From: Parcubacteria group bacterium
Lineage (GTDB): Bacteria > Patescibacteriota > Minisyncoccia > Moranbacterales > UBA2206
Assembly (NCBI GenBank): GCA_041659505.1
Contig: JBAZYF010000001.1
Span: 321,719 to 385,718 of the forward strand
Direction: 5' to 3'
Length of the DNA stretch: 64,000 nt
How positions within the stretch are numbered: position 1 is the stretch's first letter; every line of letters begins with the position of its first letter. The translations under genes and the position numbers were made by a program. Under the pieces are notes generated by a model. The model saw only the letters and a program-made list of their open reading frames with translations. It was not told the DNA's origin and did no database searches. Below are positions 1-64,000 of this stretch, piece after piece.

Positions 1-901
1 ATTCTTTGATGGCCTTTTCGGTAGCTTGTTCATTGCTAACTTTCCCAGCATTTTGTAACACACCCTTGCCATAATTTTTAACAAATTTATCTAATTCCGC
101 CACCCAATCAACCATACGCATTTTTTGTTTTTCTCGGGCTTTTATTTCAGCCAAATCAAAGAATGCCGAAACCATGCGGTTGAGCCGAAACAATTCGTCT
201 TCGGTAAGATAGTTTTTTGCCACTGTAACTTCAGATAATATTGGCAATACTCCAGCAAAAGTGGTCAGTCCCATAAAATCTTTTTTGGCATCGGCTCTTT
301 CGGCGATTGTTTCCGCGGCGGTGTACTGATTGGTCGCATAATGAAGTTTGTTTTGCACCACCTTAAAAAATGCAATTGATTCAGAACCATGAGGATCATA
401 ATCAATGCTCGTAGCATACAAATCCAACACCTGACGATAAAGAGCTTTTTCACTGCTTCGAATATCACGGATGCGATCAAGCAATTCTTTCCAATAATCT
501 CCCCCGCCGGTCCCCTTGAGCCTCTCATCGTCAATCACAAAACCTTTAACAATATACTCTCTTAATTTTTGCGTCGCCCAAATGCGGAATTGTGTACCGC
601 GTGATGATTTCACGCGATAGCCAACGGAAATAATTACATCAAGATTATAGTTTTTTACAAGGTAATTTTTGCCATCAGAAGCAGTTGTCGAGTATTCCTC
701 GGTAACTGAACTTTCCCCTAGCTCAGCCTCTTTGAAGATATTTTTTAGGTGCAAGCTAATATTATCGACACTGCAATCAAAAAGCTCCGCCATTTGCTTT
801 TGCGAAAGCCAAACGGTCTCGTCTTTCATCCGCACCTCAATCTTAGTCTCGCCGTCTGCGGTGTTATAGATAATTATTTGGTTTTGGATTGCTTTTTTCA
901 T
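1..901 (-). CDS. rhuM: RhuM-family virulence/fitness protein; ATG at 901, C-terminus runs past the window start
   Basis: My own minus-strand translation from ATG at 899-901 gives MKKAIQNQIIIYNTADGETKIEVRMKDETVWLSQKQMAELF...YLVKNYNLDVIISVGYRVKSSRGTQFRIWATQKLREYIVKGFVIDDERLK, which matches the RhuM family block. The frame stays open to position 1. The ORF-track entry 265..534 is an alternate frame of the same DNA. Confidence 0.8.
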   Translation of the reverse strand, partial: MKKAIQNQIIIYNTADGETKIEVRMKDETVWLSQKQMAELFDCSVDNISLHLKNIFKEAELGESSVTEEYSTTASDGKNYLVKNYNLDVIISVGYRVKSSRGTQFRIWATQKLREYIVKGFVIDDERLKGTGGGDYWKELLDRIRDIRSSEKALYRQVLDLYATSIDYDPHGSESIAFFKVVQNKLHYATNQYTAAETIAERADAKKDFMGLTTFAGVLPILSEVTVAKNYLTEDELFRLNRMVSAFFDLAEIKAREKQKMRMVDWVAELDKFVKNYGKGVLQNAGKVSNEQATEKAIKE

Positions 902-904
902 ATT

Positions 905-940
905 TTTTTATTACTGAATTTATTCAGGAATTATTTATAG
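905..940 (-). promoter_or_regulatory. Shared upstream motif (copy 1), directly 5' of the rhuM start
   Basis: TTATTACTGAATTTATTCAGGAATTATTTATAG contains the palindrome CTGAAT-TT-ATTCAG. A similar block occurs at 5064-5100, directly 5' of the AbrB-like gene. Confidence 0.4.
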
Positions 941-1105
941 CCATTAACTCACTTTGTCCAGAAACCGATGTCGGTGCCGAGAAGGAATACGAGAATAGCA
1001 AAAAGAATTTTTATTTTTTTATTTTCTGGATGAAGTAGTACTTGTTTATTTTTTGCAAGTTTGCGCCATTAACTTTTTTATTTAATAAGTTGATTTATTA
1101 TGTAA

Positions 1106-3793
1106 TTATCGTGCCTCAAACTCAATTTTTCTCAACTGAATCATTTCATCTTCTCTTTTTCTCTCTTCTTCCGCTTTTTCTTTGAATTTTTCAATCATTC
1201 TTAAGGCAAATTTTTTAACCCATCCTTCATTTTTATTAACATAATCTTCTAATAATTTGACTTTTTCTTTATAAGCCTCGGAAAAACCGTGTACCCCCAT
1301 AACTGTTCCCGTTGAATACATAACGGACTCGACTCTATCTAAGACTTCCTTATCGGTGGTTTTTTTCACAATTTCAAAGCAAATTTCAAACGGTGGAACA
1401 TTGACAGTTCTCAAGATATCAATTGCATTGTTAAAACTTTTTTTGTCTCCTCGATTAATAATATTTTTTAAAACATCTGCAAAAGATAAATTCATTTTTT
1501 CAATAAATTCACCTAATTCCCAATTATACACGCTCCAGTCTTTTGTCATTTTTTCGGACCATTCAGAAACATATTCAAGATACCCATTTTTTTGATCCTC
1601 ACTGATATATTTTATCAAATCATCATTGAAATGATACGGAATCGCGTTATATCGCCTGTCTTTAAATTTTTTCTTCGGATTTTCTTTATCGGCCTTCTGA
1701 ATTCTTTTTAAAAACACCTCCATCAATTGGTCGAAATATTTTTCACCAATACCTAAGAGAATATTTTGCGCGCTATGATCCAGATCACTCAATTCCACTA
1801 GCCTCTTTAAAATATAATTCCTCAAGCCATTACTCCAATTTGAGATATGCGCCATTCGCTTGCTATTCATAAAATCCAACTCCCTGACATATAAACTCAG
1901 TAATTCTTGGTTGCTTTCCATTTCTTCAATTATTAATTTCTCTATTGCAATAGGATTTTTTTCGAATATTTGCAAAAGTCCAGAAAATAAAGAGGAGTGC
2001 AATAATAATTTATTAGTTCCTTTCGCCCTCAAAAATTTATATTTTCCTTTGCCCACTATGGATTTCCTTAGTAAATCTATGTCGCTTTGCCTGACAACTT
2101 TTTTTATATCTTTTGCATCAATATACATTAAAGAAACGAATGCTGTGGAAAGCAAGTCGGATGATTTAATTTCAATTATTTTCTCGACATATCTATCCCA
2201 AAGTATAACATTGTTTTTTCGCCTAAAACCAGACAGAAAATAATCAACGAAGTTAATGAGTGGTTTTTTATTTTTAAATGCGTCATCTAATAACATTTCG
2301 GCAATCATTGGCTTTTCTTCGGCAATTCTTTGCATAAAATTGTTAAACCCCTGAAGCGTCCACCCCTCAATAACATTTTTATATTTTGCAATATTATCCA
2401 AAGTTTCAATCCATCCATTAACATTGTCGTCATTTATTTTTTTAAGAGAATCATCAATTTTATCATCCTTCTTTTTTTGCCAAGCCTCATAACCTCCTTC
2501 ATGATAAACAACATCGCCAATAAGCATTCTGTATAGCCCGTAGAATTCATCTTCTCTGATCTTTTTTGTTATGTTTTCAATCTTTTTCTTATCAATAAAT
2601 TCATCCCCTTTCGACATCCAATACAGCCTATTCTCAATTTCAAGAATAATTGGTGCTTCGGCTATAATACTGCTTTTTTTATCGAAAATTACTTTTTCAT
2701 AAAATCCTACAATATAATTCAAATCATCCGCAACAAACTTTCTTCCTTTTTCATCAATACTAGAGTGAACTCTGGAAGCGTTTTCAAGAACATTAAGTAA
2801 ACTGATTTTTTCTTTTATATCCTCACTGTGATTAAAAGTTTCCATAATTAAATTAATGGAGTCAACTCTTATCTTTTTCAGGTAATCGGTCGGAGATAAC
2901 GGACCTGATTTAAAGACCATCTTATTCGCCTCGACCATTTCTGTTCCCTCAAACTCAAATTGCAAAAACTCACCCACTACTAGATTTATAATTTCTAAAT
3001 ATTTATCCCGCTTTTTTTCTTTCCACCCCAAGATAATGTCTAAAATTTTTCTTTGTGTCGTGTAACCGATATTTTTCAGAGCGAAGTAATTATATTTGGT
3101 AAGATTTTTTATAGCATCTTTTGATTTTTCAGAAATCTTTCCGTCTATTTTTAGATCAATCAAAATCTCAAAAACATCTTCTGTCTTTATATATTTAATG
3201 TAGCTTAATAATTCAACGCATTTCAAAACAAGATCTTCATAATTCTTGCCATCATATGTTCCAAATTTAGTTTTATATTTTTTGACTCTGTTTGTTTTCT
3301 TGTTTTTAATAATATCCCTGACAATATCCAACGCAATTTCCGGAACTTTATATATAAATTCTTCCAGCAATTCTAATTTTTGAAAAATTTCATCATTATT
3401 TTTATTCTTCATTACCTCCATTTTCATTTTTAGCGACGTACTACTTAAAAATGAATTTGAAATGTCACTATCAATTTTTAGCAGTTTTGAAAAAGCCCTT
3501 TTCTTTTCTTCATGATTAAACAACTTTAAAATTTCTTCAATTTTTATAAAACGGAAAAACATAGTCCCTGCTTCTTTGCTATATTTCACAGTAAAAATAT
3601 CTCTTTCTTTTGAAACCAAGTCCATTTTTAATAAATCTTCTAGATATTTTTTTTGAAAATCTACAGTAACCCCGATAATATTTTCAATCTTTTCCATAAT
3701 TCCACTCTCGGTTTGCATATCTAAATGTCCCAATAAACTGATTATTGAGTAAAAATTATTTAATTTTTTTGGAATATTATTTTTTTTCATCAT
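1106..3793 (-). CDS. Large (895 aa) K/E/I/N-rich helical protein of unknown function; its start overlaps the stop of the upstream nuclease-like gene
   Basis: Long uninterrupted ORF. The MM start at 3788-3793 overlaps the stop of the 249-aa gene by 17 nt, suggesting translational coupling. I see no Walker, HEPN or other recognisable motif. The gene is very AT-rich compared with neighbouring housekeeping genes. Confidence 0.6.
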   Translation of the reverse strand: MMKKNNIPKKLNNFYSIISLLGHLDMQTESGIMEKIENIIGVTVDFQKKYLEDLLKMDLVSKERDIFTVKYSKEAGTMFFRFIKIEEILKLFNHEEKKRAFSKLLKIDSDISNSFLSSTSLKMKMEVMKNKNNDEIFQKLELLEEFIYKVPEIALDIVRDIIKNKKTNRVKKYKTKFGTYDGKNYEDLVLKCVELLSYIKYIKTEDVFEILIDLKIDGKISEKSKDAIKNLTKYNYFALKNIGYTTQRKILDIILGWKEKKRDKYLEIINLVVGEFLQFEFEGTEMVEANKMVFKSGPLSPTDYLKKIRVDSINLIMETFNHSEDIKEKISLLNVLENASRVHSSIDEKGRKFVADDLNYIVGFYEKVIFDKKSSIIAEAPIILEIENRLYWMSKGDEFIDKKKIENITKKIREDEFYGLYRMLIGDVVYHEGGYEAWQKKKDDKIDDSLKKINDDNVNGWIETLDNIAKYKNVIEGWTLQGFNNFMQRIAEEKPMIAEMLLDDAFKNKKPLINFVDYFLSGFRRKNNVILWDRYVEKIIEIKSSDLLSTAFVSLMYIDAKDIKKVVRQSDIDLLRKSIVGKGKYKFLRAKGTNKLLLHSSLFSGLLQIFEKNPIAIEKLIIEEMESNQELLSLYVRELDFMNSKRMAHISNWSNGLRNYILKRLVELSDLDHSAQNILLGIGEKYFDQLMEVFLKRIQKADKENPKKKFKDRRYNAIPYHFNDDLIKYISEDQKNGYLEYVSEWSEKMTKDWSVYNWELGEFIEKMNLSFADVLKNIINRGDKKSFNNAIDILRTVNVPPFEICFEIVKKTTDKEVLDRVESVMYSTGTVMGVHGFSEAYKEKVKLLEDYVNKNEGWVKKFALRMIEKFKEKAEEERKREDEMIQLRKIEFEAR

Positions 3794-4526
3794 TTTTTGA
3801 AATATATTTGAATTGTTCTTTTATATTTTCTGCTTCGTTTATCCTCTCTTGATTTAATAATTCATGTTCCTTTTTTAGCTTGTTGGTGCTTGGATCATTA
3901 ATAATTCTACCCACATCCTCTCCATTATAATTTCTTCGACTATTAACTTCTATAAATTCTCGTCTTAAGTCATTAATAATATCATCTTTACTTGCTAAAT
4001 TATTAGGCATTTGTTCGTTGCTGTACATTTTTTCCCAAATAGCAGGATACAAAGCAATGCATTTTTTTAATGATAAGCTTCCCGGTGACCACCATAAAAT
4101 TTGAGATTGACCAAGTCCCAAATTATTTATTTTTGGTATTGTGTCTAACAACCATTTATCCTGTTCTTTATATTTTGAAACTACACAATAGCAAGTTGGT
4201 CCAGTTTGACCCATTACCAACATGTCGATAATTTTGTCAGCTAGCTCTTTTTTATAAATTTTTTTTCCATACTTTCCTCTCAACTCATGACTCTTGCATT
4301 CAAACCACCAATCATACAGGACTCCATTATGTCTCCATTTTGCAGTTATATCCCTTCCGTTCTGATCTCCTGCTTGCTGAATACATGGCTCTAATATAAA
4401 CGTGCTTAATAAAAAACATTCTTTAATAAATATCTTTAAAAATTCACAAAATATTTTTTCAAACTTTGTTCCCTGTGCTTGAGAATTTTTATTTTTTTTA
4501 GTTTTAGTGAGATTACTTTTTGGCAT
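3777..4526 (-). CDS. Predicted PD-(D/E)xK (restriction-endonuclease-fold) nuclease, 249 aa
   Basis: Motif ...ILEPC...GDQNGRDITAKWRHNGVLYDWWFECKSH places an acidic residue, then D, then E-C-K at typical PD-(D/E)xK spacing. It is the first gene of an overlapping pair with the 895-aa ORF. Confidence 0.5.
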   Translation of the reverse strand: MPKSNLTKTKKNKNSQAQGTKFEKIFCEFLKIFIKECFLLSTFILEPCIQQAGDQNGRDITAKWRHNGVLYDWWFECKSHELRGKYGKKIYKKELADKIIDMLVMGQTGPTCYCVVSKYKEQDKWLLDTIPKINNLGLGQSQILWWSPGSLSLKKCIALYPAIWEKMYSNEQMPNNLASKDDIINDLRREFIEVNSRRNYNGEDVGRIINDPSTNKLKKEHELLNQERINEAENIKEQFKYISKNDEKK

Positions 4527-4549
4527 TTTTTCATGAACTTGAATATTTT

Positions 4550-4870
4550 TTATACAACCCGAATAAAAGTTCCACCCTCTCCGCTGAAGAATTGAAGGGG
4601 GTTTTTGCCATAGGCGTTGTCCAAACTTCTTCCTTTGGACTTATGTTCAACCAAAAGCATCCCCGACCAAAACAAATCAACAAAACCTTGATTTCCTCCG
4701 TATTTTTTCACATGCACTTCAAATTGCGCCAAACGCCTCCGAGTCAATCCAAGCACATTGAAAAATCCATCCCAAAAAGATTTGGCTTCCGCGTCTTCCG
4801 AGCCTTCATCTTCCCATTCTTTGGAAAATTCAATCGCTCTTGATTTTATTTCATTCCATGATAGTGGCAT
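4550..4870 (-). pseudogene. Truncated N-terminal nuclease domain of an MmeI-family (Type IIL) restriction-modification enzyme
   Basis: MPLSWNEIKSRAIEFSKEWEDEGSEDAEAKSFWDGFFNVLGLTRRRLAQFEVHVKKYGGNQGFVDLFWSGMLLVEHKSKGRSLDNAY...FFSG aligns well, as I remember it, with the MmeI N-terminus (MALSWNEIRRKAIEFSKRWED...GFVDLFWPGILLIEMKSRGKDLDKAYDQALDYFSG), including the D-x9-ExK catalytic residues. The ORF stops about 105 aa in, with no helicase-like or methyltransferase part downstream. The likely true start is the internal ATG at 4870, not the ORF-track start. Confidence 0.5.
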
Positions 4871-4880
4871 AAAATTATTC

Positions 4881-5060
4881 TTATTTCTTCCAATCCTTAA
4901 CCAATACCCCTCCCCGAACACGTTTCACTACGACCTTTTGTTTGTCCTTCCAGCCAAGCTCGCGGACGACTTCGATGGGCAGAGTGAGACCGATGGATTT
5001 TCCGCCACCGGATTTGGTTAATTTTCTGATATTACTTTCTTCTGCTTTTCGCCTTGGCAT
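4881..5060 (-). CDS. AbrB/MazE/SpoVT-family small DNA-binding protein (59 aa), antitoxin-like
   Basis: Not in the ORF track because it is under 60 aa. My translation is MPRRKAEESNIRKLTKSGGGKSIGLTLPIEVVRELGWKDKQKVVVKRVRGGVLVKDWKK. The segment KLTKSGGG-SIGLTLPIEVVRELGW is the AbrB/MazE swapped-hairpin signature. Confidence 0.5.
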   Translation of the reverse strand: MPRRKAEESNIRKLTKSGGGKSIGLTLPIEVVRELGWKDKQKVVVKRVRGGVLVKDWKK

Positions 5061-5063
5061 ATG

Positions 5064-5100
5064 TTTTGATTTATTACTGAATTAGTTCCTGAATTTATCC
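5064..5100 (-). promoter_or_regulatory. Shared upstream motif (copy 2), directly 5' of the AbrB-like gene start
   Basis: TTATTACTGAATTAGTTCCTGAATTTATCCTAA. The first 13 nt are identical to copy 1. Confidence 0.4.
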
Positions 5101-5271
5101 TAATTCTACAACAAATCATAGCTTTAGTAAAACAGGCTTTTTCACCAAAAAACCCGCGAATGAGCGGGGTGCTTTAAATTGCTTGGTAATAATTTAGTAA
5201 AACAAAGGTCGCCTTCGCGTACCTTCTGGCGGACTGCGTCACGCCGAAGGTCCGCTACGGCGAATCAATAG

Positions 5272-5358
5272 CGGAAGGAGAGGGATTTGAACCCTCGATG
5301 CCCGTTAAGGCATGCCGCATTTCGAGTGCGGTACTTTCAACCACTCAGCCATCCTTCC
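5272..5358 (-). tRNA. tRNA-Ser(CGA), long variable arm
   Basis: Reverse complement is GGAAGGATGGCTGAGTGGTTGAAAGTACCGCACTCGAAATGCGGC...CGAGGGTTCAAATCCCTCTCCTTCCG. The cloverleaf has a 7-bp acceptor stem, anticodon loop CTCGAAA and an extended variable arm. Confidence 0.8.
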
Positions 5359-5384
5359 AAGACTATCCTGAACTGAAAATTTTG

Positions 5385-5458
5385 TGTTCTCAGGGGGGTT
5401 CGAACCTCCGACCTCAGGTTCCGGAAACCTGCGCTCTATCCAACTGAGCTATGAGAAC
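5385..5458 (-). tRNA. tRNA-Arg(CCG)
   Basis: Reverse complement is GTTCTCATAGCTCAGTTGGATAGAGCGCAGGTTTCCGGAACCTGAGGTCGGAGGTTCGAACCCCCCTGAGAACA, with anticodon loop TTCCGGA. There is one A-C mismatch in the T stem. Confidence 0.7.
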
Positions 5459-5471
5459 TGAAAAACTTTTG

Positions 5472-5544
5472 TGGACTTGAGGAGAGTCGAACTCCTGACC
5501 CCTACAATGCGAATGTAGTGCTCTACCAACTGAGCTACAAGCCC
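5472..5544 (-). tRNA. tRNA-Ala(CGC)
   Basis: Reverse complement is GGGCTTGTAGCTCAGTTGGTAGAGCACTACATTCGCATTGTAGGGGTCAGGAGTTCGACTCTCCTCAAGTCCA. The G3-U70 Ala identity pair is present and the anticodon loop is TTCGCAT. Confidence 0.8.
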
Positions 5545-5644
5545 GAAATTAAGCATATTATCAATCTAGCACGCCTAATCGGTTTTGTGTAGTCTGGCAC
5601 GCGGAAAGACGTGGCAGTGCCACGTCTCTACAAGCATGCCCAAT

Positions 5645-6139
5645 CTAATTCCTGCCACAACCATGGCAGTTTGCGCCGGGACCAAAATTGCCGCCTGGGG
5701 TGATATTTTTCATCATCCCCCGCATCGGTCCTTGCTGTAGCCAGACATTATCCAGCCCGGTCATATCAATAACGATTCCTGTAGCAATAATTGCCAGGAC
5801 AAAACCCAAGATCAAAAACCAAAAATTCTTCTTATAGGAAAAATCAAATTTGCGCATTAAAACTACGCCGATTATTAATGCTAAAATTGCGACCAGCGGA
5901 ACCCAGAGCGGAAAACTGGTGAGCAATTGTTCTAGGCGAAATTGCCCCATCGGTCCGTGCGTACGAAACATAAAGCGCATCAGGCTGACTAAAAAAATTG
6001 CTGTGACGCTTGACGCAACCAATCCAGTGAAAACAAAGATTGATCCAAGGATAAAATAAATCCGGGGGCGCATCTTGATTTGACCTTTGTTAATTTTTTC
6101 CATCACGGCGCTGGAAATATTTACTGATTCTTTTGGCAT
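5645..6139 (-). CDS. Membrane protein in an operon with the ECF sigma factor (putative anti-sigma factor)
   Basis: Several hydrophobic segments. The start overlaps or abuts the stop of the sigma gene. Confidence 0.5.
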   Translation of the reverse strand: MPKESVNISSAVMEKINKGQIKMRPRIYFILGSIFVFTGLVASSVTAIFLVSLMRFMFRTHGPMGQFRLEQLLTSFPLWVPLVAILALIIGVVLMRKFDFSYKKNFWFLILGFVLAIIATGIVIDMTGLDNVWLQQGPMRGMMKNITPGGNFGPGANCHGCGRN

Positions 6140-6714
6140 ACTTTTTTCATTAATAATTTTGCGCGACTGATCCTAGTTGCCACTGTCCCCTGCGGTAGCT
6201 TTAAGATATCACCGATCTCTTCGTAGGATTTTTCTTCGATGCAATATAGCGCTAGCGGCTCGGAATAAGCCAGCGGGAGTTTGGCTAAACATTTTTCCAC
6301 CGCGGCGACAATTTCTTTTTGCGAATAATCTTTTTCCAAATCTTCCACGCTTTCAAAATCAAACTCTGGAAGCATCGGCAGTTCTTTTTGATATTTTTTC
6401 AAAACATTGAGCGCCTCGTTGTGCACGATGCGATAGATCCAGCTGGAAAATTTTTTCTTGAGATTAAACCCATTAAGATTAACAAAGGCGCTGATAAAAG
6501 CTTCCTGCACAACATCTTTGGCGCGGTGCTCATCTTTAACTAAATTATTAGCATAGCGCAAAAGCTTGGATTGATACCGCTCCATCAAGTACGCATAAAA
6601 TTCCTGATTTTCCAATCGAACTTTTTCCACAATCTCTTCATCGGTCAGTTTTTCAAAAGCGTTATTTTTGACAGCTTTATTTTGCATAATCTGATTATAG
6701 CAGAACTTACGCAT
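6121..6714 (-). CDS. RNA polymerase ECF-type sigma-70 factor
   Basis: Region 2 (YQSKLLRYA...DVVQEAFISAF...FSSWIYRIVHNEALN) and region 4 (LALYCIEEKSYEEIGDILKLPQGTVATRISRAKLLM) are recognisable. The annotated ATG lies inside the terminal repeat of element B1. The internal ATG at 6687 (MQNK...), preceded by TATAAT, is an alternative start. Confidence 0.75.
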   Translation of the reverse strand: MRKFCYNQIMQNKAVKNNAFEKLTDEEIVEKVRLENQEFYAYLMERYQSKLLRYANNLVKDEHRAKDVVQEAFISAFVNLNGFNLKKKFSSWIYRIVHNEALNVLKKYQKELPMLPEFDFESVEDLEKDYSQKEIVAAVEKCLAKLPLAYSEPLALYCIEEKSYEEIGDILKLPQGTVATRISRAKLLMKKVCQKNQ

Positions 6715-6879
6715 TCGCTCGAGTCAGCCGCATTTTCTAAAAAAATCTTGTCTGAGAATGCCTTTTTTCTTCAAAATTTTCCATTGGTTGCCGTCGATTG
6801 AGGGAAAATTTTGAAAAGAAAAAAGAGCGTTCGAGTTATTTTTTTAGAAAATACGGCTGTGAGGTGAAATGTATAAGTT
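6704..6879. repeat. Palindromic ~175-bp element, family B, copy 1 (abuts sigma-factor start)
   Basis: Near-identical to 35340-35517. Termini ACTTACGCATT...TTTTCTAAAAA / TTTTTAGAAAAT...ATAAGTT. Contains the internal palindrome TTCAAAATTTTCC / GGAAAATTTTGAA. Confidence 0.6.
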
Positions 6880-6937
6880 CTAAAAATATTAAGCTCCAGC
6901 AGAACTGGAGCTTAAATATAACTTGCCTCGTCAACGC

Positions 6938-7318
6938 TTAGCGATTTTGGCAATTCCCCATTCCCCTGCCGGCACCAGTACCATTTTTCAGTCCCAGTCC
7001 AAGTTCTGCGCGAATTTTTTGCGCTCCGGCTAAATCACCACTTTCTGCTAAACGATGCGCTTCGGCAAATCTCGCAAAATTGCTTTCATTCACAACTTGC
7101 ATCGCTCGACCGCGTCCCGCCATCAGACTTTTCCAAGCATTGTAATCATTATTTTTAAATGCTTCTAGCATTGCTTCGTGTCGCTCCTCCGAATAGTTAG
7201 GTCCCTTAACATTTGGATCGCCCTCGTATGCCTGCGAGCTATTAGCAAACGCCACTGCACCACCCAAAATAATTGCTAGCGCGCCTAATCCTATGATTGT
7301 TTTTTTCGTATTATTCAT
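6938..7318 (-). CDS. Small secreted or membrane-anchored hypothetical protein (126 aa)
   Basis: N-terminal hydrophobic signal/anchor (TIIGLGALAIILGGAVAFA). Nothing else recognisable. Confidence 0.45.
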   Translation of the reverse strand: MNNTKKTIIGLGALAIILGGAVAFANSSQAYEGDPNVKGPNYSEERHEAMLEAFKNNDYNAWKSLMAGRGRAMQVVNESNFARFAEAHRLAESGDLAGAQKIRAELGLGLKNGTGAGRGMGNCQNR

Positions 7319-7336
7319 ATAATTTTATTTGTTTAG

Positions 7337-7471
7337 GACTTACGCATTTGGCTGGGAAAAGTTCGCATGGTAATCTTTTTTAGCATCCTCAGGCTTTTGG
7401 TAAACCAGAGAGGGAAAACCAAGTTGCGGTAACCGTGCTTTCAGAATTTTTTCCAGGCAAATGCGTAAGTC
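7337..7471. repeat. Structured intergenic element, family A, copy 1
   Basis: Conserved ~75-nt core (TTTTTTAGCATCC.CAGG.CTTTTGGTAAACCAG..AGGGAAA.CCAA..TG.GG.AACCGTGCTTT.AGAAT) closed by a 25-bp inverted repeat (GACTTACGCATTTGGCTGGGAAAAG / TTTTTTCCAGGCAAATGCGTAAGTC). Confidence 0.6.
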
Positions 7472-7544
7472 CTATATTAGATTAATTAAGTTTATCGACC
7501 CTTCTAATATTAATACAATCTGAGATGCGTTTTTCTTTCACTTG

Positions 7545-7570
7545 CAAAAAAGCGCCCTTTTGAGGCGCTT
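7545..7570 (-). terminator. Rho-independent terminator after the DUF4340 gene
   Basis: AGCGCC-CTTTTGA-GGCGCT hairpin followed on the minus strand by TTTTTT. Confidence 0.7.
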
Positions 7571-7594
7571 TTAGACAAGTTAATCAGAAAAAAA

Positions 7595-8209
7595 CTAAAT
7601 GCTAGAAGATTTTGAGGTAGGAGTGGTTTTGGTTGGCGCATTGTTGGTAGGTGCGGTCTTGTCCGCACTTGCATCAGGAGCGGATTTTTGCCATTTGGTT
7701 GCGTCCCAAGTCAGTTTGTCTCGCAGGGCGCTTTCCACCAGATAGGTGTTTTTGATTCCGTCTTTTCGCATATAAAACTGGTTAGGCACACTGCTGGCTT
7801 TTCCCACTAGGAAAATATTGTCTTGGCCGTTTTTTGTGATGATCAGTTGAATAGCACTTGCACTGTCAACGCCAAATTTAGCTTGATTAGTTTCGGTTTG
7901 AGAAACCATTTCTCCGACTTTAAGACCCTTGAGTTCCGTAAAAAAGTCAGCCACTTTTTGAGCGTCTGCTTCATCATTGCCAATCAGCCATTTTCCGTCC
8001 TGGAAAGAAAGCGTTTTTTCCGCACTGGCATTTTTAATCACAATTTTCCCCACAGAACTTTCCGAGAAATCCGAAAAATTAAGACTGATATTTTTGGGCG
8101 CGCTGGCATCCTTGTTCCCATTAATCATCCGACCGACAAAAGGCAGGGCAACAATCACGGCCATGACAATAAAAACGCCTGTTAAAATTTTTAGCATTTG
8201 ATTATTCAT
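7595..8209 (-). CDS. DUF4340-like periplasmic protein associated with the GldG-type ABC system
   Basis: N-terminal TM anchor and position directly downstream of the GldFG-like gene. The C-terminus is a T/P/S-rich tail. Confidence 0.5.
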   Translation of the reverse strand: MNNQMLKILTGVFIVMAVIVALPFVGRMINGNKDASAPKNISLNFSDFSESSVGKIVIKNASAEKTLSFQDGKWLIGNDEADAQKVADFFTELKGLKVGEMVSQTETNQAKFGVDSASAIQLIITKNGQDNIFLVGKASSVPNQFYMRKDGIKNTYLVESALRDKLTWDATKWQKSAPDASADKTAPTNNAPTKTTPTSKSSSI

Positions 8210-8229
8210 AGTAAAAATAGGTTAATGAT

Positions 8230-10536
8230 TTAAGCTTCATAGACATCGTTTTTCCTTTTCTTTCGCCTCCAGAGACGCAGTGTGCCATAGCCGGAAACAG
8301 CGAGGAATACGAAAGCCAAGTTTCCGAATTTGATCAAATTGGGATCATCGCTATTGTCAAAAACCAATTTTCGCTCATCCAAATTTTTGATCTTTATATT
8401 CCCCAGCGAACTCTCTTGTCCGAGCCAAGAAAAAGTATCCAGCGCAAAAGACAGATTGGCTTGGCCATTTTGCAAAAACTGATCAGAAATGAAATTAGAA
8501 CTACCGACAACAATCACGTGCGACTGATTTTTATCTCCCGCTTTTGGTGCGAGGGCTAGAGCCAGTACCTTTTGCCCGAGTCCGCTCTGGCTGAATTTCT
8601 GGTTCGGTGTGATGTTAAATTGAGCCGATTGCGTCCCGCCATAAGCCGAGGAACTAAATAGATCAACCGCATCCCAACCCTTCCCATCAATCACGCCACT
8701 ATCCGCAGTCAAAGAACTGCTCCAAGGCAAAAGAATATTTTCCAGCTTAGTGGCAATCGGCAAAGAATTTTTATCCCTAATGGCTTGAATCCAAAATGGA
8801 TAGGGCAAAACAACCCGAGATTGTCCCGCTCCTCCAAAGCCAACCGCTTGATTGGATTTTAGATCATACACAAGATCTTTCCCCACTTCAACGCCCGTCT
8901 GTTCTTTAACAAAATCAGCCAGACTCTTTTCATTCACCGCCACACTCATATTCTCAGGAGAAATTGTCGTTCCATCAATCATAAAAAAGACGCTTCCGCC
9001 ATTGGCGATGAAATCTGCCACGGCTTTTTTTTCTTCATCGGAAAAATCCTGTGTCGGTCCGGCAATCACCAGCACCTTAAGACCTGTTGGGATAGAAAAA
9101 CTTTTGACCGGCGCGGGAGTACTCGTCGCGCTTTTGGTTTTATTCGCAGTTGTAGTGTCTTTGCTTGATGCGGCTGGTTCTGCTCCCGCCACCGCAACTG
9201 GTACAATTTCAAATTGCTTGGCTAATTCTTTTTGTAAAATTGTATAGTCACTAGCCAGCGCCTTCTCGCCATGCCCGGAAACAAATCCGACTTTCGGTTT
9301 ATTCTCCGCCGTCAATTCTTTGATAAAACTGGTCAGTTGGTATTCCAGATCATTGACATTCTGCACAAAAGGGATGCTCTCGTGCTTTCCGCCATAAGAA
9401 ACCGCCAGACCCAAGTAACCCTCATTGACTTGAAACTGCTCCTGAGAAACTACATTGAATTGCATCGGAGTTACGCCAAGAGACGCCGCTTCCTTGGCAA
9501 TTGCAGTGTCGCCCGACGGATTTTTATCGCTGACGTGAATATTGCCTTTGGAAAAAGCCTGATAGTCAGCCAAGATATCTTTCGTTTCTCGCAAGACTGG
9601 TTGCAACTGAGCCGGCAATTTATCGGAAGCATACAGCGTGACATTGACCACGTCCGGCAAATTCCCAGCGATGCCCCGCGTCGTGTCAGACAGTGTATAA
9701 ATTTTTTCCTCAGTCAGATCAAGCCGCCCAGGAATATTTACTCCGATAATATTCGAGAGGACAAAAATTCCCGCAAGCAAACTCACTGCTAATTTGATAT
9801 TGCGAAATGCGGACTTTCGGTTGCCATATTTATTTTTCACAAGTCCGAGATAGGCCAGACCAAGAAAAACCGCTGAGAGCGAAACGAAATACCACAGATC
9901 GCGCAAATCAATCACCCCGCGTGCCATTGAATTGAAATGGGTGGAAAGCGAAAGTTGTTCAAAAAAAGGCGCAAGCTCAAATGGCAATCTGGCGGTCATC
10001 AATTCCGTGCCGGAAATGATCAGAAAAAAACTGGCAATGATCGTTATGAGAAAAGCGGAAATCTGACTGGAAAAAAGACCGGAAATGACAATTCCAAGAC
10101 TCGCGAGAACCGACACAGCAAAAATACTGGCTAAATATTGACTGAAGATTTGTCCCCAATCGAGATTACCAAATTTGCCCAAACTCCAGGCGAGCGGAAA
10201 AATGAAAAGAAGGGTCAGGGCAAAAAAAATCACGATGCTCAAAAATTTTCCGATAATTAGCTGTGCTTGTTGCAAAGGATGAGTGAGCAAAAATTCCAAA
10301 GTGCCTTCACTTTTTTCCTCTGCGAGCGTTCCCATCGTAAGCGCCGGCACGATGATAAGCAATATCCAAGGCAAGATATCAAACAGCCCGCGCAGAGAAG
10401 CTTCGCCGACCAAAAAAACATTACGAAAAAAGAGAAATTCCCAGAGGAATAAAAAGGCCAGAATAATGATGTAGGCGGTCGGATTGTTAAAATAGTTCCG
10501 CAGTTCTTTTTTGATAATCGTTAGAATGTTTTTCAT
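8230..10536 (-). CDS. ABC-2 family permease fused to a GldG-like auxiliary domain
   Basis: The N-terminal ~240 aa form a multi-TM ABC-2 permease. The large extracytoplasmic domain ends in a C-terminal TM (AFVFLAVSGYGTLRLW). The gene sits downstream of an ABC ATPase. Confidence 0.65.
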   Translation of the reverse strand: MKNILTIIKKELRNYFNNPTAYIIILAFLFLWEFLFFRNVFLVGEASLRGLFDILPWILLIIVPALTMGTLAEEKSEGTLEFLLTHPLQQAQLIIGKFLSIVIFFALTLLFIFPLAWSLGKFGNLDWGQIFSQYLASIFAVSVLASLGIVISGLFSSQISAFLITIIASFFLIISGTELMTARLPFELAPFFEQLSLSTHFNSMARGVIDLRDLWYFVSLSAVFLGLAYLGLVKNKYGNRKSAFRNIKLAVSLLAGIFVLSNIIGVNIPGRLDLTEEKIYTLSDTTRGIAGNLPDVVNVTLYASDKLPAQLQPVLRETKDILADYQAFSKGNIHVSDKNPSGDTAIAKEAASLGVTPMQFNVVSQEQFQVNEGYLGLAVSYGGKHESIPFVQNVNDLEYQLTSFIKELTAENKPKVGFVSGHGEKALASDYTILQKELAKQFEIVPVAVAGAEPAASSKDTTTANKTKSATSTPAPVKSFSIPTGLKVLVIAGPTQDFSDEEKKAVADFIANGGSVFFMIDGTTISPENMSVAVNEKSLADFVKEQTGVEVGKDLVYDLKSNQAVGFGGAGQSRVVLPYPFWIQAIRDKNSLPIATKLENILLPWSSSLTADSGVIDGKGWDAVDLFSSSAYGGTQSAQFNITPNQKFSQSGLGQKVLALALAPKAGDKNQSHVIVVGSSNFISDQFLQNGQANLSFALDTFSWLGQESSLGNIKIKNLDERKLVFDNSDDPNLIKFGNLAFVFLAVSGYGTLRLWRRKKRKNDVYEA

Positions 10537-10590
10537 ACTGTTAAATAATAGTTAATAACATTTAAGCTTTGCTCTTGGTTGCTAGTAGGG

Positions 10591-10722
10591 CTTACACAAT
10601 CGCCAAAAAGTTGTTCGCACGTTCAACTTTTTTAGCATCCCAGGGCTTTTGGTAAACCAGCAAGGGAAAGCCAAAATGAGGAAACCGTGCTTTTGAGAAT
10701 GACTTTTTGGCGATTGTGTAAG
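10591..10722. repeat. Structured intergenic element, family A, copy 2
   Basis: Same core as copy 1, but the closing inverted repeat has a different sequence (CTTACACAATCGCCAAAAAG / CTTTTTGGCGATTGTGTAAG) that still pairs. That is stem covariation. Confidence 0.6.
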
Positions 10723-10745
10723 TCAGTTTGCCTAACAAAATAAAA

Positions 10746-11669
10746 CTAGGATTTAGTCAACACTTGGAAAATTTCTTCCAGTTTCTGTTCTTCTTCATGC
10801 AAATTCCAAACGATCCAATGATTTTCCCAGGTCAGCTTGGCAATATCTTTTTGCGCCGTATGCCCTTCTTCCAAAATCAACTTGCCTTCGATACGCTCAT
10901 TTTCTTTTTTAGTAACTTCCAGTTTTTTCAAATGCGCCAAAACACTGAGCCGCGCTTCAATTTCCCGGCCTTCCAGTTCGAAATTCAACACTTTTTCTTT
11001 TTGAGACAAGCGGGAAAGATCATCAGCTGTTCCATCGGCGACCAATTTTCCTTGGCTGATGATCAGGAGCCGACTGCAAACAGCCGAAGCCTCTTGCATC
11101 ACGTGAGTGCTAAGAATGATGGTGTGCTCTTTAGCTAAATCTTTGATCAACTGACGAATTTCTGCGCGCTGATTCGGATCCAAGCCTTCCGTCGGCTCGT
11201 CCATGATGATAATCTGCGGTTTGTGGATCAGTGCCGCCGCAATCCCCACCCGTTGCTTATAACCCTTAGAGAGCTCCCCAATCGGACGATGGAATACTTT
11301 TTCAATCCCGACCGCCTTCACAACAAACTCAAACGCTTCCGCTTTTTTCTCCGCCGCAATCTGATGCAGACTAGCGGCTAGATCCAGAAATTCCGCCACT
11401 TGCATATTTTTGTAGAGCGGATTGTTTTCCGGCAAGTACCCGATCTTTTTTTGCGCCGCGATTGAGTCTTTTTCGATATCCACTCCGTCAATCAAAATCT
11501 TACCTTTGTCCGAAGAGAGAAAACCGGTCAGCATCCGCATCGTCGTCGTCTTGCCGGCGCCGTTGGGTCCGAGAAATCCCAACACTTCGCCAGAATGAAT
11601 CTCGAAGGACAAATTATCTACCGCTTTCACACTACCAAATTTCTTGGTCAGATTCTCGACTTTGATCAT
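10746..11669 (-). CDS. ABC transporter ATP-binding protein (GldA-like)
   Basis: Walker A GPNGAGKTT, signature LSKGYKQRVGIAAAL and Walker B IIIMDEPTEGLD. Confidence 0.85.
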   Translation of the reverse strand: MIKVENLTKKFGSVKAVDNLSFEIHSGEVLGFLGPNGAGKTTTMRMLTGFLSSDKGKILIDGVDIEKDSIAAQKKIGYLPENNPLYKNMQVAEFLDLAASLHQIAAEKKAEAFEFVVKAVGIEKVFHRPIGELSKGYKQRVGIAAALIHKPQIIIMDEPTEGLDPNQRAEIRQLIKDLAKEHTIILSTHVMQEASAVCSRLLIISQGKLVADGTADDLSRLSQKEKVLNFELEGREIEARLSVLAHLKKLEVTKKENERIEGKLILEEGHTAQKDIAKLTWENHWIVWNLHEEEQKLEEIFQVLTKS

Positions 11670-11784
11670 AGGTTTGTTTTTGACTGATTATTGATTTAAA
11701 AAAGTTGGCGTTCGGAAGACCAGACCACCAACTCTTATTTTATAAAACTGAGTTTTCTTGTCAAGTAAGGCCAGTTTGACAAAT

Positions 11785-12285
11785 TCAAAAACGCTTCTGT
11801 CGGATATGGCAATAGGGTTCGTGTCCATTTTTGGCATAATATTTTTGGTGATAGCTTTCTGCCTCCCAAAAAGTTCCAGCCTTTTCCAGTTTCGTCACCA
11901 CGACATACCCTTTTACCTTGAGCAAACCGATCAGTTTTTCTGCAATGGATTTTTGCTCAGCATCCACGTAAAAAACAGCTGAACGATATTGCTCGCCGAT
12001 GTCCGGTCCCTGGCGATTAAGTTCAGTCGGGTCATGAATTTCGAAAAATAGCCGTGTCAACTGTTCATAGCTTGTCAGCGAGCTATCAAAAGTAACCTCT
12101 AGAGTTTCTGCATGACCGGTTTTTTTGGCTGAAACTTCCTCATAGGTCGGATTCTCCTTGAATCCGCCCATATAACCGACTTTAGTCAAAATGACTCCGG
12201 GCAGATTTTGGAAATAGTACTCCACACCCCAAAAGCAACCGCCGGCGAAATAGGCTTTTTGAATTTTGTTGTTATTATTTTTCAT
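11785..12285 (-). CDS. msrA: Peptide methionine sulfoxide reductase MsrA
   Basis: GGCFWG active-site motif. The likely start is the ATG at 12285 ([20 protein letters not shown]). The ORF-track start at 12318 is a GTG inside msrB. Confidence 0.85.
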
Positions 12286-12649
12286 CTGGTTTAAATTTAA
12301 GCGAAATTGAATTGACACAATGGCGTGTATCTTTCTCGGTCAATTTTTCTCCAAAGAAGATATGCCCGAGATGCGCCCCACAATTCGCACAAACAATTTC
12401 TGTCCGCATTCCGTCCTTGTCCGGAATTCTCTTCACAGACTTTGGCAACTCCGCGTCAAAACTGGGCCAACCGCAACCGGAATCAAATTTGTCATCCGAA
12501 CGATAAAGCGGAGCACCACACCGCCGACAAACAAATGTACCCCGAGCTTTGAAATTATTATACTCACCGGAAAACGGCGCTTCCGTGCCTTTGTGGACAA
12601 TGATGCGCTCTTCTTCGGAAGAAAGTTGGTTGAATTTTTTAGCTTTCAT
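12275..12649 (-). CDS. msrB: Peptide methionine sulfoxide reductase MsrB
   Basis: GCGWPSF and [17 protein letters not shown] motifs with the CxxC zinc site. Confidence 0.85.
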
Positions 12650-12941
12650 ATTATTGAATTATACATTATGTATACGATAAAAGCTCCAAAATCGATGCTG
12701 AATTGTTTTTATTTGAAGGTAGATATAAAAAAAGACCAATCACATATTGGTGGTCTTTTTTTACAGAGGCGCTCTTGAAAGCTTTGAAGTGGCAAATTCT
12801 GCCTTCATATGGCTTTGGCGGACTGCGTCAGCCGTGGGCTTCAGCATGGCGAAAGCGGAGAGTATGGGACGAAATTAGAACATACGTTTCAGTATGCAAT
12901 TAAGGTAAAACAAGAATTTAGCCTCCATTTCTCCTCCTTTC

Positions 12942-13511
12942 TTATTTTTTTCTCTTATATTCCTGTGCCGCCAGCTCTCTGGCTGATTTTCTATCTTTGG
13001 GCAGTTCAATTCCATGTGCCTTAATCATATCTTCCAACAACATCTTTCTCGTTTCATATTCCGTAATTGCATATTTTTTTCTATATCTTATATCTTTAAA
13101 TTTACAGTGAAAAATTTTATTTCTTATAGCATTAATTTCTCTATAAAAACTAGCGCCCTTGATTAATTTTTTATTTTCGGAAAAATATTTTTTCAGTAAT
13201 TTTTCATAGATATTAATTTTTTGTGTAAATGTCAGCTCTTCAAAAGCATACTCCATCATTCCATTGACTTGCGGCGTAACAACGATTGCTCCTCTTTTTA
13301 TGAAATCTGCACATACTTTCTCGATATTTTTTTCACAAAAAAATATTAACATTGAAACAAAATTGATCGCCTTATAATCAGCCTCGTCTATTCCAATACT
13401 TTTGCTAAAAAATTCAATAATCTCAGCTTCGAATTTATCATTAAGTTGAGCTTCTATTGCAAGGCTATCACGAGCTTTTTCCGATAATTTTTCCAGGCTA
13501 CTTTTTGCCAT
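12942..13511 (-). CDS. Hypothetical protein with a candidate HEPN Rx4H motif (189 aa)
   Basis: EINAIRNKIFH contains an R-x4-H motif within a predicted helical protein. The gene is AT-rich and sits next to an unknown 326-aa gene and tRNA-Cys. Confidence 0.4.
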   Translation of the reverse strand: MAKSSLEKLSEKARDSLAIEAQLNDKFEAEIIEFFSKSIGIDEADYKAINFVSMLIFFCEKNIEKVCADFIKRGAIVVTPQVNGMMEYAFEELTFTQKINIYEKLLKKYFSENKKLIKGASFYREINAIRNKIFHCKFKDIRYRKKYAITEYETRKMLLEDMIKAHGIELPKDRKSARELAAQEYKRKK

Positions 13512-13583
13512 TTGATTTGTGAACAGACATCATCCCCCTAGCTTTACTCCTTACAATTTTTTTTGAACGAAGTTAGAATTTAT

Positions 13584-14561
13584 TTAATCAACAACCCTAA
13601 TTCTATTGAAGTTTTTCCCCTTAAGCCCATCTATCTTAATTTCTTCCCATTCGTAGCGAGTCGACGCAAGTTGTGACGGTGATAAGATAATTTCTTTATA
13701 CGAATCATCACTTCTTTTCAGTGCGCCCACTCCAACCCAAAATTTTGCTATAGACGATTTTGTTGTTCCTACTGAGATAGTCGTTCCTGACGGCAATGGT
13801 TGTGTGAAAGCCAGAATCTTATCTGATCGAAAATGGTAATTCGCCATGCGTTTCGTGGCCATGTAGGCGCCATGGAGTTGCCATACTTTTTCACGCCAGC
13901 TAGGATCTTTTTCTTGCTCGGGAGTTATCTTGACGTTTAATTCCACCATAGCTCTTTGTGAATCAGTGAGAGCGGGTAGTTTTCCGGCAAATTTCTGCTT
14001 AAGCTCTGAAAGGTTTCGTTCCAATATTTCATTGAACTCTTCAGAAGAGGAAAATTGGGAGCTGACCGGCGTAATTGTCATCTTAAGATTCGAAGGCTGG
14101 TAAGCCTTAAGGAAATTTATAACTTCCTGAAATGATTCTACATACCTTTCGACATCACTTATCGGGATATTATCAAGTTTTGGGACAATAGAATCATCAA
14201 CAAAAAAGTCAAACCAAACACCAGGCTCGTAAATATCACATATGCCTTTTGCCCAGTTTGTATAATACATGAGAGAAAATAGTTCCGCCCAATCGGCATA
14301 GGGTGATTCTTCTAACCGCCAAAGCTTATAGGCGCCGTGAAGAAAAGTAATATTGATTGGTTTATTCTCAGCTATCAGGAGAGAAATAGCCTTATTGCAA
14401 TGGTCTATTAATTCTTCGTTCGCCGCGTATTTTCTAAATTTTTTAGACAAAAGCAGCCGTAAAATCTCAGCCTCAATAGAGTGAGCATCTTTTATCTTGG
14501 CTATGCTATTTGCTTCTCTTAGTTTGTTTAATTGTGCTTCAAAAAATTCTTGTGGTGTCAT
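13584..14561 (-). CDS. Hypothetical protein (326 aa), unknown function
   Basis: Long ORF. The likely start is the ATG at 14561 (MTPQEFFEAQ...); the ORF-track extension to 14633 runs through tRNA-Cys. Confidence 0.45.
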   Translation of the reverse strand: MTPQEFFEAQLNKLREANSIAKIKDAHSIEAEILRLLLSKKFRKYAANEELIDHCNKAISLLIAENKPINITFLHGAYKLWRLEESPYADWAELFSLMYYTNWAKGICDIYEPGVWFDFFVDDSIVPKLDNIPISDVERYVESFQEVINFLKAYQPSNLKMTITPVSSQFSSSEEFNEILERNLSELKQKFAGKLPALTDSQRAMVELNVKITPEQEKDPSWREKVWQLHGAYMATKRMANYHFRSDKILAFTQPLPSGTTISVGTTKSSIAKFWVGVGALKRSDDSYKEIILSPSQLASTRYEWEEIKIDGLKGKNFNRIRVVD

Positions 14562-14562
14562 G

Positions 14563-14636
14563 AGATGTGGGCAGGATTTGAACCTGCGTATTTTGCTCTG
14601 CAAGCAAATGCCTAAGCCAAGCTCGGCCACCACACC
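14563..14636 (-). tRNA. tRNA-Cys(GCA)
   Basis: Reverse complement is GGTGTGGTGGCCGAGCTTGGCTTAGGCATTTGCTTGCAGAGCAAAATACGCAGGTTCAAATCCTGCCCACATCT. The anticodon loop TTGCAGA gives GCA, and the U73 discriminator is typical of Cys. Confidence 0.7.
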
Positions 14637-14686
14637 GGAAACAATTTAAATAGTCAAATAGTGCCATGTTGAAAAAACAAGAAAAC

Positions 14687-14774
14687 TGGCGGAAGAGGGG
14701 GGATTCGAACCCCCGGTACCTTGCGGCACACACGCTTTCCAAGCGTGCCGTTTAAACCACTCACGCACCCTTCC
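14687..14774 (-). tRNA. tRNA-Ser(GGA), CCA encoded
   Basis: Reverse complement is GGAAGGGTGCGTGAGTGGTTTAAACGGCACGCTTGGAAAGCGTGTGTGCCGCAAGGTACCGGGGGTTCGAATCCCCCCTCTTCCGCCA. Anticodon loop TTGGAAA, with a long variable arm. Confidence 0.8.
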
Positions 14775-14915
14775 AAGAAAATCCTACTTAAACAAGACTC
14801 CAAATAACCACCCCACCCTATTTATTTGCCCATAATTGTATTTATAATAATTTAAGTGAATAATGCCACTTCTTCCCGATTCTAAGCGCTTTTTACTAAT
14901 TGCCTCTAAAAGCCT

Positions 14916-16328
14916 CTAGAAAGCCAATTCATAATATGTGTTTACTGAAGCACCCTTTGTAATAAAAATCTCGCAATCTCGCAATTTCTTTAAATCACTA
15001 TTTATCGTAGCTCGCGGTGTTCCCCTGAGTATTTTTTGACAATCCTGAATAGTAAGCCGACTCTTCAATAACAATACGTCAATTAATTTCACCTGTCTAT
15101 CATTAAGATTGCGATATTTTTCTCCTAAAAGTATTGCTTCAAAACTATTAACTGAGTTTCTAAATAAGGGTGATGGCAAATTCCATTCTTGCATTTTTTT
15201 AATCACAATATTAATGCCTCTTCCATATTCTTCCAAATATTTGAGATCCTTAAGTCTCGCAGCGATCATTGAGTTGCGACTAAACTGCGCTTCTTTGATG
15301 TTTTCCACAGTGACACCAGGAGGAAGAGAGCCGGGATTTGCAATTTCAATTCTATCTTTAAATATTCTAATTTGGTTACAAGTTTCAATAATTTTGTAGT
15401 CACGATGGATAATAGCATTTGCGATTAATTCACGAATTCCCTCTTCTGGATATTCGTATTTCTCTACTCGCTTTGTTCCAATTATAACCGCTTTTTTGGA
15501 AATATTCTTAAGAACAAACTTATATGAATCATCAATTAGCATGTCAAGTGTTCCTTTTATATCAGCAGAATCAATGATTTCCGATGACGGATCGCTTCCC
15601 GCATATCGCACACAACGAATAACATATCTATCATAAGGACTCTTGTTCTGTGGGATACTATTAGCAAAAATCAAATAGCCACCAATCGTTGGGCTATATG
15701 CGCCGTCAAAGCGAGTAATGATACCAAGATTTTCAAGAGTGATATCGCTAACTTCGTGACTAGCGCCTCGTTGAGTTTCCAGCTCACTCTGCGCAAGAAG
15801 ATCTACCACCTTGTCAACAGAAAGCTCTTCTTTATTAACACCCCTAGCTTCAGAACGATCAAACTGAAACTCTTTTGAAGTTGCGACATATGTTCGAAAT
15901 TCGTTATCAGTAATTCTACGACTAGTATTTCCCTCTCTAATATAGGCTCCGTTTGGTAGCCCAACTGGCTTAAAATAACATGGCATATAGTCTTTTGGAC
16001 ATTCAGGAATGTAAACTGCCAAAATTATTTTATCCTTGATTTTAATCACATGATATTCTGGTCGCAAGACAAAACTCATTTTATCATTAAAATATTCCGT
16101 AAGTTTTGTTTGCATAAGATCTAAATTCATGCAACCAGTAATTTCATTTTTTTCTTGACTGACACCAAAAACAACTAATCCTCCGCCGCGACGATTAGAA
16201 AAAGCCGAGATTGTTCTCCAAATATCATTCGGGATATTTTTACTAGCTGTTTTAAATTCTAGATCGGAAAGTTCCGATGCTATCTCTAGCCCATATTTTA
16301 CTTTCTTGATAATATCCTTCTCTGTCAT
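14916..16328 (-). CDS. Schlafen-like AlbA_2 / HATPase_c_4 ('RecG C-terminal-like') putative transcriptional regulator
   Basis: The N-terminal divergent-AAA/AlbA_2-like region is followed by the IANAIIHRDY motif typical of the HATPase_c_4 domain, and a C-terminal HTH-like tail. Confidence 0.55.
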   Translation of the reverse strand: MTEKDIIKKVKYGLEIASELSDLEFKTASKNIPNDIWRTISAFSNRRGGGLVVFGVSQEKNEITGCMNLDLMQTKLTEYFNDKMSFVLRPEYHVIKIKDKIILAVYIPECPKDYMPCYFKPVGLPNGAYIREGNTSRRITDNEFRTYVATSKEFQFDRSEARGVNKEELSVDKVVDLLAQSELETQRGASHEVSDITLENLGIITRFDGAYSPTIGGYLIFANSIPQNKSPYDRYVIRCVRYAGSDPSSEIIDSADIKGTLDMLIDDSYKFVLKNISKKAVIIGTKRVEKYEYPEEGIRELIANAIIHRDYKIIETCNQIRIFKDRIEIANPGSLPPGVTVENIKEAQFSRNSMIAARLKDLKYLEEYGRGINIVIKKMQEWNLPSPLFRNSVNSFEAILLGEKYRNLNDRQVKLIDVLLLKSRLTIQDCQKILRGTPRATINSDLKKLRDCEIFITKGASVNTYYELAF

Positions 16329-16375
16329 ACTTAGCTTTCTTTAAAGCAAGAGATTTTTTTAATTATTCTCCCTTA

Positions 16376-17839
16376 TTAATTTATCTCTCTTATCCCCACC
16401 AACCGCATCTTCTCTCCTCCAGGAATCCTGCCGAGAACTACCACCACCTTATCCCCCGCCTCGATCTTTTTCTCGCTTTTCAACCTTTCAATCATCGTTT
16501 CGATAAGTTGCTCCTTGTCCACATTCTCCAGAAGGTAGCTTTCTACCCCCCAGACCATTGAAAGTTGATTATAGACCTTTTCGCTCATTGTGGCAACATA
16601 ATTGTTTTGCATCGGACGGAAATGAGAAATAAGCCTTCCCGTCAGCCCTGAAACCGTAATGGCGACAATAGCCTTAGCCTTTGAGTCTCTGGCTAGGTTA
16701 TAGGCGCTTTCGATAATGGCGACATAGTCCTGATCTTTGTCATCACTCGGCGTGGCGCACTGCAAATCATCAAAACGGGAATCTTCCGTGTCTGTTATGA
16801 TTTGGCTCATCGTCGCTACTGCTTTTTGGGGAAATTTTCCGTTGGCCGATTCACCCGAGAGCATCACGGCATCAGTGTGGTCAATGACGGCATTGGACAC
16901 ATCAGAAACTTCCGCCCGCGTCGGGATCGGATTTTGGATCATTGATTCGAGCATCTGCGTCGCCACAATCACCGGTCGCACCGCCTTGATGCATTTAGCG
17001 ATAATTTCTTTTTGATAGATGACCACTTTTGTCTCATCCATTTCAATCCCCAAATCTCCGCGCGCCACCATAATCACGTCAGTCGCGGAAATTATTTCAT
17101 CAATATTTTTGATCGCTTCTTTTCTTTCAATCTTAGCTACAATTTGTGGAAGATTGTCCTCACGTCCCAGAAGTTTACGCATTTTTTCCCGCGTCTCTTC
17201 GATTTCTTTTCCATTAGACACAAAAGACAAAGCAATAAAATCCACTTCTCGGCTCATTGCGTAAGCCAGATCCTCTTCATCCTTTTTGGTCACTGCGCCA
17301 ATTTTGAGCTTTGAATCAGGCACATTCACCCCCTTGTGATTTTTAATCACTCCGCCATTAATCACTTCTGCTACGAGTGATTTTCCATCTTTTTCAACTA
17401 CCACTAAGCGCTTTAGTCCATCCTCGATTAAAATATTTTCTCCAATATTTATATCATTAACAATCTCCGGCCAATCGAGCATTATTTTTTTATTGGAAAT
17501 TTGGTCATTTGATATTGATTTGAAATTGGAAATTTGAAATTTGAAATTATCCCCTACCGACACATCTGAAATCCAAATGCACTCTCCATTGTTAATTTCC
17601 ACATCCTCACTCACGACCGTTCGTATTCGTGGCCCTTGTAGATCAACCATAATTCCCACCGGCACACCCAACTCTTGAGAAAGTTCCCGCACCATCGTGA
17701 TCACCTTACCATTGGAGTCATAGGTTCCATGAGAAAAATTGATCCGGCAAACATTCAGGCCGGCCAAAATTAATTCTTTCAATACTTCTTTCGAATCAGA
17801 GGCTGGTCCGATTGTCGCTACTATCTTAGTTTTTTTCAT
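16376..17839 (-). CDS. pyk: Pyruvate kinase, carrying a low-complexity in-frame insertion
   Basis: MKKTKIVATIGPAS...NFSHG...GPRIRT...MVARGDLGIE are canonical pyruvate kinase blocks. There is an extra DNFKFQISNFKSISNDQISNKKIM segment encoded by a GGAAATT-type repeat. Confidence 0.85.
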   Translation of the reverse strand: MKKTKIVATIGPASDSKEVLKELILAGLNVCRINFSHGTYDSNGKVITMVRELSQELGVPVGIMVDLQGPRIRTVVSEDVEINNGECIWISDVSVGDNFKFQISNFKSISNDQISNKKIMLDWPEIVNDINIGENILIEDGLKRLVVVEKDGKSLVAEVINGGVIKNHKGVNVPDSKLKIGAVTKKDEEDLAYAMSREVDFIALSFVSNGKEIEETREKMRKLLGREDNLPQIVAKIERKEAIKNIDEIISATDVIMVARGDLGIEMDETKVVIYQKEIIAKCIKAVRPVIVATQMLESMIQNPIPTRAEVSDVSNAVIDHTDAVMLSGESANGKFPQKAVATMSQIITDTEDSRFDDLQCATPSDDKDQDYVAIIESAYNLARDSKAKAIVAITVSGLTGRLISHFRPMQNNYVATMSEKVYNQLSMVWGVESYLLENVDKEQLIETMIERLKSEKKIEAGDKVVVVLGRIPGGEKMRLVGIREIN

Positions 17840-17884
17840 AATATTTTAGTTTATTGTTTATCTACTCTATATTGGCACAACAAA

Positions 17885-17927
17885 CAAAAACAGACAACCC
17901 CGAGAGGTTTGTCTGTTTTTTGAAACT
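17885..17927 (-). terminator. Rho-independent terminator after the DUF4870-like gene (bidirectional T-runs)
   Basis: AACAGACAACC...GGTTTGTCTGTT hairpin flanked by A- and T-runs. Confidence 0.6.
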
Positions 17928-17934
17928 TAGAAGT

Positions 17935-18309
17935 CTATTTGATCAATTCAAATCCGCCAATAATCGGTAATTTTTTCATCTCTCCCTTGGCAGAATTAAT
18001 GATGCCCATAATCGCCAAAACTATGATCAAAATTGAGCCCAGTGGCAAAATAATAAACCAACCCAGAAACGGAATAATTGTTCCCACTACATTTACTGCA
18101 ATGGCCGCCAAGAGCAGATTGAGCTGTTGGTTGGCATGAAACTTAGCAAACGGACTGTTTTTGGCATCTGATACTAACGGGATAAAAAACAAAATTGGGA
18201 TTATGTATCCAACGATCGCCATCGCTTTATTTTTCTCCGCATCTTCCTTATTCACTTGTGGAGCGACTGTAGGAGCTTGCCCGCCAGCCTCATTTTTTTG
18301 TTCGTCCAT
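17935..18309 (-). CDS. Small membrane protein (DUF4870/TM2-like)
   Basis: Two or three TM helices after a charged N-terminus. A terminator follows. Confidence 0.5.
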   Translation of the reverse strand: MDEQKNEAGGQAPTVAPQVNKEDAEKNKAMAIVGYIIPILFFIPLVSDAKNSPFAKFHANQQLNLLLAAIAVNVVGTIIPFLGWFIILPLGSILIIVLAIMGIINSAKGEMKKLPIIGGFELIK

Positions 18310-18377
18310 ATTTTTATTATTATATTACTTATGAATTACTTGCCCCTATTCTAGCATAACCCCAAATATCCGCAAGC

Positions 18378-18755
18378 TTAAGCGACGCCAGAAAGCTCCC
18401 GCAAAATTTCTTCTGGAATAGGATTCTTCTGCGGACTCACCCCCGGATACCGCCACGCACTAATAATTTTCAAAGGATTTTTTTCCAAAATTTTACATTT
18501 TGATTTTTGCATTTTACATTTTCTTTGGTACATCACCCAAACCTCATGCTTCCAAACTTCCTTGCCACTCACAATTTTTGGCGAAACTGGCTTCATGACA
18601 GCAATCGTCTTTTCCACAATCCCCTCCTCTTTTCTTTTGGGACTATTGATCACTCCCAAGATTTTTTGCTCGCTAAGGCCATAAAACCGCATCTTGAATT
18701 TCACGTGCTCGGTCCAACAGTAACGGCTGGTGTTTTTGGGGGATTTTGTAATCAT
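18378..18755 (-). CDS. Hypothetical protein (125 aa)
   Basis: ORF only; no recognisable motifs. Confidence 0.3.
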   Translation of the reverse strand: MITKSPKNTSRYCWTEHVKFKMRFYGLSEQKILGVINSPKRKEEGIVEKTIAVMKPVSPKIVSGKEVWKHEVWVMYQRKCKMQKSKCKILEKNPLKIISAWRYPGVSPQKNPIPEEILRELSGVA

Positions 18756-18774
18756 ACTGCTTTATCCGTAAATC

Positions 18775-19590
18775 CTAATCTTCCTGCTCATTAAACAGAT
18801 ACTTCTCCGGTTTCAGATAAAAAAACAAAGCCGTAAGATTGTGACCAAGAAATTTATTGTCTTTATAAAAAATATTATATTTAAACGCTTTTATTTTTTC
18901 CACTAATTTTTTACCATAATGAAAAGGTATTATAACATCTGCCTTACTGAGAAAAATTGAGATTTTTTTAACTTTTAGTTTATTAATATTATTTTCCGGA
19001 GCCAAGCTCTGCCAATATTCTTTTAGTTTTTTCAAAGTAATCTTCTTTCTCTTATAGACTTCCCTTATTTTTTGAGTACTAATCCCCTTCCACATTGACT
19101 CGGCCAAGCAACGCCCAGGGACGATCAGGAAAAGTTCATCAATAGTTGAATTATTATTTGCAATCATGCAAGTATTGATACAACCAATACTAACTCCGAT
19201 GAGTTTTATTTTTTTAAACTTATGTTTTTTCTTAATTTTTTCTATTTCTTCAATAATAGCCTTGCGTATTCTACTAAATTCCTCCAGAGTAATTTCCCAA
19301 TTCGCAGATAAAATTGCCTCAGGAAATTCATACTCAAGGAATGAATATCCTCTCTCGAGTATTTTTTTCCGGAGAAAATAATTAAGATAGAGACGTCCTC
19401 CCCACGGAGGGAGAATGACAAACAATTCTTCTGAATCCTTACTCTGCCAAAATTTCTTTTTTATCAACTTTCGAGCGGGAATTTTTTCGTCAAAAACCTG
19501 CCTACTATGTCTGATATAGAAAAATATTTTATCAAAGATCATATTGTGTATGTGTTTTGGAATTTTTCCGACATTTTTTAAGCCTTGCAA
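18775..19590 (-). CDS. Alpha/beta-hydrolase fold protein
   Basis: Nucleophile-elbow GVSIG motif. Confidence 0.45.
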   Translation of the reverse strand: MQGLKNVGKIPKHIHNMIFDKIFFYIRHSRQVFDEKIPARKLIKKKFWQSKDSEELFVILPPWGGRLYLNYFLRKKILERGYSFLEYEFPEAILSANWEITLEEFSRIRKAIIEEIEKIKKKHKFKKIKLIGVSIGCINTCMIANNNSTIDELFLIVPGRCLAESMWKGISTQKIREVYKRKKITLKKLKEYWQSLAPENNINKLKVKKISIFLSKADVIIPFHYGKKLVEKIKAFKYNIFYKDNKFLGHNLTALFFYLKPEKYLFNEQED

Positions 19591-19594
19591 AAAA

Positions 19595-20500
19595 TCAAAT
19601 ATTCATCCCTCTCAACGCCTTGATTCTTTCTTCGATGGGAGGATGGGTCATAAAAAGCGAGGAAACTTTTTTGCCTTTGAATGGGTTGGCGATAAAAAGA
19701 TGAGCTGTGGCACGGTTAGCGACTTCAAGCGGTTCCGTATCTTGGGAAATTTTTTCCAGAGCACTGGCAAGCCCTTCTGGGTAGCGGGTGAGCAGTGCCC
19801 CATCGGCGTCAGCCAGGAATTCCCTTTTTCGCGAAATTGCCAGTTGCATCAAAACTCCAGCAATCGGAGCTAGGATAGAAAGGACGATCGCCAGAACAAT
19901 AAAGAGTAACCGCAATTGCCCTCCTCCCTCGCTATCAGATCCTCTACGAAAAAACGCCCAGTGACGGAACCAATCGGCCAAAAGTGTCACGAAACCGACC
20001 ATAACTACGACGACTGTGGAAAGCAAGATATCGCGATTACCAATATGCGAAAGCTCATGAGCAATCACCGCCTCCAGTTCTGTTTTTTCTAAGCGAGCGA
20101 TAATTCCCGTTGTGAGGCAAATCACTCCATGCTCCGGATCTCGTCCAGTCGCAAAAGCGTTCATCGCCGAGTCTTGGATGACATAGATTTTAGGCACAGG
20201 AAGCCCCGCCGTAATGCAAAGATTTTCCACGAGATGATAAATCTCGCGATTGCTATCATGATCGATTTCCTTGGCGCTACTCATTGCCAAAACAATTTTA
20301 TCGCTCCACCAATAGGATCCAAAACTCATCACAACAGAAAAGATGACTGCGATGTAGAGAATGTTACTATTCCCCATCGCTCCGGCAAAAACATAACCAA
20401 CACCGATGACAAAGATCAAAAAGCCGGTGATGTAGACCCAGGTGAGACGCGTATTTTTATCTGCTTGATTGTATAATGTTGACATAAAATTCTGAACCAC
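19595..20500 (-). CDS. htpX: Zinc metalloprotease HtpX (M48)
   Basis: HELSHIGNRD zinc-binding motif, N-terminal TM helices and the conserved C-terminal FMTHPPIEERIKAL. Confidence 0.85.
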   Translation of the reverse strand: MVQNFMSTLYNQADKNTRLTWVYITGFLIFVIGVGYVFAGAMGNSNILYIAVIFSVVMSFGSYWWSDKIVLAMSSAKEIDHDSNREIYHLVENLCITAGLPVPKIYVIQDSAMNAFATGRDPEHGVICLTTGIIARLEKTELEAVIAHELSHIGNRDILLSTVVVVMVGFVTLLADWFRHWAFFRRGSDSEGGGQLRLLFIVLAIVLSILAPIAGVLMQLAISRKREFLADADGALLTRYPEGLASALEKISQDTEPLEVANRATAHLFIANPFKGKKVSSLFMTHPPIEERIKALRGMNI

Positions 20501-20607
20501 AGATTATCACATGAGCACACTGATTTCACTTGATTTTTTAATCAGTGCAATCAGGCAGATCAGTGCTAATCAGTGGTTCTGATAATTATAGCTCATTTAT
20601 TTTCTAT

Positions 20608-21687
20608 TTAAAAATGTCCATTTTTCAGACTATTTTTCAGCTCCGGAGAAACAGCACTATTTTCACTGAGCCAAAAAAGTAAATTGTCTTTCTTTTGACC
20701 TTCGGCCAGTGTCGTGCTGCCATCTTTATTCAGACTGAGCGGAGAAAGATAAAAATCTAAATTAGTACCTTTCACAGACACACCAACTGCCAAGCCCTCC
20801 ATCGTTTCAGGCGAAAAATATTGATCAAATACAAAATTACCGAGAGAATAAAAGATAGCTTTGTTTTTGTAAATCTCGATCGGCTGGACAACATGCGGAT
20901 GCGAACCAATGATCAGATCTGCTCCAGCATCGACAAAACTATGCGCCCAATCTTTTTGCTGAGTACTAGTAGTCCGCGCATATTCATTTCCCCAGTGGGC
21001 ATAAAGTACTACGAAATCATTGGCCTTTTTGAGTGCACTTATCTCCGCCGCAACACTCTGCGCGTCTTCTCCGAAAAACTGATTAAAAGCGACAAGGGCG
21101 ACCTTTTTCCCTGCAATTTCTTTTGTAAGCGGTTCGCTTTTGCCTTTAATATCGCCAAAATAGCCAACACCATTTTCTTTCAAAAAACTTTCCGTCTCCA
21201 TTAGTCCCTCTTTCCCAAAATTTAAAATATGATTATTACCAAGAAAAATAGAACTAGCGTGTGTGTGTTTTAGGAAATCTTTTGTCGCATTTTGGTCAAA
21301 AGTAAAACTCATATGCCCTTTCTCACCAGGCACAGTATTTTGCGAGACAGATTTATTTTCCGTCACCGGTCCTTCTAGGTTAAAAACTATTTCATCTGGT
21401 CCCAAAAATAGCCGCGCCATTTTTTCCGTGATAAACCCAACACCTTTTTTATCCGCAACGGTTCTGATTTGACGATCAAGCATCGCGTCTCCGGCGAAAA
21501 GAAAACTAAGCGACTTTTCTTCTTTTTTATCAGCCACAGGCAAAGAAACAGCCTTTTTTGAGGCCGTTTCCATTTTTTGTTCATTAACTATTTCCGTATT
21601 TGATTTGCCTGGTTTAACAAAAGCAAAACCTATCACGACCACAATAACCAGAAAGGCTAAACTGCAAATCAGAATTTTTTGTTTCAT
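20608..21687 (-). CDS. CapA/PgsA-family metallophosphatase (poly-gamma-glutamate synthesis-like)
   Basis: GDAMLDR, FNLEGP, GSHPHVVQ and SLGNFVFDQ blocks, with an N-terminal anchor. Confidence 0.7.
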   Translation of the reverse strand: MKQKILICSLAFLVIVVVIGFAFVKPGKSNTEIVNEQKMETASKKAVSLPVADKKEEKSLSFLFAGDAMLDRQIRTVADKKGVGFITEKMARLFLGPDEIVFNLEGPVTENKSVSQNTVPGEKGHMSFTFDQNATKDFLKHTHASSIFLGNNHILNFGKEGLMETESFLKENGVGYFGDIKGKSEPLTKEIAGKKVALVAFNQFFGEDAQSVAAEISALKKANDFVVLYAHWGNEYARTTSTQQKDWAHSFVDAGADLIIGSHPHVVQPIEIYKNKAIFYSLGNFVFDQYFSPETMEGLAVGVSVKGTNLDFYLSPLSLNKDGSTTLAEGQKKDNLLFWLSENSAVSPELKNSLKNGHF

Positions 21688-21712
21688 GTTTTATGCTACA
21701 TGTTGTATATAG

Positions 21713-22261
21713 TTAGAACTCCACTTTCACATTCTCCTTCTCCGCTCCGGCGGCTTCGAAAAATTCACGTTTGGTAAAATTCAAAGCGCTGGCCAAAATG
21801 TTGGTTGGAAAAACCTCGATTTTTGTATTGAAGTCACGCACATTGCCGTTGTAGAATCTTCGGGACGCCATAATCTTATCTTCTGTGTCAGTCAGCTCTC
21901 GTTGCAATTCCAAAAAGTTTTGGTTTGCTTTCAGTTCGGGATAATTTTCGGAAACAGCAAAAAGTGTTTTCAATGTTCCAGAAAGGGCATTTTCCGCCTC
22001 AGCCTTGTCCTGAGCATTTCCTGCTCCCATCGCTCGAGTTCTCGCTTCGGTCACTTTCTCAAAAACTTCCTTCTCGTGCGCCGCATAACCCTTCACGGTG
22101 CTTATCAAATTCGGAATCAAGTCATAGCGTCTTTTGAGTTGGACATCAATGTCACTCCATGCTTCATCTACACGATTTTTCAGGCGAATGAGACCGTTAT
22201 ACATACCCACTAGCCCCAGAGCCAACACTACGACGACCACGAGCACGATTATTCCCACCAT
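21713..22261 (-). CDS. lemA: LemA-family protein
   Basis: TM helix followed by YNGLIRLKNRVDEAWSDIDVQLKRRYDLIPNLISTVKGYAAHEKE, the LemA signature. Confidence 0.8.
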   Translation of the reverse strand: MVGIIVLVVVVVLALGLVGMYNGLIRLKNRVDEAWSDIDVQLKRRYDLIPNLISTVKGYAAHEKEVFEKVTEARTRAMGAGNAQDKAEAENALSGTLKTLFAVSENYPELKANQNFLELQRELTDTEDKIMASRRFYNGNVRDFNTKIEVFPTNILASALNFTKREFFEAAGAEKENVKVEF

Positions 22262-22421
22262 ATTTTTTAGCGTTAAAAATTACCCCTAGATTATAGCATT
22301 TTTGGAAAAAAATGCAAAAAAAAATAATCTATGCTAAAATTAAATTGTCAAATATGTGTGCACAAAAAAATGTCAGCCCATGGCTGATCCGCCTCGGGCG
22401 GATAATCACTAACAAAAAACT

Positions 22422-22874
22422 ATGCCAAATATTTCCAGCTACTATGTAGTACTACTCCCTATTGCCATCGGATTCACCGTTTGGGTGATCAAGTTTCTGG
22501 TTTTTTATATCCGGCACGATTTCAATTGGAGTCACGCCGTCAAACACGGAACCACCTATGGCCATATGCCCTCCGCCCACACTGGATTTATCACCTCACT
22601 CGTCACTTCTGTCGGATATTATGAAGGGATGGATTCCGGTGCTTTTGCCGTTGCTGTCGCGCTCGCTATCATCGTCGTTGATGACGCCTTGCGCCTAAGG
22701 ATCTATATGGGCGACCAAGGTCGCCGGCTTAACTTCATCATTGAACAGCTAAAGATCAGCAAAAAAGAATTCCCTCGCCTCAAAGAACGGGTCGGACACC
22801 GAAAAAGCGAAGTGATTGTCGGCGCGATTTTGGGAGTTCTCTTAACTTATCTATTGGCTACTTTCTTGAAATAG
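22422..22874 (+). CDS. Divergent PAP2 (DUF212) family membrane protein
   Basis: YGHMPSAHTG and GHRKSEV motifs. Confidence 0.7.
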   Translation: MPNISSYYVVLLPIAIGFTVWVIKFLVFYIRHDFNWSHAVKHGTTYGHMPSAHTGFITSLVTSVGYYEGMDSGAFAVAVALAIIVVDDALRLRIYMGDQGRRLNFIIEQLKISKKEFPRLKERVGHRKSEVIVGAILGVLLTYLLATFLK

Positions 22875-22903
22875 CTTTATTTAAAAATAATCACCAGTCA
22901 ATG

Positions 22904-23105
22904 TGTCATTCCCGCGACCGCGTGCTGCCTTAGCTTTAGCGGTGGAGCAAGGCGGGAATCCAGGTTTCACTAGTTGTAAACTCTAGAAAATTAAGTTGCA
23001 AGTGTAATAAACTTTATATATCAGTCAGTCTTGAATTTTAATAATTCGCTTCTTCTCAACTTTTAGCCTGAGGTGCCTGGATTCCCGCCTTCGCGGGAAT
23101 GACAC
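22904..23105. repeat. Terminal-inverted-repeat element, family C, copy 1 (with a 30-nt insertion in the 5' hairpin)
   Basis: GTGTCATTCCCGCG...GCGGGAATCCAGG at the 5' end is the exact reverse complement of the 3' end CCTGGATTCCCGCCTTCGCGGGAATGACAC. The interior is conserved across the three copies. Confidence 0.65.
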
Positions 23106-23107
23106 GT

Positions 23108-23134
23108 AAAAAAAGAACCGCACGGTTCTTTTTT
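23108..23134. terminator. Bidirectional terminator between the convergent PAP2 and murE genes
   Basis: AAAAAAA-GAACCG-CA-CGGTTC-TTTTTT. Confidence 0.65.
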
Positions 23135-23208
23135 ATATTTGAATTTAAATAAGTGTAATCAGGAAAATCAGTGCGAACCCGCCTGCTCGGCGTGGCGAAA
23201 TCAGTGGT

Positions 23209-24543
23209 TCAGATTTTTTTCAACTCCTCCTCAATCACCCTCCGATCATTCCAAGGAATTTTTTCTTTCCCCACTTGCATTATTTCTTCTGCGCCTTTGC
23301 CGGTGACTAAAATTATATCGCCGGGCTTGGCTAATTTTAGTGCGCTGGAGATGGCCAACCTTCTGTCTAAAATTCTCCAGCAGTTCTGATTCTCTTTCAG
23401 TTTTTTATTTTTCACCACGCCAGAAAATACGGCGTCGATGATTATTTGCGGATCTTCTCCATACGGGTCTTCATTAGTCACAAAGACATAATTCGCGCAA
23501 TTAGACACAATTTCTCCCATTATTGGACGCTTGCCTTTGTCACGATCTCCACAGGAACCAAACACCCAAATTAAGCTCTGCTTGGCTGTTTTTTGCTCGA
23601 TAATTAGCGCGCCTAATTTTTCCAAACTGTCCGGTGTTACCGCATAGTCGATTATAATTTTTACACCGAGAGCATTTTCCACCTCATCCATCCGCCCAAC
23701 GACTTTAGTAATTTTCGCCAGTGCCTTTTTTATTTTCTCCAGATCAATTTTTTGGGAAATTCCGACGCATATCGCTGCCAATGCATTTTCCACATTAAAC
23801 AGTCCTGGCAGATTTATCTTAAACTTATGCCTATCAATCTCAAACTCCGAACCATCAATCCCCAGTTTTATATTTCTGGCTTGGACAGTTTTTATTTTCT
23901 TATCTTTCAGCTCCGCCGTATCATTTTTTGTCGTATAAACATAAACATTTTTCGCCCCACAGTTCAAAAATTCCTCCGGCTGTTCCATATCAAGATTCAC
24001 AATCGCTGTTTTGACGCTCCTGAATAATCGCAATTTCACTCGGCGATATTCTTCCATCGTCGCGTGGTAATCCAAATGCTCGCGCGTCACATTCGTAATC
24101 ACGGCGCTAGCATATTTCACCCCCCAAACCCGGCTCTGATCGAGCGAATGTGATGATGTTTCCAAAACTAAATATTCACACTTGGCTTTTACCGCTTGAG
24201 CGATAAATTTTTGTGTCTCATATGCCGAAACAGTCGTAAACTTTGTCTTATTCACCCATTCCTTTTCTCCCATCTTAAAATTAATCGTCGAAATCATGGC
24301 TACGCGCGCGCCGGATTCTTCCAGAATTTTCGCAATCATCTGACTCGTAGTTGTTTTGCCATTTGTACCAGTGATGCCGATTACTTTAATCTTGCGAGAA
24401 GGAAAGCCATAGCGAATATTCGCCAAGACTGCTTGCGAAAGATGGTAGCTATTTTTGAGGTTTTGGGGAAAAAGCGCTTTGATAGACATAAAATAATTTT
24501 TGCTCATTTGCACTTCTATCTTACCAGCCAATGAGCAATTCAA
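23209..24543 (-). CDS. murE: Mur ligase, probably UDP-MurNAc-tripeptide synthetase MurE
   Basis: GITGTNGKTTT P-loop and Mur-ligase middle/C-terminal blocks. The MurE assignment is tentative. Confidence 0.65.
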   Translation of the reverse strand: MNCSLAGKIEVQMSKNYFMSIKALFPQNLKNSYHLSQAVLANIRYGFPSRKIKVIGITGTNGKTTTSQMIAKILEESGARVAMISTINFKMGEKEWVNKTKFTTVSAYETQKFIAQAVKAKCEYLVLETSSHSLDQSRVWGVKYASAVITNVTREHLDYHATMEEYRRVKLRLFRSVKTAIVNLDMEQPEEFLNCGAKNVYVYTTKNDTAELKDKKIKTVQARNIKLGIDGSEFEIDRHKFKINLPGLFNVENALAAICVGISQKIDLEKIKKALAKITKVVGRMDEVENALGVKIIIDYAVTPDSLEKLGALIIEQKTAKQSLIWVFGSCGDRDKGKRPIMGEIVSNCANYVFVTNEDPYGEDPQIIIDAVFSGVVKNKKLKENQNCWRILDRRLAISSALKLAKPGDIILVTGKGAEEIMQVGKEKIPWNDRRVIEEELKKI

Positions 24544-24658
24544 GCAAGAAAATTATTTAGAACCTGATTAATAGCACGTTACGACAGGGACTAAGTCCCC
24601 AATTGGGGACTTAGTCCCTATAGAACACTTTTTAGTTAAATTAGCATAAGTCATCATG

Positions 24659-25960
24659 CTATTCATAACGCAAAGCATCGAGAGCATGGGTCTTGGAAGC
24701 GCGACGTGCCGGCATGATGCCCGTGGCAAAACCAAGGAACGCCACAAAAGCGACGATGGCAATTACAAAATACATCGGGACAGAGATGAAGTTGACCACA
24801 TCCTCTCCTCTTTGTTTGGCGAAATAATTAAAGATGGCATTGGCGCCTTTTGCTGCGCCATAACCCATTGAAAATCCCAAAATTCCGCCGGAAAAACTAA
24901 TGATAGCCGCTTCGAAGATAAACATTTTGAACACATCGGCTCGTTTGGCGCCGAGGGCTTTCAAGATCCCCACTTCGCGGGTTCGTTGCAGAAGGGAAAC
25001 GCTCAAAGTATTGAGCATGCCCATGGCGGAAATGGACATAATGATCGTGCCAAAAACCACCATCACAATCTTTATTACATTGAAAAAAGAATTGACATCT
25101 GTCACTGTATCGCTGATGCTTTCCGTGGAAAAGCCCATCTGTTCGATGCGAGACCGGATAGAATTAAGATCGGCCTGGATGTTTACTTCAACTTTTCCCG
25201 CCTGTCCACCAGTCAAGCCGAAGTCTTCCTTGAGGTGATCATACATCGTGACGGCATATAATGAGGTATTTTTATTGCTGTCATCATTGATCAATCCGGC
25301 AATCTCAATGTCTTCTTTTTCTTGTTTTTTTGCAATGTCTTTGTTGATAATATCTTCTGAAATGATTACTTCATATTGAACAGTTTTGCCAATGATATCG
25401 GCTGGATTGTCATAGCCCATCAGTTGCGCCAGCTTTGGTGTGACAAAAACTTTTTCTTCCGTATCGCTAAAATTAGTCGACCCTTCTTTGATCCGCACAT
25501 TGGCCATTTCCATATACCCCCGCGTGTAGCCGTAGAGCACTGAATCGATTTTGGTGTCGTTGCTATAGAATTTCACGCCGATATTGACTGCCCTTTCTAC
25601 TCGCGTTACGCCCTCGGTGGCACGAATTTTTTCCATCGTTTCGTCATTAAGCGTGATCAGATTTTCCAAGCTACCATTACTCACCTCAACCACATTAGAA
25701 GGATTATTTTTCGTGATCTCGCGAATGACCATTTCTTGAATTCCAAAACCCAAAGAGATAAGAAAAGTAATGATCCCAATGCCAATGCCCACTCCGCCGA
25801 TCGTCAGAAAAGAGCGAATCTTGTTGGCTGCGATATTGCGCCAGCTGATAAGCGTGATGACGGAAAATTGCATATTCACACCAATATCCTCTCTTTCTTT
25901 TCCAAAGAGTCGATACGCTCGATCGAGCAGGCTATTTTTTATTTTTGAGATTATACTCAT
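24659..25960 (-). CDS. ABC transporter permease, MacB/FtsX-like
   Basis: N-terminal TM, large periplasmic domain and a C-terminal FtsX-type four-TM bundle. Overlaps the upstream ATPase (ATGA). Confidence 0.75.
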   Translation of the reverse strand: MSIISKIKNSLLDRAYRLFGKEREDIGVNMQFSVITLISWRNIAANKIRSFLTIGGVGIGIGIITFLISLGFGIQEMVIREITKNNPSNVVEVSNGSLENLITLNDETMEKIRATEGVTRVERAVNIGVKFYSNDTKIDSVLYGYTRGYMEMANVRIKEGSTNFSDTEEKVFVTPKLAQLMGYDNPADIIGKTVQYEVIISEDIINKDIAKKQEKEDIEIAGLINDDSNKNTSLYAVTMYDHLKEDFGLTGGQAGKVEVNIQADLNSIRSRIEQMGFSTESISDTVTDVNSFFNVIKIVMVVFGTIIMSISAMGMLNTLSVSLLQRTREVGILKALGAKRADVFKMFIFEAAIISFSGGILGFSMGYGAAKGANAIFNYFAKQRGEDVVNFISVPMYFVIAIVAFVAFLGFATGIMPARRASKTHALDALRYE

Positions 25961-26709
25961 TTTGTCATACAGCTTTTGGCCTGTGCTTCAATTGCACAAC
26001 TTTTAGCTTGTGTTTCATTGGAAATAATTTTTCCATCTTCCATGTTGATGATCCTTGTTCCGAAACAATATTGACTTGGATTGTGCGTAACCATCACAAC
26101 CGTGAGACCAAATTGTTTGTTGATATCTTCAATCAGCTTCATTAATTCATCCCCCGCTTTATGATCAAGATTGCCCGTCGGTTCATCAGCAATAATCAAT
26201 TGCGGATCAAGCAAGAGCGAGCGAGCCAGGGCGATACGTTGTTGTTGCCCTCCGGAAAGATCATACGGCCGGTGATTAGCCCACTTGCTCATACCCACGA
26301 GCTCAATCAGTTTGGCCGCTTTTGGGATCGATTCGTGAAAAGAAGCGCCAGCGATAACGGCAGGGATAGTGATATTTTCAATGACTGAAAGCGATTTGAT
26401 CCAAAAAGCTTGCTGAGGAATGAAACCGATATTTTTATTGCGAAAATGGGCGCGCCAGTCTTTGGAATAGCTCCAAATATCTTTGCCATCAATAATAATT
26501 TTGCCTTCCGTCGGCGGTTCCAATCCATAGATCGAATGGAGCAAGGTAGACTTTCCGCAACCAGACGGACCGATGAGCAGACAAAACTCTCCCTTCATTA
26601 TCTCAAAATCCAAACCAAAAAGAATGGGGATAACATTTTCACCAACCCGAAATTCCTTTTTTATATTCTCCACTCTAATTTTTACTTCGCCCATAAATTT
26701 GACATCCAA
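25957..26709 (-). CDS. ABC transporter ATP-binding protein, MacB/LolD-like
   Basis: GPSGCGKST, LSGGQQQRIALARSL and IIADEPTGNLD. Confidence 0.85.
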   Translation of the reverse strand: MDVKFMGEVKIRVENIKKEFRVGENVIPILFGLDFEIMKGEFCLLIGPSGCGKSTLLHSIYGLEPPTEGKIIIDGKDIWSYSKDWRAHFRNKNIGFIPQQAFWIKSLSVIENITIPAVIAGASFHESIPKAAKLIELVGMSKWANHRPYDLSGGQQQRIALARSLLLDPQLIIADEPTGNLDHKAGDELMKLIEDINKQFGLTVVMVTHNPSQYCFGTRIINMEDGKIISNETQAKSCAIEAQAKSCMTK

Positions 26710-29700
26710 CCGAAACGCGACGCAAACGTTCCCGTGATCACTTCAGTCGCGCTCGCTTTAGCTTTCTCTACTACCACGCTGGTAATTTCAGTTTTCGTTA
26801 AGTTACCCACTGCGTCATAACACTCTGCTTCATAACTATATACCTGTCCTGGTTCGGCTGGAATAGTGATGAGGTGATAGGTATTAAGACCATCACTGGA
26901 AACGGTTTGCTCTAAAGTTGAAGTGACTACTCCTTTGGCATATTTAACTTTGACATTCGTTTCCTCATCGGTTTCTATCTTGATGTATACATTGGCTTGT
27001 GAGTTATTGCCTCGTCCCAGCACCTTTCCCAGTGAGCGATTAGTGACAACTTTTGGCGGACGGGAATCAGATTTAGTGGTGATTTTTTGCTCCAGAGGCG
27101 TAATATTGATTCCATTGTCATCGGTGCCAGTGATGGACAGGGTATACTCCTTAGCGGGATCAAGCCCTTCAATTCTTGCTTCATGCTCAGTCACTTTTTC
27201 GGAAGTGAGAAATGTGTGCGGGGAGCTTTCTTCGCTACTTTTGAAATAAACCAAGGTGGTGGTGGGGACGTTTGTCAGATATCTGATAACGATTGTCGGT
27301 AAATCGACATTTTCTTCGTTCTGGACGGTTACATCACTAGCTGTTGGCTGTTTCGGAGTAACAAAGGTGTATTCATCGGAAGAAAATTCATTCAAATCAG
27401 CATCGACGCAAGAAATTTTGAGTGTGTACGTGCTATCAGCGGAAAGATTATTTATCCGTTGCACATGACTTGCTCCGCCCGACTCTTCCTTATTCGTGCC
27501 CGCTCCATAGCTAAGCGTGCAGGCGGCGCTGACATTAGTTTCCCAGGAAACGATCGCTTCATTGAGCACAATGTTAGTAATCAGCACCTCAGAAATTGTC
27601 GGCGGTGGAAGAGTGATAAAATTTAGTATATCAGACATACCGATATTACCGTCCGGATCAATATACTTCACACGATAAAAATATTTTGTTCCGGCCGAAA
27701 GGCCTGTGACATCAACCATGTGATCGGTGAGGGAGTCAACTTGTCCATTGGTCTTGCCAAAACTGGACGATGTGCCATATTCCACAAATGAACTGGCTAC
27801 ACGATTAGTCGCCCAAGTAAAGTTAGCCGCGAACGATTGGACAGTTACTTTTGGCACACCAACCAGAGTTGGCGCTGTAGTATAGCGACCAGTTGGAGTT
27901 AAAGAAACAATACTAGTCGGGATAGAATAATTATTAGTCTTATCTTTTGATTTGACATAATAGTAGTACAATTTACTTTCTAGGTTAGTGTCTACGAAAG
28001 CTGAACCAGTCGTCATCGCAATTTCATCACCAAAATTAATTCCGTCATCTGAGCGAAAAATAGCATAACCGGCAAAATTCCCTTCATCATAAGTTGTCGG
28101 AGCGCTCCATTTGAGCGCTATGCTATATTCCGCAGCTTCACGATCCGATGTGTCAAAAGCCTGAGCATTAAGCGGAGGACCAGGCGCAGTTGTTCTCGCG
28201 TAAAAAAACACATCTGCCGGATGCTCCCAATCCACATCGTCTGGATTAGTCTTTGATCCGCCCTCACTCATCGCTACGATATGGAAAGTATTTTTCCCAA
28301 ATTGCGTAGCAAACGGTCCAGGACCAGCTGATGTAGCCGTTGTTTCTACGGTATTAAAAGGCGTAGGATCATAATTAACGGAATAAAAGTAAGTGATCTT
28401 ACTAGAATCGCCCGCATAAGATTCGGGAATATGCCAAGTGAAAGTAAAATTATTGGTCACATTATCTTCATTGCTCGGGTTGACTTCAAGCCCAATCGGT
28501 TTGGATGCGGCGCCCCCGCTCCAGAAAAAATACTTAGCCCCAGAAACAGTTTCATTACCAGCGACATCTAAAACTTTTAGATAAAATTCATTTTCATTTG
28601 GCTGATAGGGCTCCACTATCTGAGAAAGTGTCCCCAATTCCGTAAGTTCATGCCAAGTATCAGGAGTTTCGTTGCCTAGTCTGTACTGAAATCGATCTAT
28701 TCCCGATTGATCATCTTCCGCATCATCCAACCAAGACCAAGTGAATTTACTAGAGGAAGAATAACTGCTTGGATTGGCAGAAATGTTGGTCGGCAAGGTC
28801 GGCGCTGTTTTATCAAGCTGATAAATAAACCCTGTATAACTTTCCGATGGCAGCCCGACGTTGTCTACGGCTGCTATTTTTAAATAATATTTTTTTCCAC
28901 TATCTGTTGGAAGGAGCGTCGGAGCGGAAAAGGTGTTCCCCTCTTGAAAATCACCGTTTGCAATCGCATCAGGGCACTCTTCTTCCGTACCAAAGCAAAC
29001 ATAATATCCGGAGATTCCCGAGCCACCCGGATTCGGATTATCGCTAGCGCCATTCGCTTCTCCCGCCACCGGCCATTCAAAATAAGGCGTATCATATCCA
29101 TACCAATTTTGGCCGGTTGGATACTCCTCATCAGTAACATTTGTAATGATTACTCGAGGATCTTCCGCGGAAGTTGCTTCCTTGCTATAAGCTGTTACCG
29201 CAGAGGGACTATTTGGTTGCTCGATATCTTGATAGTAATAGATAGAAAAATCATCCACCCGAGGAGAAAAGATCTGATCGGCAGAAGCAAAGCCGATCCG
29301 AACTTGAATATATTGCCTGGGATCAGAGTTTATATTGAACACGTGACGATTGCCATAAACATGCTCATTGGATACTGGCGTCCAAGTTGACCAATCAGCT
29401 TCATCTTCCGGCAAAAGAGAACCGCTCTCGGATGTTCTGGTTTCAAAAGTTAAAAAGTTATTAACTTCATCAGGCAACGTATAATCGATAGAGATATTTC
29501 CCCATCTGTACACTGAATTATGCGTGTCAATAACACCGGAAACATAATTACCAGTCTTCGAAAAACCGACCTGATTGGCGCTTGAACTAACAACGTAGTT
29601 AAAAAGTCCGTCTTGAAAAGAACTGTAAGTATAGGTAGCATTTCCGGAAGTAATCCAGTTTCGATTGGAAACGTTTGTTCCCGATCCTCCGGTAGTGACC

Positions 29701-32700
29701 ACTGCCGGAACCTTACTGGTAGTGTTATTTAAATTTTCCCAAGTATAAACCGGGCCGGTTTGTGAGGCATTGAAACGGTAATATTCATTACCCGTAGCTA
29801 CATTTCCCCCTCCGCGTGTCACATAAATATAGCCATCTCCACCATCCATCATAGCTGACCCAGCTCCAGCCGCCCCAGGAAGCGGACCAATATTGGTCCA
29901 GCCCGTCCCAAACTTATAACGATAGACACTTGTACTACTACCACCTTGTGTCTTATATATATATTCATTATCACTTGCGTCTTTGTAGTATAAAATTTTT
30001 GATCCATCGTTGGAATTACAACTGCCCGTGCCAGTCATAGCCAACCAGACCGGAGTATCTGTTTCCTTTGTGTCATATTTCCACCAAACAGTATTGGCGC
30101 CTCCTTGAGTCAGATAAATATATCTTGAACCGTCATAAGTCATCGATGAACCGGTGGCTATTTGAAGACTAGGTAGATTACTCAAAACATTCGACCAGGA
30201 ATTTTTGTTTACATCATAACGGAAAAAATATGGACTCTTGGTATCTGTCCGACGCGTTCTCAGACCGCCGGGAACATAATAAATAGAGCCACCCTCCAAA
30301 CTTCCATCTACATAGGCGGCGCTGGCTCCATTAAACGCTCCCACCGGTAGCCGAGCTAATTCATTCGAAGCTCCTGTGGAAACGTCATATTTTTCAAAAG
30401 TATTATCATAGCCACCACGAAACATATAGAGATTCCTACTGTCGTCATCAACCGTAAAAGCGCCGTTAGTGAAGGGAAAGAAAGAATCAACATTATTATT
30501 GTTCCCTTTCGGAATTTCTGGACCAAATAGGCCCCTTTGCGGTGTCTCCCAACTGTTCTCGGCAACATTAAACCGGTAAAAAAGATTGGTATTGCCACCA
30601 CGCATAAAATAAATATACCCATCATATGCAACTAGCGATGCTCCGGGATATGCCACCAGACTCGGAGCGTCGGGAAGATTAGACCAATCATCGGTTTTAA
30701 TATCGTACTTCAAAAAAGACTGATGGAAATTATTATACGCAGCGTTATTTCCTGTAATGGCATAAATTGAATCAGTTTCACTATCATAGGTCAGACTTCC
30801 ACCGTTATAAAATCCTTCCGGCGCCGGAGTAAGTGGCGTCCAAGTATTTTTTACCTCTCCATAATCTGCGTCATTACCAAAAGAATACTTGGCAAAATAG
30901 GAATACTGATTTCCCTGAATCACATACATATTGTTACGTTCGTCATAAACAGAATCCCCACCTTCTCCGGTAAACTGTCCGCTGGCCGCATCATAAGGAT
31001 TGCCAAAATCGGCATTTTCAATGGACGCCGGGCTGTAGGGGTTTTTCCACCCTCCGGTGCATCCGCTCACTCCATTACAGGTATCATAAATCAAAAGGAC
31101 ATCATCTGTTCCTGGCATAGCATAAATATAACGCGAACCATCATAAGTCAGATTACTTCCCGCCGCAAAAGATTTGGGAGCGTTCCCCAATTCCACCCAG
31201 GAATTATTAAGAATATTATAAGTCCAAAAAGCCGCCGCGTTAACGACAACCTCATTGCCCGCTCCTCGAGTCGCATAAAGATACCCTTCGGGACCCTCCA
31301 CGAGCGAACCACCCGTATTGGAGTTGTAGGGAGTCGTGGCTCTGGTTGTCCAAGTGTCCGTTTCAATTTCGTAGCGGTAAAAAATTTTTAAATTATTCCC
31401 TGCCATTGTATAGAGGCAATGATTGTCATTGAACTGATATGGCGGCTCGACGTCAGTGTCATCTTTGCACCTGCCCAGCGCCAATTCTCCTCCACCATAA
31501 ACATTACCCAAGAGAGTGCTTAAACGATTTTGATTCCAAAAACCAGAGACAGGACTTAATTTCAATGATGCCGCGTCCCCCGTACCAAAAACAGCTACGT
31601 CAGAAGAAGACCCTCCGCTAGTGAAATCATTCGTGCTCGTTACTACGCTATGCAAAGGATCCACGCCTGTAGCAGTGGAAACACCGGCATAATTATACAC
31701 AAAAGCATCCCAAATTTCATTCGCCATCTTGCCTTCATTATCTTTTGTTTTTATTTTCAAATGATAATCTCCCGTTGAAAGTGGCGTATTGGCCAAATAA
31801 GTCGCACCGGATTGGAATGACCAATTACTGCCTGTCACCGGTTCGGAACAATTACTATCACTGTCAAAACAAACATAATATCCATTAATGCCAGATCCAT
31901 TATCAGTCATTCCTAACCAAGAAAAATAAGGATGTTCATAGGGATAACCCTCGCTATATTCTGATTCTATGGCAAATCCTCCTACTTGCTGGGAATATCC
32001 CTGAAGACTTGATGGGTTAGTCGGCACTTGGCTGTTGTGATTATAGGAAAACGTGTAGTCATAAACAGTAGGCGTGTTCTGTCCGTCTGTCGAAACAAAA
32101 TTTATCTTAATTTTGATATATCTTCGGGTTCCCTCCGATGAAGAGATGTCTGCCGTCAAAAGGCCATCCTCCTCTTGTGCGTTATCCACTTCGTGCCAGT
32201 TACTACTATTGGTTTCGTCCGGCCAGTTGGCATTATCCGCATCAGTCATGGTCGAGAAAGTTATTCCGGTATTAAGTGGGATATCCACATTAGCGCTGAT
32301 ACCCTCCCAACTGGAAACCGTCGAGAGATCCATCGCCTGGCTGATGTACGTACCCGCTGATACTGATGAATTAACAAAATTGTGAGCACCTATTTGAAAA
32401 TGTCGCATGGAAGTCTGATCCTGAGCAGTTCCATAATTTCCTATTAGGGCATACAAAGAGCTTCCTCCTGAATATTCTATGTTGGCTCCTTGCCACACCC
32501 CTCGACCAAAAGTATATTTTTCGGTCGCCGGCAGTTTTCGCCAGGAATTATTGGAAATATCATATTCCCAAATTTCATCTTTGTAATATCCCGCTAGCGC
32601 GTAAATCTTACCGGCAAAGTAAGTCATAGTTGTTCCGTAATATTGAGCAAACGGAGTTGAGGCCAGCTTACTCCATACCCAAGAACCGGTAGAATTGGAA

Positions 32701-34709
32701 TACTTCAAGAAAGTCGTTTCCCCGTCTCCCAAAGTCAGATAGATATCGGTGCTGTTGACTTCTTCGCTAAAATATGTTCCTGGTGAAACCATCCGAGCGC
32801 CAACATTAGCAAAATACGCGACGCCTCCAACAACAATATCATTAGTCGCGCCACTAATACGAGCACAAGCAGAAAAACTAGTACCACAATCATAGAAGTA
32901 ACTTGAAATCGGGCTAGCTCCTCCGCCCGGCATTACATAATAATGACTGCCATTATAAATTATTCCTCCGCCATTCCCAACTGTCGGCATTCCAGTGGGA
33001 ACAGAAGAACCCCAACTCCCCGGAGCAGCTTGAGTAGTATCAAAAGTATAAACGGATGTTCCGCGCGGATAATATATAACTCCGGAAACCTCGTTAATTG
33101 TTCCGGTTGCATCAGCTGTTACGCTCGCTATTGATCCTCGCGTAATCCAGTCATTTTGCGAAACATCGTATTCATTGAAATAAACCGAATTGCCAGAAAC
33201 GGCGAAAACAGAGCTATCCTCCGCAACTGTCTTGCCATTCCAAATCAGATCGCCACCTGTTCCCACAGCCCTTAAGGTACCGGCTCCGTCCTGGACTTGC
33301 TCCGGACCGACCCATTGATGACCAATTGCTCCGCTTGGGTCATATTTCCAAAGATCAGTCGTTGCCGCACTTCCATTGCTGGCTCTTATGACATAAATAT
33401 TTTTATCCGTTTCATTGTAAGTCAAAGAAGAATAATTATTGTTTCCGGGAGCATTATCCACTGTAAACCAAGTATTTTTTTGTCCCGGACAAGTGCCGTC
33501 TGACCCATCATCACAAGTAATCTGATAGCGATAGAAGGTGGCCGTGTTAGTGGAACGCAAAAAGAAGAGACTTTTGGCGTGGCCCGCTCCTCCGCCATCC
33601 CAATAGACTCCCTTTTGCTCCCCATTAAAGTTAGCTAGAGTATTTGCCATTAGCTCCCAACTGCCCATATCATCATCCGTCGCGGGAATTAAAAAACGAT
33701 AAAAACTTGCAGTATTGCTTCCCCGAATTGCATAAAGATATCCATCATGACCATAGACAAGATCCCCTCCGGTATTAACGGTGGCTGGTGAAGTTATGCC
33801 GGATAAGTTTTGCCAATAAGGATCATCGGCATTTACATGATATTTATAAAAGTCACCGCTGGCATTTCCCCGTAAAAAATAAACGTCCGCACCGTCAGTT
33901 TCGATAGATGATCCATAGTAAGTAGAATCCCGCAAATCCGGAAGCTGTTTCCAACTTTGAGTCGCAATATTGAATTCATAAAATTTTTGTAAATATCCCC
34001 CAAAAATAGCATATATTTTCCCCGTTCCTTCGGTTGCGCCGGGAATAAAAGTCATATCAGCACCATAATTGGCGGGAAAAGGAAGATCCGGCAATGTTTC
34101 CCAGCGATCATTTACTGTGTCATAACGCCAAAATTCTTTATCCGCATATCCTCGCATAACATATAAATAGTTCCAGGCCATCTTGGAAGCACTGCCAAAA
34201 TATATTGTGTCCGGCGGAGCCGCCCACAGCCTAGCATCCCAGCTCCCCTGTGGCGCTAGCTGAATAGCATCTTGGCTAGTATTAGTGGTTACGCCGGTCA
34301 ATGACCCTAACTCCCAATCAAACGCAGAAGTCACTGTTTTGAATTGGGGTGAGGCGAGAATCGTTGGGATAATTCCGCCCAAAAAGACAAAAATTACAAA
34401 AGTAACAGTTAGGCGCAAAGTGGTTTTTGAAGCAAAAAGGATAATTTTAGTAAAGATCTTCTTTATATAACCAAAGATCGCTACCCATTTGCGCCGACGA
34501 AGATAGCTTTTCCCCAGGCTATGCTTGGAAGCCAAGTCATAATCTTGCAAAAATCCGCCCAGGCTTTCTTGGGTGATGAGAATTTTTTTCTTCCGTCTGC
34601 GCCTGCTTTCCAGATGAAAAAAGGTGAAAAATTTTCCCCACAAAAACGCCGTCTTTTTTTGAGAATATCTGGAAAGTCTATTTTTTTTATGTTTGGTCAG
34701 GTTGATCAA
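26682..34709 (-). CDS. Giant (2675 aa) membrane-anchored surface protein with repeated Kelch-type beta-propeller motifs and fibronectin-III-like domains
   Basis: N-terminal TM (VTFVIFVFLGGIIPTILA), dozens of Y-x-x-R/G-G...W-x-x-L repeats (YVMRGYADKEFWRYDTVNDRWETLPDLP and similar) and FN3-like blocks toward the C-terminus. The stop overlaps the ABC ATPase start. Confidence 0.75.
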   Translation of the reverse strand: MINLTKHKKNRLSRYSQKKTAFLWGKFFTFFHLESRRRRKKKILITQESLGGFLQDYDLASKHSLGKSYLRRRKWVAIFGYIKKIFTKIILFASKTTLRLTVTFVIFVFLGGIIPTILASPQFKTVTSAFDWELGSLTGVTTNTSQDAIQLAPQGSWDARLWAAPPDTIYFGSASKMAWNYLYVMRGYADKEFWRYDTVNDRWETLPDLPFPANYGADMTFIPGATEGTGKIYAIFGGYLQKFYEFNIATQSWKQLPDLRDSTYYGSSIETDGADVYFLRGNASGDFYKYHVNADDPYWQNLSGITSPATVNTGGDLVYGHDGYLYAIRGSNTASFYRFLIPATDDDMGSWELMANTLANFNGEQKGVYWDGGGAGHAKSLFFLRSTNTATFYRYQITCDDGSDGTCPGQKNTWFTVDNAPGNNNYSSLTYNETDKNIYVIRASNGSAATTDLWKYDPSGAIGHQWVGPEQVQDGAGTLRAVGTGGDLIWNGKTVAEDSSVFAVSGNSVYFNEYDVSQNDWITRGSIASVTADATGTINEVSGVIYYPRGTSVYTFDTTQAAPGSWGSSVPTGMPTVGNGGGIIYNGSHYYVMPGGGASPISSYFYDCGTSFSACARISGATNDIVVGGVAYFANVGARMVSPGTYFSEEVNSTDIYLTLGDGETTFLKYSNSTGSWVWSKLASTPFAQYYGTTMTYFAGKIYALAGYYKDEIWEYDISNNSWRKLPATEKYTFGRGVWQGANIEYSGGSSLYALIGNYGTAQDQTSMRHFQIGAHNFVNSSVSAGTYISQAMDLSTVSSWEGISANVDIPLNTGITFSTMTDADNANWPDETNSSNWHEVDNAQEEDGLLTADISSSEGTRRYIKIKINFVSTDGQNTPTVYDYTFSYNHNSQVPTNPSSLQGYSQQVGGFAIESEYSEGYPYEHPYFSWLGMTDNGSGINGYYVCFDSDSNCSEPVTGSNWSFQSGATYLANTPLSTGDYHLKIKTKDNEGKMANEIWDAFVYNYAGVSTATGVDPLHSVVTSTNDFTSGGSSSDVAVFGTGDAASLKLSPVSGFWNQNRLSTLLGNVYGGGELALGRCKDDTDVEPPYQFNDNHCLYTMAGNNLKIFYRYEIETDTWTTRATTPYNSNTGGSLVEGPEGYLYATRGAGNEVVVNAAAFWTYNILNNSWVELGNAPKSFAAGSNLTYDGSRYIYAMPGTDDVLLIYDTCNGVSGCTGGWKNPYSPASIENADFGNPYDAASGQFTGEGGDSVYDERNNMYVIQGNQYSYFAKYSFGNDADYGEVKNTWTPLTPAPEGFYNGGSLTYDSETDSIYAITGNNAAYNNFHQSFLKYDIKTDDWSNLPDAPSLVAYPGASLVAYDGYIYFMRGGNTNLFYRFNVAENSWETPQRGLFGPEIPKGNNNNVDSFFPFTNGAFTVDDDSRNLYMFRGGYDNTFEKYDVSTGASNELARLPVGAFNGASAAYVDGSLEGGSIYYVPGGLRTRRTDTKSPYFFRYDVNKNSWSNVLSNLPSLQIATGSSMTYDGSRYIYLTQGGANTVWWKYDTKETDTPVWLAMTGTGSCNSNDGSKILYYKDASDNEYIYKTQGGSSTSVYRYKFGTGWTNIGPLPGAAGAGSAMMDGGDGYIYVTRGGGNVATGNEYYRFNASQTGPVYTWENLNNTTSKVPAVVTTGGSGTNVSNRNWITSGNATYTYSSFQDGLFNYVVSSSANQVGFSKTGNYVSGVIDTHNSVYRWGNISIDYTLPDEVNNFLTFETRTSESGSLLPEDEADWSTWTPVSNEHVYGNRHVFNINSDPRQYIQVRIGFASADQIFSPRVDDFSIYYYQDIEQPNSPSAVTAYSKEATSAEDPRVIITNVTDEEYPTGQNWYGYDTPYFEWPVAGEANGASDNPNPGGSGISGYYVCFGTEEECPDAIANGDFQEGNTFSAPTLLPTDSGKKYYLKIAAVDNVGLPSESYTGFIYQLDKTAPTLPTNISANPSSYSSSSKFTWSWLDDAEDDQSGIDRFQYRLGNETPDTWHELTELGTLSQIVEPYQPNENEFYLKVLDVAGNETVSGAKYFFWSGGAASKPIGLEVNPSNEDNVTNNFTFTWHIPESYAGDSSKITYFYSVNYDPTPFNTVETTATSAGPGPFATQFGKNTFHIVAMSEGGSKTNPDDVDWEHPADVFFYARTTAPGPPLNAQAFDTSDREAAEYSIALKWSAPTTYDEGNFAGYAIFRSDDGINFGDEIAMTTGSAFVDTNLESKLYYYYVKSKDKTNNYSIPTSIVSLTPTGRYTTAPTLVGVPKVTVQSFAANFTWATNRVASSFVEYGTSSSFGKTNGQVDSLTDHMVDVTGLSAGTKYFYRVKYIDPDGNIGMSDILNFITLPPPTISEVLITNIVLNEAIVSWETNVSAACTLSYGAGTNKEESGGASHVQRINNLSADSTYTLKISCVDADLNEFSSDEYTFVTPKQPTASDVTVQNEENVDLPTIVIRYLTNVPTTTLVYFKSSEESSPHTFLTSEKVTEHEARIEGLDPAKEYTLSITGTDDNGINITPLEQKITTKSDSRPPKVVTNRSLGKVLGRGNNSQANVYIKIETDEETNVKVKYAKGVVTSTLEQTVSSDGLNTYHLITIPAEPGQVYSYEAECYDAVGNLTKTEITSVVVEKAKASATEVITGTFASRFGWMSNLWAK

Positions 34710-34881
34710 CTTTTTTTATTTTTACATTTTTTAACACACCGCGATGACTTGCATTTTTGCAAGTTTGCCAAAAATTCTATATAAATAAATACAAAAAAAC
34801 ATTTGGTTTTTTCGCCATTTATCACTCTAATTATTATACCATAAAATTTATTAAAAAAAAGCAGCCCGTCAAATATAAACC

Positions 34882-34907
34882 AAGCCCCGGAAATATTTCC
34901 GGGGCTT
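34882..34907 (-). terminator. Terminator-like hairpin after the response-regulator gene
   Basis: Perfect 9-bp stem AAGCCCCGG-AAATATTT-CCGGGGCTT, followed on the minus strand by a GGTTTATATTT T-rich tract. Confidence 0.5.
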
Positions 34908-34946
34908 GTGAAAAAAAGTTGGAATGTTTCAGAAAAACAAGAAACG

Positions 34947-35330
34947 TTAATCACTGACAATTTCCTTCACCCGCTCAATAATTTGCGCCATTTTCCACTC
35001 TGCTTTGAGCATATATTCTTGGATACCCAATTTTTTCGCCTCTTCAATTTTATGCATATCGCTGATATTGGTCAGTAAAATCACAGGAACATTATTCCCC
35101 CACGCATCATGCCTTAATTTTTCCAGCATCTCAAGGCCGTCCATGTTAGGCATGGCGATATCCAGAAGAATCACCAATGGGTGAATTTCTAATGCCTTCT
35201 CTAATCCTTCTGCGCCATCTTTGGCGAGTGCGACGGAAAACCCGGAAGTGCCGAACTTATCGCTCAAAATTTCTCGCATATCCTCTTCGTCATCAACGAT
35301 GAGAATTTTTCTTTCTTTGTCGTTTGCCAT
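34947..35330 (-). CDS. Single-domain response-regulator receiver (CheY-like)
   Basis: ILIVDDEEDMREI...ILLDIAMPNMDG...PVILLT receiver blocks. The probable ATG is at 35330; the track's GTG start is at 35339. Confidence 0.8.
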   Translation of the reverse strand: MANDKERKILIVDDEEDMREILSDKFGTSGFSVALAKDGAEGLEKALEIHPLVILLDIAMPNMDGLEMLEKLRHDAWGNNVPVILLTNISDMHKIEEAKKLGIQEYMLKAEWKMAQIIERVKEIVSD

Positions 35331-35339
35331 TTTATTCAC

Positions 35340-35517
35340 GACTTACGCATTTACCCGAGTCAACTGTATTTTCTAAAAAAACGTGTCTGAGAATGCCTTT
35401 TTTCTTCAAAATTTTCCACTGGTTGCCTTTGATAGAGGGAAAATTTTGAAAAGAAAAAAGAGCGTTCGAGTTATTTTTTTAGAAAATACGGTTGCGAGGT
35501 AAGACGCGTAAATCCTA
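35340..35517. repeat. Palindromic ~175-bp element, family B, copy 2 (abuts response-regulator start)
   Basis: About 90% identical to copy 1 over ~170 bp. Confidence 0.6.
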
Positions 35518-35532
35518 TTATTAATAAAAAAT

Positions 35533-37524
35533 TTAAATTAATTTTCTCGTTCCTTCTTTTTTGGGCATACCAGATTCTGGCAAAATAACCGTGAAAGTCG
35601 TGCCTTTGTTTTCAATCGAATCAAATTTGATCGTTCCGCCGGAATGTTCAATGATTGCTTTTATGATATAGAGCCCCAGACCAGTCCCCTCGGCGTCTTT
35701 TTCTTTGGCATTATCCGCTCGGAAAAAACGAGTAAAAATATCGGATTTCTGATTGTCCGTGATGCCAATCCCCTGATCAACCACTCGAATCACAATGTTA
35801 GGTGATTTTTGAGAGATTTCCAAGACTACCTTACCATCTCGCTTGGAATATTTGATCGCATTGGTCAAGAGATTCTGAAAGATCATCGTTATCAATTGCT
35901 GATCTCCTTTGAGCATTATCTTCTTTCCGGAAAACTTTTTCTCAATAGAAATATTTTGGATCGAACTGAATGAGCTGAGATCTTTAACAAGATTTTCTGC
36001 CAATCGCACCAGATCAATCTCTTTTGTTTCAATTGAAAAAGTGCCCATTTCCAGCCGAGAAGTATTAAGGAGCGCCCGCACCAACTCAACCATCCGGTTG
36101 GTAGCATGGCTGATTTTTTCCAAATATGTTTTTTGTTTTTCCGAAAAACCCCGCTGATCTTCCAGCAGCGCTTCACTATGCCAACTGATGATGGAGAGCG
36201 GGGTGCGCAACTGATGGGAAGCCAAAGAGACAAACTCGGTCTTGGCTTTGTCAATTTCATTTTCCTTGGTGATATCACGAAAAACCAAAATGGCACCGAT
36301 TAATTTGTTCTCGGAAATGACCGGCGAAGCCGTAATGAAAACGGGAATTTTTCTGCCAGAATGGACACAAAAATATTTTCCTGAAATTTTTTCCCCGCTA
36401 GTGATCGTTTTTTGCAAAGGCTTTTCTTTGTTTGAAAGTTTTTTTTCAAATTCATCTTCAACTTCATACAGCTCCGCTGTGGTTTTCCCCAAAAGCTCTT
36501 TACTCGGCCTGCCCAAGATGACCTCGGTCTGCCTGTTGACTAAAATCACTTTGCCCTTTTTGTCGATCGCGATGATGCCCTCTCCGACACTATCCAAAAA
36601 AGCCTCCTCCTTTGCTTTGTCCTCAGTAATATTCCTCGCACAAGCCACTATCTCATTCGTCTTCGCTTTAACTTTTTTTTCCATCTGCGTATGAAGAATT
36701 TCCAATTCAAGCGCCATCTGATTGAATGTTTTGGCGATCATCCCAAATTCATTGTCTCCGACAATATCTATCCTAGTTTTGAAATCACTGCTAAATTTAG
36801 CGATAGATTTGGTAATTTTATCGATCGGACGCAAGGCATATTGCAGATAGAAAAACAGGAAGAGTGGGAAAAAAATAGAAATTACTCCCAAGACTTCCCA
36901 AAGCACCATCCGCATGTCTCGTTCATAGGCCAGTATCGTTTCCGCGGGAATATCCACGCCAACAATGGCGATCGCCTCACCCTTCTCATTGAAAATTGGA
37001 GCATAGCCGGACAACCAACAGCCCCATTTGTCGCAACTGATTTGTTTGTCAGTTGTCTTGGCCTCAAAAGCCTTCGCCATTTCCGGAAAAGCCGAGATTT
37101 CATATTCTTCTTCAAAATCAACACCCACTTCATTTTCCTCAATCGCCCCGTTGCCATTCCGATCCTGGGTGTCATTTGCGCTAACGATGAACTTTAAGAT
37201 ATTGCGATAAGCGGATTTTTTCATGAGATAGATGTCATCAACTTCCGGATTGTTCATTTTGATTTTTTGAAGCATCCCTTTCAGCTCCAGATAGTTATCA
37301 CTGGCTGTGTCCGCTTCCGTCTGGATCGCCGCCACTTTTTCCGGATCAATAACCGCCGCCGAAGAAGAAGCGATAGCAAGCAATTTTTCCTGAGAAACTT
37401 CCCGGATCAGCGCTTGGCGAGTTTGATAGGTGATAACACCAACTACTATGAGGATTGTGACGACGACGACTTCTAAAACTAAGATGACTCTTGTTCTAAA
37501 ACTGATATCTCTTATTTTTTTCAT
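35533..37524 (-). CDS. Sensor histidine kinase with extracytoplasmic sensor, HAMP-like, PAS and HisKA-HATPase domains
   Basis: H-box SHQLRTPLSII and G-box GTGLGLYIIKAIIEHSGG, with two TM segments. Confidence 0.85.
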   Translation of the reverse strand: MKKIRDISFRTRVILVLEVVVVTILIVVGVITYQTRQALIREVSQEKLLAIASSSAAVIDPEKVAAIQTEADTASDNYLELKGMLQKIKMNNPEVDDIYLMKKSAYRNILKFIVSANDTQDRNGNGAIEENEVGVDFEEEYEISAFPEMAKAFEAKTTDKQISCDKWGCWLSGYAPIFNEKGEAIAIVGVDIPAETILAYERDMRMVLWEVLGVISIFFPLFLFFYLQYALRPIDKITKSIAKFSSDFKTRIDIVGDNEFGMIAKTFNQMALELEILHTQMEKKVKAKTNEIVACARNITEDKAKEEAFLDSVGEGIIAIDKKGKVILVNRQTEVILGRPSKELLGKTTAELYEVEDEFEKKLSNKEKPLQKTITSGEKISGKYFCVHSGRKIPVFITASPVISENKLIGAILVFRDITKENEIDKAKTEFVSLASHQLRTPLSIISWHSEALLEDQRGFSEKQKTYLEKISHATNRMVELVRALLNTSRLEMGTFSIETKEIDLVRLAENLVKDLSSFSSIQNISIEKKFSGKKIMLKGDQQLITMIFQNLLTNAIKYSKRDGKVVLEISQKSPNIVIRVVDQGIGITDNQKSDIFTRFFRADNAKEKDAEGTGLGLYIIKAIIEHSGGTIKFDSIENKGTTFTVILPESGMPKKEGTRKLI

Positions 37525-37662
37525 TTATTTTTTATTAATTGACTCTTTGTTTTTTATCATAACACGGATATGGAAAATTCAAAAAAATATTTTTTTACAG
37601 TATTCATTTTTATGCTATAATTTAGTCATCAAGAAGTCAGTTTGTGAGAATTATCACCAATT

Positions 37663-38691
37663 ATGCCCAATATCAACAAATTTTTTCAACGCTTATCTTC
37701 GAAAAACAAATACTTGCCTGCCGGATTAGCTACGCTCATTTTGGCTGTTCTTTTTTTGTCCGGTTTTTTTCTCGGCAGAAAGATGCAAACCGGAGACAAT
37801 GGGCAAAGCAAGGAGATCCGCCAATCATCCGGATATGCTTTTATTAACCCGCTTTTGGAATGCGAAGTTGGGAATGAATCACCAATCTTGAAATCAGCCG
37901 AGTTGAAAGTAAAAAAAGCGATCCAGGAGCAGATAATTGACAAAAACCCCTCCGCCAGCATTGCTTTTTATTATCGGGATCTGAATAATGGTCCGACATT
38001 TGGAATCAATGAACAGTCCAGCTATTCCCCAGCCAGTCTTTTGAAAGTTCCAATCATGTTGGCCTACTATAAATATTCCGAGCACGATCCGACTATTTTT
38101 GGGAAATCACTCACCGCGGGAAAACCAGCCACTGAGTTTTCCCAGCAGATCCAGCCGGAAAAACGGATTTCGGAAGGCAAGAGCTACACCGTTTCGCAAT
38201 TGATTGAAGCGATGATCAAATACTCTGACAACGATGCAACCAATCTTTTGTTTCAAAATGTCAACCAAAAAGATTTCGGCGCGGTCTTTTCCGATCTGGG
38301 AATCAATATGCCGGAAATCTACAATGCGAACAACTCGATGACCGTCAAAGATTATGCCTCTTTTTTCCGCATCCTCTATAACGCATCCTACCTAAACCGA
38401 GGACTTTCCGAGCAAGCATTAGCACTACTCGGAACGGTTGATTATAAGGGCGGACTCTTAGCTGGAACTCCGAAGGGAATTACAGTTGCCCATAAATTCG
38501 GAGAGCGAGAATCATTAGGTGATGATAAACAAGTCGTGAGGCAACTGCATGATTGCGGGATCGTGTACCATCCGCAAAGACCCTATCTGCTCTGCGTGAT
38601 GACCAAAGGGCAGGATTTCACCAAGCTTTCCCATATAATCGCCGGAATTTCTAAAATCATCTACGACCAAGTCGATTCCGGAGCACGTTGA
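37663..38691 (+). CDS. Class-A beta-lactamase-like serine hydrolase with N-terminal anchor
   Basis: S-x-x-K (SPASLLK), SDN loop (YSDNDATN) and K-F-G in place of the KTG triad, with an N-terminal TM. Confidence 0.6.
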   Translation: MPNINKFFQRLSSKNKYLPAGLATLILAVLFLSGFFLGRKMQTGDNGQSKEIRQSSGYAFINPLLECEVGNESPILKSAELKVKKAIQEQIIDKNPSASIAFYYRDLNNGPTFGINEQSSYSPASLLKVPIMLAYYKYSEHDPTIFGKSLTAGKPATEFSQQIQPEKRISEGKSYTVSQLIEAMIKYSDNDATNLLFQNVNQKDFGAVFSDLGINMPEIYNANNSMTVKDYASFFRILYNASYLNRGLSEQALALLGTVDYKGGLLAGTPKGITVAHKFGERESLGDDKQVVRQLHDCGIVYHPQRPYLLCVMTKGQDFTKLSHIIAGISKIIYDQVDSGAR

Positions 38692-38781
38692 AAATAAGGT
38701 TACCAAAAAAGAGACGGATTTTTCAATCCGTCTTTTTTTAACTTGAGTTTTTTTGATTTAGAACTTACGCAAGTCCCGCAA

Positions 38782-39759
38782 TTATTTCCCACCTACAATC
38801 ACCAGCACATCTGCTTTCGGCACCGCTTCTCCCGCAGGAACCGCAGTTAAAACTTCCCCGTCGATTGCACTGGCCAAATCGGTCGCAAATTGGCCGTTAT
38901 TACCGGAAAGATCGATGACGGTTGTTTTCAGATAATCTCCAGCTGCACTGGTCTTTTTCACCACATCAATATTAGTATTGACCGAAATGATCGTCTGCGC
39001 CATCTTCTCCGCCACACCTTTCACGCTAGTCCCGTTATAGACCGCCACACGAAAACGTTTGTCTATCGGCGTTATTGCTTGATCAATTATCTGAGTTGCC
39101 GCCTTGCCTACTTCGTTCTGATTTACAATTTGCGCAACCATTCCTATTTGGTCTGCATTTTGCGTATCAGCTCCGGCTACTTGCGCCTCTGTCGCCACCA
39201 GCGCCGTCTGGTTTTCCGCGTGCGCCACTATCTTATCTTCTTCTGAAGAAAACGGTGTTGTTTCGACAATCTTTCCACTCGAAGTTCGATAGATAATCGC
39301 TTTTTTCGCCCCGACATAAATCACCGCTTTGTCATCGGCGGACACATCGGAAGAAAAAGCTTGTCCGGTCAATTTTTCCACATCCCCCGCTGTCGCAATA
39401 ATGGGATCTTCCCCACTGGGAAGTTCCGCCAAATTGCTGACATTGCCCAAGACCAACTCGCGGTCATTTTTTTCCAAAATAGTCGGCGTCTTCACTAATT
39501 GTACATATTTATTGCGGTAGTAATAGGTAAAAAATCCTAAAACAAAACAAGAAACAACCAGAAGCGGAACAACAAACAAGACAACCCTGTTCCTCTTTTT
39601 TTCTTTCCCGGTTGCTTTGGAAGCAATTTTTATTTTTTCTTCTATGGCTGTTTTGTTTTTTTTCTCGATTTTTTTCGGCGCCTTTTTTTTCGCGGAAAAA
39701 AGTTTCGCGATCTTTTTTTCTTTGACGGATGCGCCGTCTGTCTCCACTTCGATTTCCAT
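38782..39759 (-). CDS. LytR_C-domain (LytR/CpsA/Psr C-terminal) membrane protein
   Basis: Lys-rich N-terminus, a TM helix and a C-terminal block RVAVYNGTSVKGVAEKMAQTI typical of LytR_C. Confidence 0.5.
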   Translation of the reverse strand: MEIEVETDGASVKEKKIAKLFSAKKKAPKKIEKKNKTAIEEKIKIASKATGKEKKRNRVVLFVVPLLVVSCFVLGFFTYYYRNKYVQLVKTPTILEKNDRELVLGNVSNLAELPSGEDPIIATAGDVEKLTGQAFSSDVSADDKAVIYVGAKKAIIYRTSSGKIVETTPFSSEEDKIVAHAENQTALVATEAQVAGADTQNADQIGMVAQIVNQNEVGKAATQIIDQAITPIDKRFRVAVYNGTSVKGVAEKMAQTIISVNTNIDVVKKTSAAGDYLKTTVIDLSGNNGQFATDLASAIDGEVLTAVPAGEAVPKADVLVIVGGK

Positions 39760-39836
39760 AATTTCAAAAATTAATATTTTTATTTCTTCTTACAATTTTA
39801 TTATACAATATTTTTTAGCTTATTGCTATATAACGC

Positions 39837-40931
39837 TTAGCAAAAACTTTTCACTTTTTGAATAAATCGATAAAGCCAATACTTTACCGGATTTATGATA
39901 ATATCATAACTCCCAGGGAAAACCGTCGGCAAAGTTTTCGGCGCAAAGCCAAGTTTGAATTTCGTAATTCCACTCCAAGTATTTTTACCGTTCACTGTTT
40001 CCTGCTCGCCTGCCGAAGCCTTGGCGTAGGCAGGTTCGCTGTTAACTGTTTTTATCCCCCCGAAATCATACCTCATGCATCCCGCCTTTTTCGCGTCGCA
40101 AATTTGTCGCCACTGCAAAAGATAGGGCGCCATCACGTTGCGAAAATTATCATCCGATGCGCCGTGGAGATAGATACAAGTCTCGCCATAAAAAACAACT
40201 AGATTAGCCGCAATAATTTTTCCTTCATATTGGGCAACATACAATTTCAAGTTGTCCCCCGGAATAATTTCCAGCATCTGACGATAATAATTTTCCGGAT
40301 GCGCCACAATCCCCTGCCGCCTTGCCATCACCCCAGTCAACCTTAAAAACTCCTCGATGTATTTTTTTTCTTTAATTTGATCATTGGGATTTGAAAATTT
40401 ATTGGAAATTGGAAATTGGAAATTGGAAATTACTTTCACTAAAACATTATGTTTTTGTGAAAGTTTGATATTATACCGAGTTTTCGCCTTCATCTCCGCC
40501 AAAAGCTCTTCTTCGCTTTTCGCAATATCAATGACATATAGCTCTTTGGGCTGCATATCGTGTGGCGCCTTCGCTATTTTATAATTTATATTTTTTCTAA
40601 TCGCTTCCAGCAATTCTTCCGTCTCCGGATCAATCCGGATCCAACCCGCATTGTTTTCTTTTGCTAATTTTATCAGTTCTCCAAAATCGGAGCCAGGCTC
40701 CGGAGCTCCGGAGCCTGGCTCCGATTTTACCTCTGGTCCTCTCGGAACATAAAAATATTTCCCCACCACCGGAAGTTTATGAAAAATTATATTCGCCCAA
40801 AAATTTTCAGAAGAAAGATGAAAAGTTTTCCGCCCCACACTCTCTTGAAATTGACGCCACACCTCCGACTGCAAAAATTCTCCAAAAGGAGAATCGTTTT
40901 GCATAAAATTATTTTTAGCCAATGTTTCCAT
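39837..40931 (-). CDS. FemAB-family peptidoglycan bridge-forming (amino-acyl transferase) protein
   Basis: FemAB-type blocks (KTRYNIKLSQKHNV..., LYVAQYEGKIIAANLVVFYGETCIYLHGASDD, LQWRQICDAKKAGCMRYDFGGI). I moved the start to the ATG at 40931 (METLAKNN...), because the ORF-track N-terminal extension runs across a GC-rich repeat element. Confidence 0.6.
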   Translation of the reverse strand: METLAKNNFMQNDSPFGEFLQSEVWRQFQESVGRKTFHLSSENFWANIIFHKLPVVGKYFYVPRGPEVKSEPGSGAPEPGSDFGELIKLAKENNAGWIRIDPETEELLEAIRKNINYKIAKAPHDMQPKELYVIDIAKSEEELLAEMKAKTRYNIKLSQKHNVLVKVISNFQFPISNKFSNPNDQIKEKKYIEEFLRLTGVMARRQGIVAHPENYYRQMLEIIPGDNLKLYVAQYEGKIIAANLVVFYGETCIYLHGASDDNFRNVMAPYLLQWRQICDAKKAGCMRYDFGGIKTVNSEPAYAKASAGEQETVNGKNTWSGITKFKLGFAPKTLPTVFPGSYDIIINPVKYWLYRFIQKVKSFC

Positions 40932-40955
40932 TTTCAGAAATACTAAATTTATATC

Positions 40956-40997
40956 CCCTTCTCCCTCCGGGAGAAGGTGGCCGAAGGCCGGATGAGG
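40956..40997. repeat. GC-rich double-hairpin (REP-like) element
   Basis: CCCTTCTCC-CTCCGG-GAGAAGGTGGCCGAAGGCCGGATGAGG is nearly identical to 57006-57049. Related hairpins are at 41085-41110, 41140-41175, 49166-49225 and 56964-56987. Confidence 0.6.
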
Positions 40998-41203
40998 GAA
41001 AGGGCTATATATTAAGAAAAGACTAGCTTTGTTTAGAATTATTCTTAACCTATTGCCCTTGCCCTCACCTGTCACGAGTACGTGACATCCTCTCCCGGAG
41101 GGAGAAGAGGAATTGAAAAAACTATTCCATAGCCTCACTGTCCTACGGACATCCCTGCCTACCGGCAGGCAGGCTCTCCCGAAGGGAGAGGAGGGTATTG
41201 CAA

Positions 41204-41776
41204 TTATTTTCTCCCGATATTCTTCAGCGCCATCCCCACTCTCTTCCCAATATCTTTCACATCCCCCGACACACTCTTCAGCGCTTCCCGCGCTTCATAA
41301 GCGCTATAGCCCATCGCCATCAGCGCCTCAATCGATTGCGAATCGCCAGTCGTTTCGTCTTGATCACCCTGCGAAATTGTTCCCACTTTATTTTTCAACT
41401 CCAAAATCACCCGGCCGGCGGTTTTTTTGCCCACGCCGGAAACTTTCGTGAGAATGGAAGTGTCTTCATTCACAATCGCCGCCTTGATCGTTTTCGGGCT
41501 GGCAATCGCCAGGATGCTCGAAGCGGCTTTAGGTCCGATACCGGAAATAGAAATCAAAAGCTCAAACATCTCCTGCTCTTCTTCAGTCAAAAATCCAAAC
41601 AGCGCCAGCACATCTTCACGCACATGAGTATAAATAAACAGCTCGACACTCTCCGTCCCGGCAATTTTCGCCAAAGAATAACTATTCATCTGGACCTTAT
41701 ACCCAATATCATGCACATCTAAAATGACATAGTTTTCCCTGATAGTATCAATTTTTCCCTTAATTTTTCCAATCAT
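41204..41776 (-). CDS. ruvA: Holliday junction branch-migration protein RuvA
   Basis: MIGKIKGKI...YVILDVHDIGYKV N-terminal OB domain and the HhH pair GIGPKAASSILA / VSGVGKKTAGRVILEL. Confidence 0.9.
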   Translation of the reverse strand: MIGKIKGKIDTIRENYVILDVHDIGYKVQMNSYSLAKIAGTESVELFIYTHVREDVLALFGFLTEEEQEMFELLISISGIGPKAASSILAIASPKTIKAAIVNEDTSILTKVSGVGKKTAGRVILELKNKVGTISQGDQDETTGDSQSIEALMAMGYSAYEAREALKSVSGDVKDIGKRVGMALKNIGRK

Positions 41777-42005
41777 AATTATTCCGTGTCATCCTCGCCC
41801 CCGTTTTCACGAGGATAAACTCCGGCGGGGATCCAGTCTCACAGCCCTTGATTTATACACAAAACTATCACACTTACAGAGATAGTGAAGAAAGTTTTAT
41901 ACTCTACATTATATACGACCCAGCCAAAAATTGCACGCCCAAAAGAAAAAGGGAAGCACAGTTATATGCACTTCCCTTTTCAAGTATCTATTATTTAAGT
42001 ATCTA

Positions 42006-42809
42006 TTATTTTTTGTGAGCTACAAAAATGATCTGCTCACTATTTTCATCGTATGGACTACCCCACCAATTGCCATAAGCCTCACAAGACACAAACCCGG
42101 CGTCAAGACACCAATCGACAAACTCATCTTTTTCAAAAACTCTGACCGAATAATCCTTTCTCACTAGTGTTCCGTCGGGCCTGATAATAATCCAGGCTCC
42201 GTCCATTCTTTTGGTTATGGCACTATACCGATCAATGATTTGTAGTTGATTTCCCGATATAAGTTTCCTAATCTCGTTTTCCTTGTACTTCCCTGCCCGC
42301 ACTCGCGACAGATTGACGTCGGTTTCCATTAAAAATTTTCCACCGGGCTTCAGTGCCCTAAAAAAATTTCGTAAAACTTCCCGATTGTCACTGTCAGTCT
42401 CGAAGAAACCAAAGGAGTAACACATATTGATTATGTGATCAAACTGGTTGAAATAAGCGATATCTAGCATACTTTCTTTCCTGAAATCAACTGCAATTCC
42501 CAGCTCCCTTAAACGATCAATCGCATTTTTAAGATGCGTCGCATTAATATCAATACCGACAATAGCATAGCCCCTCTTTGCCAATTCAATGCTGTGCCTG
42601 CCATAGCCACAAGGAATATCCAAGATTCTTTCGCCACCGGTCATGCCCAACAATCTGACAACACCATCAACATCTTCCTCTGTTCGTTCTACAATCGTTC
42701 TATTTTTATCTTCCAAATATCCTTCCTTGGAATTATCCCCCTCCATGTAAAATTCACCAAAAAAATCATACTTTTCATCCCACCAATCAGAATCGATTTC
42801 ATTTTTCAT
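42006..42809 (-). CDS. Class I SAM-dependent methyltransferase
   Basis: Motif I ILDIPCGYGRHSIELA. Confidence 0.65.
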   Translation of the reverse strand: MKNEIDSDWWDEKYDFFGEFYMEGDNSKEGYLEDKNRTIVERTEEDVDGVVRLLGMTGGERILDIPCGYGRHSIELAKRGYAIVGIDINATHLKNAIDRLRELGIAVDFRKESMLDIAYFNQFDHIINMCYSFGFFETDSDNREVLRNFFRALKPGGKFLMETDVNLSRVRAGKYKENEIRKLISGNQLQIIDRYSAITKRMDGAWIIIRPDGTLVRKDYSVRVFEKDEFVDWCLDAGFVSCEAYGNWWGSPYDENSEQIIFVAHKK

Positions 42810-42997
42810 AATACCCTCCTCCTTGATTTAATTGATAAATAACTCTGTTAAATATTCAACTAGCCTATCTAATTTTCAATTTAACTGCTTATTGTATCCC
42901 AAAAACCCAAATCTGTCACTACTTAGGTCAAGAGATATGTGAATATTGACAATATATGGCTTATTTGATATACTAATACTAACGACCCTTTCTTCGT

Positions 42998-43139
42998 CAC
43001 GCCATAGTCACAAGTACTCTTGGGACGAAGGCGGACTGAGTCACGCCATAGCTTAAGTAAAGGCGGACTGCGCCACGCCGTAGCCCAAGCGAAGGCGGAC
43101 TGCGCCACGCCGTAGCCCAAGCGAAGACGGGTATAGTCC
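42998..43139. repeat. Tandem array of 32-bp repeats (two identical and two or three degenerate units) upstream of a TrmB gene
   Basis: AGGCGGACTGCGCCACGCCGTAGCCCAAGCGA occurs twice, preceded by AGGCGGACTGAGTCACGCCATAGCTTAAGTAA. The motif GGCGGACTGCGYCA also occurs at 5231 and 12806. Confidence 0.7.
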
Positions 43140-43156
43140 AATAAACCACCAAATTC

Positions 43157-43891
43157 ATGCTCCAAGACAACCTCCAAAAAATCGGCCTAGACAAGAAAGA
43201 AAGCCAAGTCTATCTGGCGCTTTTGGAGTTGGGTAGCGCCAATATCGGGCAGATTGCCAAAAAATCCGCCGTTAAACGGACAACGGTCTATGATATTTTA
43301 GATTCCTTGAAAGAAAAAGGCCTATTAGGTCAGACTAAAAGCAAGAATCACACGCTCTTTTTCGCCGAAAACCCAGAAAAATTGGAACGACAGATCGAAG
43401 AAAAGAAAAAAATTATCCTAAAAGTGATGCCAGAACTTCTTTCCATCGCCAACCGATTGGAGAAAAAGCCTAAAATCAAGTTTTTTGAAGGAAAAGCTGG
43501 CATCAAAGAAGTTTATGAGGACACTCTGAAATATCCCGACCAAGAAATTTTAGCTTGGGCAACGGACGACGCGTTGAAATATTTCGACGCGCAGTATCTG
43601 TGGCATGAATATGTCCCCGCTCGGATAAAAAATCGCATTTGGGAGCGCACAATTGCGCCAAACAATGAACAAATGCGCCACGTCAAATCCTATGACCAAA
43701 AACACCTGCGCCAGATCCGCTTCGCGCCGGAAAACGAAACGCTCTTTGAAGTAGAAATTAATCTCTACGGCAAAAAACTGATCGGCATCATGGCCTTCGA
43801 AGAACAGATCGGCCTCATCATTGAAAGCGAAAAAATCTTCAACACTTTGAAAAGTATTTTTGAAATCAATTGGAAGGCGTTGGAGAAATAA
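43157..43891 (+). CDS. TrmB-family transcriptional regulator
   Basis: N-terminal wHTH LQKIGLDKKESQVYLALLELGSANIGQIAKKS plus the TrmB C-terminal domain. Confidence 0.7.
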   Translation: MLQDNLQKIGLDKKESQVYLALLELGSANIGQIAKKSAVKRTTVYDILDSLKEKGLLGQTKSKNHTLFFAENPEKLERQIEEKKKIILKVMPELLSIANRLEKKPKIKFFEGKAGIKEVYEDTLKYPDQEILAWATDDALKYFDAQYLWHEYVPARIKNRIWERTIAPNNEQMRHVKSYDQKHLRQIRFAPENETLFEVEINLYGKKLIGIMAFEEQIGLIIESEKIFNTLKSIFEINWKALEK

Positions 43892-43947
43892 CCCAAAACG
43901 TGCATTTTTTGTTATGCTTGGTATAATAAAACGTAATAAAAAAATTT

Positions 43948-44463
43948 ATGATAAAAAATGAAAAGCAACCTGCTATACCCAATGAAAGGATAATGAGCCA
44001 GATCTATTTCATCCGCGGGGAAAAAGTGATGTTTGACCGCGATTTAGCCGAGCTTTATGGCGTGGAAACTAGATTGCTTAAACAGGCAGTAAAAAGAAAC
44101 TTGGATCGATTTCCCGCAGACTTCATGTTTCAACTAAATAAAAAAGAACTTGAAATTTGGAGATCACAAATTGTGATGTCCAAAAGTGATAAGCAAGGAT
44201 TAAGATGGCTGCCAATTGTTTTCACCGAACAAGGCGTAGCGATGCTTTCGGCAGTTTTGAAAAGTAAGCGCGCCGTAGCAGTTAGCATCCAAATAGTACG
44301 GACATTCGTGAAGTTGCGAGAAATTCTTTCTACCCACAAGCAACTACGCGAAAAAGTTGAGCTGATGGAGGATAAGTATGACAAAAGTTTTAAGGTAGTT
44401 TTTCAAATGATTGCACAACTGATGAAGGAAGACGCGGAGCCGAAGAAACGTATTGGATTTTAA
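43948..44463 (+). CDS. ORF6N-domain (antirepressor-like) DNA-binding protein
   Basis: IRGEKVMFDRDLAELYGVETRLLKQAVKRNLDRFPADFMFQL...LPIVFTEQGVAMLSAVLKSKRAVAVSIQIVRTFVKLRE matches the ORF6N pattern. Confidence 0.65.
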   Translation: MIKNEKQPAIPNERIMSQIYFIRGEKVMFDRDLAELYGVETRLLKQAVKRNLDRFPADFMFQLNKKELEIWRSQIVMSKSDKQGLRWLPIVFTEQGVAMLSAVLKSKRAVAVSIQIVRTFVKLREILSTHKQLREKVELMEDKYDKSFKVVFQMIAQLMKEDAEPKKRIGF

Positions 44464-44480
44464 CTATTTTCAAAAATTTT

Positions 44481-47216
44481 ATGGAAACCCCCAAACCCGA
44501 AAAACTCATCCTTATCGACGGTAATGCTATCATCCATCGATCATACCACGCTCTCCCGCCGTTCACCACCAAAAATGGCGAGCTAGTGAATGCAGTTTAT
44601 GGATTTGCCTCAACTTTGCTTTCCATCATTGCCAAGTTCGAGCCGAAATATATCATAGCCACTTTTGATTTGGCCGGACCGACTTTTCGCCACATTGAAT
44701 ATGCGGAGTATAAGGCGACGCGCGCGAAAGCGGATGATGCGCTTTATGCGCAGATTCCTCGCGTCAAGGAAGTGACCGAGGCGTTTGGTATTCCGATTTA
44801 TGCTGTCGCCGGCTTTGAAGCGGATGATGTGATTGGAACACTCGCAAAACAAGCGAGGGAAAACTCTCGGGAGCTAGAGACTATTATCGTCACGGGCGAT
44901 ATGGACACATTGCAATTAGTCGATGATGTGACTTCGGTGTACACGATGCGCCGGGGACTGACTGACGCCGTGCTCTATGGCAAGGCGGAAATTTTTGAAC
45001 GCTTCTCACTGGCACCGGAACAGTTGATTGACTACAAAGGTCTGCGCGGAGATCCGTCAGATAATATTCCGGGCGTAAAAGGCATCGGCGAAAAAACCGC
45101 TATCGAACTTTTGAAGACTTACGGCACATTGGAAAATGTTTATGCCCATTTGGAAGACATCAAAAAACCACTGCGGGAGAAACTGGAGAAAGATAAAATG
45201 ATTGCGATTCAGAGCAAAGGACTGGCCACAATTTCCCGAGTTGTCCCGGTCACGCTAGATCTGGAAAAAGCGGTAACAAAAGATTTTGACAAAGAAAAAT
45301 TGGTCGCGCTTTTCACGGAACTTAATTTTCATAGTCTCAAAAAAAGACTATTGGGAAATACGACTGACAGCAAATCAAATAAAGCTGACCAGAAAAATGC
45401 TCCGACGGAAAAATCAGAAGGTATTAAAGATTTTAAATTTGAAATAGCTGACCAGAAAAATTTTCCAGAACTGCTCGCGAATCTAAAGGAGCAAAAAGAA
45501 CTGGCTATCAAGCTTAGAACTAATGGCGTCTCTGTGCACGCTAGCACGCTTTCTGGCATTGCCATTGGCTATAAGACTGGTCGCGCAATCTATTTCGATT
45601 TAGAGAATAAAGAAATTTTTTCGGAAATAAAAACACTCTTGGAAAATCCACAGACGGAAAAAATTTGTTTTGACTTGAAAAGTGATTGGGAGGTTTTGCA
45701 AAACGCCGGGGTAAATCTCGCCGGAAACTATTTCGATATTCTGCTTTCCAGCTATGTTCTTAGCCCGGGCCGGAAAATAACTTTGCCTGATCTCGTCGCG
45801 GAATTTTTACAAGAAGAAATGGCCGAAGAATCCAAAAAGGGCCAACTAGGCCTTGAGATTGAAAGTACCGAAGACATTGCCCAAAAAAATTGCGCCGTCG
45901 CCGACTATATTTTCAAACTGAAAAAAATCCAAAAAGAAGAAATCGAAAAAATCAGTGCGGAGCAAGTGAAATCTGGAAATTCTCCGGCGCACACGCTCAG
46001 TACGGTTTTTTGCGAACTGGAAATTCCCCTGGCTAAAGTTTTGGCACAAATGGAACTATCTGGCATCAAATTAGACACTATGATTTTTGCCGGCATTTCC
46101 GAAACGATCACGAAACGCATTGCGAAGCTCGAAGAAAATATCTATGCGCTTTCCGGCACAACTTTCAACATCGCCTCTCCCAAGCAACTCTCTGAGGTGC
46201 TGTTTGAAAAAATGCACTTGCCGGTCGGAAACATTAAAAAAGGTAAATTCGGCGTCATCTCAACGGCTTCGGCGGAACTGGAAAAATTGAAAGGTGAACA
46301 TAAGATCATTGAAAAAATCGAAGAATACCGCGAAATCACAAAACTGAAAAATACCTATCTCGACACCCTGCCAGAAATGGTCGACAAAAATTCCCGCCTC
46401 CATTCTACTTTCAACCAAGCCGTCACCGCCACCGGTCGCCTCTCATCCTCTGATCCCAATTTGCAAAACATTCCCACCCGCACCGATCTGGGACAACTTT
46501 TGCGCACGGCGTTTGTCGCTGAAACTGGTCACAAACTCGTCAGCGCCGATTATTCTCAAATTGATCTGCGCGTAGTCGCTCATGTTAGTAGTGACAAAAA
46601 AATGATCGAGCTGTTTCATAAAGACGAAGACATCCACCGTGCCACTGCGGCGGAAATCAACAACCTCACGCTCTCGCAAGTGACGGACAAAATCCGCCGC
46701 ACCGCCAAAGAGCTAAACTTTGGTGTGATTTATGGCATGGGCTCCTTCGGTTTTTCCGCCCGCGCCGGCATTTCACGCGATGATGCGAAAAGATTTATCG
46801 ATGCCTATTTTGAAAAATTCCAAGGGGTGGCGAAATATATGCAAGGGATTCGCGAATCCGCCAAAACCAACGGCTACGTCGAAACAGAAATCGGCCGCCG
46901 GAGATATATTCCAGAAATCAACTCATCCAATTTTCAGTTACAAAGCGCCGCCGAACGGATGGCGATCAATATGCCCATCCAAGGCCTCGCCTCAGACATC
47001 ATGAAAATCGCTATGCTCCACGTCACTAAAGAATTTGAAAATAATCCCGATGTCAAAATGCTTCTCCAAGTCCACGATGAAATTATTCTCGAAGTCAAAG
47101 AAGATCTGGCCGAAGAAGTAGCGCAAAAAATCAAAACGATTCTTGAAAAAGCCTACACTCTCAAAGTTCCACTCGTGGCGAACGTTGAGATTGGGGATAA
47201 TTGGGGAGAATTGTAG
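44481..47216 (+). CDS. polA: DNA polymerase I
   Basis: 5'-nuclease N-terminus (LILIDGNAIIHRSYHAL), polymerase motif A (DYSQIDLRV), motif B (RRTAKELNFGVIYG) and motif C (VHDEIILE). Confidence 0.9.
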   Translation: METPKPEKLILIDGNAIIHRSYHALPPFTTKNGELVNAVYGFASTLLSIIAKFEPKYIIATFDLAGPTFRHIEYAEYKATRAKADDALYAQIPRVKEVTEAFGIPIYAVAGFEADDVIGTLAKQARENSRELETIIVTGDMDTLQLVDDVTSVYTMRRGLTDAVLYGKAEIFERFSLAPEQLIDYKGLRGDPSDNIPGVKGIGEKTAIELLKTYGTLENVYAHLEDIKKPLREKLEKDKMIAIQSKGLATISRVVPVTLDLEKAVTKDFDKEKLVALFTELNFHSLKKRLLGNTTDSKSNKADQKNAPTEKSEGIKDFKFEIADQKNFPELLANLKEQKELAIKLRTNGVSVHASTLSGIAIGYKTGRAIYFDLENKEIFSEIKTLLENPQTEKICFDLKSDWEVLQNAGVNLAGNYFDILLSSYVLSPGRKITLPDLVAEFLQEEMAEESKKGQLGLEIESTEDIAQKNCAVADYIFKLKKIQKEEIEKISAEQVKSGNSPAHTLSTVFCELEIPLAKVLAQMELSGIKLDTMIFAGISETITKRIAKLEENIYALSGTTFNIASPKQLSEVLFEKMHLPVGNIKKGKFGVISTASAELEKLKGEHKIIEKIEEYREITKLKNTYLDTLPEMVDKNSRLHSTFNQAVTATGRLSSSDPNLQNIPTRTDLGQLLRTAFVAETGHKLVSADYSQIDLRVVAHVSSDKKMIELFHKDEDIHRATAAEINNLTLSQVTDKIRRTAKELNFGVIYGMGSFGFSARAGISRDDAKRFIDAYFEKFQGVAKYMQGIRESAKTNGYVETEIGRRRYIPEINSSNFQLQSAAERMAINMPIQGLASDIMKIAMLHVTKEFENNPDVKMLLQVHDEIILEVKEDLAEEVAQKIKTILEKAYTLKVPLVANVEIGDNWGEL

Positions 47217-47345
47217 AAATATAGTAGGTTAGCTTTTTTCACAACTCAAGAAAATAGCCAGGAAAATATTGCCCGAAGAAAAAATAATTGATATCATTCC
47301 AGCATCAATTGAAGAATTTCATAAATTGATCAACGGGATTAAAAA

Positions 47346-49019
47346 ATGAAAAAAACTTTATCCATAATTATACTCATGTTGTTGCTACCAATAGGAGTTA
47401 TGGCAACATTTCAGATACCATCGGATCGCTCCATCACATGGACAGGAAATGCTGGAGTAAATGGAGGCATTCCGATTAGAACTACTATTTGCCAAACTAT
47501 TACAGCATCTAGTGGAGACAGGACAGCTGAAATCCAGACCGCCATAAACAACTGCCCATCAGGTCAGGTAGTATTGCTAGGTGCTGGGACATTTAACATA
47601 TCTGGGTTACAAATGAAAACCGACGTCACTTTGCGTGGTTCTGGCATGGGATCAACAATAATCGTGCCAAGTGGTTCTGAGTTTATTCATTTTGGAGCTT
47701 ATGGGGTAGATTATGGTACAGCCGTTGGGCTATCAAGTGGATTAACTAAAGGTTCAACCTCAATCACAACCTCTGGGAATCACGGATGGAATGTGGGTGA
47801 TTGTATTGTTATCGATCAATTAAACAATGCGGCAGGAGACCCGCCAGTCACTAATGTCGGAGAAGGTGGCAGTATGACCATGAGCGGCCGAACAGGAGAT
47901 GGGACAAGGGCAATCCAACAAGTAGTCAAATTGGTAGCACCTACATCTGGAACCACGGCAACGCTTGAAATCCCGCTATACTGGACTATGGATGGTACAA
48001 AAACACCGCAGGCAGCAAAAGTAACAATGCAAGTTACAAACGCTGGGATTGAGGATTTAACTTTTAACTCATCCTACTTCTATAACGTTACCATTTTCAA
48101 TGCCGATAATTGCTGGCTGAAGGGAGTGGAGTTGAATGGATTTTCCGAATCTGGAATGGGAATTTATTTGACAAATGCTTATAGAATCCAGATTGAAAAA
48201 TGCAATTTTCATCAGGTGGTTGCCGGGACAGCTAATGACAACTACGCAATTACCTCAGCAATGACGGGTAGCGCGCATCTGATTCAAAATAACACAATCC
48301 ATAACGTATCCTGTGGGGTAGTGATTCAGGGTGGATTTTCTGGCGGAGTCATTGCTTACAATTATCTGACAAACATATGGCAAGAGGTATATCCAACCGC
48401 AAATAGATATGCAATCGGACTTCATGGTGGGCATCAATTTCAAAACTTATTTGAGGGAAATGTAATCGAAGGTGCTCTTTTTAGTTCTGATAATTACTGG
48501 GGGTCAAATAGCAATAATACATTATTCCGAAACAGAATCCATATGGATTATACGAAAGTGGATCAACTGGTCACTCTTGGGGTGTCAAACAACCAAACAT
48601 ACTACAATGTGATTGGAAATTATCTTGGCACTGCCGGACAGGACGACGCATATGAAACCACAACTATCCCGTATGCACCATCATCTAAATATATTTATTT
48701 TACCCCTTCTGGGGCATGTAAAACAACAATGCTCCGACATGGAAACTGGGACGCAGTAACGGCAGGACAAAAATGGTGTGATAGTAGCGGAGAGCCTGGA
48801 TGTCAAGGTGCAACTGTAGATCATTCATTGCCTGATTCACTTTATTATGACTCAAAACCAGCATTTTTCGGGTCCATCGCATGGCCACCAATTAATCCAG
48901 AAACCCCTTTTGTCGCTGATATTCCTGCGAAAGTATATTATGATACTGGTTCATGGCCAGATACAGGAGGCGATGACACCACGCCACCAAATGTGCCTAG
49001 CGGGCTGAGCGTGGAATAA
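47346..49019 (+). CDS. Secreted right-handed beta-helix (pectate-lyase-fold) protein
   Basis: Signal peptide MKKTLSIIILMLLLPIGVMA followed by repeated NxxIxN/GG beta-helix rungs (NNTIHNVSCGVVIQGG). It ends abruptly at TTPPNVPSGLSVE, which may be a C-terminal truncation. Confidence 0.55.
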   Translation: MKKTLSIIILMLLLPIGVMATFQIPSDRSITWTGNAGVNGGIPIRTTICQTITASSGDRTAEIQTAINNCPSGQVVLLGAGTFNISGLQMKTDVTLRGSGMGSTIIVPSGSEFIHFGAYGVDYGTAVGLSSGLTKGSTSITTSGNHGWNVGDCIVIDQLNNAAGDPPVTNVGEGGSMTMSGRTGDGTRAIQQVVKLVAPTSGTTATLEIPLYWTMDGTKTPQAAKVTMQVTNAGIEDLTFNSSYFYNVTIFNADNCWLKGVELNGFSESGMGIYLTNAYRIQIEKCNFHQVVAGTANDNYAITSAMTGSAHLIQNNTIHNVSCGVVIQGGFSGGVIAYNYLTNIWQEVYPTANRYAIGLHGGHQFQNLFEGNVIEGALFSSDNYWGSNSNNTLFRNRIHMDYTKVDQLVTLGVSNNQTYYNVIGNYLGTAGQDDAYETTTIPYAPSSKYIYFTPSGACKTTMLRHGNWDAVTAGQKWCDSSGEPGCQGATVDHSLPDSLYYDSKPAFFGSIAWPPINPETPFVADIPAKVYYDTGSWPDTGGDDTTPPNVPSGLSVE

Positions 49020-49321
49020 AGAGCTAAGAAAATTTGAAAATAATCCGGAAGTGGAAATCGGAAATAATTGAGGGGAATTGTAAAACTAGCTAACAACTAT
49101 TTTATTATGCTTCATTGTTATCAATATTGTTAATAATCATGAATCATTAAACACGAATTGCTTATCCCCTCTCCTTAACAAGGAGATTTTACCTTCAACG
49201 ACTTGGAGGGAAAAGGGTGAGGCGAATTTAACTTTACTAATTAAAAACATAGAAAAAAGGAGTTGCAATGATTGGCAACTCCTTTTGATTATACCTGCAG
49301 AAAAAATCTTTTCCCCCTTTC

Positions 49322-50068
49322 TTATTTCGCGATAAAAATTTTGTAGATAGGATCATCTAAAAACTTCCGCCAGAAATTTTCCCCGTATTTCCGAATCCCC
49401 TCATTAGATACAAAGCACGGAAGCCATTCAACAGAAAACCCGATTTTTTCCAGGACTTCCTGGTAAGTTTTTTCACTCCAATAGATATCATCGAAGTCAA
49501 GAAATTTACTACCACCAAAATCAGATAGAGAAACATTGGACGGCTCGCCTTCTCGGCCAGTTGGTGATGAAATTCTTACGCCATAACCATCGTAGTCAGA
49601 GAAAGGAACGACGACCGCCAAAAATTCACCACCGGACTTGAGTACTTTCTTGACGTTGGAAAACAATTTTTCCAGCATTGCTCGTTCCGTACAGTAATGT
49701 ACCGATAAAATTGCCGTGACCAAATCGAATTTTCCCAAATCGCTCAAGTCATCAATAGCATTTCTGATTAAATATTTGATGGGTTCGTAAGAATCAATTT
49801 CCCGTGCTGTAATAATTTCTTTTTCAGAAATATCAATGCCTACAACTCTCCGCGCTCCGCATGAAAGTGCTAGACGACTGGAATTGCCCATGCCACAACC
49901 AACATCCAATACTCTCTTTCCAGAAAGATCGCCTAAATGCTTAACCAACGATGGCTGGAGAGTTAACTCTCGTAGTTCTCGTCTCGAAGCCTTGGCATAT
50001 TCATTTGCATTGGCATCATACATCACGGCAGTATCTGCAAACATCTTGTCCTGATTAATTTTTGACAT
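49322..50068 (-). CDS. Class I SAM-dependent methyltransferase
   Basis: Motif I VLDVGCGMGNSS. Confidence 0.65.
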   Translation of the reverse strand: MSKINQDKMFADTAVMYDANANEYAKASRRELRELTLQPSLVKHLGDLSGKRVLDVGCGMGNSSRLALSCGARRVVGIDISEKEIITAREIDSYEPIKYLIRNAIDDLSDLGKFDLVTAILSVHYCTERAMLEKLFSNVKKVLKSGGEFLAVVVPFSDYDGYGVRISSPTGREGEPSNVSLSDFGGSKFLDFDDIYWSEKTYQEVLEKIGFSVEWLPCFVSNEGIRKYGENFWRKFLDDPIYKIFIAK

Positions 50069-50269
50069 ATTATTTATTCCTTTTTTTAATGTGCAAATTT
50101 AATTTTCCCTCCATCTCAAGCCTCAAAACAATTTTGAAACTTGGGAAAAGGAGGCGAGCATAGTGCGATGATACGCGTGCTCGCCTTTCCTACAATAAAG
50201 AACGATTTAGGAGAATTAAGAGATATCTTCCTCAAGGATTATCTCTTGTTTTACCGGCTTAGATCTGTT

Positions 50270-50778
50270 TTATTGATGTGGAACTTCCAAATGCCAGTTG
50301 CCATTTTTAAAGCCATCATATTTTTGGTTAAACTTATCACCAAAAATCAGGGGCTTAATACTTTCCCAGAATTTCAAAAGTCTGGTCAAGCCCGATGAAT
50401 CATATTCAGCATAGCGATTTATTTGTATCATCATAAATAAATTTTCACGCTCTACACCATAATAAACCCAGAGTCTAACGCACCCGTCTTTCGTAGTGGT
50501 CGACATGCAATGGAAAGAACCATGGTACTTGTCAAAGTCATCTGAAGAAATCCATCCAAGCTTGCAAAAAACATTCTTTGCTTCTTCCTTCCTGTCATTG
50601 TCTTTCCATAGATTAATCAAGTTGTTACAGAATTCAATGCACTCCTCATCGGAATTCAACATTTGAAATGCTTTGCTGATAGGAATGCGACTTCTATTAA
50701 TAGTATCGTGAAAATAGAAAATAGCCACTTTCTCCCGATCATGAAAAGCTTTTTCGCCGATTATGATAGTATTCAATA
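50270..50778 (-). CDS. Hypothetical protein (169 aa)
   Basis: An ATG at 50778 (MSDILNTIIIGEK...) is preceded by AGGAGA, so I chose it over the track's 243-aa call. Confidence 0.4.
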
Positions 50779-51124
50779 TATCGCTCATTACTATTCTCCT
50801 TGTTTTAAAGGTACATTTTTTTGTCTCCCCGAGAATCCATTTCTCAGCTTGACTCCGGAGTATAGCACGTCTATTGTTTATTGTCAACAGTAATCTTGCG
50901 ACAATATTGACATAAGTTTTAAACTGATGTATAATTAAGCCAGGATAAGGGATTTTTGGAATTTGGTCAGTTTGAGATTGACAGAAATCGATAGTGGACA
51001 TTTTGCGGACAGTCTCTACGAATTACGAATTTGTACGAATATACGAATGTAAAAATAACCCCCATGTGACTAGTTTTAGTTATATTTTAGTCAAACTTTA
51101 ATATAACTTGACTATAGTTTTAGT

Positions 51125-52375
51125 TTGATATATACTATAGTCATAATTGTTAACTTATTCATTTTTATGCTCTACAAAAGAAAAATTAACGATGAAATCC
51201 TAAAATTCCTTGATTTAGAGGAAATAATTGTTTTGCATGGCGCCCGGCAAGTTGGTAAGACGCATATTTTACTGTGGCTGGAAGATTATCTGAAAAGCAA
51301 AGGAGAGGATGTATATTACATAGATTTGGAAGATTCGCGGTATAAAAAGCTACTAGACCTAGGAACCGCTGAATTTATCACCCACCTGAAGGAGGAGGGA
51401 CATTTCCCGAAAGAGAGCAAAAAAACTTTTGTATTTATTGATGAAATTCAGTATCTGGACAATCCTTCTGAGTTTTTGAAACTGATTGCCGATCATCACA
51501 AAAATATCAAGTTGATCGTGTCGGGATCTTCCAGCTTTGAGATAAAAAGCAAATTCAAAGATTCGCTTGTCGGACGAACGATTAATTTTGAAATTTTTAA
51601 CCTATCTTTTGAGGAATACTTAATGTTCAAAAAATACACCTATACTCCAAGTAAAAAAACAACAGCGCTAAAGCAAGCCGAATTAAGAGCTCTCTACAGA
51701 GAATTCGTTTTGTTTGGCGGCTATCCAAAAGTGGCACTGATTGACAATATTGAATTAAAAGAAAAGCGCTTGCAGCAAATCATTGATACCTACATCAGAA
51801 AAGATATCAAAGAATTAGCCAACATCGATAATATTGAAAGTTTCAACAAATTATTGGAGGTTTTGGCATCGCAAAGCGGTCAATTGGTTAATAGCAAAGA
51901 ATTAGCCAACACTTGCAAGCTATCCGCAATAACGATTGAAAAATATTTATTCATTCTCGAACAAACCTACATAATAAAATTAGTCAGGCCCTATAATAAA
52001 AACATTCGCAGCGAACTTTCTAAGATGCCAAAAGTATTCTTTTATGATTCTGGATTGATGCAGATGCTTTGGCTCAAAAGTTTGCAAAAAGAGCTTATTG
52101 GCAATGTTTTTGAAACTAGTATTTTCAGTGAACTCGTGAAAAAATATGGGAGAGATAAGGTTTATTATTGGCGGACAAAAGATAAAAAAGAAATTGATTT
52201 TATCGCTATTCCCAAAAATGAAATTGTTCCCATCGAAGTTAAAATTAATTTTAACAAAGCTAATCTATCGGCCATAAACTATTTTTTAGAAAATTATAAA
52301 CTGAGCAAATATCAAATAATTGGTCTTGATGGATATGAACAAAGAAAGGGCTGGGTTTATCCCTGGGAGATTTAA
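51125..52375 (+). CDS. AAA+ ATPase of the DUF4143 / AAA_14 type (COG1373-like)
   Basis: Walker A HGARQVGKTH, Walker B FVFIDEIQ and a C-terminal DUF4143-like block. The true start is probably internal. Confidence 0.6.
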   Translation: MIYTIVIIVNLFIFMLYKRKINDEILKFLDLEEIIVLHGARQVGKTHILLWLEDYLKSKGEDVYYIDLEDSRYKKLLDLGTAEFITHLKEEGHFPKESKKTFVFIDEIQYLDNPSEFLKLIADHHKNIKLIVSGSSSFEIKSKFKDSLVGRTINFEIFNLSFEEYLMFKKYTYTPSKKTTALKQAELRALYREFVLFGGYPKVALIDNIELKEKRLQQIIDTYIRKDIKELANIDNIESFNKLLEVLASQSGQLVNSKELANTCKLSAITIEKYLFILEQTYIIKLVRPYNKNIRSELSKMPKVFFYDSGLMQMLWLKSLQKELIGNVFETSIFSELVKKYGRDKVYYWRTKDKKEIDFIAIPKNEIVPIEVKINFNKANLSAINYFLENYKLSKYQIIGLDGYEQRKGWVYPWEI

Positions 52376-52393
52376 AATAAATTACACCTTTTT

Positions 52394-53140
52394 ATGGAAA
52401 ACGAACTAAAACAACTTGGGCTCACACCCAATGAAATCAAGATCTATAACGCGCTGTTGGAATTGGGCGAAAATACGGTGGGGCCACTGATCAAAAAGCT
52501 GGGGATGCATCGCCAGGTGGCTTATGACGCGCTGGAAGGATTAGAAAGTAAAAAGATGATTTTGAAAACTACCAAAAATAACCGCTTGGTTTTTCGGGTG
52601 GCTAATCCGCAAAATATTCTCGACAACATCAAGCAACAAGAAATCATCGCTTCTAGTTTGGTCGAAGAAATCAATTCCAAACTAACCGGTCAACAAAAAG
52701 GTCAAGAGATTCGAGTTTATGAAGGCGCCAAGGCTTATCGAGAGTTAATTAAAAGAAAAGATGATTTGATGCCGGAGAATTCGCAATACCTAGTTGTCAC
52801 TGGCGCGGCGATGAAATTCAAAGAAATAATGCTCAAATCCGGTGTGTTTGAAAGAAGTAACCGCATCCGCATGAAAAAAAATATCAAGACAAAATTGATT
52901 TTTGGCAACATCAGCTCCGCGGAAGCCCAGCTTGTCAAACGCGCCAACTCGGAATATCGCTTTTTGCCGGAAGGCTATTCTTCGCCAACATCATTTGACA
53001 TTTGGCACGACTCCATCACTCTCAATTCCTATGGCTCGGGAAACGGCGATGATATGTTTTGCATCGAAATCAAAAACGAAGACTTCCGCCAGTCTTATCT
53101 GACCTATTTCGATCTGCTTTGGAAGATGGCGAAAAAATAA
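52394..53140 (+). CDS. TrmB-family transcriptional regulator
   Basis: N-terminal LKQLGLTPNEIKIYNALLELGENTVGPLIKK wHTH. Confidence 0.7.
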   Translation: MENELKQLGLTPNEIKIYNALLELGENTVGPLIKKLGMHRQVAYDALEGLESKKMILKTTKNNRLVFRVANPQNILDNIKQQEIIASSLVEEINSKLTGQQKGQEIRVYEGAKAYRELIKRKDDLMPENSQYLVVTGAAMKFKEIMLKSGVFERSNRIRMKKNIKTKLIFGNISSAEAQLVKRANSEYRFLPEGYSSPTSFDIWHDSITLNSYGSGNGDDMFCIEIKNEDFRQSYLTYFDLLWKMAKK

Positions 53141-53148
53141 TTGAAATG

Positions 53149-53991
53149 CTATTTATTCAAAAGCCTCTTATTCTCCGGATTTTTTATAAAATTCTTTTTA
53201 GAAACCAGCGATCTGCCCAACTTAGTTTCCAATTCTTTTCTGGCATTGCCAGCAATTCTTCCGCCAATCTTTGCATCATCTTTCAGCTTTTTCACGCCTT
53301 TGGAATTTTCATTTTTATGAATTTCCGTTGTCGACCGCTCGCCAAGCATCGTAAAAATCAGCTCGAAATCATCCATATGATCACGCAAGTTTTCGCGCTT
53401 CAAGCCTTTTAGTTTTTTGTATTCAACCGGCGTCACGCCAAAAGTCGCTTTAGAAATTTCCGCTGTCAAAATTTCATAATCTCGATTTTCTCTTGCGCCT
53501 CGCTTTTGCCACTCATCCGTCAGTTCTTCGCGAATTACAATCCCGCGCATGCGCTTTTCGATCCAATCCTCGGAATAGCCCTTGAGCTTATAGAGTGCTC
53601 TGGTTCTTTTGGCTGCCAATTCCGGATCTTCGATTTCCTGCACTCGCTCATAACCAACTTTCGCCAGCCAGCGCTTCAGAGGCTCGGCTTTGGGCGAAGG
53701 AATTGATTGAATAATGCGAAACATCCCTTCGGTGTTAGCGCAATCGGTTTCACGCATTTTTCCATCAGGAGCCAGCAATTTCAACTGTCTACAAATTGTA
53801 GATAGTTGAAACTCGGCCTCATCTTTAACTCTTGCCTTCATCGCAGTCCAATAAACACTTGGGCGATCGCTATCTGTAAGCGCATAAATTACATCCACAA
53901 CCGAAAACCACCATTCATTTTGATAGATGATTTTTCGAATTTCCTTGCCCTTGAAAACGGCAACTTTCGTGGAGAAAATATTTTTGTTCAT
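53149..53991 (-). CDS. BRO-N-domain protein, DinD (DNA-damage-inducible protein D)-like
   Basis: N-terminal FKGKEIRKIIYQNEWWFSVVDVIYAL resembles Bro-N/DinD. The overall architecture resembles DinD-type proteins. Confidence 0.5.
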   Translation of the reverse strand: MNKNIFSTKVAVFKGKEIRKIIYQNEWWFSVVDVIYALTDSDRPSVYWTAMKARVKDEAEFQLSTICRQLKLLAPDGKMRETDCANTEGMFRIIQSIPSPKAEPLKRWLAKVGYERVQEIEDPELAAKRTRALYKLKGYSEDWIEKRMRGIVIREELTDEWQKRGARENRDYEILTAEISKATFGVTPVEYKKLKGLKRENLRDHMDDFELIFTMLGERSTTEIHKNENSKGVKKLKDDAKIGGRIAGNARKELETKLGRSLVSKKNFIKNPENKRLLNK

Positions 53992-54077
53992 ATTTTTTTG
54001 TTTTAAAAAAATTATAGTGTTATTGTACCATTATAAATATCTTTTTGCAACTACTCCTTTTTTAGGCATAGAAAAAA

Positions 54078-54103
54078 GGGAATTGCTATGATAAGCAATT
54101 CCC
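54078..54103 (-). terminator. Terminator after the REC-fusion gene
   Basis: GGGAATTGC-TATGATAA-GCAATTCCC followed on the minus strand by TTTTTTCT. Related hairpins with an AATGAT loop are at 49258-49284 and 56222-56250. Confidence 0.55.
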
Positions 54104-54164
54104 CTTAAACCCTAAAACAAAGAACTAATGCGAGAGCAGCTCTGTTGCGCTGCTCTCCGAACCA

Positions 54165-55028
54165 TCATTCAAACATCGCTGAAAGCGGGAGCACTCCTAC
54201 GCCCCTTGCTTCCCATCTTTTTTCATACCGCCGAAGTTGTTCTTTATCGTCCTTCCCCTCTCCATTAGAGAGATATAAAACTGCCAAATAATAATCACTC
54301 GGACGGTTTTTGTTATATTTTTTTAGCCATATAGATATGGCATTATTTTCCCCTTCGAGACCTTTTCGACTTCCCTTTATGCGAATCCTTCGATCTGCAA
54401 CAAAAAGAAAGTCTCCTTCTTTCCTGACACTACCCCGAAGAGGAACATGCCAAGCCACCTCAAGAAAACTGGGAGGATCAATATCAACAGGATACAGGGA
54501 GACACAGAGTACTTCATGCTCTCCTTCTGAAACATCAACACGAAAATCTGGAGACTCACATGATTCAAATGCGCGTTCGAGCGCATCTACCCTTTCCGCT
54601 CTGCGCACCTGAGTTTGGTGATTCCTCTCGTCGATTAAACTTATCTCTGCGAGAGTGTCCTTTCGCACTCTCTCCCTCTCCAATTCCGAAACAGCAAGTG
54701 CGGCAACCAATACTTCCGCGGCTTCTTTTTTTAGCGCACTTTTCAGCGCACCTCTCCTTGCCAACTCGATATTGCAATCCGAATCGGACGAAGCGGCAAC
54801 GAAGAGGATGTTACGACTTTTCAAATAATCAGCGATTTCAATTGTGTTGCCACCGATTATGCAAAAGTCCAGAATCGCTCCAGCAATTTTTTCAGTCGTT
54901 AGTGTTTGAGATCTCCAATCAGCGACACTCTCAAGCTCAACGACTTCAAAACCATTGGAGTTCAGAACCTTTTGCCATCCATCCCGGATTGATTTTATAT
55001 CTTCTACTATCACTATTGTATTTTTCAT
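54165..55028 (-). CDS. Receiver-like (REC) domain fused to an uncharacterised C-terminal domain
   Basis: IVIVEDIKSIR...AILDFCI...ILFVAASSD is receiver-like. The C-terminal ~170 aa are unknown. Local GC content is visibly higher than in neighbouring genes. Confidence 0.45.
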   Translation of the reverse strand: MKNTIVIVEDIKSIRDGWQKVLNSNGFEVVELESVADWRSQTLTTEKIAGAILDFCIIGGNTIEIADYLKSRNILFVAASSDSDCNIELARRGALKSALKKEAAEVLVAALAVSELERERVRKDTLAEISLIDERNHQTQVRRAERVDALERAFESCESPDFRVDVSEGEHEVLCVSLYPVDIDPPSFLEVAWHVPLRGSVRKEGDFLFVADRRIRIKGSRKGLEGENNAISIWLKKYNKNRPSDYYLAVLYLSNGEGKDDKEQLRRYEKRWEARGVGVLPLSAMFE

Positions 55029-55080
55029 TTCTCTCTCCCTGCTCCATTTCTACCCCGCCGATGCAGACGGCAATTCATTG

Positions 55081-55305
55081 CTACCATCGTTTTATTCCAG
55101 CTACTGCAAGAATTGTCCCAAAAACACTCAATACAACTATTCCAGTAGCAGATAACATCCCCATACTTTGACATGATCTTCCGCCTTCAAATCCAAATTC
55201 CCAAATTAAGGCAAGAACCATGAGTGCCAATCCAACCAAAATCATCAAGAAACCTTTCTTTTTCATTTTCTTCTCCTTTTCACTCCTTCGTTTATTGCTA
55301 TACAT
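55081..55305 (-). CDS. Small two-TM membrane protein
   Basis: Lys-rich N-terminus and two hydrophobic helices. Sits directly upstream of the REC-fusion gene. Confidence 0.35.
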   Translation of the reverse strand: MYSNKRRSEKEKKMKKKGFLMILVGLALMVLALIWEFGFEGGRSCQSMGMLSATGIVVLSVFGTILAVAGIKRW

Positions 55306-55406
55306 ATTCGATTTTAAAATAACTCTCTAATTCAGCTTAACGAGAAAGTATAGCACCAAAATACTATTTTGTCAATATATTTTGATGATAATATAATGAT
55401 ATTGAC

Positions 55407-56195
55407 TTGGCTATAATAAAGGTGTATAACATAAGCATGTCAAATAATCTTGATAAAAATTTATTATCAAATCTCCAAGCGCTAGGCCTGTCTGAAAAAG
55501 AAGCGGTTGTTTATGTCGATCTTTTGAAAAAAGCCCGGCCAGTCGGCAGTTCCAAGATAGTGACTAGCACCGGACTTCACGGGCAATATGTCTATAATTC
55601 GCTCTATGCACTAGAAGAAAAGGGGCTGGTCAAGCACAGTATCGTGAATGGTCGCAAGAAATTTGAATCCAATCCACCGGCACGTATCAACAACTTAATT
55701 GAAGAAAAACGGCTAGTGGCAAAAAAGACACTAGAACAACTAAGTGACATCGCTGTCCGCCCAATAGGGCAAGAATTCGAAGTGTATCAAGGCGAAACCG
55801 CCTACATCCAAAGGCAGTTCGATACCTTGGAAATTATGCCTGAAGGCGAAGAAATGGTAATTATTTCCACCGATTGGGGCGAGTTGTTCACTGAGAAGCG
55901 GACGGATTTTCTTGATGCCTATGAAAAACGGCGCAATGAAAAAAAAATTTCTATTCGTTTCATTCTAAATGAAGGGCTACGCAAAGTCGCCAAGCGATCA
56001 GACGAGACGCGCCTCCGGACTCAGTACCGCTTCCTACCGGATCATCACAGCTATGGCGGAATTTGCGTCTTCAATGATGCGGTAGATTTCTTCCTGAAAG
56101 GTGACCCAATTACTGTTTTTTCTTTCAAAAACCAAAAAACTACCGCCGGTTATCGCAATTTTTTTGAAGTATTGTGGGGAATGGGGAAAGAATAG
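55407..56195 (+). CDS. TrmB-family transcriptional regulator
   Basis: LQALGLSEKEAVVYVDLLKKARPVGSSKI wHTH; the third paralogue in the window. Confidence 0.65.
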   Translation: MAIIKVYNISMSNNLDKNLLSNLQALGLSEKEAVVYVDLLKKARPVGSSKIVTSTGLHGQYVYNSLYALEEKGLVKHSIVNGRKKFESNPPARINNLIEEKRLVAKKTLEQLSDIAVRPIGQEFEVYQGETAYIQRQFDTLEIMPEGEEMVIISTDWGELFTEKRTDFLDAYEKRRNEKKISIRFILNEGLRKVAKRSDETRLRTQYRFLPDHHSYGGICVFNDAVDFFLKGDPITVFSFKNQKTTAGYRNFFEVLWGMGKE

Positions 56196-56264
56196 ACAAA
56201 GAATTTATACATAGAAAAAAGGGCACGGCCACAATAGGCAGTTCCCTTTTTTTATTTTTTTTGA

Positions 56265-56570
56265 TCATATGCTTTTTTTCCTTAGTTTTTCGACCAATGC
56301 ATCTGATACAACATTAGCCAAGATTGTCATTGCGTGCTCAATGGCGGTGCGCGTCAAGGTGAAATTTAATAGAGTCAAGAGCGATTCTATCGCCAAGGCA
56401 AGCGTTTCATCCTTGACCCCCATAGTATCAATTGAGAAAAAAGCAACAAATTCTCTTTTTTGATTTTCAAAGAACAATTTTGCATCTTCCTCATTTTTGA
56501 TACCCGCAATTTGCACCGTGAGCAGACGATCTGCCCTATTTTTCAAAACAACAAAATTATGTTTTCTCAT
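56265..56570 (-). CDS. Hypothetical protein (101 aa)
   Basis: ORF with a plausible terminator downstream; no motif recognised. Confidence 0.3.
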   Translation of the reverse strand: MRKHNFVVLKNRADRLLTVQIAGIKNEEDAKLFFENQKREFVAFFSIDTMGVKDETLALAIESLLTLLNFTLTRTAIEHAMTILANVVSDALVEKLRKKSI

Positions 56571-56691
56571 GATTGCTCCTCCTTTTTTTTGGTTGTTGTT
56601 TTTAAAATTAGATTTGGCTACAAAAATCAGCCTGATGCAAAAAAATCTTTTTTATGCTAGTCTAGAAAAGCTAAATTTTGATTGATAAAGT

Positions 56692-57633
56692 ATGCCAGAA
56701 CTGCCAGAAGTTGAGACAATTACAACAGATTTAAACCAAAAAGTCAAGGGATTGATTATTACAAAATTTTGGTCAGATTTTCCGTCGGCCATAAAAGGCA
56801 CGACGCTTTTGCAGTTTCAACGCGAGATGAAAAACAAAAAAATCCTTTCCGCCCAGCGGGTGGGGAAAAATATATTCCTCCATCTTTCTGGCGGGAAATC
56901 GCTGCATATTCATTTGCGGATGACGGGACATTTGCTTGTGAAATTAAATCCACCTCACCCTAGCCCTCTCCTTAGTAAGGAGAGGAGACAAAAATACAAA
57001 AAAAGCCCTTCTCCTTACCAAGGAGAAGGTGGCCGTAGGCCGGATGAGGTGGATTTTTTCAACGATAAGGTCAATCAATATATTCACCACATTTGGTATT
57101 TAAATAAAAACAAGACATTGGAATTTTCTGATTTGCGAAAGTTTGCAACGATGCGACTTCTGGAGACAAATAGTATTAAAAAATATTTGGCGGAAAAAAA
57201 GATTGGTATTGATGCGATGAGTGAACAGTTTACGCTGACAAAATTCAATGAACTGCTTGACGCTAAACCAAAAATGCTCATTGGCATCTTCCTCCTTGAT
57301 CAAAGTATCATTTCCGGCATTGGAAACATCTATCGCAGTGAGATTCTTTTTGCCTCCGGAGTTTTGCCAGAACGCAAAAATGAAAGTCTGGAAAAAGACG
57401 AGCGCAAAAAAATCTTTCTGGCCACAAAAAAAATCCTAAAACTGGCCATCAAAATGCGCGGAACATCCGACAGTGATTATCGCGACTCAGATGGTGCGCC
57501 GGGACATTTTCAAGAAATGCTAAAAGTCTATCGTCGAGATAAATTGCCATGTCCCGCAAAATGCGGCGGACTAATTTTGCGCAAAAAAATGGCACAAAGA
57601 AGTGTGTTCTTTTGTGCCAAATGCCAGAAATAA
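56692..57633 (+). CDS. mutM: Formamidopyrimidine-DNA glycosylase (Fpg/MutM), with an in-frame repeat-derived insertion
   Basis: MPELPEVETI N-terminus with catalytic P2/E3 and the C-terminal zinc finger CPAKCGG...FFCAKCQ. The ~35-aa segment NPPHPSPLLSKERRQKYKKSPSPYQGEGGRRPDEVDFF is encoded by the GC-rich double-hairpin repeat. Confidence 0.8.
   Translation: MPELPEVETITTDLNQKVKGLIITKFWSDFPSAIKGTTLLQFQREMKNKKILSAQRVGKNIFLHLSGGKSLHIHLRMTGHLLVKLNPPHPSPLLSKERRQKYKKSPSPYQGEGGRRPDEVDFFNDKVNQYIHHIWYLNKNKTLEFSDLRKFATMRLLETNSIKKYLAEKKIGIDAMSEQFTLTKFNELLDAKPKMLIGIFLLDQSIISGIGNIYRSEILFASGVLPERKNESLEKDERKKIFLATKKILKLAIKMRGTSDSDYRDSDGAPGHFQEMLKVYRRDKLPCPAKCGGLILRKKMAQRSVFFCAKCQK
57006..57049. repeat. GC-rich double-hairpin (REP-like) element inside the fpg coding sequence
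   Basis: CCCTTCTCCTTACCAAGGAGAAGGTGGCCGTAGGCCGGATGAGG. It is translated in frame as part of Fpg. Confidence 0.6.
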
Positions 57634-57646
57634 TCTAACTTTTTTT

Positions 57647-57817
57647 GTGTCATTCCCGCGAAGGCGGGAATCCAGGTTCCACTAGTTTTAAACTCTGAAA
57701 AATCGAGCCACAGGTCTGACAAGCTCTCGGTTTCAGAAAGTCTTGCATTTTAACAATTTGTTTTTACTTTATTTTTAACCTGAGGTGCCTGGATTCCCGC
57801 CTTCGCGGGAATGACAC
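57647..57817. repeat. Terminal-inverted-repeat element, family C, copy 2
   Basis: 171 bp with 30-bp perfect terminal inverted repeats, in a convergent intergenic region. Confidence 0.65.
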
Positions 57818-57836
57818 GGTTCTTGTTTATATAAAA

Positions 57837-57857
57837 GACGCAGCAGTGCTGCGTCTC
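57837..57857 (-). terminator. Conserved terminator-like hairpin after the DUF1653 gene
   Basis: GACGCAG-CAGTG-CTGCGTC followed on the minus strand by TTTTAT. The copy at 5608-5626 has compensatory stem changes. Confidence 0.5.
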
Positions 57858-57867
57858 TACGATATTT

Positions 57868-58086
57868 CTATTTTACAAATTTAAACCGCGGAACTTTTTT
57901 ACCATCAATCACAACTTCTTCCAGAAACGTTTTCTTCGGCCTAACCCAAAGAGCATTTTCGCCGAATTCTTTGCTAGCATAGAGAGCGCGATAGACAACC
58001 AATTCTTCCAACGTTTCGCTATGATGTGCCACGCCAAGCACTTCATAGTATTTGCCTTTATAGTGTTGATATTTTCCTAACTTCAT
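57868..58086 (-). CDS. DUF1653-family small protein
   Basis: YQHYKGKYYEVLGVAHHSETLEELVVYRALY matches the DUF1653 consensus. Confidence 0.6.
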   Translation of the reverse strand: MKLGKYQHYKGKYYEVLGVAHHSETLEELVVYRALYASKEFGENALWVRPKKTFLEEVVIDGKKVPRFKFVK

Positions 58087-58143
58087 GCTTTAAGAATTTA
58101 AAATTGATTGAAAATTGTGAATTGTGAATTGAAAATTTCACCT

Positions 58144-59967
58144 TTACCATCCTCCCCCACCACCGCCTCCTCCGCCACCGCCTGAACCGCCGCCACCGCC
58201 AGCACCTGAGCCGGAAGAAGTATTGGCGGCCATTGCCGAAGACAAGCTGTCGATCTGCGATGAAAAACTATCCGCGTCAAAGGATGCAAGACTGCTACCA
58301 ACAAACCAACCAGGGTGATAGGAATTGAAATAATCTTCGCCATAGATTTCTTTCATTTTCTTAATCCAGAGTTTCGTCATTCCAAACATAATCGCGTAGG
58401 GTAAAAGTTTTTCAAAAATATTTTCTTTCTCATAAAATTGGTCACGGTACTTTTCTGCCGTTTCCATGTAGAGCTTGAAACCTTGCGTTTTCCAAAAAAC
58501 TTCAGCCCCAGAAGATGTTCTTTTGGGCATCAAAAAGGCGAAAATAAAGAGAATAATCGTAGTGAAGATCATTGCCGGCAAACTCAGAAAGGAATAAGCC
58601 GCAAGGATAAATGTCAAAAACACAAAAGCAACACCTAAAATCAAAAAGGCGACTTGGAAACTCAAGCCAGCAACTTCGATAAACTTTTTCTCCTCCAAGT
58701 TTTTTATGGTTTCTTTTTTAATCTTCGATATGCTTTGGTAAAACTTATTGCGAAGCGACGAAAGCATCACTTCGTCTTTCCCTGAAAATACACCTTCGAT
58801 CAAAACTTGCTCCGGCTGGGAAAGTTCGGCTATTCTTGCCTGATCAATTATTTTCAATCGAAAATCTTTGCCGATATGCAAAAAATTCAAGGTCTTTTCT
58901 ATGAAACTTTTTTGCTTGTCTGAAAATTCAGAGACCACTTCCTTAGCGGGACCATCCGGCACAGAATCAAGTCCTTCGGTCTCCTCGATCTGGATAATTT
59001 TTTTGACTGCCAGATTGATGATTGCGGCGGTGATATATTCATTCTTTAATGTTCCATTGAAAAAAAGCGTCCCCAATTCCAATGGAGAAAGCTTTTCCGG
59101 CACATCAAACTCAGTGATGATTGTTTTGTCCATTCTGGGATCTTTGCCATATTTATTCCAAAGGCCGAAGCAAATTGCAAAAGCGACAAGCGGAATGATA
59201 AACCAAAGATAAAAAGCATACTTTTCAATAAACGTCGGGGCATAGGGCGTGAAAATATTTTTCGAGAAAGTGATTGAGGCCGTGATTCCTTCGCCAATAC
59301 CAAGCATGCCAGTTGACTGGAATTGCAAGATATTATCGCTGATCCAAGAATAATTGGCACCAGCCTGGCTTTTACTGCCAATACTGCCGGTATAATAATC
59401 CACTTTAGTATTATTTTTTGTGACTTCAGCAGGAAAAACTATTGTGCCAGTAAAGTTGTCTGTTTCAATGTCCCAAAAATTACCGTTCAAGTTCCAATAA
59501 AGCTCGTCAAAAGCAGGATTATCAAAAAGGATGGTATTTTTTATTTTATAGGTTATGAGATAATTATTCACTCCGGTCACGGTCCGATCAGGATCACCAA
59601 TCTTCCACGTCACCGTATTATTCGAATAGTTTTTTTGCGTGGAATATTGCAAGCTTTTTCCAGCAAAATCCGTGATACTCACAAGTTCGACCGGCATCGA
59701 GATTGTTTCGTCCGTCGTACGAAAAACAGTCGGCAAAGTGCGGAAAATTCCGTGTTTGCCGGAAGCCATCCCACAATCAGCTGTGATTCTCTCTGCGATG
59801 AGTAATGTTGAATCTTTGTTGACTAAAATTTCTGATTGAAAATCTTTGATATACCAATCAGTGACATTGGTCCGCGCAGTAACAGCAGCTCGCGCGTCGA
59901 CTCCAAAAAGCGAGAATGCCAATCCAGCTACAATCAAAACAAAAAAGTATTTTCTCATATAATTCAT
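58144..59967 (-). CDS. DUF2207-family membrane protein with a C-terminal poly-Gly tail
   Basis: Signal peptide, large extracytoplasmic N-domain, TM helices and a C-terminal run of glycines. Confidence 0.6.
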   Translation of the reverse strand: MNYMRKYFFVLIVAGLAFSLFGVDARAAVTARTNVTDWYIKDFQSEILVNKDSTLLIAERITADCGMASGKHGIFRTLPTVFRTTDETISMPVELVSITDFAGKSLQYSTQKNYSNNTVTWKIGDPDRTVTGVNNYLITYKIKNTILFDNPAFDELYWNLNGNFWDIETDNFTGTIVFPAEVTKNNTKVDYYTGSIGSKSQAGANYSWISDNILQFQSTGMLGIGEGITASITFSKNIFTPYAPTFIEKYAFYLWFIIPLVAFAICFGLWNKYGKDPRMDKTIITEFDVPEKLSPLELGTLFFNGTLKNEYITAAIINLAVKKIIQIEETEGLDSVPDGPAKEVVSEFSDKQKSFIEKTLNFLHIGKDFRLKIIDQARIAELSQPEQVLIEGVFSGKDEVMLSSLRNKFYQSISKIKKETIKNLEEKKFIEVAGLSFQVAFLILGVAFVFLTFILAAYSFLSLPAMIFTTIILFIFAFLMPKRTSSGAEVFWKTQGFKLYMETAEKYRDQFYEKENIFEKLLPYAIMFGMTKLWIKKMKEIYGEDYFNSYHPGWFVGSSLASFDADSFSSQIDSLSSAMAANTSSGSGAGGGGGSGGGGGGGGGGGW

Positions 59968-60070
59968 TTTATTTTTAATAGCTCAATCTTAACATACAAA
60001 TGGCTTTTTAAAAAAATAAAGGGGTGTGGGTTATAAAATTAAAACTCACACCCCACCTGAAATGAACGTA

Positions 60071-60472
60071 TCAACCATAGGCCACCTCTTTTTTAGAAAG
60101 AAGAGGCCAAGCACACTGAGTTATGCGATCTTCTTCATCCAACTTATATGCGCCACATCTTTCCGCCACCTTTGTCGGCTTAAGTATCACCCTATTGATC
60201 AACCGGCACACATTGCCACAGACACCTGCGCCCACAAAGAAGCTCCTGACACAATTACTACAACTTCTTGTTATTAAAGCTACCTCCTTTTTGCATTCAT
60301 CACAAAGCATCGTAGTTGTAAATTCATCCGTTTGATCGAACAGACACCGACACTTCATGATGCAGTTATCATCACAAAACATCAGCATTCTGACTCTGCA
60401 TCCGATCGACGACTTACATCTATAGCATCCGAAATACTCATCATTAACATTAAGCCTTGCACTTTCTCTCAT
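60071..60472 (-). CDS. Cysteine-rich small protein (133 aa, about 20 Cys)
   Basis: ORF with an AAGGAG RBS 6 nt upstream. CxxC, CxxxC and CxC clusters, no signal peptide. Confidence 0.45.
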   Translation of the reverse strand: MRESARLNVNDEYFGCYRCKSSIGCRVRMLMFCDDNCIMKCRCLFDQTDEFTTTMLCDECKKEVALITRSCSNCVRSFFVGAGVCGNVCRLINRVILKPTKVAERCGAYKLDEEDRITQCAWPLLSKKEVAYG

Positions 60473-60484
60473 ATCTTCTCCTTT

Positions 60485-60682
60485 CTAAGCATGCCCATCT
60501 ATGCGATGATAGCAGGGGTTTTTACATGCTTCGTGAAATTCGGTTAATATTATTTCCGGGGTAGTTTTATCCCAGATGCAATTAAGCAGGAAACAACGCC
60601 CTTCGCACCATCTGTTTAGAATAAAAACACAGCCGACATTTTTGCCACATACTGGACAAACAAAAAGTACGGTTGAAGACAT
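60485..60682 (-). CDS. Cysteine-rich small protein (65 aa)
   Basis: AGGAGG RBS upstream. CPVCG...C...C...C...C pattern. Confidence 0.4.
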   Translation of the reverse strand: MSSTVLFVCPVCGKNVGCVFILNRWCEGRCFLLNCIWDKTTPEIILTEFHEACKNPCYHRIDGHA

Positions 60683-60756
60683 AAAATCAATCCTCCTTTT
60701 TTTCTTTTTTTATGCCAAAGCTATTACACCTTTGGGCATAATCCAAATCTCTATTT

Positions 60757-61080
60757 TTAGGAAATACCGAACAACCACCAACTTCCTTTGCACTTAAGAC
60801 AACTTTTTTCCTCAGGAGATGTGTCTGTGACTAAATCGACGACTTCATCGATTTTTTGACATGAAGTATTTCCCTTGCTCGTCGCAATTTCCACATATCC
60901 CCAAGAAAAAACGCCAGGATCTCCCTTCGCTCGTGCCTTAGTACATTTTGGATTTTTATCGTTATCCAGAATTGTCGGAATTTCTGGATACAGCGGACAA
61001 TCTCCTGCCAGCGACCTTTTTTCCAGAGAGCAACGACTTCCTCTGAAAATTCCACATTCTCCACAGCAGATATCATTCAT
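60757..61080 (-). CDS. Cysteine-rich small protein (107 aa)
   Basis: AAGGAG RBS upstream. N-terminal CCGECG...C...C, a central CTK and a C-terminal CLKCKG. Confidence 0.45.
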   Translation of the reverse strand: MNDICCGECGIFRGSRCSLEKRSLAGDCPLYPEIPTILDNDKNPKCTKARAKGDPGVFSWGYVEIATSKGNTSCQKIDEVVDLVTDTSPEEKSCLKCKGSWWLFGIS

Positions 61081-61409
61081 AATTCTTACTCCTTTAGCTA
61101 GAATTAAGAAAATACAAATACCACAAATTGTTAAAGAAACAAAAAACCGGTTCCCTCCTAGGACCGGCTTTGGTTTTTGTAAAATGATTTTTCTCTATGC
61201 GCTAATCTTCATTTCTCAAAAACCAAAGCCGGCCGGTGGTAATCCCGGACATATTATTATTGACTCGCTTGGTTGTTTGATAAATACTGTGCATGCGATA
61301 AATATAGCAAACGGTCAAATTCTGTCAATAGTCGCTACGTTCTGTCAAAGCCTTCCCTATTTCGGAGTATTGCGATATAATAGGAAAGTAATTTTTAAAC
61401 TTAAATTTA

Positions 61410-62591
61410 ATGGGAAGTAAGAAAAAAACTATCGCGATTATTGTTGTAATAATACTGATTGCGGGTGGTGGTTATTGGTTTTTCAAAAACCAAAATCAGC
61501 AGGCAGCGAAAAAACAAATTGATCTTAACCCTAAAAAGGCCGCACAAACTGGTCCGCTCAATAGTGAAAACGTCAGCCCGATTTCCGGATTGGCTTGTGA
61601 GAATTGGAAAAATCGTTCCGTAGCAGTTATGCAACCAGCTGATGTGCTCGCGAGACCAGCCGCCGGATTTTCACAGGCTGACATGGTAATTGAAATGCCC
61701 GCCTACACTTCTTCTGTGACACGCCTGATGGGAGTCTATCTTTGCGACATTCCAAAAGAAATTGGCGCAATTAGAAGTGCCCGCCATGACTACATCGCCC
61801 TTGCCAAGGGACTTGATTCCGTGTATATCAATTGGGGTGGTTCGCATTTCGCGCTAGATCTTTTGAAAGACAAAACACTGATTGATAACATTGATTGCTT
61901 AGTTTATTCTGGAAAATATTGCGATCGTTGGGATTGGAAAAATGACCCCAAGATGCGGATGGAAGACTCCGGCCACGTCAAAGCGGAAAAAGTACAGCAA
62001 GCCATGACTGACTTGGGCTATCGGACGGAAAATAAATTTGTCGGCTATCCCCATCAAGCGGAAACTCCGCTCGAAGACCGGCCCAGTGGCGGACATCTGC
62101 GTGTCGCCTTTGCCAATCCCTACGATGCTACCTACGACTACGACAAAGCCACCAATTCCTATCTGCGCACCTGGGATGAAACAGCCGACACAGACCGAAA
62201 CAACGGCCAAAGATTGGCACCAAAAAATGTCGTCGTAATTTTTGCTAAATCGGAACAAATCACCAATACCCAAGATTATGTCGGCCAAGGCTTGCAAGAT
62301 CCATGGAAGAATGTCGAAGAAATCAAAAAAACCGGCGTCGAAAGCATCAGTGGGCGCTATAATAATGTGGAAATTGGCGACCCGTGGTACGATGCAACAG
62401 ACTCTGGCGAAGCGCACTATTATATGAATGGAAAAGAAATGACCGGCACTTGGAAAAAAGACCGTTCCAGCCTAGACAGCAAGCTCTTTTTCTATGACCA
62501 GAGCGGACAAGAGATTCAGTTCGTGCCCGGACAGATCTGGCTGGAAATCTTGGAGCCTGGACAAAATCTAAAATGGACTCCAGCAGAATAA
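61410..62591 (+). CDS. DUF3048-family (YerB-like) exported protein
   Basis: N-terminal TM/signal and a conserved ISGLACENWKNRSVAVMQPADVLARPAAGFSQADMVIEMP block. Confidence 0.55.
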   Translation: MGSKKKTIAIIVVIILIAGGGYWFFKNQNQQAAKKQIDLNPKKAAQTGPLNSENVSPISGLACENWKNRSVAVMQPADVLARPAAGFSQADMVIEMPAYTSSVTRLMGVYLCDIPKEIGAIRSARHDYIALAKGLDSVYINWGGSHFALDLLKDKTLIDNIDCLVYSGKYCDRWDWKNDPKMRMEDSGHVKAEKVQQAMTDLGYRTENKFVGYPHQAETPLEDRPSGGHLRVAFANPYDATYDYDKATNSYLRTWDETADTDRNNGQRLAPKNVVVIFAKSEQITNTQDYVGQGLQDPWKNVEEIKKTGVESISGRYNNVEIGDPWYDATDSGEAHYYMNGKEMTGTWKKDRSSLDSKLFFYDQSGQEIQFVPGQIWLEILEPGQNLKWTPAE

Positions 62592-62608
62592 TTTAGTGAA
62601 AAATATCG

Positions 62609-63583
62609 ATGATTATTTTTTTCTACGGCGATGACGCTTTCCGGTCAAGTGAAAAAGTACTGGAAATAAAAAATAAGTTTTCTCTCAATGACAAATCCAA
62701 CGCGGGTTTGTCTTTGTTTGATGCGACTGATTCAAAAACCGGCGCACTGGAAAAAATGCGCTCCGCCCTTTCAGCTTCCGGACTGTTCTCCACCAAAAAA
62801 TTATTCATCGCCAAAAATATCATCACGGAAACTCCAACTGACGAACAGGCCAAGCTCCTGAAATTTCTGAAAGACAATATTGAAAAAATAAAACTCGACG
62901 CTGACGCGGTCGTGATCTTTTGGGAAAAAGGCAGCCCGCGAAAAAACAATGCACTGTTCAAATTTCTCCTGGAGAATGCTAAGAAACAAAATTTTGAAAA
63001 ACTCACAGGACTAAAGTTAAGCCAATGGATTTTGGCAAAAATTAAAGAGGCCTCTCTAGAAGCCTCTATTTCAAAATCCGCTTTGGAAAAACTGATCACC
63101 TATGTCGGCAATGACACAGCTCTGCTGACGCAGGAAATTGAAAAATTAATCGACTATTCTGAGACGGAGTTGATCAGTGACGCGACGGTTGATCTTTTAG
63201 TCAAAGCCGAAATGGATAATAATATTTTCGAAACAATCGAAGCGATGTCCGCCAATAGAAAGCCCAAAGCACTGGAACTGTTCCATCGCCATCTCGACCA
63301 GGGCGACGATCCGTTCTATCTTTTTTCGATGCTTGTCTACCAATTTAGAAATCTTTTGCGCATTGCTTCGCTCCAAGAAAATGGAATTTTTAGCGAATTT
63401 GAAATCGCAAAACAATCCAAGCTCCATCCCTATGTGGTGAAAAAAAGCATGAATCAGGCCAGAAATTTCGGCGAAAAAAAACTGATTGCCATCCACAAAA
63501 AACTCGGCGCACTCGACGCAAAAATCAAAACCGGCCAAGCCGATATCAAATTGTCTTTGGATAAATTTATTGTGGAATTATAA
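62609..63583 (+). CDS. holA: DNA polymerase III delta subunit
   Basis: MIIFFYGDDAFRSSEKVLEIKNKF N-terminus and overall delta-subunit architecture (~320 aa). Confidence 0.7.
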   Translation: MIIFFYGDDAFRSSEKVLEIKNKFSLNDKSNAGLSLFDATDSKTGALEKMRSALSASGLFSTKKLFIAKNIITETPTDEQAKLLKFLKDNIEKIKLDADAVVIFWEKGSPRKNNALFKFLLENAKKQNFEKLTGLKLSQWILAKIKEASLEASISKSALEKLITYVGNDTALLTQEIEKLIDYSETELISDATVDLLVKAEMDNNIFETIEAMSANRKPKALELFHRHLDQGDDPFYLFSMLVYQFRNLLRIASLQENGIFSEFEIAKQSKLHPYVVKKSMNQARNFGEKKLIAIHKKLGALDAKIKTGQADIKLSLDKFIVEL

Positions 63584-63638
63584 ATAAATTTATCCCTGCC
63601 ACTAAAGAAAACCTTGCTAAAAAAATGTCTAGCATTAG

Positions 63639-63810
63639 GTGTCATTCCCGCGGAGGCGGGAATCCAGGTTCCACTAATTATAAAAGTTTTAGAAAGTCGA
63701 GCTGCAAGTGCAATAAACTTTCTATTTAGGCAAGTCTTGAATTTTAATAATTCGTTTTTCTTTATTTTTAACTTGAGGTGACTGGATTCTCGCCTCCGCG
63801 GGAATGACAC
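63639..63810. repeat. Terminal-inverted-repeat element, family C, copy 3
   Basis: 172 bp with the same termini and conserved interior. Confidence 0.65.
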
Positions 63811-64000
63811 AATAAAAAAAACGGCAGTTTATAGACTTGCCGCAAGTCTTCGATGACGATAGAATCATTTAAAAAAAGATTCTACCGCCCTCAATGATCC
63901 CTCGAACCGCAGGAAGTATTGGTGGCAATAACCGCCACACGTCCCGCGACAATTCGGGGGCATGAAATAGTCGTAATAAATTCTATGCAACAGTACCTCC

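What the first reader, a model, noticed from the sequence alone, without database searches (positions are those of the whole stretch)
1..5544. AT-rich accessory island next to a three-tRNA cluster: rhuM, an 895-aa unknown protein, a PD-(D/E)xK nuclease, an MmeI-type fragment and an AbrB-like gene
Every gene from 1 to 5060 is non-housekeeping and visibly more AT-rich than pyk, polA and the other core genes. The block ends at tRNA-Ser, Arg and Ala (5272-5544). RhuM, restriction-enzyme remnants and AbrB/MazE-type regulators are typical of defence and mobile islands that integrate beside tRNA genes. The 895-aa and 249-aa pair has no assignable function, so this is the most plausible place in the window for an uncharacterised defence or addiction module. 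A ~35-bp motif (TTATTACTGAATT...) occurs at 905-940 and 5064-5100. It could mark cassette boundaries or a shared operator.
Basis: partly seen in the sequence, partly recalled or inferred. Interest (0 to 1): 0.75.

Follow-up and report, generated by a model that had tools for sequence, protein, structure and literature searches.

The report
Nuclease plus helical-repeat sensor defence pair
Two overlapping, AT-rich genes next to a tRNA cluster in a Parcubacteria genome look like an undescribed anti-phage or toxin-type module: a small putative nuclease paired with a large helical-repeat protein, from a widespread family that is always joined to some toxic enzyme.

Summary
The gene list is correct: rhuM, an 895-aa and a 249-aa protein with no family, an MmeI N-terminal remnant, an AbrB/MazE-like gene, and tRNA-Ser/Arg/Ala. 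Only the 249-aa plus 895-aa pair (1106-4526) is compositionally foreign, at 30% GC against 41% for the background. The flanking genes have host-like GC.

The 895-aa protein is a confidently modelled alpha-solenoid (pLDDT 89.7). Its family has about 1,450 clusters at 50% identity and no Pfam, NCBIfam or PADLOC model. It occurs patchily in Patescibacteria, Proteobacteria, Firmicutes, Bacteroidota and some archaea.

Across 47 loci the solenoid is always fused to, or tightly coupled with, a toxic enzyme domain: RelA/SpoT, DUF4365 restriction-endonuclease-like, PIN, HNH, or the window's D...ExK protein. A roughly 100-residue adaptor joins the two, and the gene break falls before or after it. Neighbours are often restriction-modification genes, integrases and toxin-antitoxin pairs. 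Phage collections essentially lack the family.

My best reading is a sensor-plus-effector defence module that works like DSR2 or Olokun. No homology to Olokun's OloA or OloB was detected. Nothing has been tested experimentally. The 26-nt shared motif is real but only weakly above chance. tRNA-targeted integration could not be shown.

The parts
2..901 (-). rhuM-family gene. The N-terminal 300 aa are present and the C-terminus runs off the window start. GC is host-like (40.7%). It is a neighbour, not part of the AT-rich module.
   Evidence: PF13310 E 2.9e-99; PADLOC PDC-S05 E 7e-138; GC
907..932 (.). Motif copy 1. On the minus strand it reads ...AATTCCTGAATAAATTCAGTAATAAA, ending 5 nt before the rhuM ATG. 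It contains the palindrome CTGAAT-AA-ATTCAG.
1109..3421 (-). Alpha-solenoid (HEAT-like) core of the 895-aa protein, residues about 125-895. This is the part conserved across the whole family. It includes the near-invariant motif RYDAIPY (around residue 715) and the loop TGVVSGEYG (828-836), and ends in a charged coiled helix.
   Evidence: Alignments A1, A4 and A9; AF2 pLDDT 89.7, pTM 0.82; generic HEAT matches only
3518..3781 (-). Adaptor domain at the N-terminus of the 895-aa protein, residues 5-92. In most relatives the same domain is the C-terminus of the upstream effector protein, or the linker in fused proteins.
   Evidence: Adaptor HMM gives 16 bits and E 8e-5 here. It gives 1e-11 at the same position in the orthologous partner L028/P0022, and 1e-20 to 1e-4 in fused proteins
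1106..3793 (-). Whole 895-aa gene (adaptor plus solenoid). Its start overlaps the end of the 249-aa gene by 17 nt. GC is 30.0%.
3777..4526 (-). 249-aa putative effector. The candidate PD-(D/E)xK nuclease core is residues about 20-150, followed by a helical tail. GC is 29.9%.
   Evidence: Only 3 homologues found. Invariant D59 and E76-C-K78. Predicted alpha-beta-beta-beta-alpha-beta topology, pLDDT 55. The homologue P0013 is again followed by a solenoid gene
4293..4301 (-). Codons for E76-C77-K78 of the 249-aa protein, the candidate catalytic ExK. D59 is encoded at 4350-4352.
   Evidence: Invariant columns in A2
4550..4921 (-). Remnant of an MmeI-type (type IIG) restriction-modification gene. 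Only the first part of the N-terminal domain survives, and it is cut off where the AT-rich module begins. GC is host-like (41.1%).
   Evidence: PF20464 positions 2-78 of 181, E 8e-16; PADLOC REase_MTase_IIG positions 3-89 of 912; GC step at about 4540-4600
4881..5060 (-). 59-aa AbrB/MazE-type (SpoVT-AbrB fold) small DNA-binding protein. It is the first gene after the tRNA operon terminator.
   Evidence: PF04014 at 26.3 bits (cut-off 24.7); weak TIGR02609 doc_partner match
5070..5095 (.). Motif copy 2. On the minus strand it reads AATTCAGGAACTAATTCAGTAATAAA, ending 9 nt before the abrB ATG. It lies between a promoter-like site and the start codon.
5103..5131 (-). Sigma-70-like promoter match upstream of abrB. 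It is a consensus match only.
   Evidence: the number of such sites equals the chance expectation
5153..5168 (-). GC-rich hairpin followed by a T-run. It is the likely terminator of the tRNA operon and separates that operon from the accessory genes.
5271..5544 (-). tRNA-Ser(cga), tRNA-Arg(ccg) and tRNA-Ala(cgc). The 3' end of tRNA-Ser faces the accessory genes.
   Evidence: ARAGORN

Best explanation
Positions 1106-4526 hold a horizontally acquired two-gene conflict module, most likely an anti-phage defence system.

The parts. The upstream gene encodes a small toxic enzyme, here a putative PD-(D/E)xK-type nuclease. The downstream, translationally coupled gene encodes a roughly 100-residue adaptor followed by a roughly 770-residue alpha-solenoid.

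Proposed mechanism (inferred, not shown). The adaptor and solenoid bind the effector and keep it inactive. The solenoid acts as a protein-binding sensor surface. Binding of an invader-derived ligand, most plausibly a phage protein, changes the complex so that the effector is released or activated. The effector then cuts nucleic acid, stopping phage replication or killing the infected cell. No NTPase is involved in the window's version.

The module appears to have landed inside an older accessory locus beside the tRNA cluster, truncating an MmeI-type restriction gene. rhuM and abrB are separate, resident accessory genes.

Confidence. I put about 0.75 on the pair being a mobile conflict module (defence or addiction). 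The figure of 0.55 given below is for the specific sensor-plus-effector defence reading.
For: Shown by tools:
1. The pair is compositionally foreign (GC 30% against 41.4%, z -3.9; tetranucleotide z 6.2) while its neighbours are not.
2. The pair is conserved as a pair. The only distant homologue of the 249-aa protein with context (P0013, 38% identity, a Deltaproteobacteria MAG) is followed after 1 nt by an 871-aa homologue of the 895-aa protein (hhalign E 1e-127). It sits beside an integrase and excisionase.
3. The solenoid family is large and unannotated. There are 1,457 clusters at E<=1e-3 and 721 at E<=1e-30, and no Pfam, NCBIfam or PADLOC model for the window protein.
4. In 47 loci the solenoid always has an enzymatic partner. 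The partners are RelA_SpoT (13, all fused), DUF4365 restriction-endonuclease-like (10), PIN_12 (7), HNH (5) and the window type (2), plus a few unassigned. Among 44 further long proteins, 23 carry DUF4365, 11 carry RelA_SpoT and 1 carries NB-ARC.
5. Separate upstream genes abut or overlap the solenoid gene (gaps of -14 to +7 nt). Some are homologous to the N-terminal domains of fused proteins, which is fusion/fission evidence for physical interaction.
6. A shared adaptor domain links non-homologous effectors to the solenoid. It lies at the effector's C-terminus, at the solenoid's N-terminus (as in the window) or between the two in fusions.
7. The AF2 model is confident (pLDDT 89.7) and all alpha-solenoid, with only generic HEAT matches.
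8. Immediate neighbours are rich in restriction-modification and related genes: N6_N4_Mtase in 8, Eco57I/MmeI-type in 5, plus HsdR, HsdS, DpnII, AlwI and SocA_Panacea. In cultured strains the module is cargo next to an integrase with P4-like genes (Legionella adelaidensis) or next to VapBC and a SIR2 protein (R. rhizogenes plasmid).
9. It is essentially absent from phages: 1 partial hit in 2.9 million viral contigs and none in 50,697 phage records.

From the literature: DSR2 (SIR2 plus a HEAT-like solenoid that senses a monomeric tail-tube protein; PMC11087589, PMC11850899) and Olokun (adaptin-like OloA plus PD-(D/E)xK OloB in a 2:2 complex; bioRxiv 10.1101/2025.07.10.664194) show that solenoid-plus-effector defence systems exist.
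Against: - No experiment exists for any member.
- Defence-island association was counted, not tested against a genomic background.
- The nuclease assignment of the 249-aa protein is not statistically supported, and its model is poor (pLDDT 55).
- No trigger, ligand or oligomeric state is known.
- Solenoids are generic scaffolds, so 'sensor' is an inference by analogy.
- The window's adaptor hit is modest (16 bits).
- Several loci have no obvious defence neighbours.
- Four loci have LexA-like neighbours, which could point to a DNA-damage or mobile-element role instead.
Confidence: 0.55

Rival explanations
1. It is a plain toxin-antitoxin (addiction) module. The small enzyme is a toxin and the large solenoid is simply its protein antitoxin, stabilising the mobile element that carries it. 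There is no invader sensing.
For: The pair is tightly coupled, with a toxic-type enzyme and a non-enzymatic partner. RelA_SpoT (toxSAS), PIN and HNH are classic toxin domains. The module sits next to integrases and other toxin-antitoxin pairs. Fused toxin-antitoxin proteins are known (CapRel, PMC9712102).
Against: A roughly 770-residue conserved solenoid is far larger than needed to neutralise a 150-residue enzyme. The gene order (toxin first) and the frequent single-polypeptide fusions are unusual for classical type II toxin-antitoxin pairs, in which a labile antitoxin is degraded. One relative replaces the effector with an NB-ARC NTPase, where repeat domains normally act as sensors. The two models are not exclusive, since CapRel is both.
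Confidence: 0.2
2. It is a divergent Olokun system: OloA-like solenoid plus OloB-like nuclease. That would make it a new member of an already validated defence family.
For: The overall plan is the same, an alpha-solenoid plus a PD-(D/E)xK nuclease in two genes. The PADLOC OloA model hits 10 of 55 family members, with a best E of 1e-6.
Against: The OloA hits are partial (profile positions about 50-320 of 596) and weak (15-22 bits), and the window protein has none. The family profile against validated E. coli OloA gives hhalign probability 0.3% and an HMM score of -0.6 bits. The 249-aa profile against OloB gives nothing, and no effector hit OloB. Gene order is reversed. Olokun is not reported with RelA/SpoT, PIN or HNH swaps.
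Confidence: 0.12
3. It is an accessory to restriction-modification systems, for example a back-up that fires when the neighbouring restriction enzyme is inhibited, rather than an autonomous system.
For: In the window the module directly follows an MmeI-type remnant. In L012 and L014 a full-length Eco57I/MmeI-type enzyme lies immediately upstream, in L012 overlapping the effector gene. Type I systems lie directly upstream in L003 and L008.
Against: Many loci have no adjacent restriction-modification genes (for example Legionella, and L009). The associated restriction-modification types vary (I, II, IIG), as expected from defence-island clustering rather than a fixed partnership. In the window the restriction gene is dead while the module is intact.
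Confidence: 0.08
4. The solenoid is a housekeeping or regulatory scaffold and the association with enzymes is incidental.
For: HEAT-like solenoids are common scaffolds. The mechanism is not shown.
Against: It was found in only 55 of 185,579 species-representative genomes, scattered across unrelated phyla and archaea. The window copy has foreign composition. The family is invariably linked to toxin-type domains.
Confidence: 0.03

Closest known systems
DSR2 (defence-associated sirtuin 2, Bacillus subtilis)
   Same: An N-terminal toxic effector is joined through a middle region to a large C-terminal HEAT-like alpha-solenoid. There is no NTPase. In DSR2 the solenoid captures a monomeric phage tail-tube protein and this switches the effector on (PMC11087589, PMC11850899). 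The fused relatives of the window protein, at about 1,000 aa, have the same size and layout.
Olokun (OloA + OloB; Millman et al. 2022)
   Same: It is a two-gene system with an adaptin/HEAT-like solenoid protein plus a PD-(D/E)xK nuclease, which form a complex. It is validated as anti-phage in E. coli. The PADLOC OloA model hits some relatives weakly.
   Different: No detectable homology was found to validated E. coli OloA or OloB. Gene order is opposite. OloB carries its helical interaction domain N-terminally, whereas here the adaptor is C-terminal to the effector or N-terminal to the solenoid. The effector repertoire here is much wider.
CapRel-type fused toxSAS (PADLOC PDC-S33)
   Same: Thirteen of 47 relatives start with a RelA/SpoT (toxSAS-like) domain that hits PDC-S33. 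In CapRel a C-terminal domain both inhibits the toxin and senses a phage capsid protein (PMC9712102).
   Different: The PDC-S33 model is 349 positions long and matches only the RelA/SpoT part. The C-terminal partner here is a 770-residue solenoid rather than a small zinc-finger-like domain. The window pair has no RelA/SpoT domain.
Short prokaryotic Argonaute systems (SPARDA / SPARHA)
   Same: They use the same interchangeable effector set, DUF4365 nuclease or HNH, attached to a sensor through an adaptor domain (PMC10810196, PMC12738770). The PADLOC Aga_REase model hits the DUF4365 effectors.
   Different: The sensor here is an alpha-solenoid, not an Argonaute. There is no APAZ domain and no evidence of nucleic-acid guides.

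Membership tests
Olokun | OloA-type solenoid protein recognised by the OloA model or homologous to validated OloA | tested here: not met
   The window protein has no PADLOC hit at E<=0.1. The family profile against E. coli OloA gives hhalign probability 0.3% and HMM -0.6 bits. Only 10 of 55 relatives give weak, partial OloA-model hits.
Olokun | OloB-type nuclease (N-terminal helical domain plus PD-(D/E)xK) | tested here: not met
   The 249-aa profile against E. coli OloB shows no similarity. OloB was not among the effector hits.
Olokun | Two-gene operon of a solenoid plus a PD-(D/E)xK nuclease | tested here: inconclusive
   The architecture is analogous but gene order is reversed, and the nuclease fold of the 249-aa protein is not proven.
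DSR2 / defence-associated sirtuins | N-terminal SIR2 NADase domain | tested here: not met
   There is no SIR2 in the window pair or in the 47 + 44 relatives scanned.
DSR2 / defence-associated sirtuins | C-terminal HEAT-like solenoid that binds a phage protein | not testable with these tools
   The solenoid fold is predicted, but ligand binding needs an experiment. No specific structural match to DSR2 was listed.
PD-(D/E)xK nuclease superfamily (249-aa protein) | Catalytic D ... (D/E)xK motif on an alpha-beta-beta-beta-alpha-beta core | tested here: inconclusive
   D59 and E76-C-K78 are invariant in 3 sequences and the predicted topology fits (pLDDT 55). There is no significant match in Pfam, PDB sequences or Foldseek (best E 0.05). 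hhalign against the DUF4365 group gives probability 0.2%, although the motifs align in register.
STAND / Avs-type NTPase sensors | Central P-loop NTPase (NACHT/NB-ARC) between effector and repeat sensor | tested here: not met
   No NTPase domain occurs in either window protein. Only 1 of 44 long relatives carries NB-ARC.
tRNA-integrated genomic island | Integrase gene and a direct repeat of the tRNA 3' end at the far boundary | tested here: inconclusive
   No repeat of any of the three tRNA 3' ends lies in the window, and no integrase lies in 1-5544. The left boundary is beyond the window, and source or sister contigs could not be retrieved.
tRNA-integrated genomic island | Composition different from the host | tested here: met
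   This holds only for 1106-4526 (GC z -3.9, tetranucleotide z 6.2), not for rhuM, the MmeI remnant or abrB.
RhuM family (PF13310; PADLOC candidate PDC-S05) | Match to the family model above cut-off | tested here: met
   331.9 bits against a cut-off of 33.7; PDC-S05 E 7e-138. The gene is incomplete in the window.
MmeI-type (type IIG) restriction-modification enzyme | Full N-terminal nuclease, methyltransferase and specificity domains (about 900 aa) | tested here: not met
   Only 123 aa are present, matching positions 2-78 of the 181-position MmeI_N model. There is no methyltransferase part. It is a remnant.
AbrB/MazE (SpoVT-AbrB) antitoxin-like regulators | Match to PF04014 above cut-off; adjacent cognate toxin | tested here: inconclusive
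   The domain match is just above cut-off (26.3 against 24.7 bits). No MazF or Doc toxin lies next to it. The next gene is the MmeI remnant.

The most novel reading that the evidence does not exclude
The solenoid family defines a new, widespread, NTPase-independent class of prokaryotic immune sensors. A large HEAT-like receptor is plugged through a dedicated roughly 100-residue adaptor into interchangeable killer domains: RelA/SpoT, PIN, HNH, two kinds of restriction-endonuclease-like nuclease, and occasionally NB-ARC. It is especially common in the tiny genomes of Patescibacteria (CPR), where few defence systems are known. The window carries a rare variant with a previously unseen nuclease family and the adaptor moved onto the sensor gene.
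Probability: 0.4. Interest if true: 0.75.

Novelty: new variant of a known kind. Interest (0 to 1): 0.62.

Why it matters
If the pair is a defence system, it adds a large family to the short list of sensors that recognise invaders without an NTPase, alongside DSR2, CapRel and possibly Olokun. The family has about 1,450 sequence clusters and no annotation model.

It would also give a clean natural example of plug-in effector exchange through one adaptor domain.

It would be one of the few candidate immune systems typical of Patescibacteria/CPR, whose phage biology is almost unknown.

The family also occurs in cultured Legionella, Rhizobium, Sphingobium and cyanobacterial replicons, so the idea can be tested directly. 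If it turns out to be only a toxin-antitoxin pair, it is still an unusual one, with a giant antitoxin.

Tried and rejected
1. An exact-sequence look-up of the 895-aa protein failed because the deposited protein starts at the second Met. P0001 (894 aa) worked, but DNA of the 656-kb source contig was not returned.
2. I tried three ways to see the island's left end or sister genomes:
   - A look-up of the 164-aa core neighbour gave only short contigs that end at the tRNA cluster.
   - An exact 40-mer from the window start was absent from the metagenome collection.
   - A tRNA-Ser 40-mer hit only unrelated genomes with a different context.
   Synteny therefore remains untested.
3. A second word-index search with the alignment returned no new homologues. 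The exhaustive HMM search was needed instead.
4. The afdb50 fold library was unavailable.
6. The 249-aa protein gave nothing significant in the PDB profile search, Foldseek or hhalign against DUF4365.
7. The Olokun lead was followed to the validated E. coli system and rejected at the sequence level.
8. The idea that the motif marks cassette boundaries was rejected, because the GC step and the right-hand copy do not coincide. Its statistical support is weak.
9. Six literature searches for the family found no description.

Full report
**What is in the window**

All annotated features in 1-5544 lie on the minus strand.
- A rhuM-family gene occupies 2-901 and runs off the window start (PF13310, E 2.9e-99; PADLOC candidate PDC-S05).
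- A 204-nt spacer follows.
- An 895-aa ORF lies at 1106-3793 and a 249-aa ORF at 3777-4526. The two overlap by 17 nt.
- A 123-aa ORF at 4550-4921 matches only positions 2-78 of the 181-position MmeI_N model. It is a dead remnant of a type IIG restriction-modification gene.
- A 59-aa AbrB/MazE-type ORF lies at 4881-5060 (26.3 bits against a cut-off of 24.7).
- A GC-rich hairpin with a T-run (5153-5168) probably terminates the tRNA operon.
- tRNA-Ser(cga), tRNA-Arg(ccg) and tRNA-Ala(cgc) lie at 5271-5544.

The 895-aa and 249-aa proteins match nothing in Pfam, NCBIfam or PADLOC.

**Composition**

The claim that everything from 1 to 5060 is AT-rich is not right.
- The background (5.6-64 kb) is 41.4 +/- 2.9% GC in 1-kb windows.
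- The 895-aa gene is 30.0% GC, the 249-aa gene 29.9% and the spacer 27%. For 1106-4526 this gives z = -3.9, and the tetranucleotide distance to the rest of the contig has z = 6.2.
- rhuM (40.7%), the MmeI remnant (41.1%) and abrB (46.7%) are host-like.
- The GC steps lie at about 880-1000 and about 4540-4600. The foreign DNA is therefore just the two-gene module plus its downstream spacer.

The right-hand step coincides with the point where the MmeI-type gene is cut off. The simplest history is that the module landed in, or replaced most of, a resident restriction gene inside an older accessory locus.

**The motif**

Positions 907-932 and 5070-5095 agree at 22 of 26 positions, with a 14-nt exact core.
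- On the coding (minus) strand the core AATTCAGTAATAAA sits 8 nt upstream of the rhuM ATG and 11 nt upstream of the abrB ATG.
- Each copy carries a second ATTCAG/CTGAAT half-site. The arrangement is inverted at rhuM and direct at abrB.
- This placement fits a shared operator or leader, plausibly bound by the AbrB-type protein.
- The statistics are weak. Some pair among the 61 upstream regions of the window shares an exact 14-mer in about 6% of shuffles, and a second, unrelated pair does so in the real data.
- The copies do not coincide with the composition boundaries, so they are not cassette ends.

**The 895-aa protein belongs to a large unannotated family**

- A word-index search found only nine relatives. 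Three of them carry an N-terminal RelA_SpoT domain.
- An exhaustive profile search of 1.84 billion representative proteins found 1,457 clusters at E<=1e-3 and 721 at E<=1e-30.
- These fall into two length classes: about 745-820 aa, and about 960-1,090 aa with an extra N-terminal domain.
- A scan of one genome per species found 55 loci in 185,579 species. They occur in many Patescibacteria, and also in Gamma-, Alpha- and Deltaproteobacteria, Nitrospirae, Firmicutes, Bacteroidota, Anaerolineae, Micrarchaeota and a Promethearchaeote.
- Five plasmid or secondary-replicon records of cultured organisms carry the family (Legionella adelaidensis, Rhizobium rhizogenes, Sphingobium, Pseudanabaena, Aulosira).
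- Phage collections essentially lack it: one partial hit in 2.9 million viral contigs and none in 50,697 phage genomes.

**Structure**

With a 92-sequence alignment, AlphaFold2 gives a confident model (mean pLDDT 89.7, pTM 0.82).
- The N-terminal 75 residues are helical and modelled with low confidence.
- The rest is a continuous alpha-solenoid of about 40 helices with two beta-hairpins.
- A profile search of PDB sequences finds nothing.

No nucleotide-binding or catalytic motif is evident. The most conserved positions are R309, R697, an RYDAIPY segment and a TGVVSGEYG loop near the C-terminus.

**The partner is always a toxic enzyme, and it is interchangeable**

I extracted the upstream gene or the fused N-terminal domain from 47 loci.

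| Partner domain | Loci (of 47) | Arrangement |
|---|---|---|
| RelA_SpoT | 13 | all fused |
| DUF4365 (restriction-endonuclease-like) | 10 | separate or fused |
| PIN_12 | 7 | separate |
| HNH | 5 | separate |
| Window-type 249-aa protein | 2 | separate |
| Unassigned | remaining 10 | includes L035 (weak type I HsdR N-terminal nuclease hit), L058, and a 442-453-aa type with a D...ExS/Q motif |

- In 44 further long family members, 23 carry DUF4365, 11 carry RelA_SpoT and 1 carries NB-ARC.
- Separate partner genes abut or overlap the solenoid gene, with gaps of -14 to +7 nt.
- One separate type (319 aa, for example L008) is homologous along its whole length to the N-terminal domains of fused proteins in L026, L030, L034, L042 and L048. 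This is direct fusion/fission evidence that effector and solenoid work as one unit.
- PADLOC recognises only the effector parts: PDC-S33 for RelA_SpoT, Aga_REase for DUF4365 and ZorE-like for HNH.

**A common adaptor**

The HNH, DUF4365 and 442-aa effectors are unrelated to one another. Even so, they share a C-terminal segment of about 100 residues. An HMM of this segment finds it in four places:
- between the DUF4365 domain and the solenoid in fused proteins (E 1e-20 to 1e-4);
- in the NB-ARC fusion;
- at the N-terminus (residues about 5-93) of the 857-895-aa solenoid proteins (P0022/L028 1e-11, P0006 2e-11, P0045 2e-6);
- at residues 5-92 of the window protein (16 bits, E 8e-5).

The family plan is therefore effector, adaptor, solenoid. 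The gene break falls after the adaptor (the most common case), before it (the window and its Deltaproteobacteria counterpart), or nowhere (fusions).

**The 249-aa protein**

- Only three homologues exist in 5.8 billion clustered proteins.
- The one with usable context is P0013 (38% identity). It is followed after 1 nt by an 871-aa solenoid (hhalign E 1e-127 to the family) and sits beside a tyrosine integrase and an excisionase-type HTH gene. The pair therefore travels as a unit.
- Invariant D59 and E76-C-K78, together with a predicted helix, three strands, helix, strand topology, fit a PD-(D/E)xK nuclease.
- The model is poor (pLDDT 55), and no comparison reaches significance.
- hhalign does place D59 and ExK opposite the conserved D and QxK of the DUF4365 group.

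I treat 'nuclease' as likely but unproven.

**Genomic neighbourhood**

- The immediately adjacent genes include complete type I systems (L003, L008), AlwI plus methylases (L004) and a methylase-helicase set (L006).
- Among 148 + 10 flanking proteins there are 8 N6_N4 methylases and 5 Eco57I/MmeI-type enzymes. There are also HsdR, HsdS, DpnII, SNF2-PLD and UvrD-type helicases, SocA/Panacea antitoxins and 4 LexA-like repressors.
- In Legionella adelaidensis the PIN-plus-solenoid pair is the cargo next to an integrase with P4-like primase genes.
- In the R. rhizogenes plasmid a 1,310-aa fusion lies among VapBC, an integrase, IS elements and a 1,108-aa SIR2 protein.

This is the usual signature of defence and addiction islands. 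I did not test it against a genomic background.

**How it most likely works**

Shown:
- obligatory pairing of the solenoid with toxic domains;
- exchange of those domains;
- fusion and fission between the two parts;
- a shared adaptor;
- mobility and foreign composition;
- absence from phages.

Inferred:
- The adaptor-solenoid holds the effector inactive and acts as the sensing surface.
- Binding of an invader product, most plausibly a phage protein as in DSR2, activates the effector.
- The effector then degrades nucleic acid. In relatives, it instead pyrophosphorylates tRNA or nucleotides, or cleaves RNA.
- The outcome is abortive infection or direct restriction.

A pure toxin-antitoxin reading, with the solenoid as a giant antitoxin, is the main rival and is not exclusive. 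CapRel combines both roles.

**Comparison with known systems**

- DSR2 has the same layout (effector, middle region, HEAT-like solenoid, no NTPase) and a known trigger (PMC11087589, PMC11850899). It uses SIR2 and shows no detectable similarity to this family.
- Olokun is the closest two-gene analogue. It has an adaptin-like OloA plus a PD-(D/E)xK OloB in a 2:2 complex (bioRxiv 10.1101/2025.07.10.664194) and is validated in E. coli (Millman et al., supplement).
- The PADLOC OloA model hits 10 of 55 family members weakly and partially.
- I recovered E. coli OloA and OloB from NZ_CP100901. The family profile shows no similarity to OloA (hhalign probability 0.3%, HMM -0.6 bits), and the 249-aa profile shows none to OloB.
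- Gene order is also opposite. I therefore do not file the module under Olokun.
- Six full-text searches found no paper describing this family. That is a limit of the library, not proof of absence.

**What remains open**

- tRNA-targeted integration is not shown. The window has no integrase and no repeat of a tRNA 3' end, and the left boundary lies beyond the window.
- Assembly contigs from two other samples that carry the identical module break at about 5233-5258, just beside tRNA-Ser. This hints at strain-level variation there but proves nothing.
- Synteny in sister genomes could not be examined.

**Verdict**

The finding is a new variant of a known kind of system: a solenoid sensor plus an exchangeable effector. 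It belongs to a large family that lacks any annotation model. The evidence is purely computational. The family is present in cultured bacteria, so the hypothesis can be tested directly.

Noticed in passing
window 26682-34709 (-): A single 2,675-aa ORF, by far the largest in the window. I did not examine it.
   Followed up: no
window about 12600-13850, 18350-19850, 50350-52600: Further low-GC patches (33-35% against a 41% background). They are milder than the module and could be other acquired genes.
   Followed up: no
window 14562-14774 (-): A second tRNA pair, Cys(gca) and Ser(gga). The 3' part of this tRNA-Ser resembles that of tRNA-Ser(cga) (20 of 24 positions).
   Followed up: no
window upstream of 6121-6714 (-) and of 34947-35339 (-): These two unrelated upstream regions also share an exact 14-mer. 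This is why the rhuM/abrB motif cannot be called significant on length alone.
   Followed up: partly
L012:141-4141 and L014:2988-9992: A full-length Eco57I/MmeI-type (type IIG) enzyme lies immediately upstream of the effector gene. In L012 it overlaps the effector gene, and in L014 it is preceded by a PLD-SNF2 helicase. This echoes the MmeI remnant directly upstream of the module in the window, and may indicate a recurrent linkage rather than coincidence.
   Followed up: partly
flanks of the module in 4 of 45 loci (alignment A5): LexA-like repressors (LexA_DNA_bind plus Peptidase_S24) are among the four nearest neighbours. This may reflect an SOS-controlled mobile element context.
   Followed up: no
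P0154 (1,274 aa): One family member has an NB-ARC STAND NTPase in front of the adaptor and solenoid. It links this NTPase-free family to NLR-like sensors.
   Followed up: partly
L071 (R. rhizogenes pC6.5d) 6101-10033 and 12264-15590: A 1,310-aa fusion of the solenoid is annotated 'poly-gamma-glutamate hydrolase family protein', which may be yet another effector type. A 1,108-aa SIR2 protein (DSR-like) lies 2 kb away.
   Followed up: no
L001, L002, L067 (other samples, identical sequence): Independent assemblies carrying the identical module end at window positions of about 5233-5258 (next to tRNA-Ser) and about 5051. This is consistent with assembly-graph branching, and so strain variation, at this junction.
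   Followed up: partly
L073 (E. coli ET826) 7070-8050: In this E. coli strain the Olokun oloA gene is interrupted by an IS5-family element next to an integrase. It is an inactivated copy of a validated defence system.
   Followed up: no
window 4881-5060 and 2-901: The AbrB-type protein gives a weak hit to the 'doc_partner' antidote family. The same leader motif precedes rhuM 4 kb away. The two may once have been an adjacent regulator-toxin pair, split by later insertions.
   Followed up: no

Follow-up and report, generated by a model that had tools for sequence, protein, structure and literature searches.

Organization of the locus

The window, i.e., the whole stretch of 64,000 nucleotides that was analyzed (Parcubacteria group bacterium, GenBank assembly GCA_041659505.1, contig JBAZYF010000001.1, positions 321,719 to 385,718), contained a two-gene cassette close to one of its edges. 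The upstream ORF (3777..4526, minus strand) encodes a protein of 249 aa and the downstream ORF (1106..3793, minus strand) a protein of 895 aa that starts with MM. Stop and start of the two genes overlap by 17 nt (3777..3793, minus strand), where the large gene opens with ATGATG; public gene callers take the second ATG as the start, which gives a protein of 894 aa and an overlap of 14 nt. Both ORFs and the 17-nt overlap with its MM start had been described in a first-pass annotation of this DNA, and their coordinates agree with the ORF listing. The location of both genes on the minus strand was not mentioned there. The overlap of the reading frames suggests that both genes are translationally coupled. 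The ORFs did not arise by chance: a run of 895 open codons is very improbable at 29% GC, and there are homologues with E-values as low as 1e-218.

The cassette is delimited by a tract of low GC content (0.25 – 0.34; 950..4560), outside of which the GC content is about 0.42. Judged by this base composition (29% GC for the cassette versus 42% GC for the genome), the cassette is foreign and putatively acquired by horizontal transfer. Directly upstream of it, a truncated restriction-modification (R-M) gene of the MmeI type (type IIG) retains its N-terminal part (4550..4921, minus strand). This fragment matched Pfam MmeI_N (7.9e-16) and the PADLOC model REase_MTase_IIG (3.4e-18) over profile positions 2-89 only; its ORF stops after 123 aa, and a complete nuclease-helicase-like-MTase-TRD polypeptide is not encoded. 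Also upstream, an ORF of 59 aa of the MazE/AbrB (SpoVT-AbrB) family (4881..5060, minus strand; Pfam PF04014, 7.3e-06) possibly leads the transcription unit to which the cassette belongs. A scan for promoters and terminators gave results at chance level, a promoter-like site at 5131-5103 being no better than expected by chance. Downstream, a RhuM-family gene (1..901, minus strand; Pfam Virulence_RhuM, 2.9e-99) continues past the edge of the window. A cluster of genes for tRNA-Ala, tRNA-Arg, and tRNA-Ser, retrieved with ARAGORN (5271..5544, minus strand), forms the border of the island. A search for att-like flanking repeats yielded just one imperfect repeat of 26 nt, located 5' of two start codons and unconvincing as an att site. 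The surroundings, earlier designated a defense-type island, are visible in part only, as the cassette is situated so close to the end of the window; the visible features are the drop in GC content, the MmeI fragment, the MazE/AbrB-like ORF, RhuM, and the tRNA genes.

The 249-aa nuclease

The sequence motifs on which a PD-(D/E)xK nuclease had been proposed were retrieved at residues 57-64 (GRDITAKW) and 73-80 (WWFECKSH) of the 249-aa protein. In addition, the predicted restriction fold was recovered, as the protein displayed the alpha-beta-beta-beta-alpha-beta core of the PD-(D/E)xK superfamily. Following the pattern of this superfamily, the catalytic residues are E23 in helix 1 (codon 4458-4460), D59 in strand 2 (4350-4352), and E76 and K78 of the ExK motif in strand 3 (4299-4301 and 4293-4295, respectively), all read from the minus strand. 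Among 20-23 homologues, E76 and K78 were invariant and E23 and D59 were conserved in at least 90%; K98, located in helix 2, was conserved too. The protein is thus predicted, from sequence and modeled fold, to be a Mrr/FokI-like DNase that acts as the effector of the cassette. It has both fold and E...D...ExK arrangement in common with AF1548, LlaBIII, FokI, BspD6I, and MspJI, but the identity to these proteins is just 10-14%. Moreover, it differs from Mrr/FokI-type nucleases in that it lacks a methyltransferase, a helicase, and a DNA-recognition domain, its partner being a HEAT solenoid instead. Scans against Pfam, NCBIfam, PADLOC, and PHROGs returned nothing for this protein; in the case of Pfam there was no match at E<=1, with Mrr_cat and DUF4365 included. 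Its profile was weakly related to that of DUF4365-positive partners found at other loci (hhalign 54%, E 1.3e-4). The same domain recurs, in the role of effector, at the N-terminus of NACHT and nSTAND5 STAND NTPases as well as TPR-GreAB-C-PIN proteins, which makes nucleases of this type an established immune-effector module.

The 895-aa protein: a HEAT solenoid preceded by an adaptor domain

The large protein, which had been described as helical and devoid of NTPase, HEPN, TIR, and SIR2 motifs, indeed gave an all-helical repeat model and no match to any of these four (Pfam, PADLOC, and NCBIfam). Its conserved core (residues ~128-895; 1106..3412, minus strand) was modeled by AF2 as a HEAT-type alpha-solenoid with beta-hairpins at residues 172-181 and 280-298, a conserved C-terminal motif TG-V-GE-G-F (residues 829-836), and a long terminal helix (residues 858-894). 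The AF2 models were built on shallow alignments of 10 and 23 sequences. No match to the 895-aa protein was found in Pfam, NCBIfam, PADLOC, PHROGs, or PDB sequences, and no HMM of a named system in PADLOC-DB v2, NCBIfam 20, or Pfam 2025 matched the solenoid. Similarly, seven solenoid variants gave no significant match in PADLOC-DB v2 (best PDC-M23A, E 0.014), and PDB sequence-profile searches with the family alignments A4 and A2 gave matches at chance level only. RefSeq labels the homologues of the solenoid 'hypothetical protein', and searches of the literature on DUF4365, toxSAS, HEAT repeats in anti-phage defense, and conflict systems retrieved no account of this family. Structural matches were restricted to generic HEAT repeats (TM 0.2-0.34); neither DSR2 nor any other characterized defense protein resembled the solenoid in sequence or, specifically, in structure. 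A role of the solenoid core as sensor or regulator is presumed, and rests on analogy, since the resemblance is to generic HEAT repeats only.

The solenoid is preceded by a small adaptor (residues ~9-85; 3539..3769, minus strand), which is wHTH-like by its sequence pattern only. This adaptor shares homology with the last ~75 aa of the upstream effector proteins of the HNH, DUF4365, and 442-aa classes (see below; hhalign probability 98.2%, E 4.6e-14), and thus is found on both sides of the gene boundary. In these other classes it ends the effector protein, in the window it heads the solenoid protein, and in locus L071 it is encoded by a free-standing ORF of 98 aa. AF2 models of the adaptor region were poor (pLDDT 31-55), and consequently its fold is not established.

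The wider family and the exchange of effectors

About 50 related loci were recovered, most of them from MAGs. The new members came from the search for related loci; the A2 protein search added none, its candidate list being saturated by K/E-rich words. The loci occurred mainly in Patescibacteria, with a patchy spread over Proteobacteria, Firmicutes, Bacteroidota, Nitrospirae, and archaea. The pairing of a nuclease with a large partner, noticed in the window, turned out to be one case of an obligate linkage, as all ~50 solenoids possess either a tightly coupled upstream gene or a fused N-terminal domain. In every case, short solenoids (746-871 aa) were preceded by a gene at a boundary spacing of -14 to +29 nt, and long forms (948-1061 aa) carried the enzyme domain in the same polypeptide. 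Such covalent fusions of effector and solenoid were found in about 20 members. A Rosetta-stone relationship connects both arrangements, as the entire upstream 319-aa protein of L008 aligns with the N-terminus of the 1061-aa protein of L031 at 52% identity.

Seven effector classes were distinguished, namely REase249, DUF4365, HNH, PIN_12, RelA_SpoT, and two of unknown type (442 aa and 268 aa). DUF4365 partners were present in 10-16 sister loci, with L006, L009, and L020 matching the Pfam family (PF14280). In about 15 sister loci, the solenoid was fused to a RelA/SpoT synthetase domain whose catalytic motifs are intact; the nearest solved relatives of this domain were RelP and RelQ, small alarmone synthetases with housekeeping functions (E 1e-6). 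Closely related solenoids may be combined with different effectors. This is the case for L015 (HNH) and L017 (RelA), whose solenoids are 66% identical, for L019 (HNH) and L020 (DUF4365; 69%), and for the window (REase) and L005 (RelA; 51%).

Among the 133 nearest-neighbor ORFs of 47 loci, the top Pfam families were all related to R-M, and several modules formed the final cistron behind a type I, IIG, or III R-M gene; in about half of the loci the nearest neighbors were not defense genes. In addition, one member (L067) was located on an IMG/VR contig, two were found in plasmid records, and L001 and L072 had an integrase gene as neighbor.

Proposed function and alternative explanations

The window cassette probably represents an anti-phage immune module of a new kind, because the family combines at least seven interchangeable toxic enzymes with a location beside restriction systems and an occurrence in many phyla. 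The earlier reading of the two genes as a defense pair of a new type thus gained support from the obligate linkage or fusion, the effector swapping, and the R-M context. In its specific form, the explanation to which somewhat better than even confidence is given is that the two genes constitute one unit of an unnamed, horizontally mobile, abortive-infection-type immune module, composed of a toxic effector, a small adaptor, and a HEAT solenoid of ~750 aa. Coupled translation would supply nuclease and solenoid in a fixed ratio, and the solenoid would hold the nuclease inactive through contact via the adaptor. An infection cue, most likely a phage protein that docks on the concave side of the solenoid as in DSR2, would then free or assemble the effector, resulting in DNA degradation, arrest of phage replication, and sacrifice of the cell. 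The PIN, HNH, DUF4365, and RelA/SpoT effectors of the sister loci may reach the same end via RNA, DNA, nucleotides, or tRNA.

DSR2 (defense-associated sirtuin 2) of Bacillus subtilis may be considered the best mechanistic analogue of the module. Its parts, namely an N-terminal toxic enzyme, a small HTH-type domain, and a long helical/HEAT region, follow an order that the module appears to share; as in the window, an NTPase is lacking and the context is that of a defense island. Binding of the phage tail tube protein in the HEAT/CTD cavity of DSR2 switches the enzyme on (PMC11263360). Of this architecture, the HEAT solenoid was confirmed in the window and an adaptor is present, the fold of the latter being modeled at low confidence. 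However, neither window protein matched SIR2, and homology between the helical region and DSR2 models (PADLOC and PDB sequence) was not found. CapRel, a fused toxSAS toxin-antitoxin protein that senses the phage capsid, unites an autoinhibited enzyme and a sensing domain in one chain, the same logic as in the RelA/SpoT-fused sister loci, but the window proteins differ from CapRel and toxSAS by the absence of a RelA_SpoT domain, which is confined to the ~15 sister loci mentioned. The regulatory partner in CapRel is a small C-terminal domain, as opposed to the 750-aa HEAT solenoid of the module. The DUF4365 (DREN) nuclease effector of the sister loci is shared with the short-pAgo system SPARDA, in which it is a validated collateral DNase that stays inactive until the sensor fires (PMC10810196, PMC12205087). 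Unlike SPARDA, the module has no Argonaute or APAZ domain, and the window nuclease falls outside Pfam DUF4365. Avs and NLR-like STAND proteins differ in that they carry a STAND NTPase and sense by TPR repeats, whereas neither window protein contains a STAND or other NTPase and the sensor of the module consists of HEAT repeats. An Avs/NLR reading was rejected on the absence of an NTPase, and a polymorphic-toxin or secreted-effector reading on the N-terminal or upstream position of the toxins, the absence of secretion markers, and the R-M context.

The bicistronic, tightly coupled layout would also fit a plain type II toxin-antitoxin (TA) system, with the upstream enzyme as toxin, the HEAT giant as hyperpromiscuous antitoxin, and no dedicated phage sensing. 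A single conserved partner facing many unrelated toxin classes recalls the promiscuity that NetFlax described for antitoxin domains (PMC10440598); RelA/SpoT, PIN, and HNH belong to the classic toxins of TA systems, and some members of the family are carried by plasmids and integrative elements. Such a system is nevertheless rather unlikely, since 750 aa far exceeds the size needed for neutralization, R-M neighbors are strongly enriched, and the ~20 fusions are incompatible with a labile, separate antitoxin unless it is CapRel-like, in which case it is already a sensor. Besides, the toxin-first gene order is the rarer arrangement in type II TA systems. The R-M neighbors could instead mean that the solenoid guards an adjacent restriction enzyme and sets off the effector once phage anti-restriction proteins knock R-M out, comparable to PrrC/EcoprrI. 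Indeed, in a frequent arrangement the module follows immediately on an R-M gene as the final cistron in the same direction, as with the Eco57I/MmeI-type genes of L013 and L015, which overlap by stop and start, ResIII in L021, and HsdR in L005, L008, L038, and L039. In the window, the cassette adjoins the MmeI_N fragment. Nonetheless, the neighboring R-M types vary (I, IIG, III, and AlwI-type II), a diversity that a single conserved solenoid could hardly guard by specific protein-protein contacts; adjacent R-M genes are missing from many loci (L001, L009, L010, L072, and L073), the R-M gene of the window is truncated beside an intact module, and ordinary clustering in defense islands accounts for the pattern equally well. 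This guard function is regarded as improbable.

It is very improbable that adaptor and solenoid read foreign or modified DNA, which the nuclease then cuts while the cell survives, in the manner of a type IV-like complex. Although the 249-aa effector resembles the Mrr/FokI/MspJI cleavage domains found in enzymes of types IIS, IV, and ISP, and the wHTH-like look of the adaptor is accompanied by a weak match to HTH_Crp_2 in L008, near-identical solenoids pair with PIN, which has an RNase-type fold, or with the pyrophosphokinase RelA/SpoT, and no domain reading DNA modification was found. A DNA-cleaving mechanism cannot account for a family in which these two replace the DNase, and pure type IV restriction was rejected on the same PIN and RelA/SpoT effectors of the sister loci. 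Finally, there is a very slim chance that the genes encode a housekeeping nucleic-acid-processing or scaffold complex, or are a decaying remnant without function. HEAT solenoids are generic scaffolds and the MmeI gene beside the cassette is degraded, but both ORFs are intact with every catalytic residue conserved. The patchy cross-phylum spread, the foreign GC content, the effector swapping, and the association with R-M, integrases, and plasmids are likewise atypical for housekeeping genes.

Implications

The immune module could be extended, tentatively, to a family of NTPase-free HEAT sensors, enriched in CPR/Patescibacteria, that directly recognize a phage component or a disabled neighboring R-M enzyme and into which an adaptor plugs at least seven unrelated killing enzymes. 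The HEAT-repeat fold is known chiefly from eukaryotic cargo and scaffold proteins. Such a family would match Avs or CBASS in its flexibility as a cassette system, but would operate without a nucleotide switch or second messenger. The hypothesis of an immune module is directly testable, as cultured carriers exist, namely Legionella adelaidensis NCTC12735 and Pseudanabaena galeata CCNP1313. Both possess PIN-type pairs, WP_058461130.1 and WP_058461131.1 in the former, and WP_281010097.1 and WP_281010098.1 on pPg_05 in the latter. The family further offers two reusable parts, namely a portable adaptor domain linking effector and solenoid, and a distinct PD-(D/E)xK effector domain common to NACHT, nSTAND5, and TPR immune proteins. 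Moreover, the partners of 442 aa and 268 aa are candidates for new toxin folds. If confirmed, a plain HEAT scaffold without ATPase or signaling nucleotide would be able to gate many toxic enzymes. The anti-phage defenses of CPR/Patescibacteria appear less well characterized, and the bacterial immune repertoire would, upon confirmation, gain a new family that is concentrated in these ultra-small bacteria.

Structure predictions of the two encoded proteins

Two overlapping ORFs were found on the minus strand, coding for a 249-aa nuclease (3777..4526) and an 895-aa solenoid protein (1106..3793), at the positions given by the first-pass annotation, which had also read the motifs GRDITAKW and WWFECKSH in the smaller protein, where they occupy residues 57-64 and 73-80. 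The overlap amounts to 17 nt (ATGATGAAAAAAAATAA); public gene callers choose the second ATG of the larger ORF, resulting in 894 aa and an overlap of 14 nt.

The 249-aa protein matched no profile in Pfam, NCBIfam, PADLOC or PHROGs, including the Pfam DUF4365 HMM, its profile relation to DUF4365 being weak. Scanning all 1.84 billion representatives with HMMER retrieved 78 relatives. E76, K78 and K98 are invariant in 20-23 aligned relatives, E23 and D59 being at least 90% conserved. The AF2 model, based on a shallow alignment (pLDDT 84.3, pTM 0.76, core pLDDT >90), contains a core of helix 13-37, strands 45-49, 60-66 and 69-78, helix 92-104 and strand 112-117, with E23 in helix 1, D59 where strand 2 begins and E76-x-K78 where strand 3 ends. 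According to this model, the protein is a PD-(D/E)xK nuclease with a restriction-endonuclease core. The fold on which the first-pass annotation had made its nuclease reading depend is thus predicted, and that reading was not refuted. In seven proteins of 836-1565 aa (P0021, P0025, P0026, P0030, P0032, P0034 and P0041), the N-terminal ~190 aa consist of the same domain. Proteins of this kind carry NACHT, nSTAND5, or TPR plus PIN-TPR-GreABC, so the 249-type domain already acts as effector head in recognised conflict and immunity architectures. It is an unnamed effector-domain family common to several immune architectures.

The 895-aa protein matched no family in Pfam, NCBIfam, PADLOC or PHROGs, and a PDB sequence search with it returned no relatives. 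Its AF2 model, again from a shallow alignment (pLDDT 82.6, pTM 0.66), displays an all-alpha solenoid spanning residues ~90-895, which includes two beta-hairpins and ends in a long helix; residues 1-80 are poorly modelled. As modelled, it is a HEAT-type solenoid devoid of an enzymatic signature, which bears out the earlier description of a large helical protein lacking an NTPase.

Distribution and partner classes of the solenoid family

Direct homologues of the solenoid are rare (10 matches in an index of 5.8 billion proteins). With each GTDB species represented by one genome, a pattern scan retrieved 55 related loci, most related loci deriving from MAGs. The majority belong to Patescibacteria; others occur in Bdellovibrionales, Nitrospirae, Alpha-, Gamma- and Deltaproteobacteria, Firmicutes, Bacteroidota, Anaerolineae, Promethearchaeota and Micrarchaeota. 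Additional loci are located on one IMG/VR contig and in two PLSDB plasmid records of cultured strains. The latter are both PIN-type, namely L072:4308-7729 of Legionella adelaidensis NCTC12735 (NZ_LR134418.1; WP_058461130.1 and WP_058461131.1), adjoining a site-specific integrase, and L073:4248-7699 of plasmid pPg_05 of Pseudanabaena galeata CCNP1313 (NZ_CP112879.1; WP_281010097.1 and WP_281010098.1). Both their solenoids are annotated 'hypothetical protein', the label that RefSeq gives to solenoid homologues, and the solenoid matched no PADLOC-DB v2, NCBIfam 20 or Pfam model.

Upstream of every short solenoid (746-871 aa, ~30 loci), at -14 to +29 nt, lies a gene for 220-453 aa in the same orientation; long solenoids (948-1061 aa, ~20 loci) all possess an extra N-terminal domain of ~230-320 aa and no separate partner. 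Fused partners comprise RelA_SpoT (15 loci) and DUF4365 or DUF4365-like domains (5 loci). Separate genes encode DUF4365 or DUF4365-like proteins (10-11 loci), PIN_12 (9 loci and the two plasmid loci), HNH (5 loci) and the 249-type REase (the window, L001, L010 and short contigs with P0002 and P0014). Two further separate partners, one of 442-453 aa (L003:6683-8011, L013:2789-4141 and L040:4644-6005) and one of 268 aa (L036:5186-5992), could be assigned to no family and resembled none of the other effectors in profile comparisons, and are candidate new toxin folds. The fused RelA_SpoT domains retain all synthetase motifs, their nearest solved relatives being the small alarmone synthetases RelP and RelQ. 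Residues 8-329 of one RelA/SpoT-fused protein (P0005) match PHROG phrog_9640, a 365-position profile of unknown function (E 1.3e-23). As this match exceeds the Pfam RelA_SpoT domain in span, the sequence similarity suggests phage-encoded relatives of the effector together with the first helices.

Coupling of partner and solenoid

That partner and solenoid form one unit is shown by fusion, adaptor mobility, effector swapping and neighbourhood. In L008, the upstream gene encodes 319 aa, and this whole protein aligns at 52% identity with the N-terminus of the L031 protein, a single chain of 1061 aa. An adaptor domain of ~75 aa is found on either side of the gene boundary across loci. Effector class does not follow solenoid phylogeny, as effectors differ between solenoid cores that are 66% (L015 HNH, L017 RelA), 69% (L019 HNH, L020 DUF4365), 60% (L036 unknown, L055 PIN) and 51% identical (window REase, L005 RelA). 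The window nuclease type is nevertheless shared with L001 and L010, of which the solenoids are only 26% (BLASTP) and ~28% (P0009) identical to that of the window. The nearest-neighbour ORFs (133, from 47 loci) belong most often to Pfam families of restriction-modification (R-M) systems, which take all the top ranks: N6_N4_Mtase (7), ResIII (6), Eco57I (5), N6_Mtase (4), SWI2_SNF2 (4), and T1RH-like_C, Methylase_S, HSDR_N, TaqI_C and MmeI_Mtase (3 each). Frequently, a type I, IIG or III gene precedes the module, which is then the last cistron, and integrases lie beside L001 and L072.

On a short metagenomic contig (L071:974-1270), the adaptor has an ORF of its own (98 aa), flanked by a 249-type nuclease (P0014) on one side and the solenoid start on the other, which may represent a third way to divide effector, adaptor and solenoid, or else a frameshift artefact.

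Genomic surroundings in the window

The source genome is a Parcubacteria-group MAG, the contig being 656 kb long. Given its GC content of 0.25-0.34, versus ~0.42 in the remaining window, the tract at ~950-4560 is foreign DNA. In minus-strand sense, the gene order is tRNA-Ala/Arg/Ser (5544-5271), a 59-aa MazE/AbrB-like ORF (5060-4881), an MmeI_N fragment of a truncated type IIG R-M gene (4921-4550; Pfam 7.9e-16, PADLOC 3.4e-18), the module, and a RhuM-family gene (2.9e-99) that starts at 901 and continues past the window edge, all on the minus strand.

The MmeI_N fragment has a host-like GC content and adjoins the module, and intact Eco57I/MmeI-type genes lie directly 5' of the module in L013:141-2801 and L015:2184-5333, their stop overlapping its start; these arrangements point to insertion of the module into a resident R-M gene in the window, or else to a recurrent R-M/module operon. 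In addition, a direct repeat of 26 nt (TTTATTACTGAATT), imperfect with 85% identity, occurs at 907-932 and 5070-5095, directly 5' of the start codons of the RhuM gene (901) and the MazE/AbrB-like ORF (5060), bracketing a 4.1-kb segment with the module. One possible explanation is a recombination scar, another an operator common to both sites and recognised by the AbrB-like protein. A second GC dip (0.349 versus ~0.42 in a 2-kb composition profile) at 50001-52000 may be another foreign insert.

Proposed function and relation to known systems

The window module combines an intact DNase-type effector with an NTPase-free HEAT solenoid. Across the family, the solenoid is linked to its effector by obligate coupling or fusion, an adaptor is present, effectors are exchanged like cassettes, and the context is mobile and R-M-associated. 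A defence or conflict module made of an effector and a regulatory solenoid is a likely reading. The solenoid would keep the effector inactive and act as receptor for an infection signal, binding of which would free or assemble the effector, leading to destruction of DNA; effectors of sister loci would destroy RNA or act on nucleotide or tRNA targets, infection being aborted in each case. By analogy with DSR2, the HEAT repeats might sense a phage protein directly, a possibility with somewhat less than an even chance. As a whole, an abortive-infection immune module of effector, adaptor and HEAT solenoid is the best explanation, with slightly better than even odds.

Obligate coupling and exchangeable effectors could also be pictured as a non-sensing toxin-antitoxin or addiction module in which the solenoid is a giant antitoxin for many toxins, a reading considered rather unlikely. 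The R-M neighbourhood brings to mind a PrrC-like R-M guard, an unlikely option. Direct type IV-like restriction would accommodate the DNase-type effector of the window and is contradicted by the PIN and RelA/SpoT effectors of sister loci, making it very improbable; a non-immune function or a remnant, set against the intact effector, has the slightest probability of all.

DSR2 is the closest worked example of the mechanism proposed for the effector/adaptor/solenoid immune module. It consists of SIR2, an HTH domain, a helix bundle, HEAT repeats and a CTD, the phage tail tube protein being bound in the HEAT/CTD cavity (PMC11263360), whereas the window module lacks a SIR2 domain and any sequence or specific fold match to it. 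A precedent for the fused RelA/SpoT enzymes is CapRel, in which a sensing domain of the same protein gates the enzyme, although RelA_SpoT, the domain of toxSAS/CapRel, is absent from the window locus; SPARDA is one for DUF4365 as latent collateral DNase. Unlike Avs/STAND proteins, the module has no NTPase. Conceptually, it is close to DSR2, CapRel and Avs, and the logic of a swappable effector and a repeat sensor is well known. The solenoid protein family, for which no description was found in full-text literature, the adaptor and the effector breadth appear to be undescribed. The first-pass proposal of a nuclease and partner as candidate defence system is supported and extended: the module is, with good support, a candidate for a new, predicted modular immune family enriched in CPR, and the existence of cultured carriers opens this family to experiment.

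Follow-up and report, generated by a model that had tools for sequence, protein, structure and literature searches.

The window, a stretch of 64,000 nucleotides from a Parcubacteria group bacterium, carries beside a tRNA-Ser gene a short open reading frame (ORF) that resembles the nuclease domain of the Type IIL restriction-modification (R-M) enzyme MmeI, together with a very small AbrB/MazE-family gene just upstream. The locus raises the question of whether the nuclease ORF is still an enzyme and, if it is not, what the small upstream gene would control. The account that we consider probable is that of a collapsed MmeI relic lying behind a live AbrB controller, whose cargo is a pair of downstream genes of 249 and 895 codons.

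Organization of the locus

The nuclease ORF and the AbrB-like ORF are both at the coordinates given by the sequence-only reading, on the minus strand. The island lies 3′ of tRNA-Ser(CGA) (5271..5358, minus strand, ARAGORN), the last gene of a tRNA-Ala/Arg/Ser cluster. The tRNA-Ser terminator (5153..5168) is situated upstream of a promoter-like site on the minus strand (5103..5131; −35 TTTACT, 17-nt spacer, −10 TAGAAT), which was found by a consensus scan only, such matches being no commoner than chance. Between the −10 box and the AbrB ATG there is a tandem 11/12-nt repeat, AATTCAGGAACT-AATTCAGTAAT (5073..5095, minus strand), a putative AbrB operator. The AbrB/MazE (SpoVT-AbrB) family gene itself is intact and encodes 59 aa (4881..5060, minus strand). 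It is followed on the same strand by two pieces of an MmeI-type gene: an N-terminal piece (4622..4870), in which the PD-ExK nuclease domain is represented by codons 1-83, with D65, E75 and K77 among them, and a C-terminal piece consisting of the last 29 codons and the natural stop (DNAYGKNPFNSSAERVELLFGLYKKYSSS and stop; 4531..4621), which is out of frame after a run of C.

Further along the minus strand are a gene for a 249-aa predicted PD-(D/E)xK-like nuclease with an invariant D59...E76-C-K78 (3777..4526) and an 895-aa gene with no known domain (1106..3793). The GC content of 1106..4526 is 25-32%, compared with ~42-45% in the surroundings. A RhuM-family gene (1..901, minus strand; PF13310, E=2.9e-99) continues past the left end of the window, and a second operator-like tandem repeat (AATTCCTGAATAAATTCAGTAAT; 910..932, minus strand) is located just upstream of it. 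AbrB is 10 nt from the relic and the relic 4 nt from the 249-aa gene, which itself overlaps the 895-aa gene by 17 nt, and from AbrB to the 3′ limit of the 895-aa gene the minus strand showed no terminator-like site. The four genes form a tightly packed minus-strand unit beside tRNA-Ser that would be co-transcribed.

A small AbrB-family gene precedes varied cargo

The AbrB ORF, whose stop lies 10 nt before the relic ATG at 4870, matched PF04014 (MazE_antitoxin) with 26.3 bits, above the curated cut-off of 24.7 (E=7e-6), as did 17 of 18 homologues (best E=1.6e-8). This bears out the earlier call of a 59-aa AbrB/MazE-fold gene 10 nt upstream of the nuclease, the coordinates of which also agree. 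The AbrB domain occupies residues 19-54 of 59, with no C-terminal toxin-binding extension. A profile search of PDB sequences with the AbrB family gave nothing significant, and PADLOC and NCBIfam scans of the protein gave no meaningful family, with one weak match to 'doc_partner' (E=0.008). The AF2 single-sequence model was uninformative (pLDDT 53). No AbrB relatives were found on viral contigs in the viral-contig scan.

When the gene was compared with its counterpart at the related locus L001, 26 nucleotide differences but only 3 amino-acid differences were counted (dN/dS 0.033, dS 0.92), and AbrB is under strong purifying selection. A flanking core gene gave a similar dS of 0.69; by this measure, AbrB is a gene that has diverged together with the genome.

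We then considered what lies behind AbrB elsewhere. A metagenome scan yielded 43 loci with AbrB relatives of 48-95% identity, and removal of duplicates left ~28 distinct loci with a readable downstream gene. The first or second downstream gene was of R-M type in 16 of these, and the classes represented were Type I, II, IIL, III and ISP-like. Directly downstream of AbrB copies with 55-92% identity we found MmeI, HsdM, N6_N4 methylases (alone or with a ResIII partner), C5 methylases, Type III mod+res, a TaqI REase, a Type ISP-like enzyme and a PLD-SNF2 protein. MmeI-family genes occurred at 6 AbrB loci, with 4 of the 6 intact at ~900 aa; of these four, one is ~1.1 kb downstream of AbrB and another follows an intervening 465-aa gene. 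The remaining ~12 of 28 loci head non-R-M genes (Fic, RadC, NYN, Bro-N, SNase, MazG-like plus Schlafen-type helicase, beta-lactamase-family and kinase-like), and the role of AbrB may be broader than R-M control. Adjacency to a tRNA was not general among AbrB loci.

Several loci bore marks of rearrangement. At L003 (3604-3745) the interval between AbrB and the MmeI start holds part of the AbrB 3′ half a second time (ending ...LPIEMVRELGWREKQRMVVKRIAGGLQIRDYRSKK and stop), and likewise at L108-L110; these partial copies are consistent with recombination inside AbrB genes. L107 and L112 have nearly identical AbrB genes and upstream palindromes (GTCATTACACGTGTAATGAC) with different cargo, Type III mod+res in L107 and, in L112, a MazG-like protein and a Schlafen-type helicase fused to an S24 peptidase. 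The L003 contig (CAZMNQ010000017.1), home of the closest full-length relative behind an AbrB gene of CPR type, has been assigned to the bin 'uncultured Bdellovibrionales' and may be either a mis-binned CPR contig or a case of cross-phylum transfer.

Operator-like repeats accompany AbrB

At almost every AbrB locus, the interval from a −10-like box to the AbrB ATG contains direct repeats, two or three in number, that recur every 11 nt, and their distance from the ATG is 9-28 nt; a few loci have palindromes in their place. Two main classes of repeat were distinguished, AATTCAGTAAT and (A/G)TTACGTAA(T/C); the window belongs to the first, with AATTCAGGAACTAATTCAGTAAT at 5095..5073. In 21 of 31 distinct upstream regions a 9-mer recurred at a spacing of 10-12 nt with 8/9 matches or more, compared with 4-5% of random or shuffled control windows, an enrichment of ~15-fold. 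The strict tandem pattern, searched across all fetched loci, fell 5-28 nt before the AbrB start in nearly every case, and a TAGAAT/TAAAAT-like box recurred at the same relative position in related loci. When operator class (TTCAGTAAT versus TTACGTAAT) was set against AbrB residues, no column discriminated cleanly, and there was only a trend in the N-terminal arm and at position 17.

In the window the repeat pattern matched twice, with 0.00 matches expected by chance, and the second match is the one before RhuM. This repeat at 910-932 has no AbrB gene of its own. Similar orphan copies precede other island genes at L003 (9867-9889), L090 (1395-1417), L103 (4421-4442) and L115 (11419-11440), which suggests that putative AbrB sites make up a small regulon within the islands.

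AbrB as a predicted controller of its operon

Taken with the neighbourhoods, the repeats point to AbrB being a controller of its operon rather than an antitoxin. Because the repeats come after the −10 box, the genes are closely spaced and no terminator intervenes, we infer that AbrB would be an autoregulating repressor of the cargo that follows. Most likely the protein would act as a dimeric swapped-hairpin repressor whose binding sites, the tandem 11-nt repeats, overlie the start of transcription; its own operon would be under its control, as would probably the RhuM promoter, and the working cargo of the operon here would be the 249/895 pair. Both DNA binding and repression are predictions. 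The sequence-only reading had offered AbrB either as the transcriptional controller of the nuclease or as an antitoxin, and the former fits the comparative evidence of R-M neighbours and operator-like repeats.

A different explanation for these neighbourhoods is that AbrB is a conserved chromosomal gene flanking an integration hot-spot at the tRNA-Ser 3′ end, so that its link with R-M genes would be positional and not regulatory. AbrB does adjoin tRNA-Ser(CGA) in the window and in L117, close copies with identical operators carry different cargo (L083, L088 and L095), and the cargo is far less diverged than AbrB. We nevertheless regard this explanation as unlikely, given that a tRNA is absent from the vicinity of most AbrB loci, where the upstream genes also vary, that AbrB is always co-oriented with the cargo at a distance of 0-300 nt (~1.1 kb for one MmeI-family gene), and that the tandem repeats follow AbrB across contexts and have orphan copies before other island genes.

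That AbrB is an antitoxin, with the downstream nuclease (the stump or the 249-aa protein) as its toxin, is quite improbable. This reading fits poorly because the protein consists of the DNA-binding domain only, and because its partners are mutually unrelated and many of them are methylases. Copies with 65-92% identity, as well as near-identical ones, stand before unrelated cargo that includes methyltransferases, which are not toxins. The C-terminal extension and conserved cognate toxin of a MazE or VapB antitoxin are both absent, and a homologue of the 249-aa gene occurs with an 871-aa partner but without AbrB in L126/L127. These points have to be set against the name of the Pfam family (MazE_antitoxin), the weak 'doc_partner' match, one homologue that precedes a Fic/Doc protein (L104), and the PD-ExK-like nuclease downstream.

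As a controller, AbrB can be compared with known regulators of R-M systems. The C proteins are small, are encoded first in the R-M transcription unit, and have repeated operator boxes in their own promoter region. Those of PvuII, AhdI and Esp1396I (C.PvuII, C.AhdI and C.Esp1396I) have an Xre-type helix-turn-helix, bind palindromic C-boxes upstream of −35, and activate and then repress. AbrB resembles them in being small and first in its unit, in its orientation with and position immediately upstream of R-M genes (16 of ~28 loci), and in having conserved, enriched tandem repeats in its own promoter region, the operator function of which is putative. It differs in fold, which is AbrB/MazE swapped-hairpin by Pfam, with no match to a helix-turn-helix family, instead of the Xre type; its repeats are direct ones that recur every 11 nt, on the downstream side of the −10 box; and it also heads Type I, IIL, III and ISP-like systems. 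With the AbrB/MazE/VapB antitoxins and transition-state regulators (PF04014), for which autoregulation through operator repeats is typical, AbrB shares the DNA-binding domain family, but unlike the antitoxins it has neither a toxin-binding C-terminal tail nor a fixed toxin partner.

RptR, a 79-aa helical repressor whose binding site is an array of three 9-bp direct repeats 31-58 bp before its start codon, belongs to defence islands of E. coli that carry Type I R-M systems and whose cargo varies at a recombination hot-spot (PMC12255303). Both RptR and the 59-aa AbrB are small proteins that head an R-M or defence island. RptR is all-helical, HTH-like, gammaproteobacterial and tied to Type I systems, whereas the protein described here has the AbrB fold, occurs in CPR bacteria with many R-M types, has direct repeats downstream of the −10 box, and is known from sequence alone.

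The nuclease ORF retains the N terminus of an MmeI-family enzyme

The nuclease ORF (4550..4921) is 123 aa long when counted from a GTG. The family start, MPLSW(NEIKS...), corresponds to the ATG at 4870; from there the ORF spans 4870..4550 and the frameshifted product has 106 aa. The ORF matched Pfam MmeI_N with E=7.9e-16 (profile positions 2-78 of 181) and residues 1-101 of MmeI in PDB 5HR4 with E=1e-26. D65-x9-E75-H-K77, with a V before D65, aligned with MmeI V69-D70...E80-M81-K82. In MmeI, residues D70, E80 and K82 are catalytic as judged by mutation, and the nuclease domain comprises residues 1-155 (PMC4833311). These results agree with the original description of an MmeI-like ORF that keeps D-x9-E-x-K. 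In MmeI numbering the truncation, for the location of which a 5HR4 alignment had been recommended, lies at about residue 88: homology ends at residue 83 of the ORF, and ~67 residues of the 155-residue domain are absent, rather than the ~50 aa estimated before.

We next searched for the rest of the enzyme, as had also been advised. When two full-length relatives (903-906 aa) were run by tblastn across all 64 kb, they matched only 4870..4580, and no spacer, methyltransferase or target-recognition part was detected in the window. The claim that none of these parts follows the ORF stands, but it overlooked what does follow, namely the final 29 codons of the parent gene and its stop. Compared with MmeI/NmeAIII (5HR4), the relic has a homologous stretch of 83 residues at the start, with the catalytic D...ExK kept, and 29 codons at the end that match the C-terminal helical bundle; it differs in lacking ~790 codons, which comprise the rest of the nuclease, the helical spacer, the gamma-class N6-adenine (m6A) methyltransferase and the target-recognition domain that the family carries on one polypeptide. 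What is left of the bundle is out of frame, and the product is a pseudogene rather than an enzyme. In PADLOC/NCBIfam scans the relic matches a Type IIG model.

An internal deletion and a frameshift

The closest protein in a collection of 5.8 billion sequences was P0001, which has 112 aa, is 96% identical, carries MmeI_N and MmeI_C Pfam marks, and is encoded at L001 and L002. It reads ...VEHKSKGRSLDNAYGKNPFNSSAERVELLFGLYKKYSSS, and its tail aligned to MmeI residues 861-904 in the C-terminal helical bundle. The same tail is present in the window in another frame, visible in the ORF 4531..4683. DNA alignment of the window with L001 and L002 revealed one extra C, CCCCC versus CCCC, at 4597..4601 (minus strand), a +1 frameshift that adds 15 out-of-frame codons before the nuclease ORF stops at 4550..4552. 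On 6 contigs from several independent samples exactly this frameshifted 106-aa product was called, and on this ground the frameshift is real. We considered phase variation at the C-run and set it aside, since the tract is just 4-5 nt long and the lineages that carry one state or the other are also separated by substitutions.

Full-length relatives allowed the junction to be placed. L003 has an N terminus 94% identical to that of the window, AbrB upstream, and an almost complete MmeI-family gene in three ORFs that ends ...LDRTVDSAYRKKSFNSSTERMEFLFGLYEKYTKLQ. L093 and L114 have AbrB directly upstream of genes of 902-910 codons that end ...VDSAYGKRTFNSSAERMEFLFGLY, with tails nearly identical to that in the window. 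By comparison with these three loci the junction was put between 4622 and 4621. The window reads TTG/GAC AAC GCC TAT GGC AAA, in which the N-side match runs through TTG (L83) and the C-side match begins at GAC, with one mismatch to L093 across GAC AAC GCC TAT GGC. The deletion amounts to ~790 codons (~2.4 kb), and the exact overlap of its ends is ~2 nt. The joined sites resemble each other only in patches: the N-side one, which follows the catalytic lysine, reads L-[D/E]-K-A-Y, and the C-side one, within the last helices, reads V-D-x-A-Y.

Only 4 nt separate the parent gene's natural stop (4531..4533) from the start codon of the 249-aa gene (ATG, 4526), and because the gene's own C-terminal tail and stop are still in place before the first ATG of the cassette, we infer that the deletion was internal. 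An ancestral Type IIL R-M gene of ~900 codons would have had AbrB ahead of it, as is still intact in related CPR genomes. An illegitimate deletion of ~790 codons would have fused codon 83 (...GRSL) to the C-terminal helix (DxAYGK...), leaving an in-frame stump of 112 codons without the second nuclease half, spacer, methyltransferase and target-recognition domain, and a +1 C insertion in the lineage of the window would later have frameshifted the tail. The joint loss of nuclease and methylase would be harmless to the cell because both are on one polypeptide. As judged from these alignments, the MmeI piece is probably a non-functional relic, an internally deleted Type IIL R-M pseudogene.

Short MmeI-family proteins are scars rather than a family

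The call of a pseudogene would be weakened if the 123-aa ORF were full length in many relatives. In a first homology search the best 120 matches were all <220 aa; a small-protein family was rejected as the explanation, the short matches reflecting the search method and short metagenome contigs. In species-representative genomes (one per species) we examined 80 loci and set aside 8 that run off a contig end, which left 72 complete copies, that is, copies with a stop codon inside the contig. Of these 72, 58 were at least 900 aa and 14 were interrupted. Full-length relatives are ~900-970 aa, typically ~915 aa. Since full-length genes dominate, there is no small-protein family. The decayed R-M gene proposed by the sequence-only reading thus holds, through an internal deletion and a frameshift, with full-length relatives as the rule.

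In-frame stumps that join the N and C termini do exist elsewhere: P0009 (L134, 385-825), P0099 (L135, 568-981) and P0016. Their junctions differ and their neighbourhoods are unrelated and proteobacterial; by this comparison they are independent scars and not a family. Collapsed MmeI-family genes keep the N-terminal 85-160 residues and the last 30-55 (29 in the relic of the window), and in 3 of 4 stumps, this relic included, the junction falls in the similar L-D-K-A-Y and L-D-K-A-V-D-x-A-Y motifs. The recurrent junction could be a deletion hot-spot or an ascertainment effect, in that only in-frame stumps are recognizable. MmeI N-terminal stumps of 105-161 aa (P0007, P0014, P0072 and P0074) are named 'class I SAM-dependent DNA methyltransferase, partial' or 'adenine-specific methylase' in public records, and such misnamed stumps contain nuclease-domain sequence only and no methylase.

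We asked whether the stump might instead have been kept as something useful, namely the trimmed stand-alone nuclease that had been put forward as the other option for this ORF, or a dominant-negative or regulatory mini-protein. Its D-x9-E-x-K residues are intact, it is in frame in L001 and L002, in-frame stumps recur in unrelated bacteria (P0009, P0016 and P0099), and it sits within an operon and is 98% conserved between two lineages. On the other side, ~67 of the 155 residues of the PD-ExK fold are gone, the tail is frameshifted in independent assemblies, P0001 has C at a nearly invariant W, and the other stumps have different junctions and unrelated neighbourhoods, with no conserved small relatives. 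The high identity is common to the whole cargo (dS 0.02-0.10), which argues for recent exchange rather than constraint; between the window and L001 the relic itself has 4 nonsynonymous and 3 synonymous changes (dN/dS 0.32), too few changes to decide. Retention for a function is very unlikely on this balance.

Probable exchange of the cargo, and the 249/895 pair

The sharp GC drop from ~43% to 25-32% just left of the nuclease ORF, and a cassette unlike what follows the MmeI-family gene of L003 (an AAA_21 ATPase and RloB), might suggest that the AT-rich cassette overwrote the 3′ part of the relic and that the break-point is the cassette boundary, as the sequence-only reading had also considered, but this can hardly be so, as the last 29 codons and stop sit between the N-terminal piece and the cassette, the break is internal to the gene, and the tail aligns both to 5HR4 residues 861-904 and to L093/L114.

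The internally deleted relic appears instead to have travelled with the cassette. Identity between the window and L001 is 77-89% in AbrB and the core genome, and 97-100% from ~4850 leftwards, across the relic and the cargo. From this jump at ~4850 it follows that the cargo, including the already collapsed MmeI gene, would have been exchanged recently as a unit. In the comparison of 4850-5060 with L001 the AbrB differences are concentrated in the 5′ half of the gene, within a stretch of 100 nt, and the pattern points to a putative exchange break-point in or just after AbrB.

PADLOC and NCBIfam scans gave no meaningful family for the 249-aa or the 895-aa protein, and no Pfam family was found for the latter. 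The 895-aa gene is under purifying selection (dN/dS 0.108 versus L001). Both proteins are rare: among 5.8 billion proteins there were only 3 homologues of the 249-aa protein and only 10 of the 895-aa protein. The pair is conserved in L126/L127 as proteins of 230 aa and 871 aa beside an integrase (L126, 8001-11310). Two more members of the 895-aa family were found (L131, 6001-9045; L132, 4683-8421): one is accompanied by a 442-aa partner and lies near an AlwI R-M system and Bro-N and RhuM genes, and in another, which neighbours a Type I R-M system, the protein is fused to a RelA_SpoT domain. Modules of the 249/895 type were always in R-M or integrase-bearing islands. From this setting and from its varied arrangements, which resemble those of modular defence systems, the 249/895 pair is a candidate for an undescribed defence system. 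One possibility is that it would be a new anti-phage system with swappable effectors, namely the PD-ExK nuclease, the 442-aa partner and the fused RelA/SpoT domain.

Discussion

The relic itself is ordinary and matters mainly for annotation. With approximately 1 in 5 copies of the subfamily interrupted in species-representative genomes, the counts of R-M systems in CPR genomes would be inflated. What is modestly new at the locus is the R-M/defence module that AbrB heads and whose cargo is swapped, together with the rare 249/895 pair.

A search of the literature returned no AbrB-fold R-M controller, although its coverage was incomplete and the result is absence of evidence only; one match to 'AbrB' in a 2025 preprint was an unrelated gene name. 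There is about an even chance that AbrB represents an undescribed, CPR-wide class of R-M/defence-island controllers. Such a controller would be a fold-swapped analogue of the C proteins and RptR that binds 11-nt direct repeats over the transcription start and heads Type I, II, IIL, III and ISP-like systems, its conserved gene doubling as a homology anchor for cargo swapping; the relic and the 249/895 pair would then be one recently exchanged cargo. CPR bacteria have many R-M systems and few known regulators. This locus offers a candidate for R-M regulation in these bacteria: a tiny AbrB-fold protein with a 23-nt putative operator and dozens of natural cargo variants.
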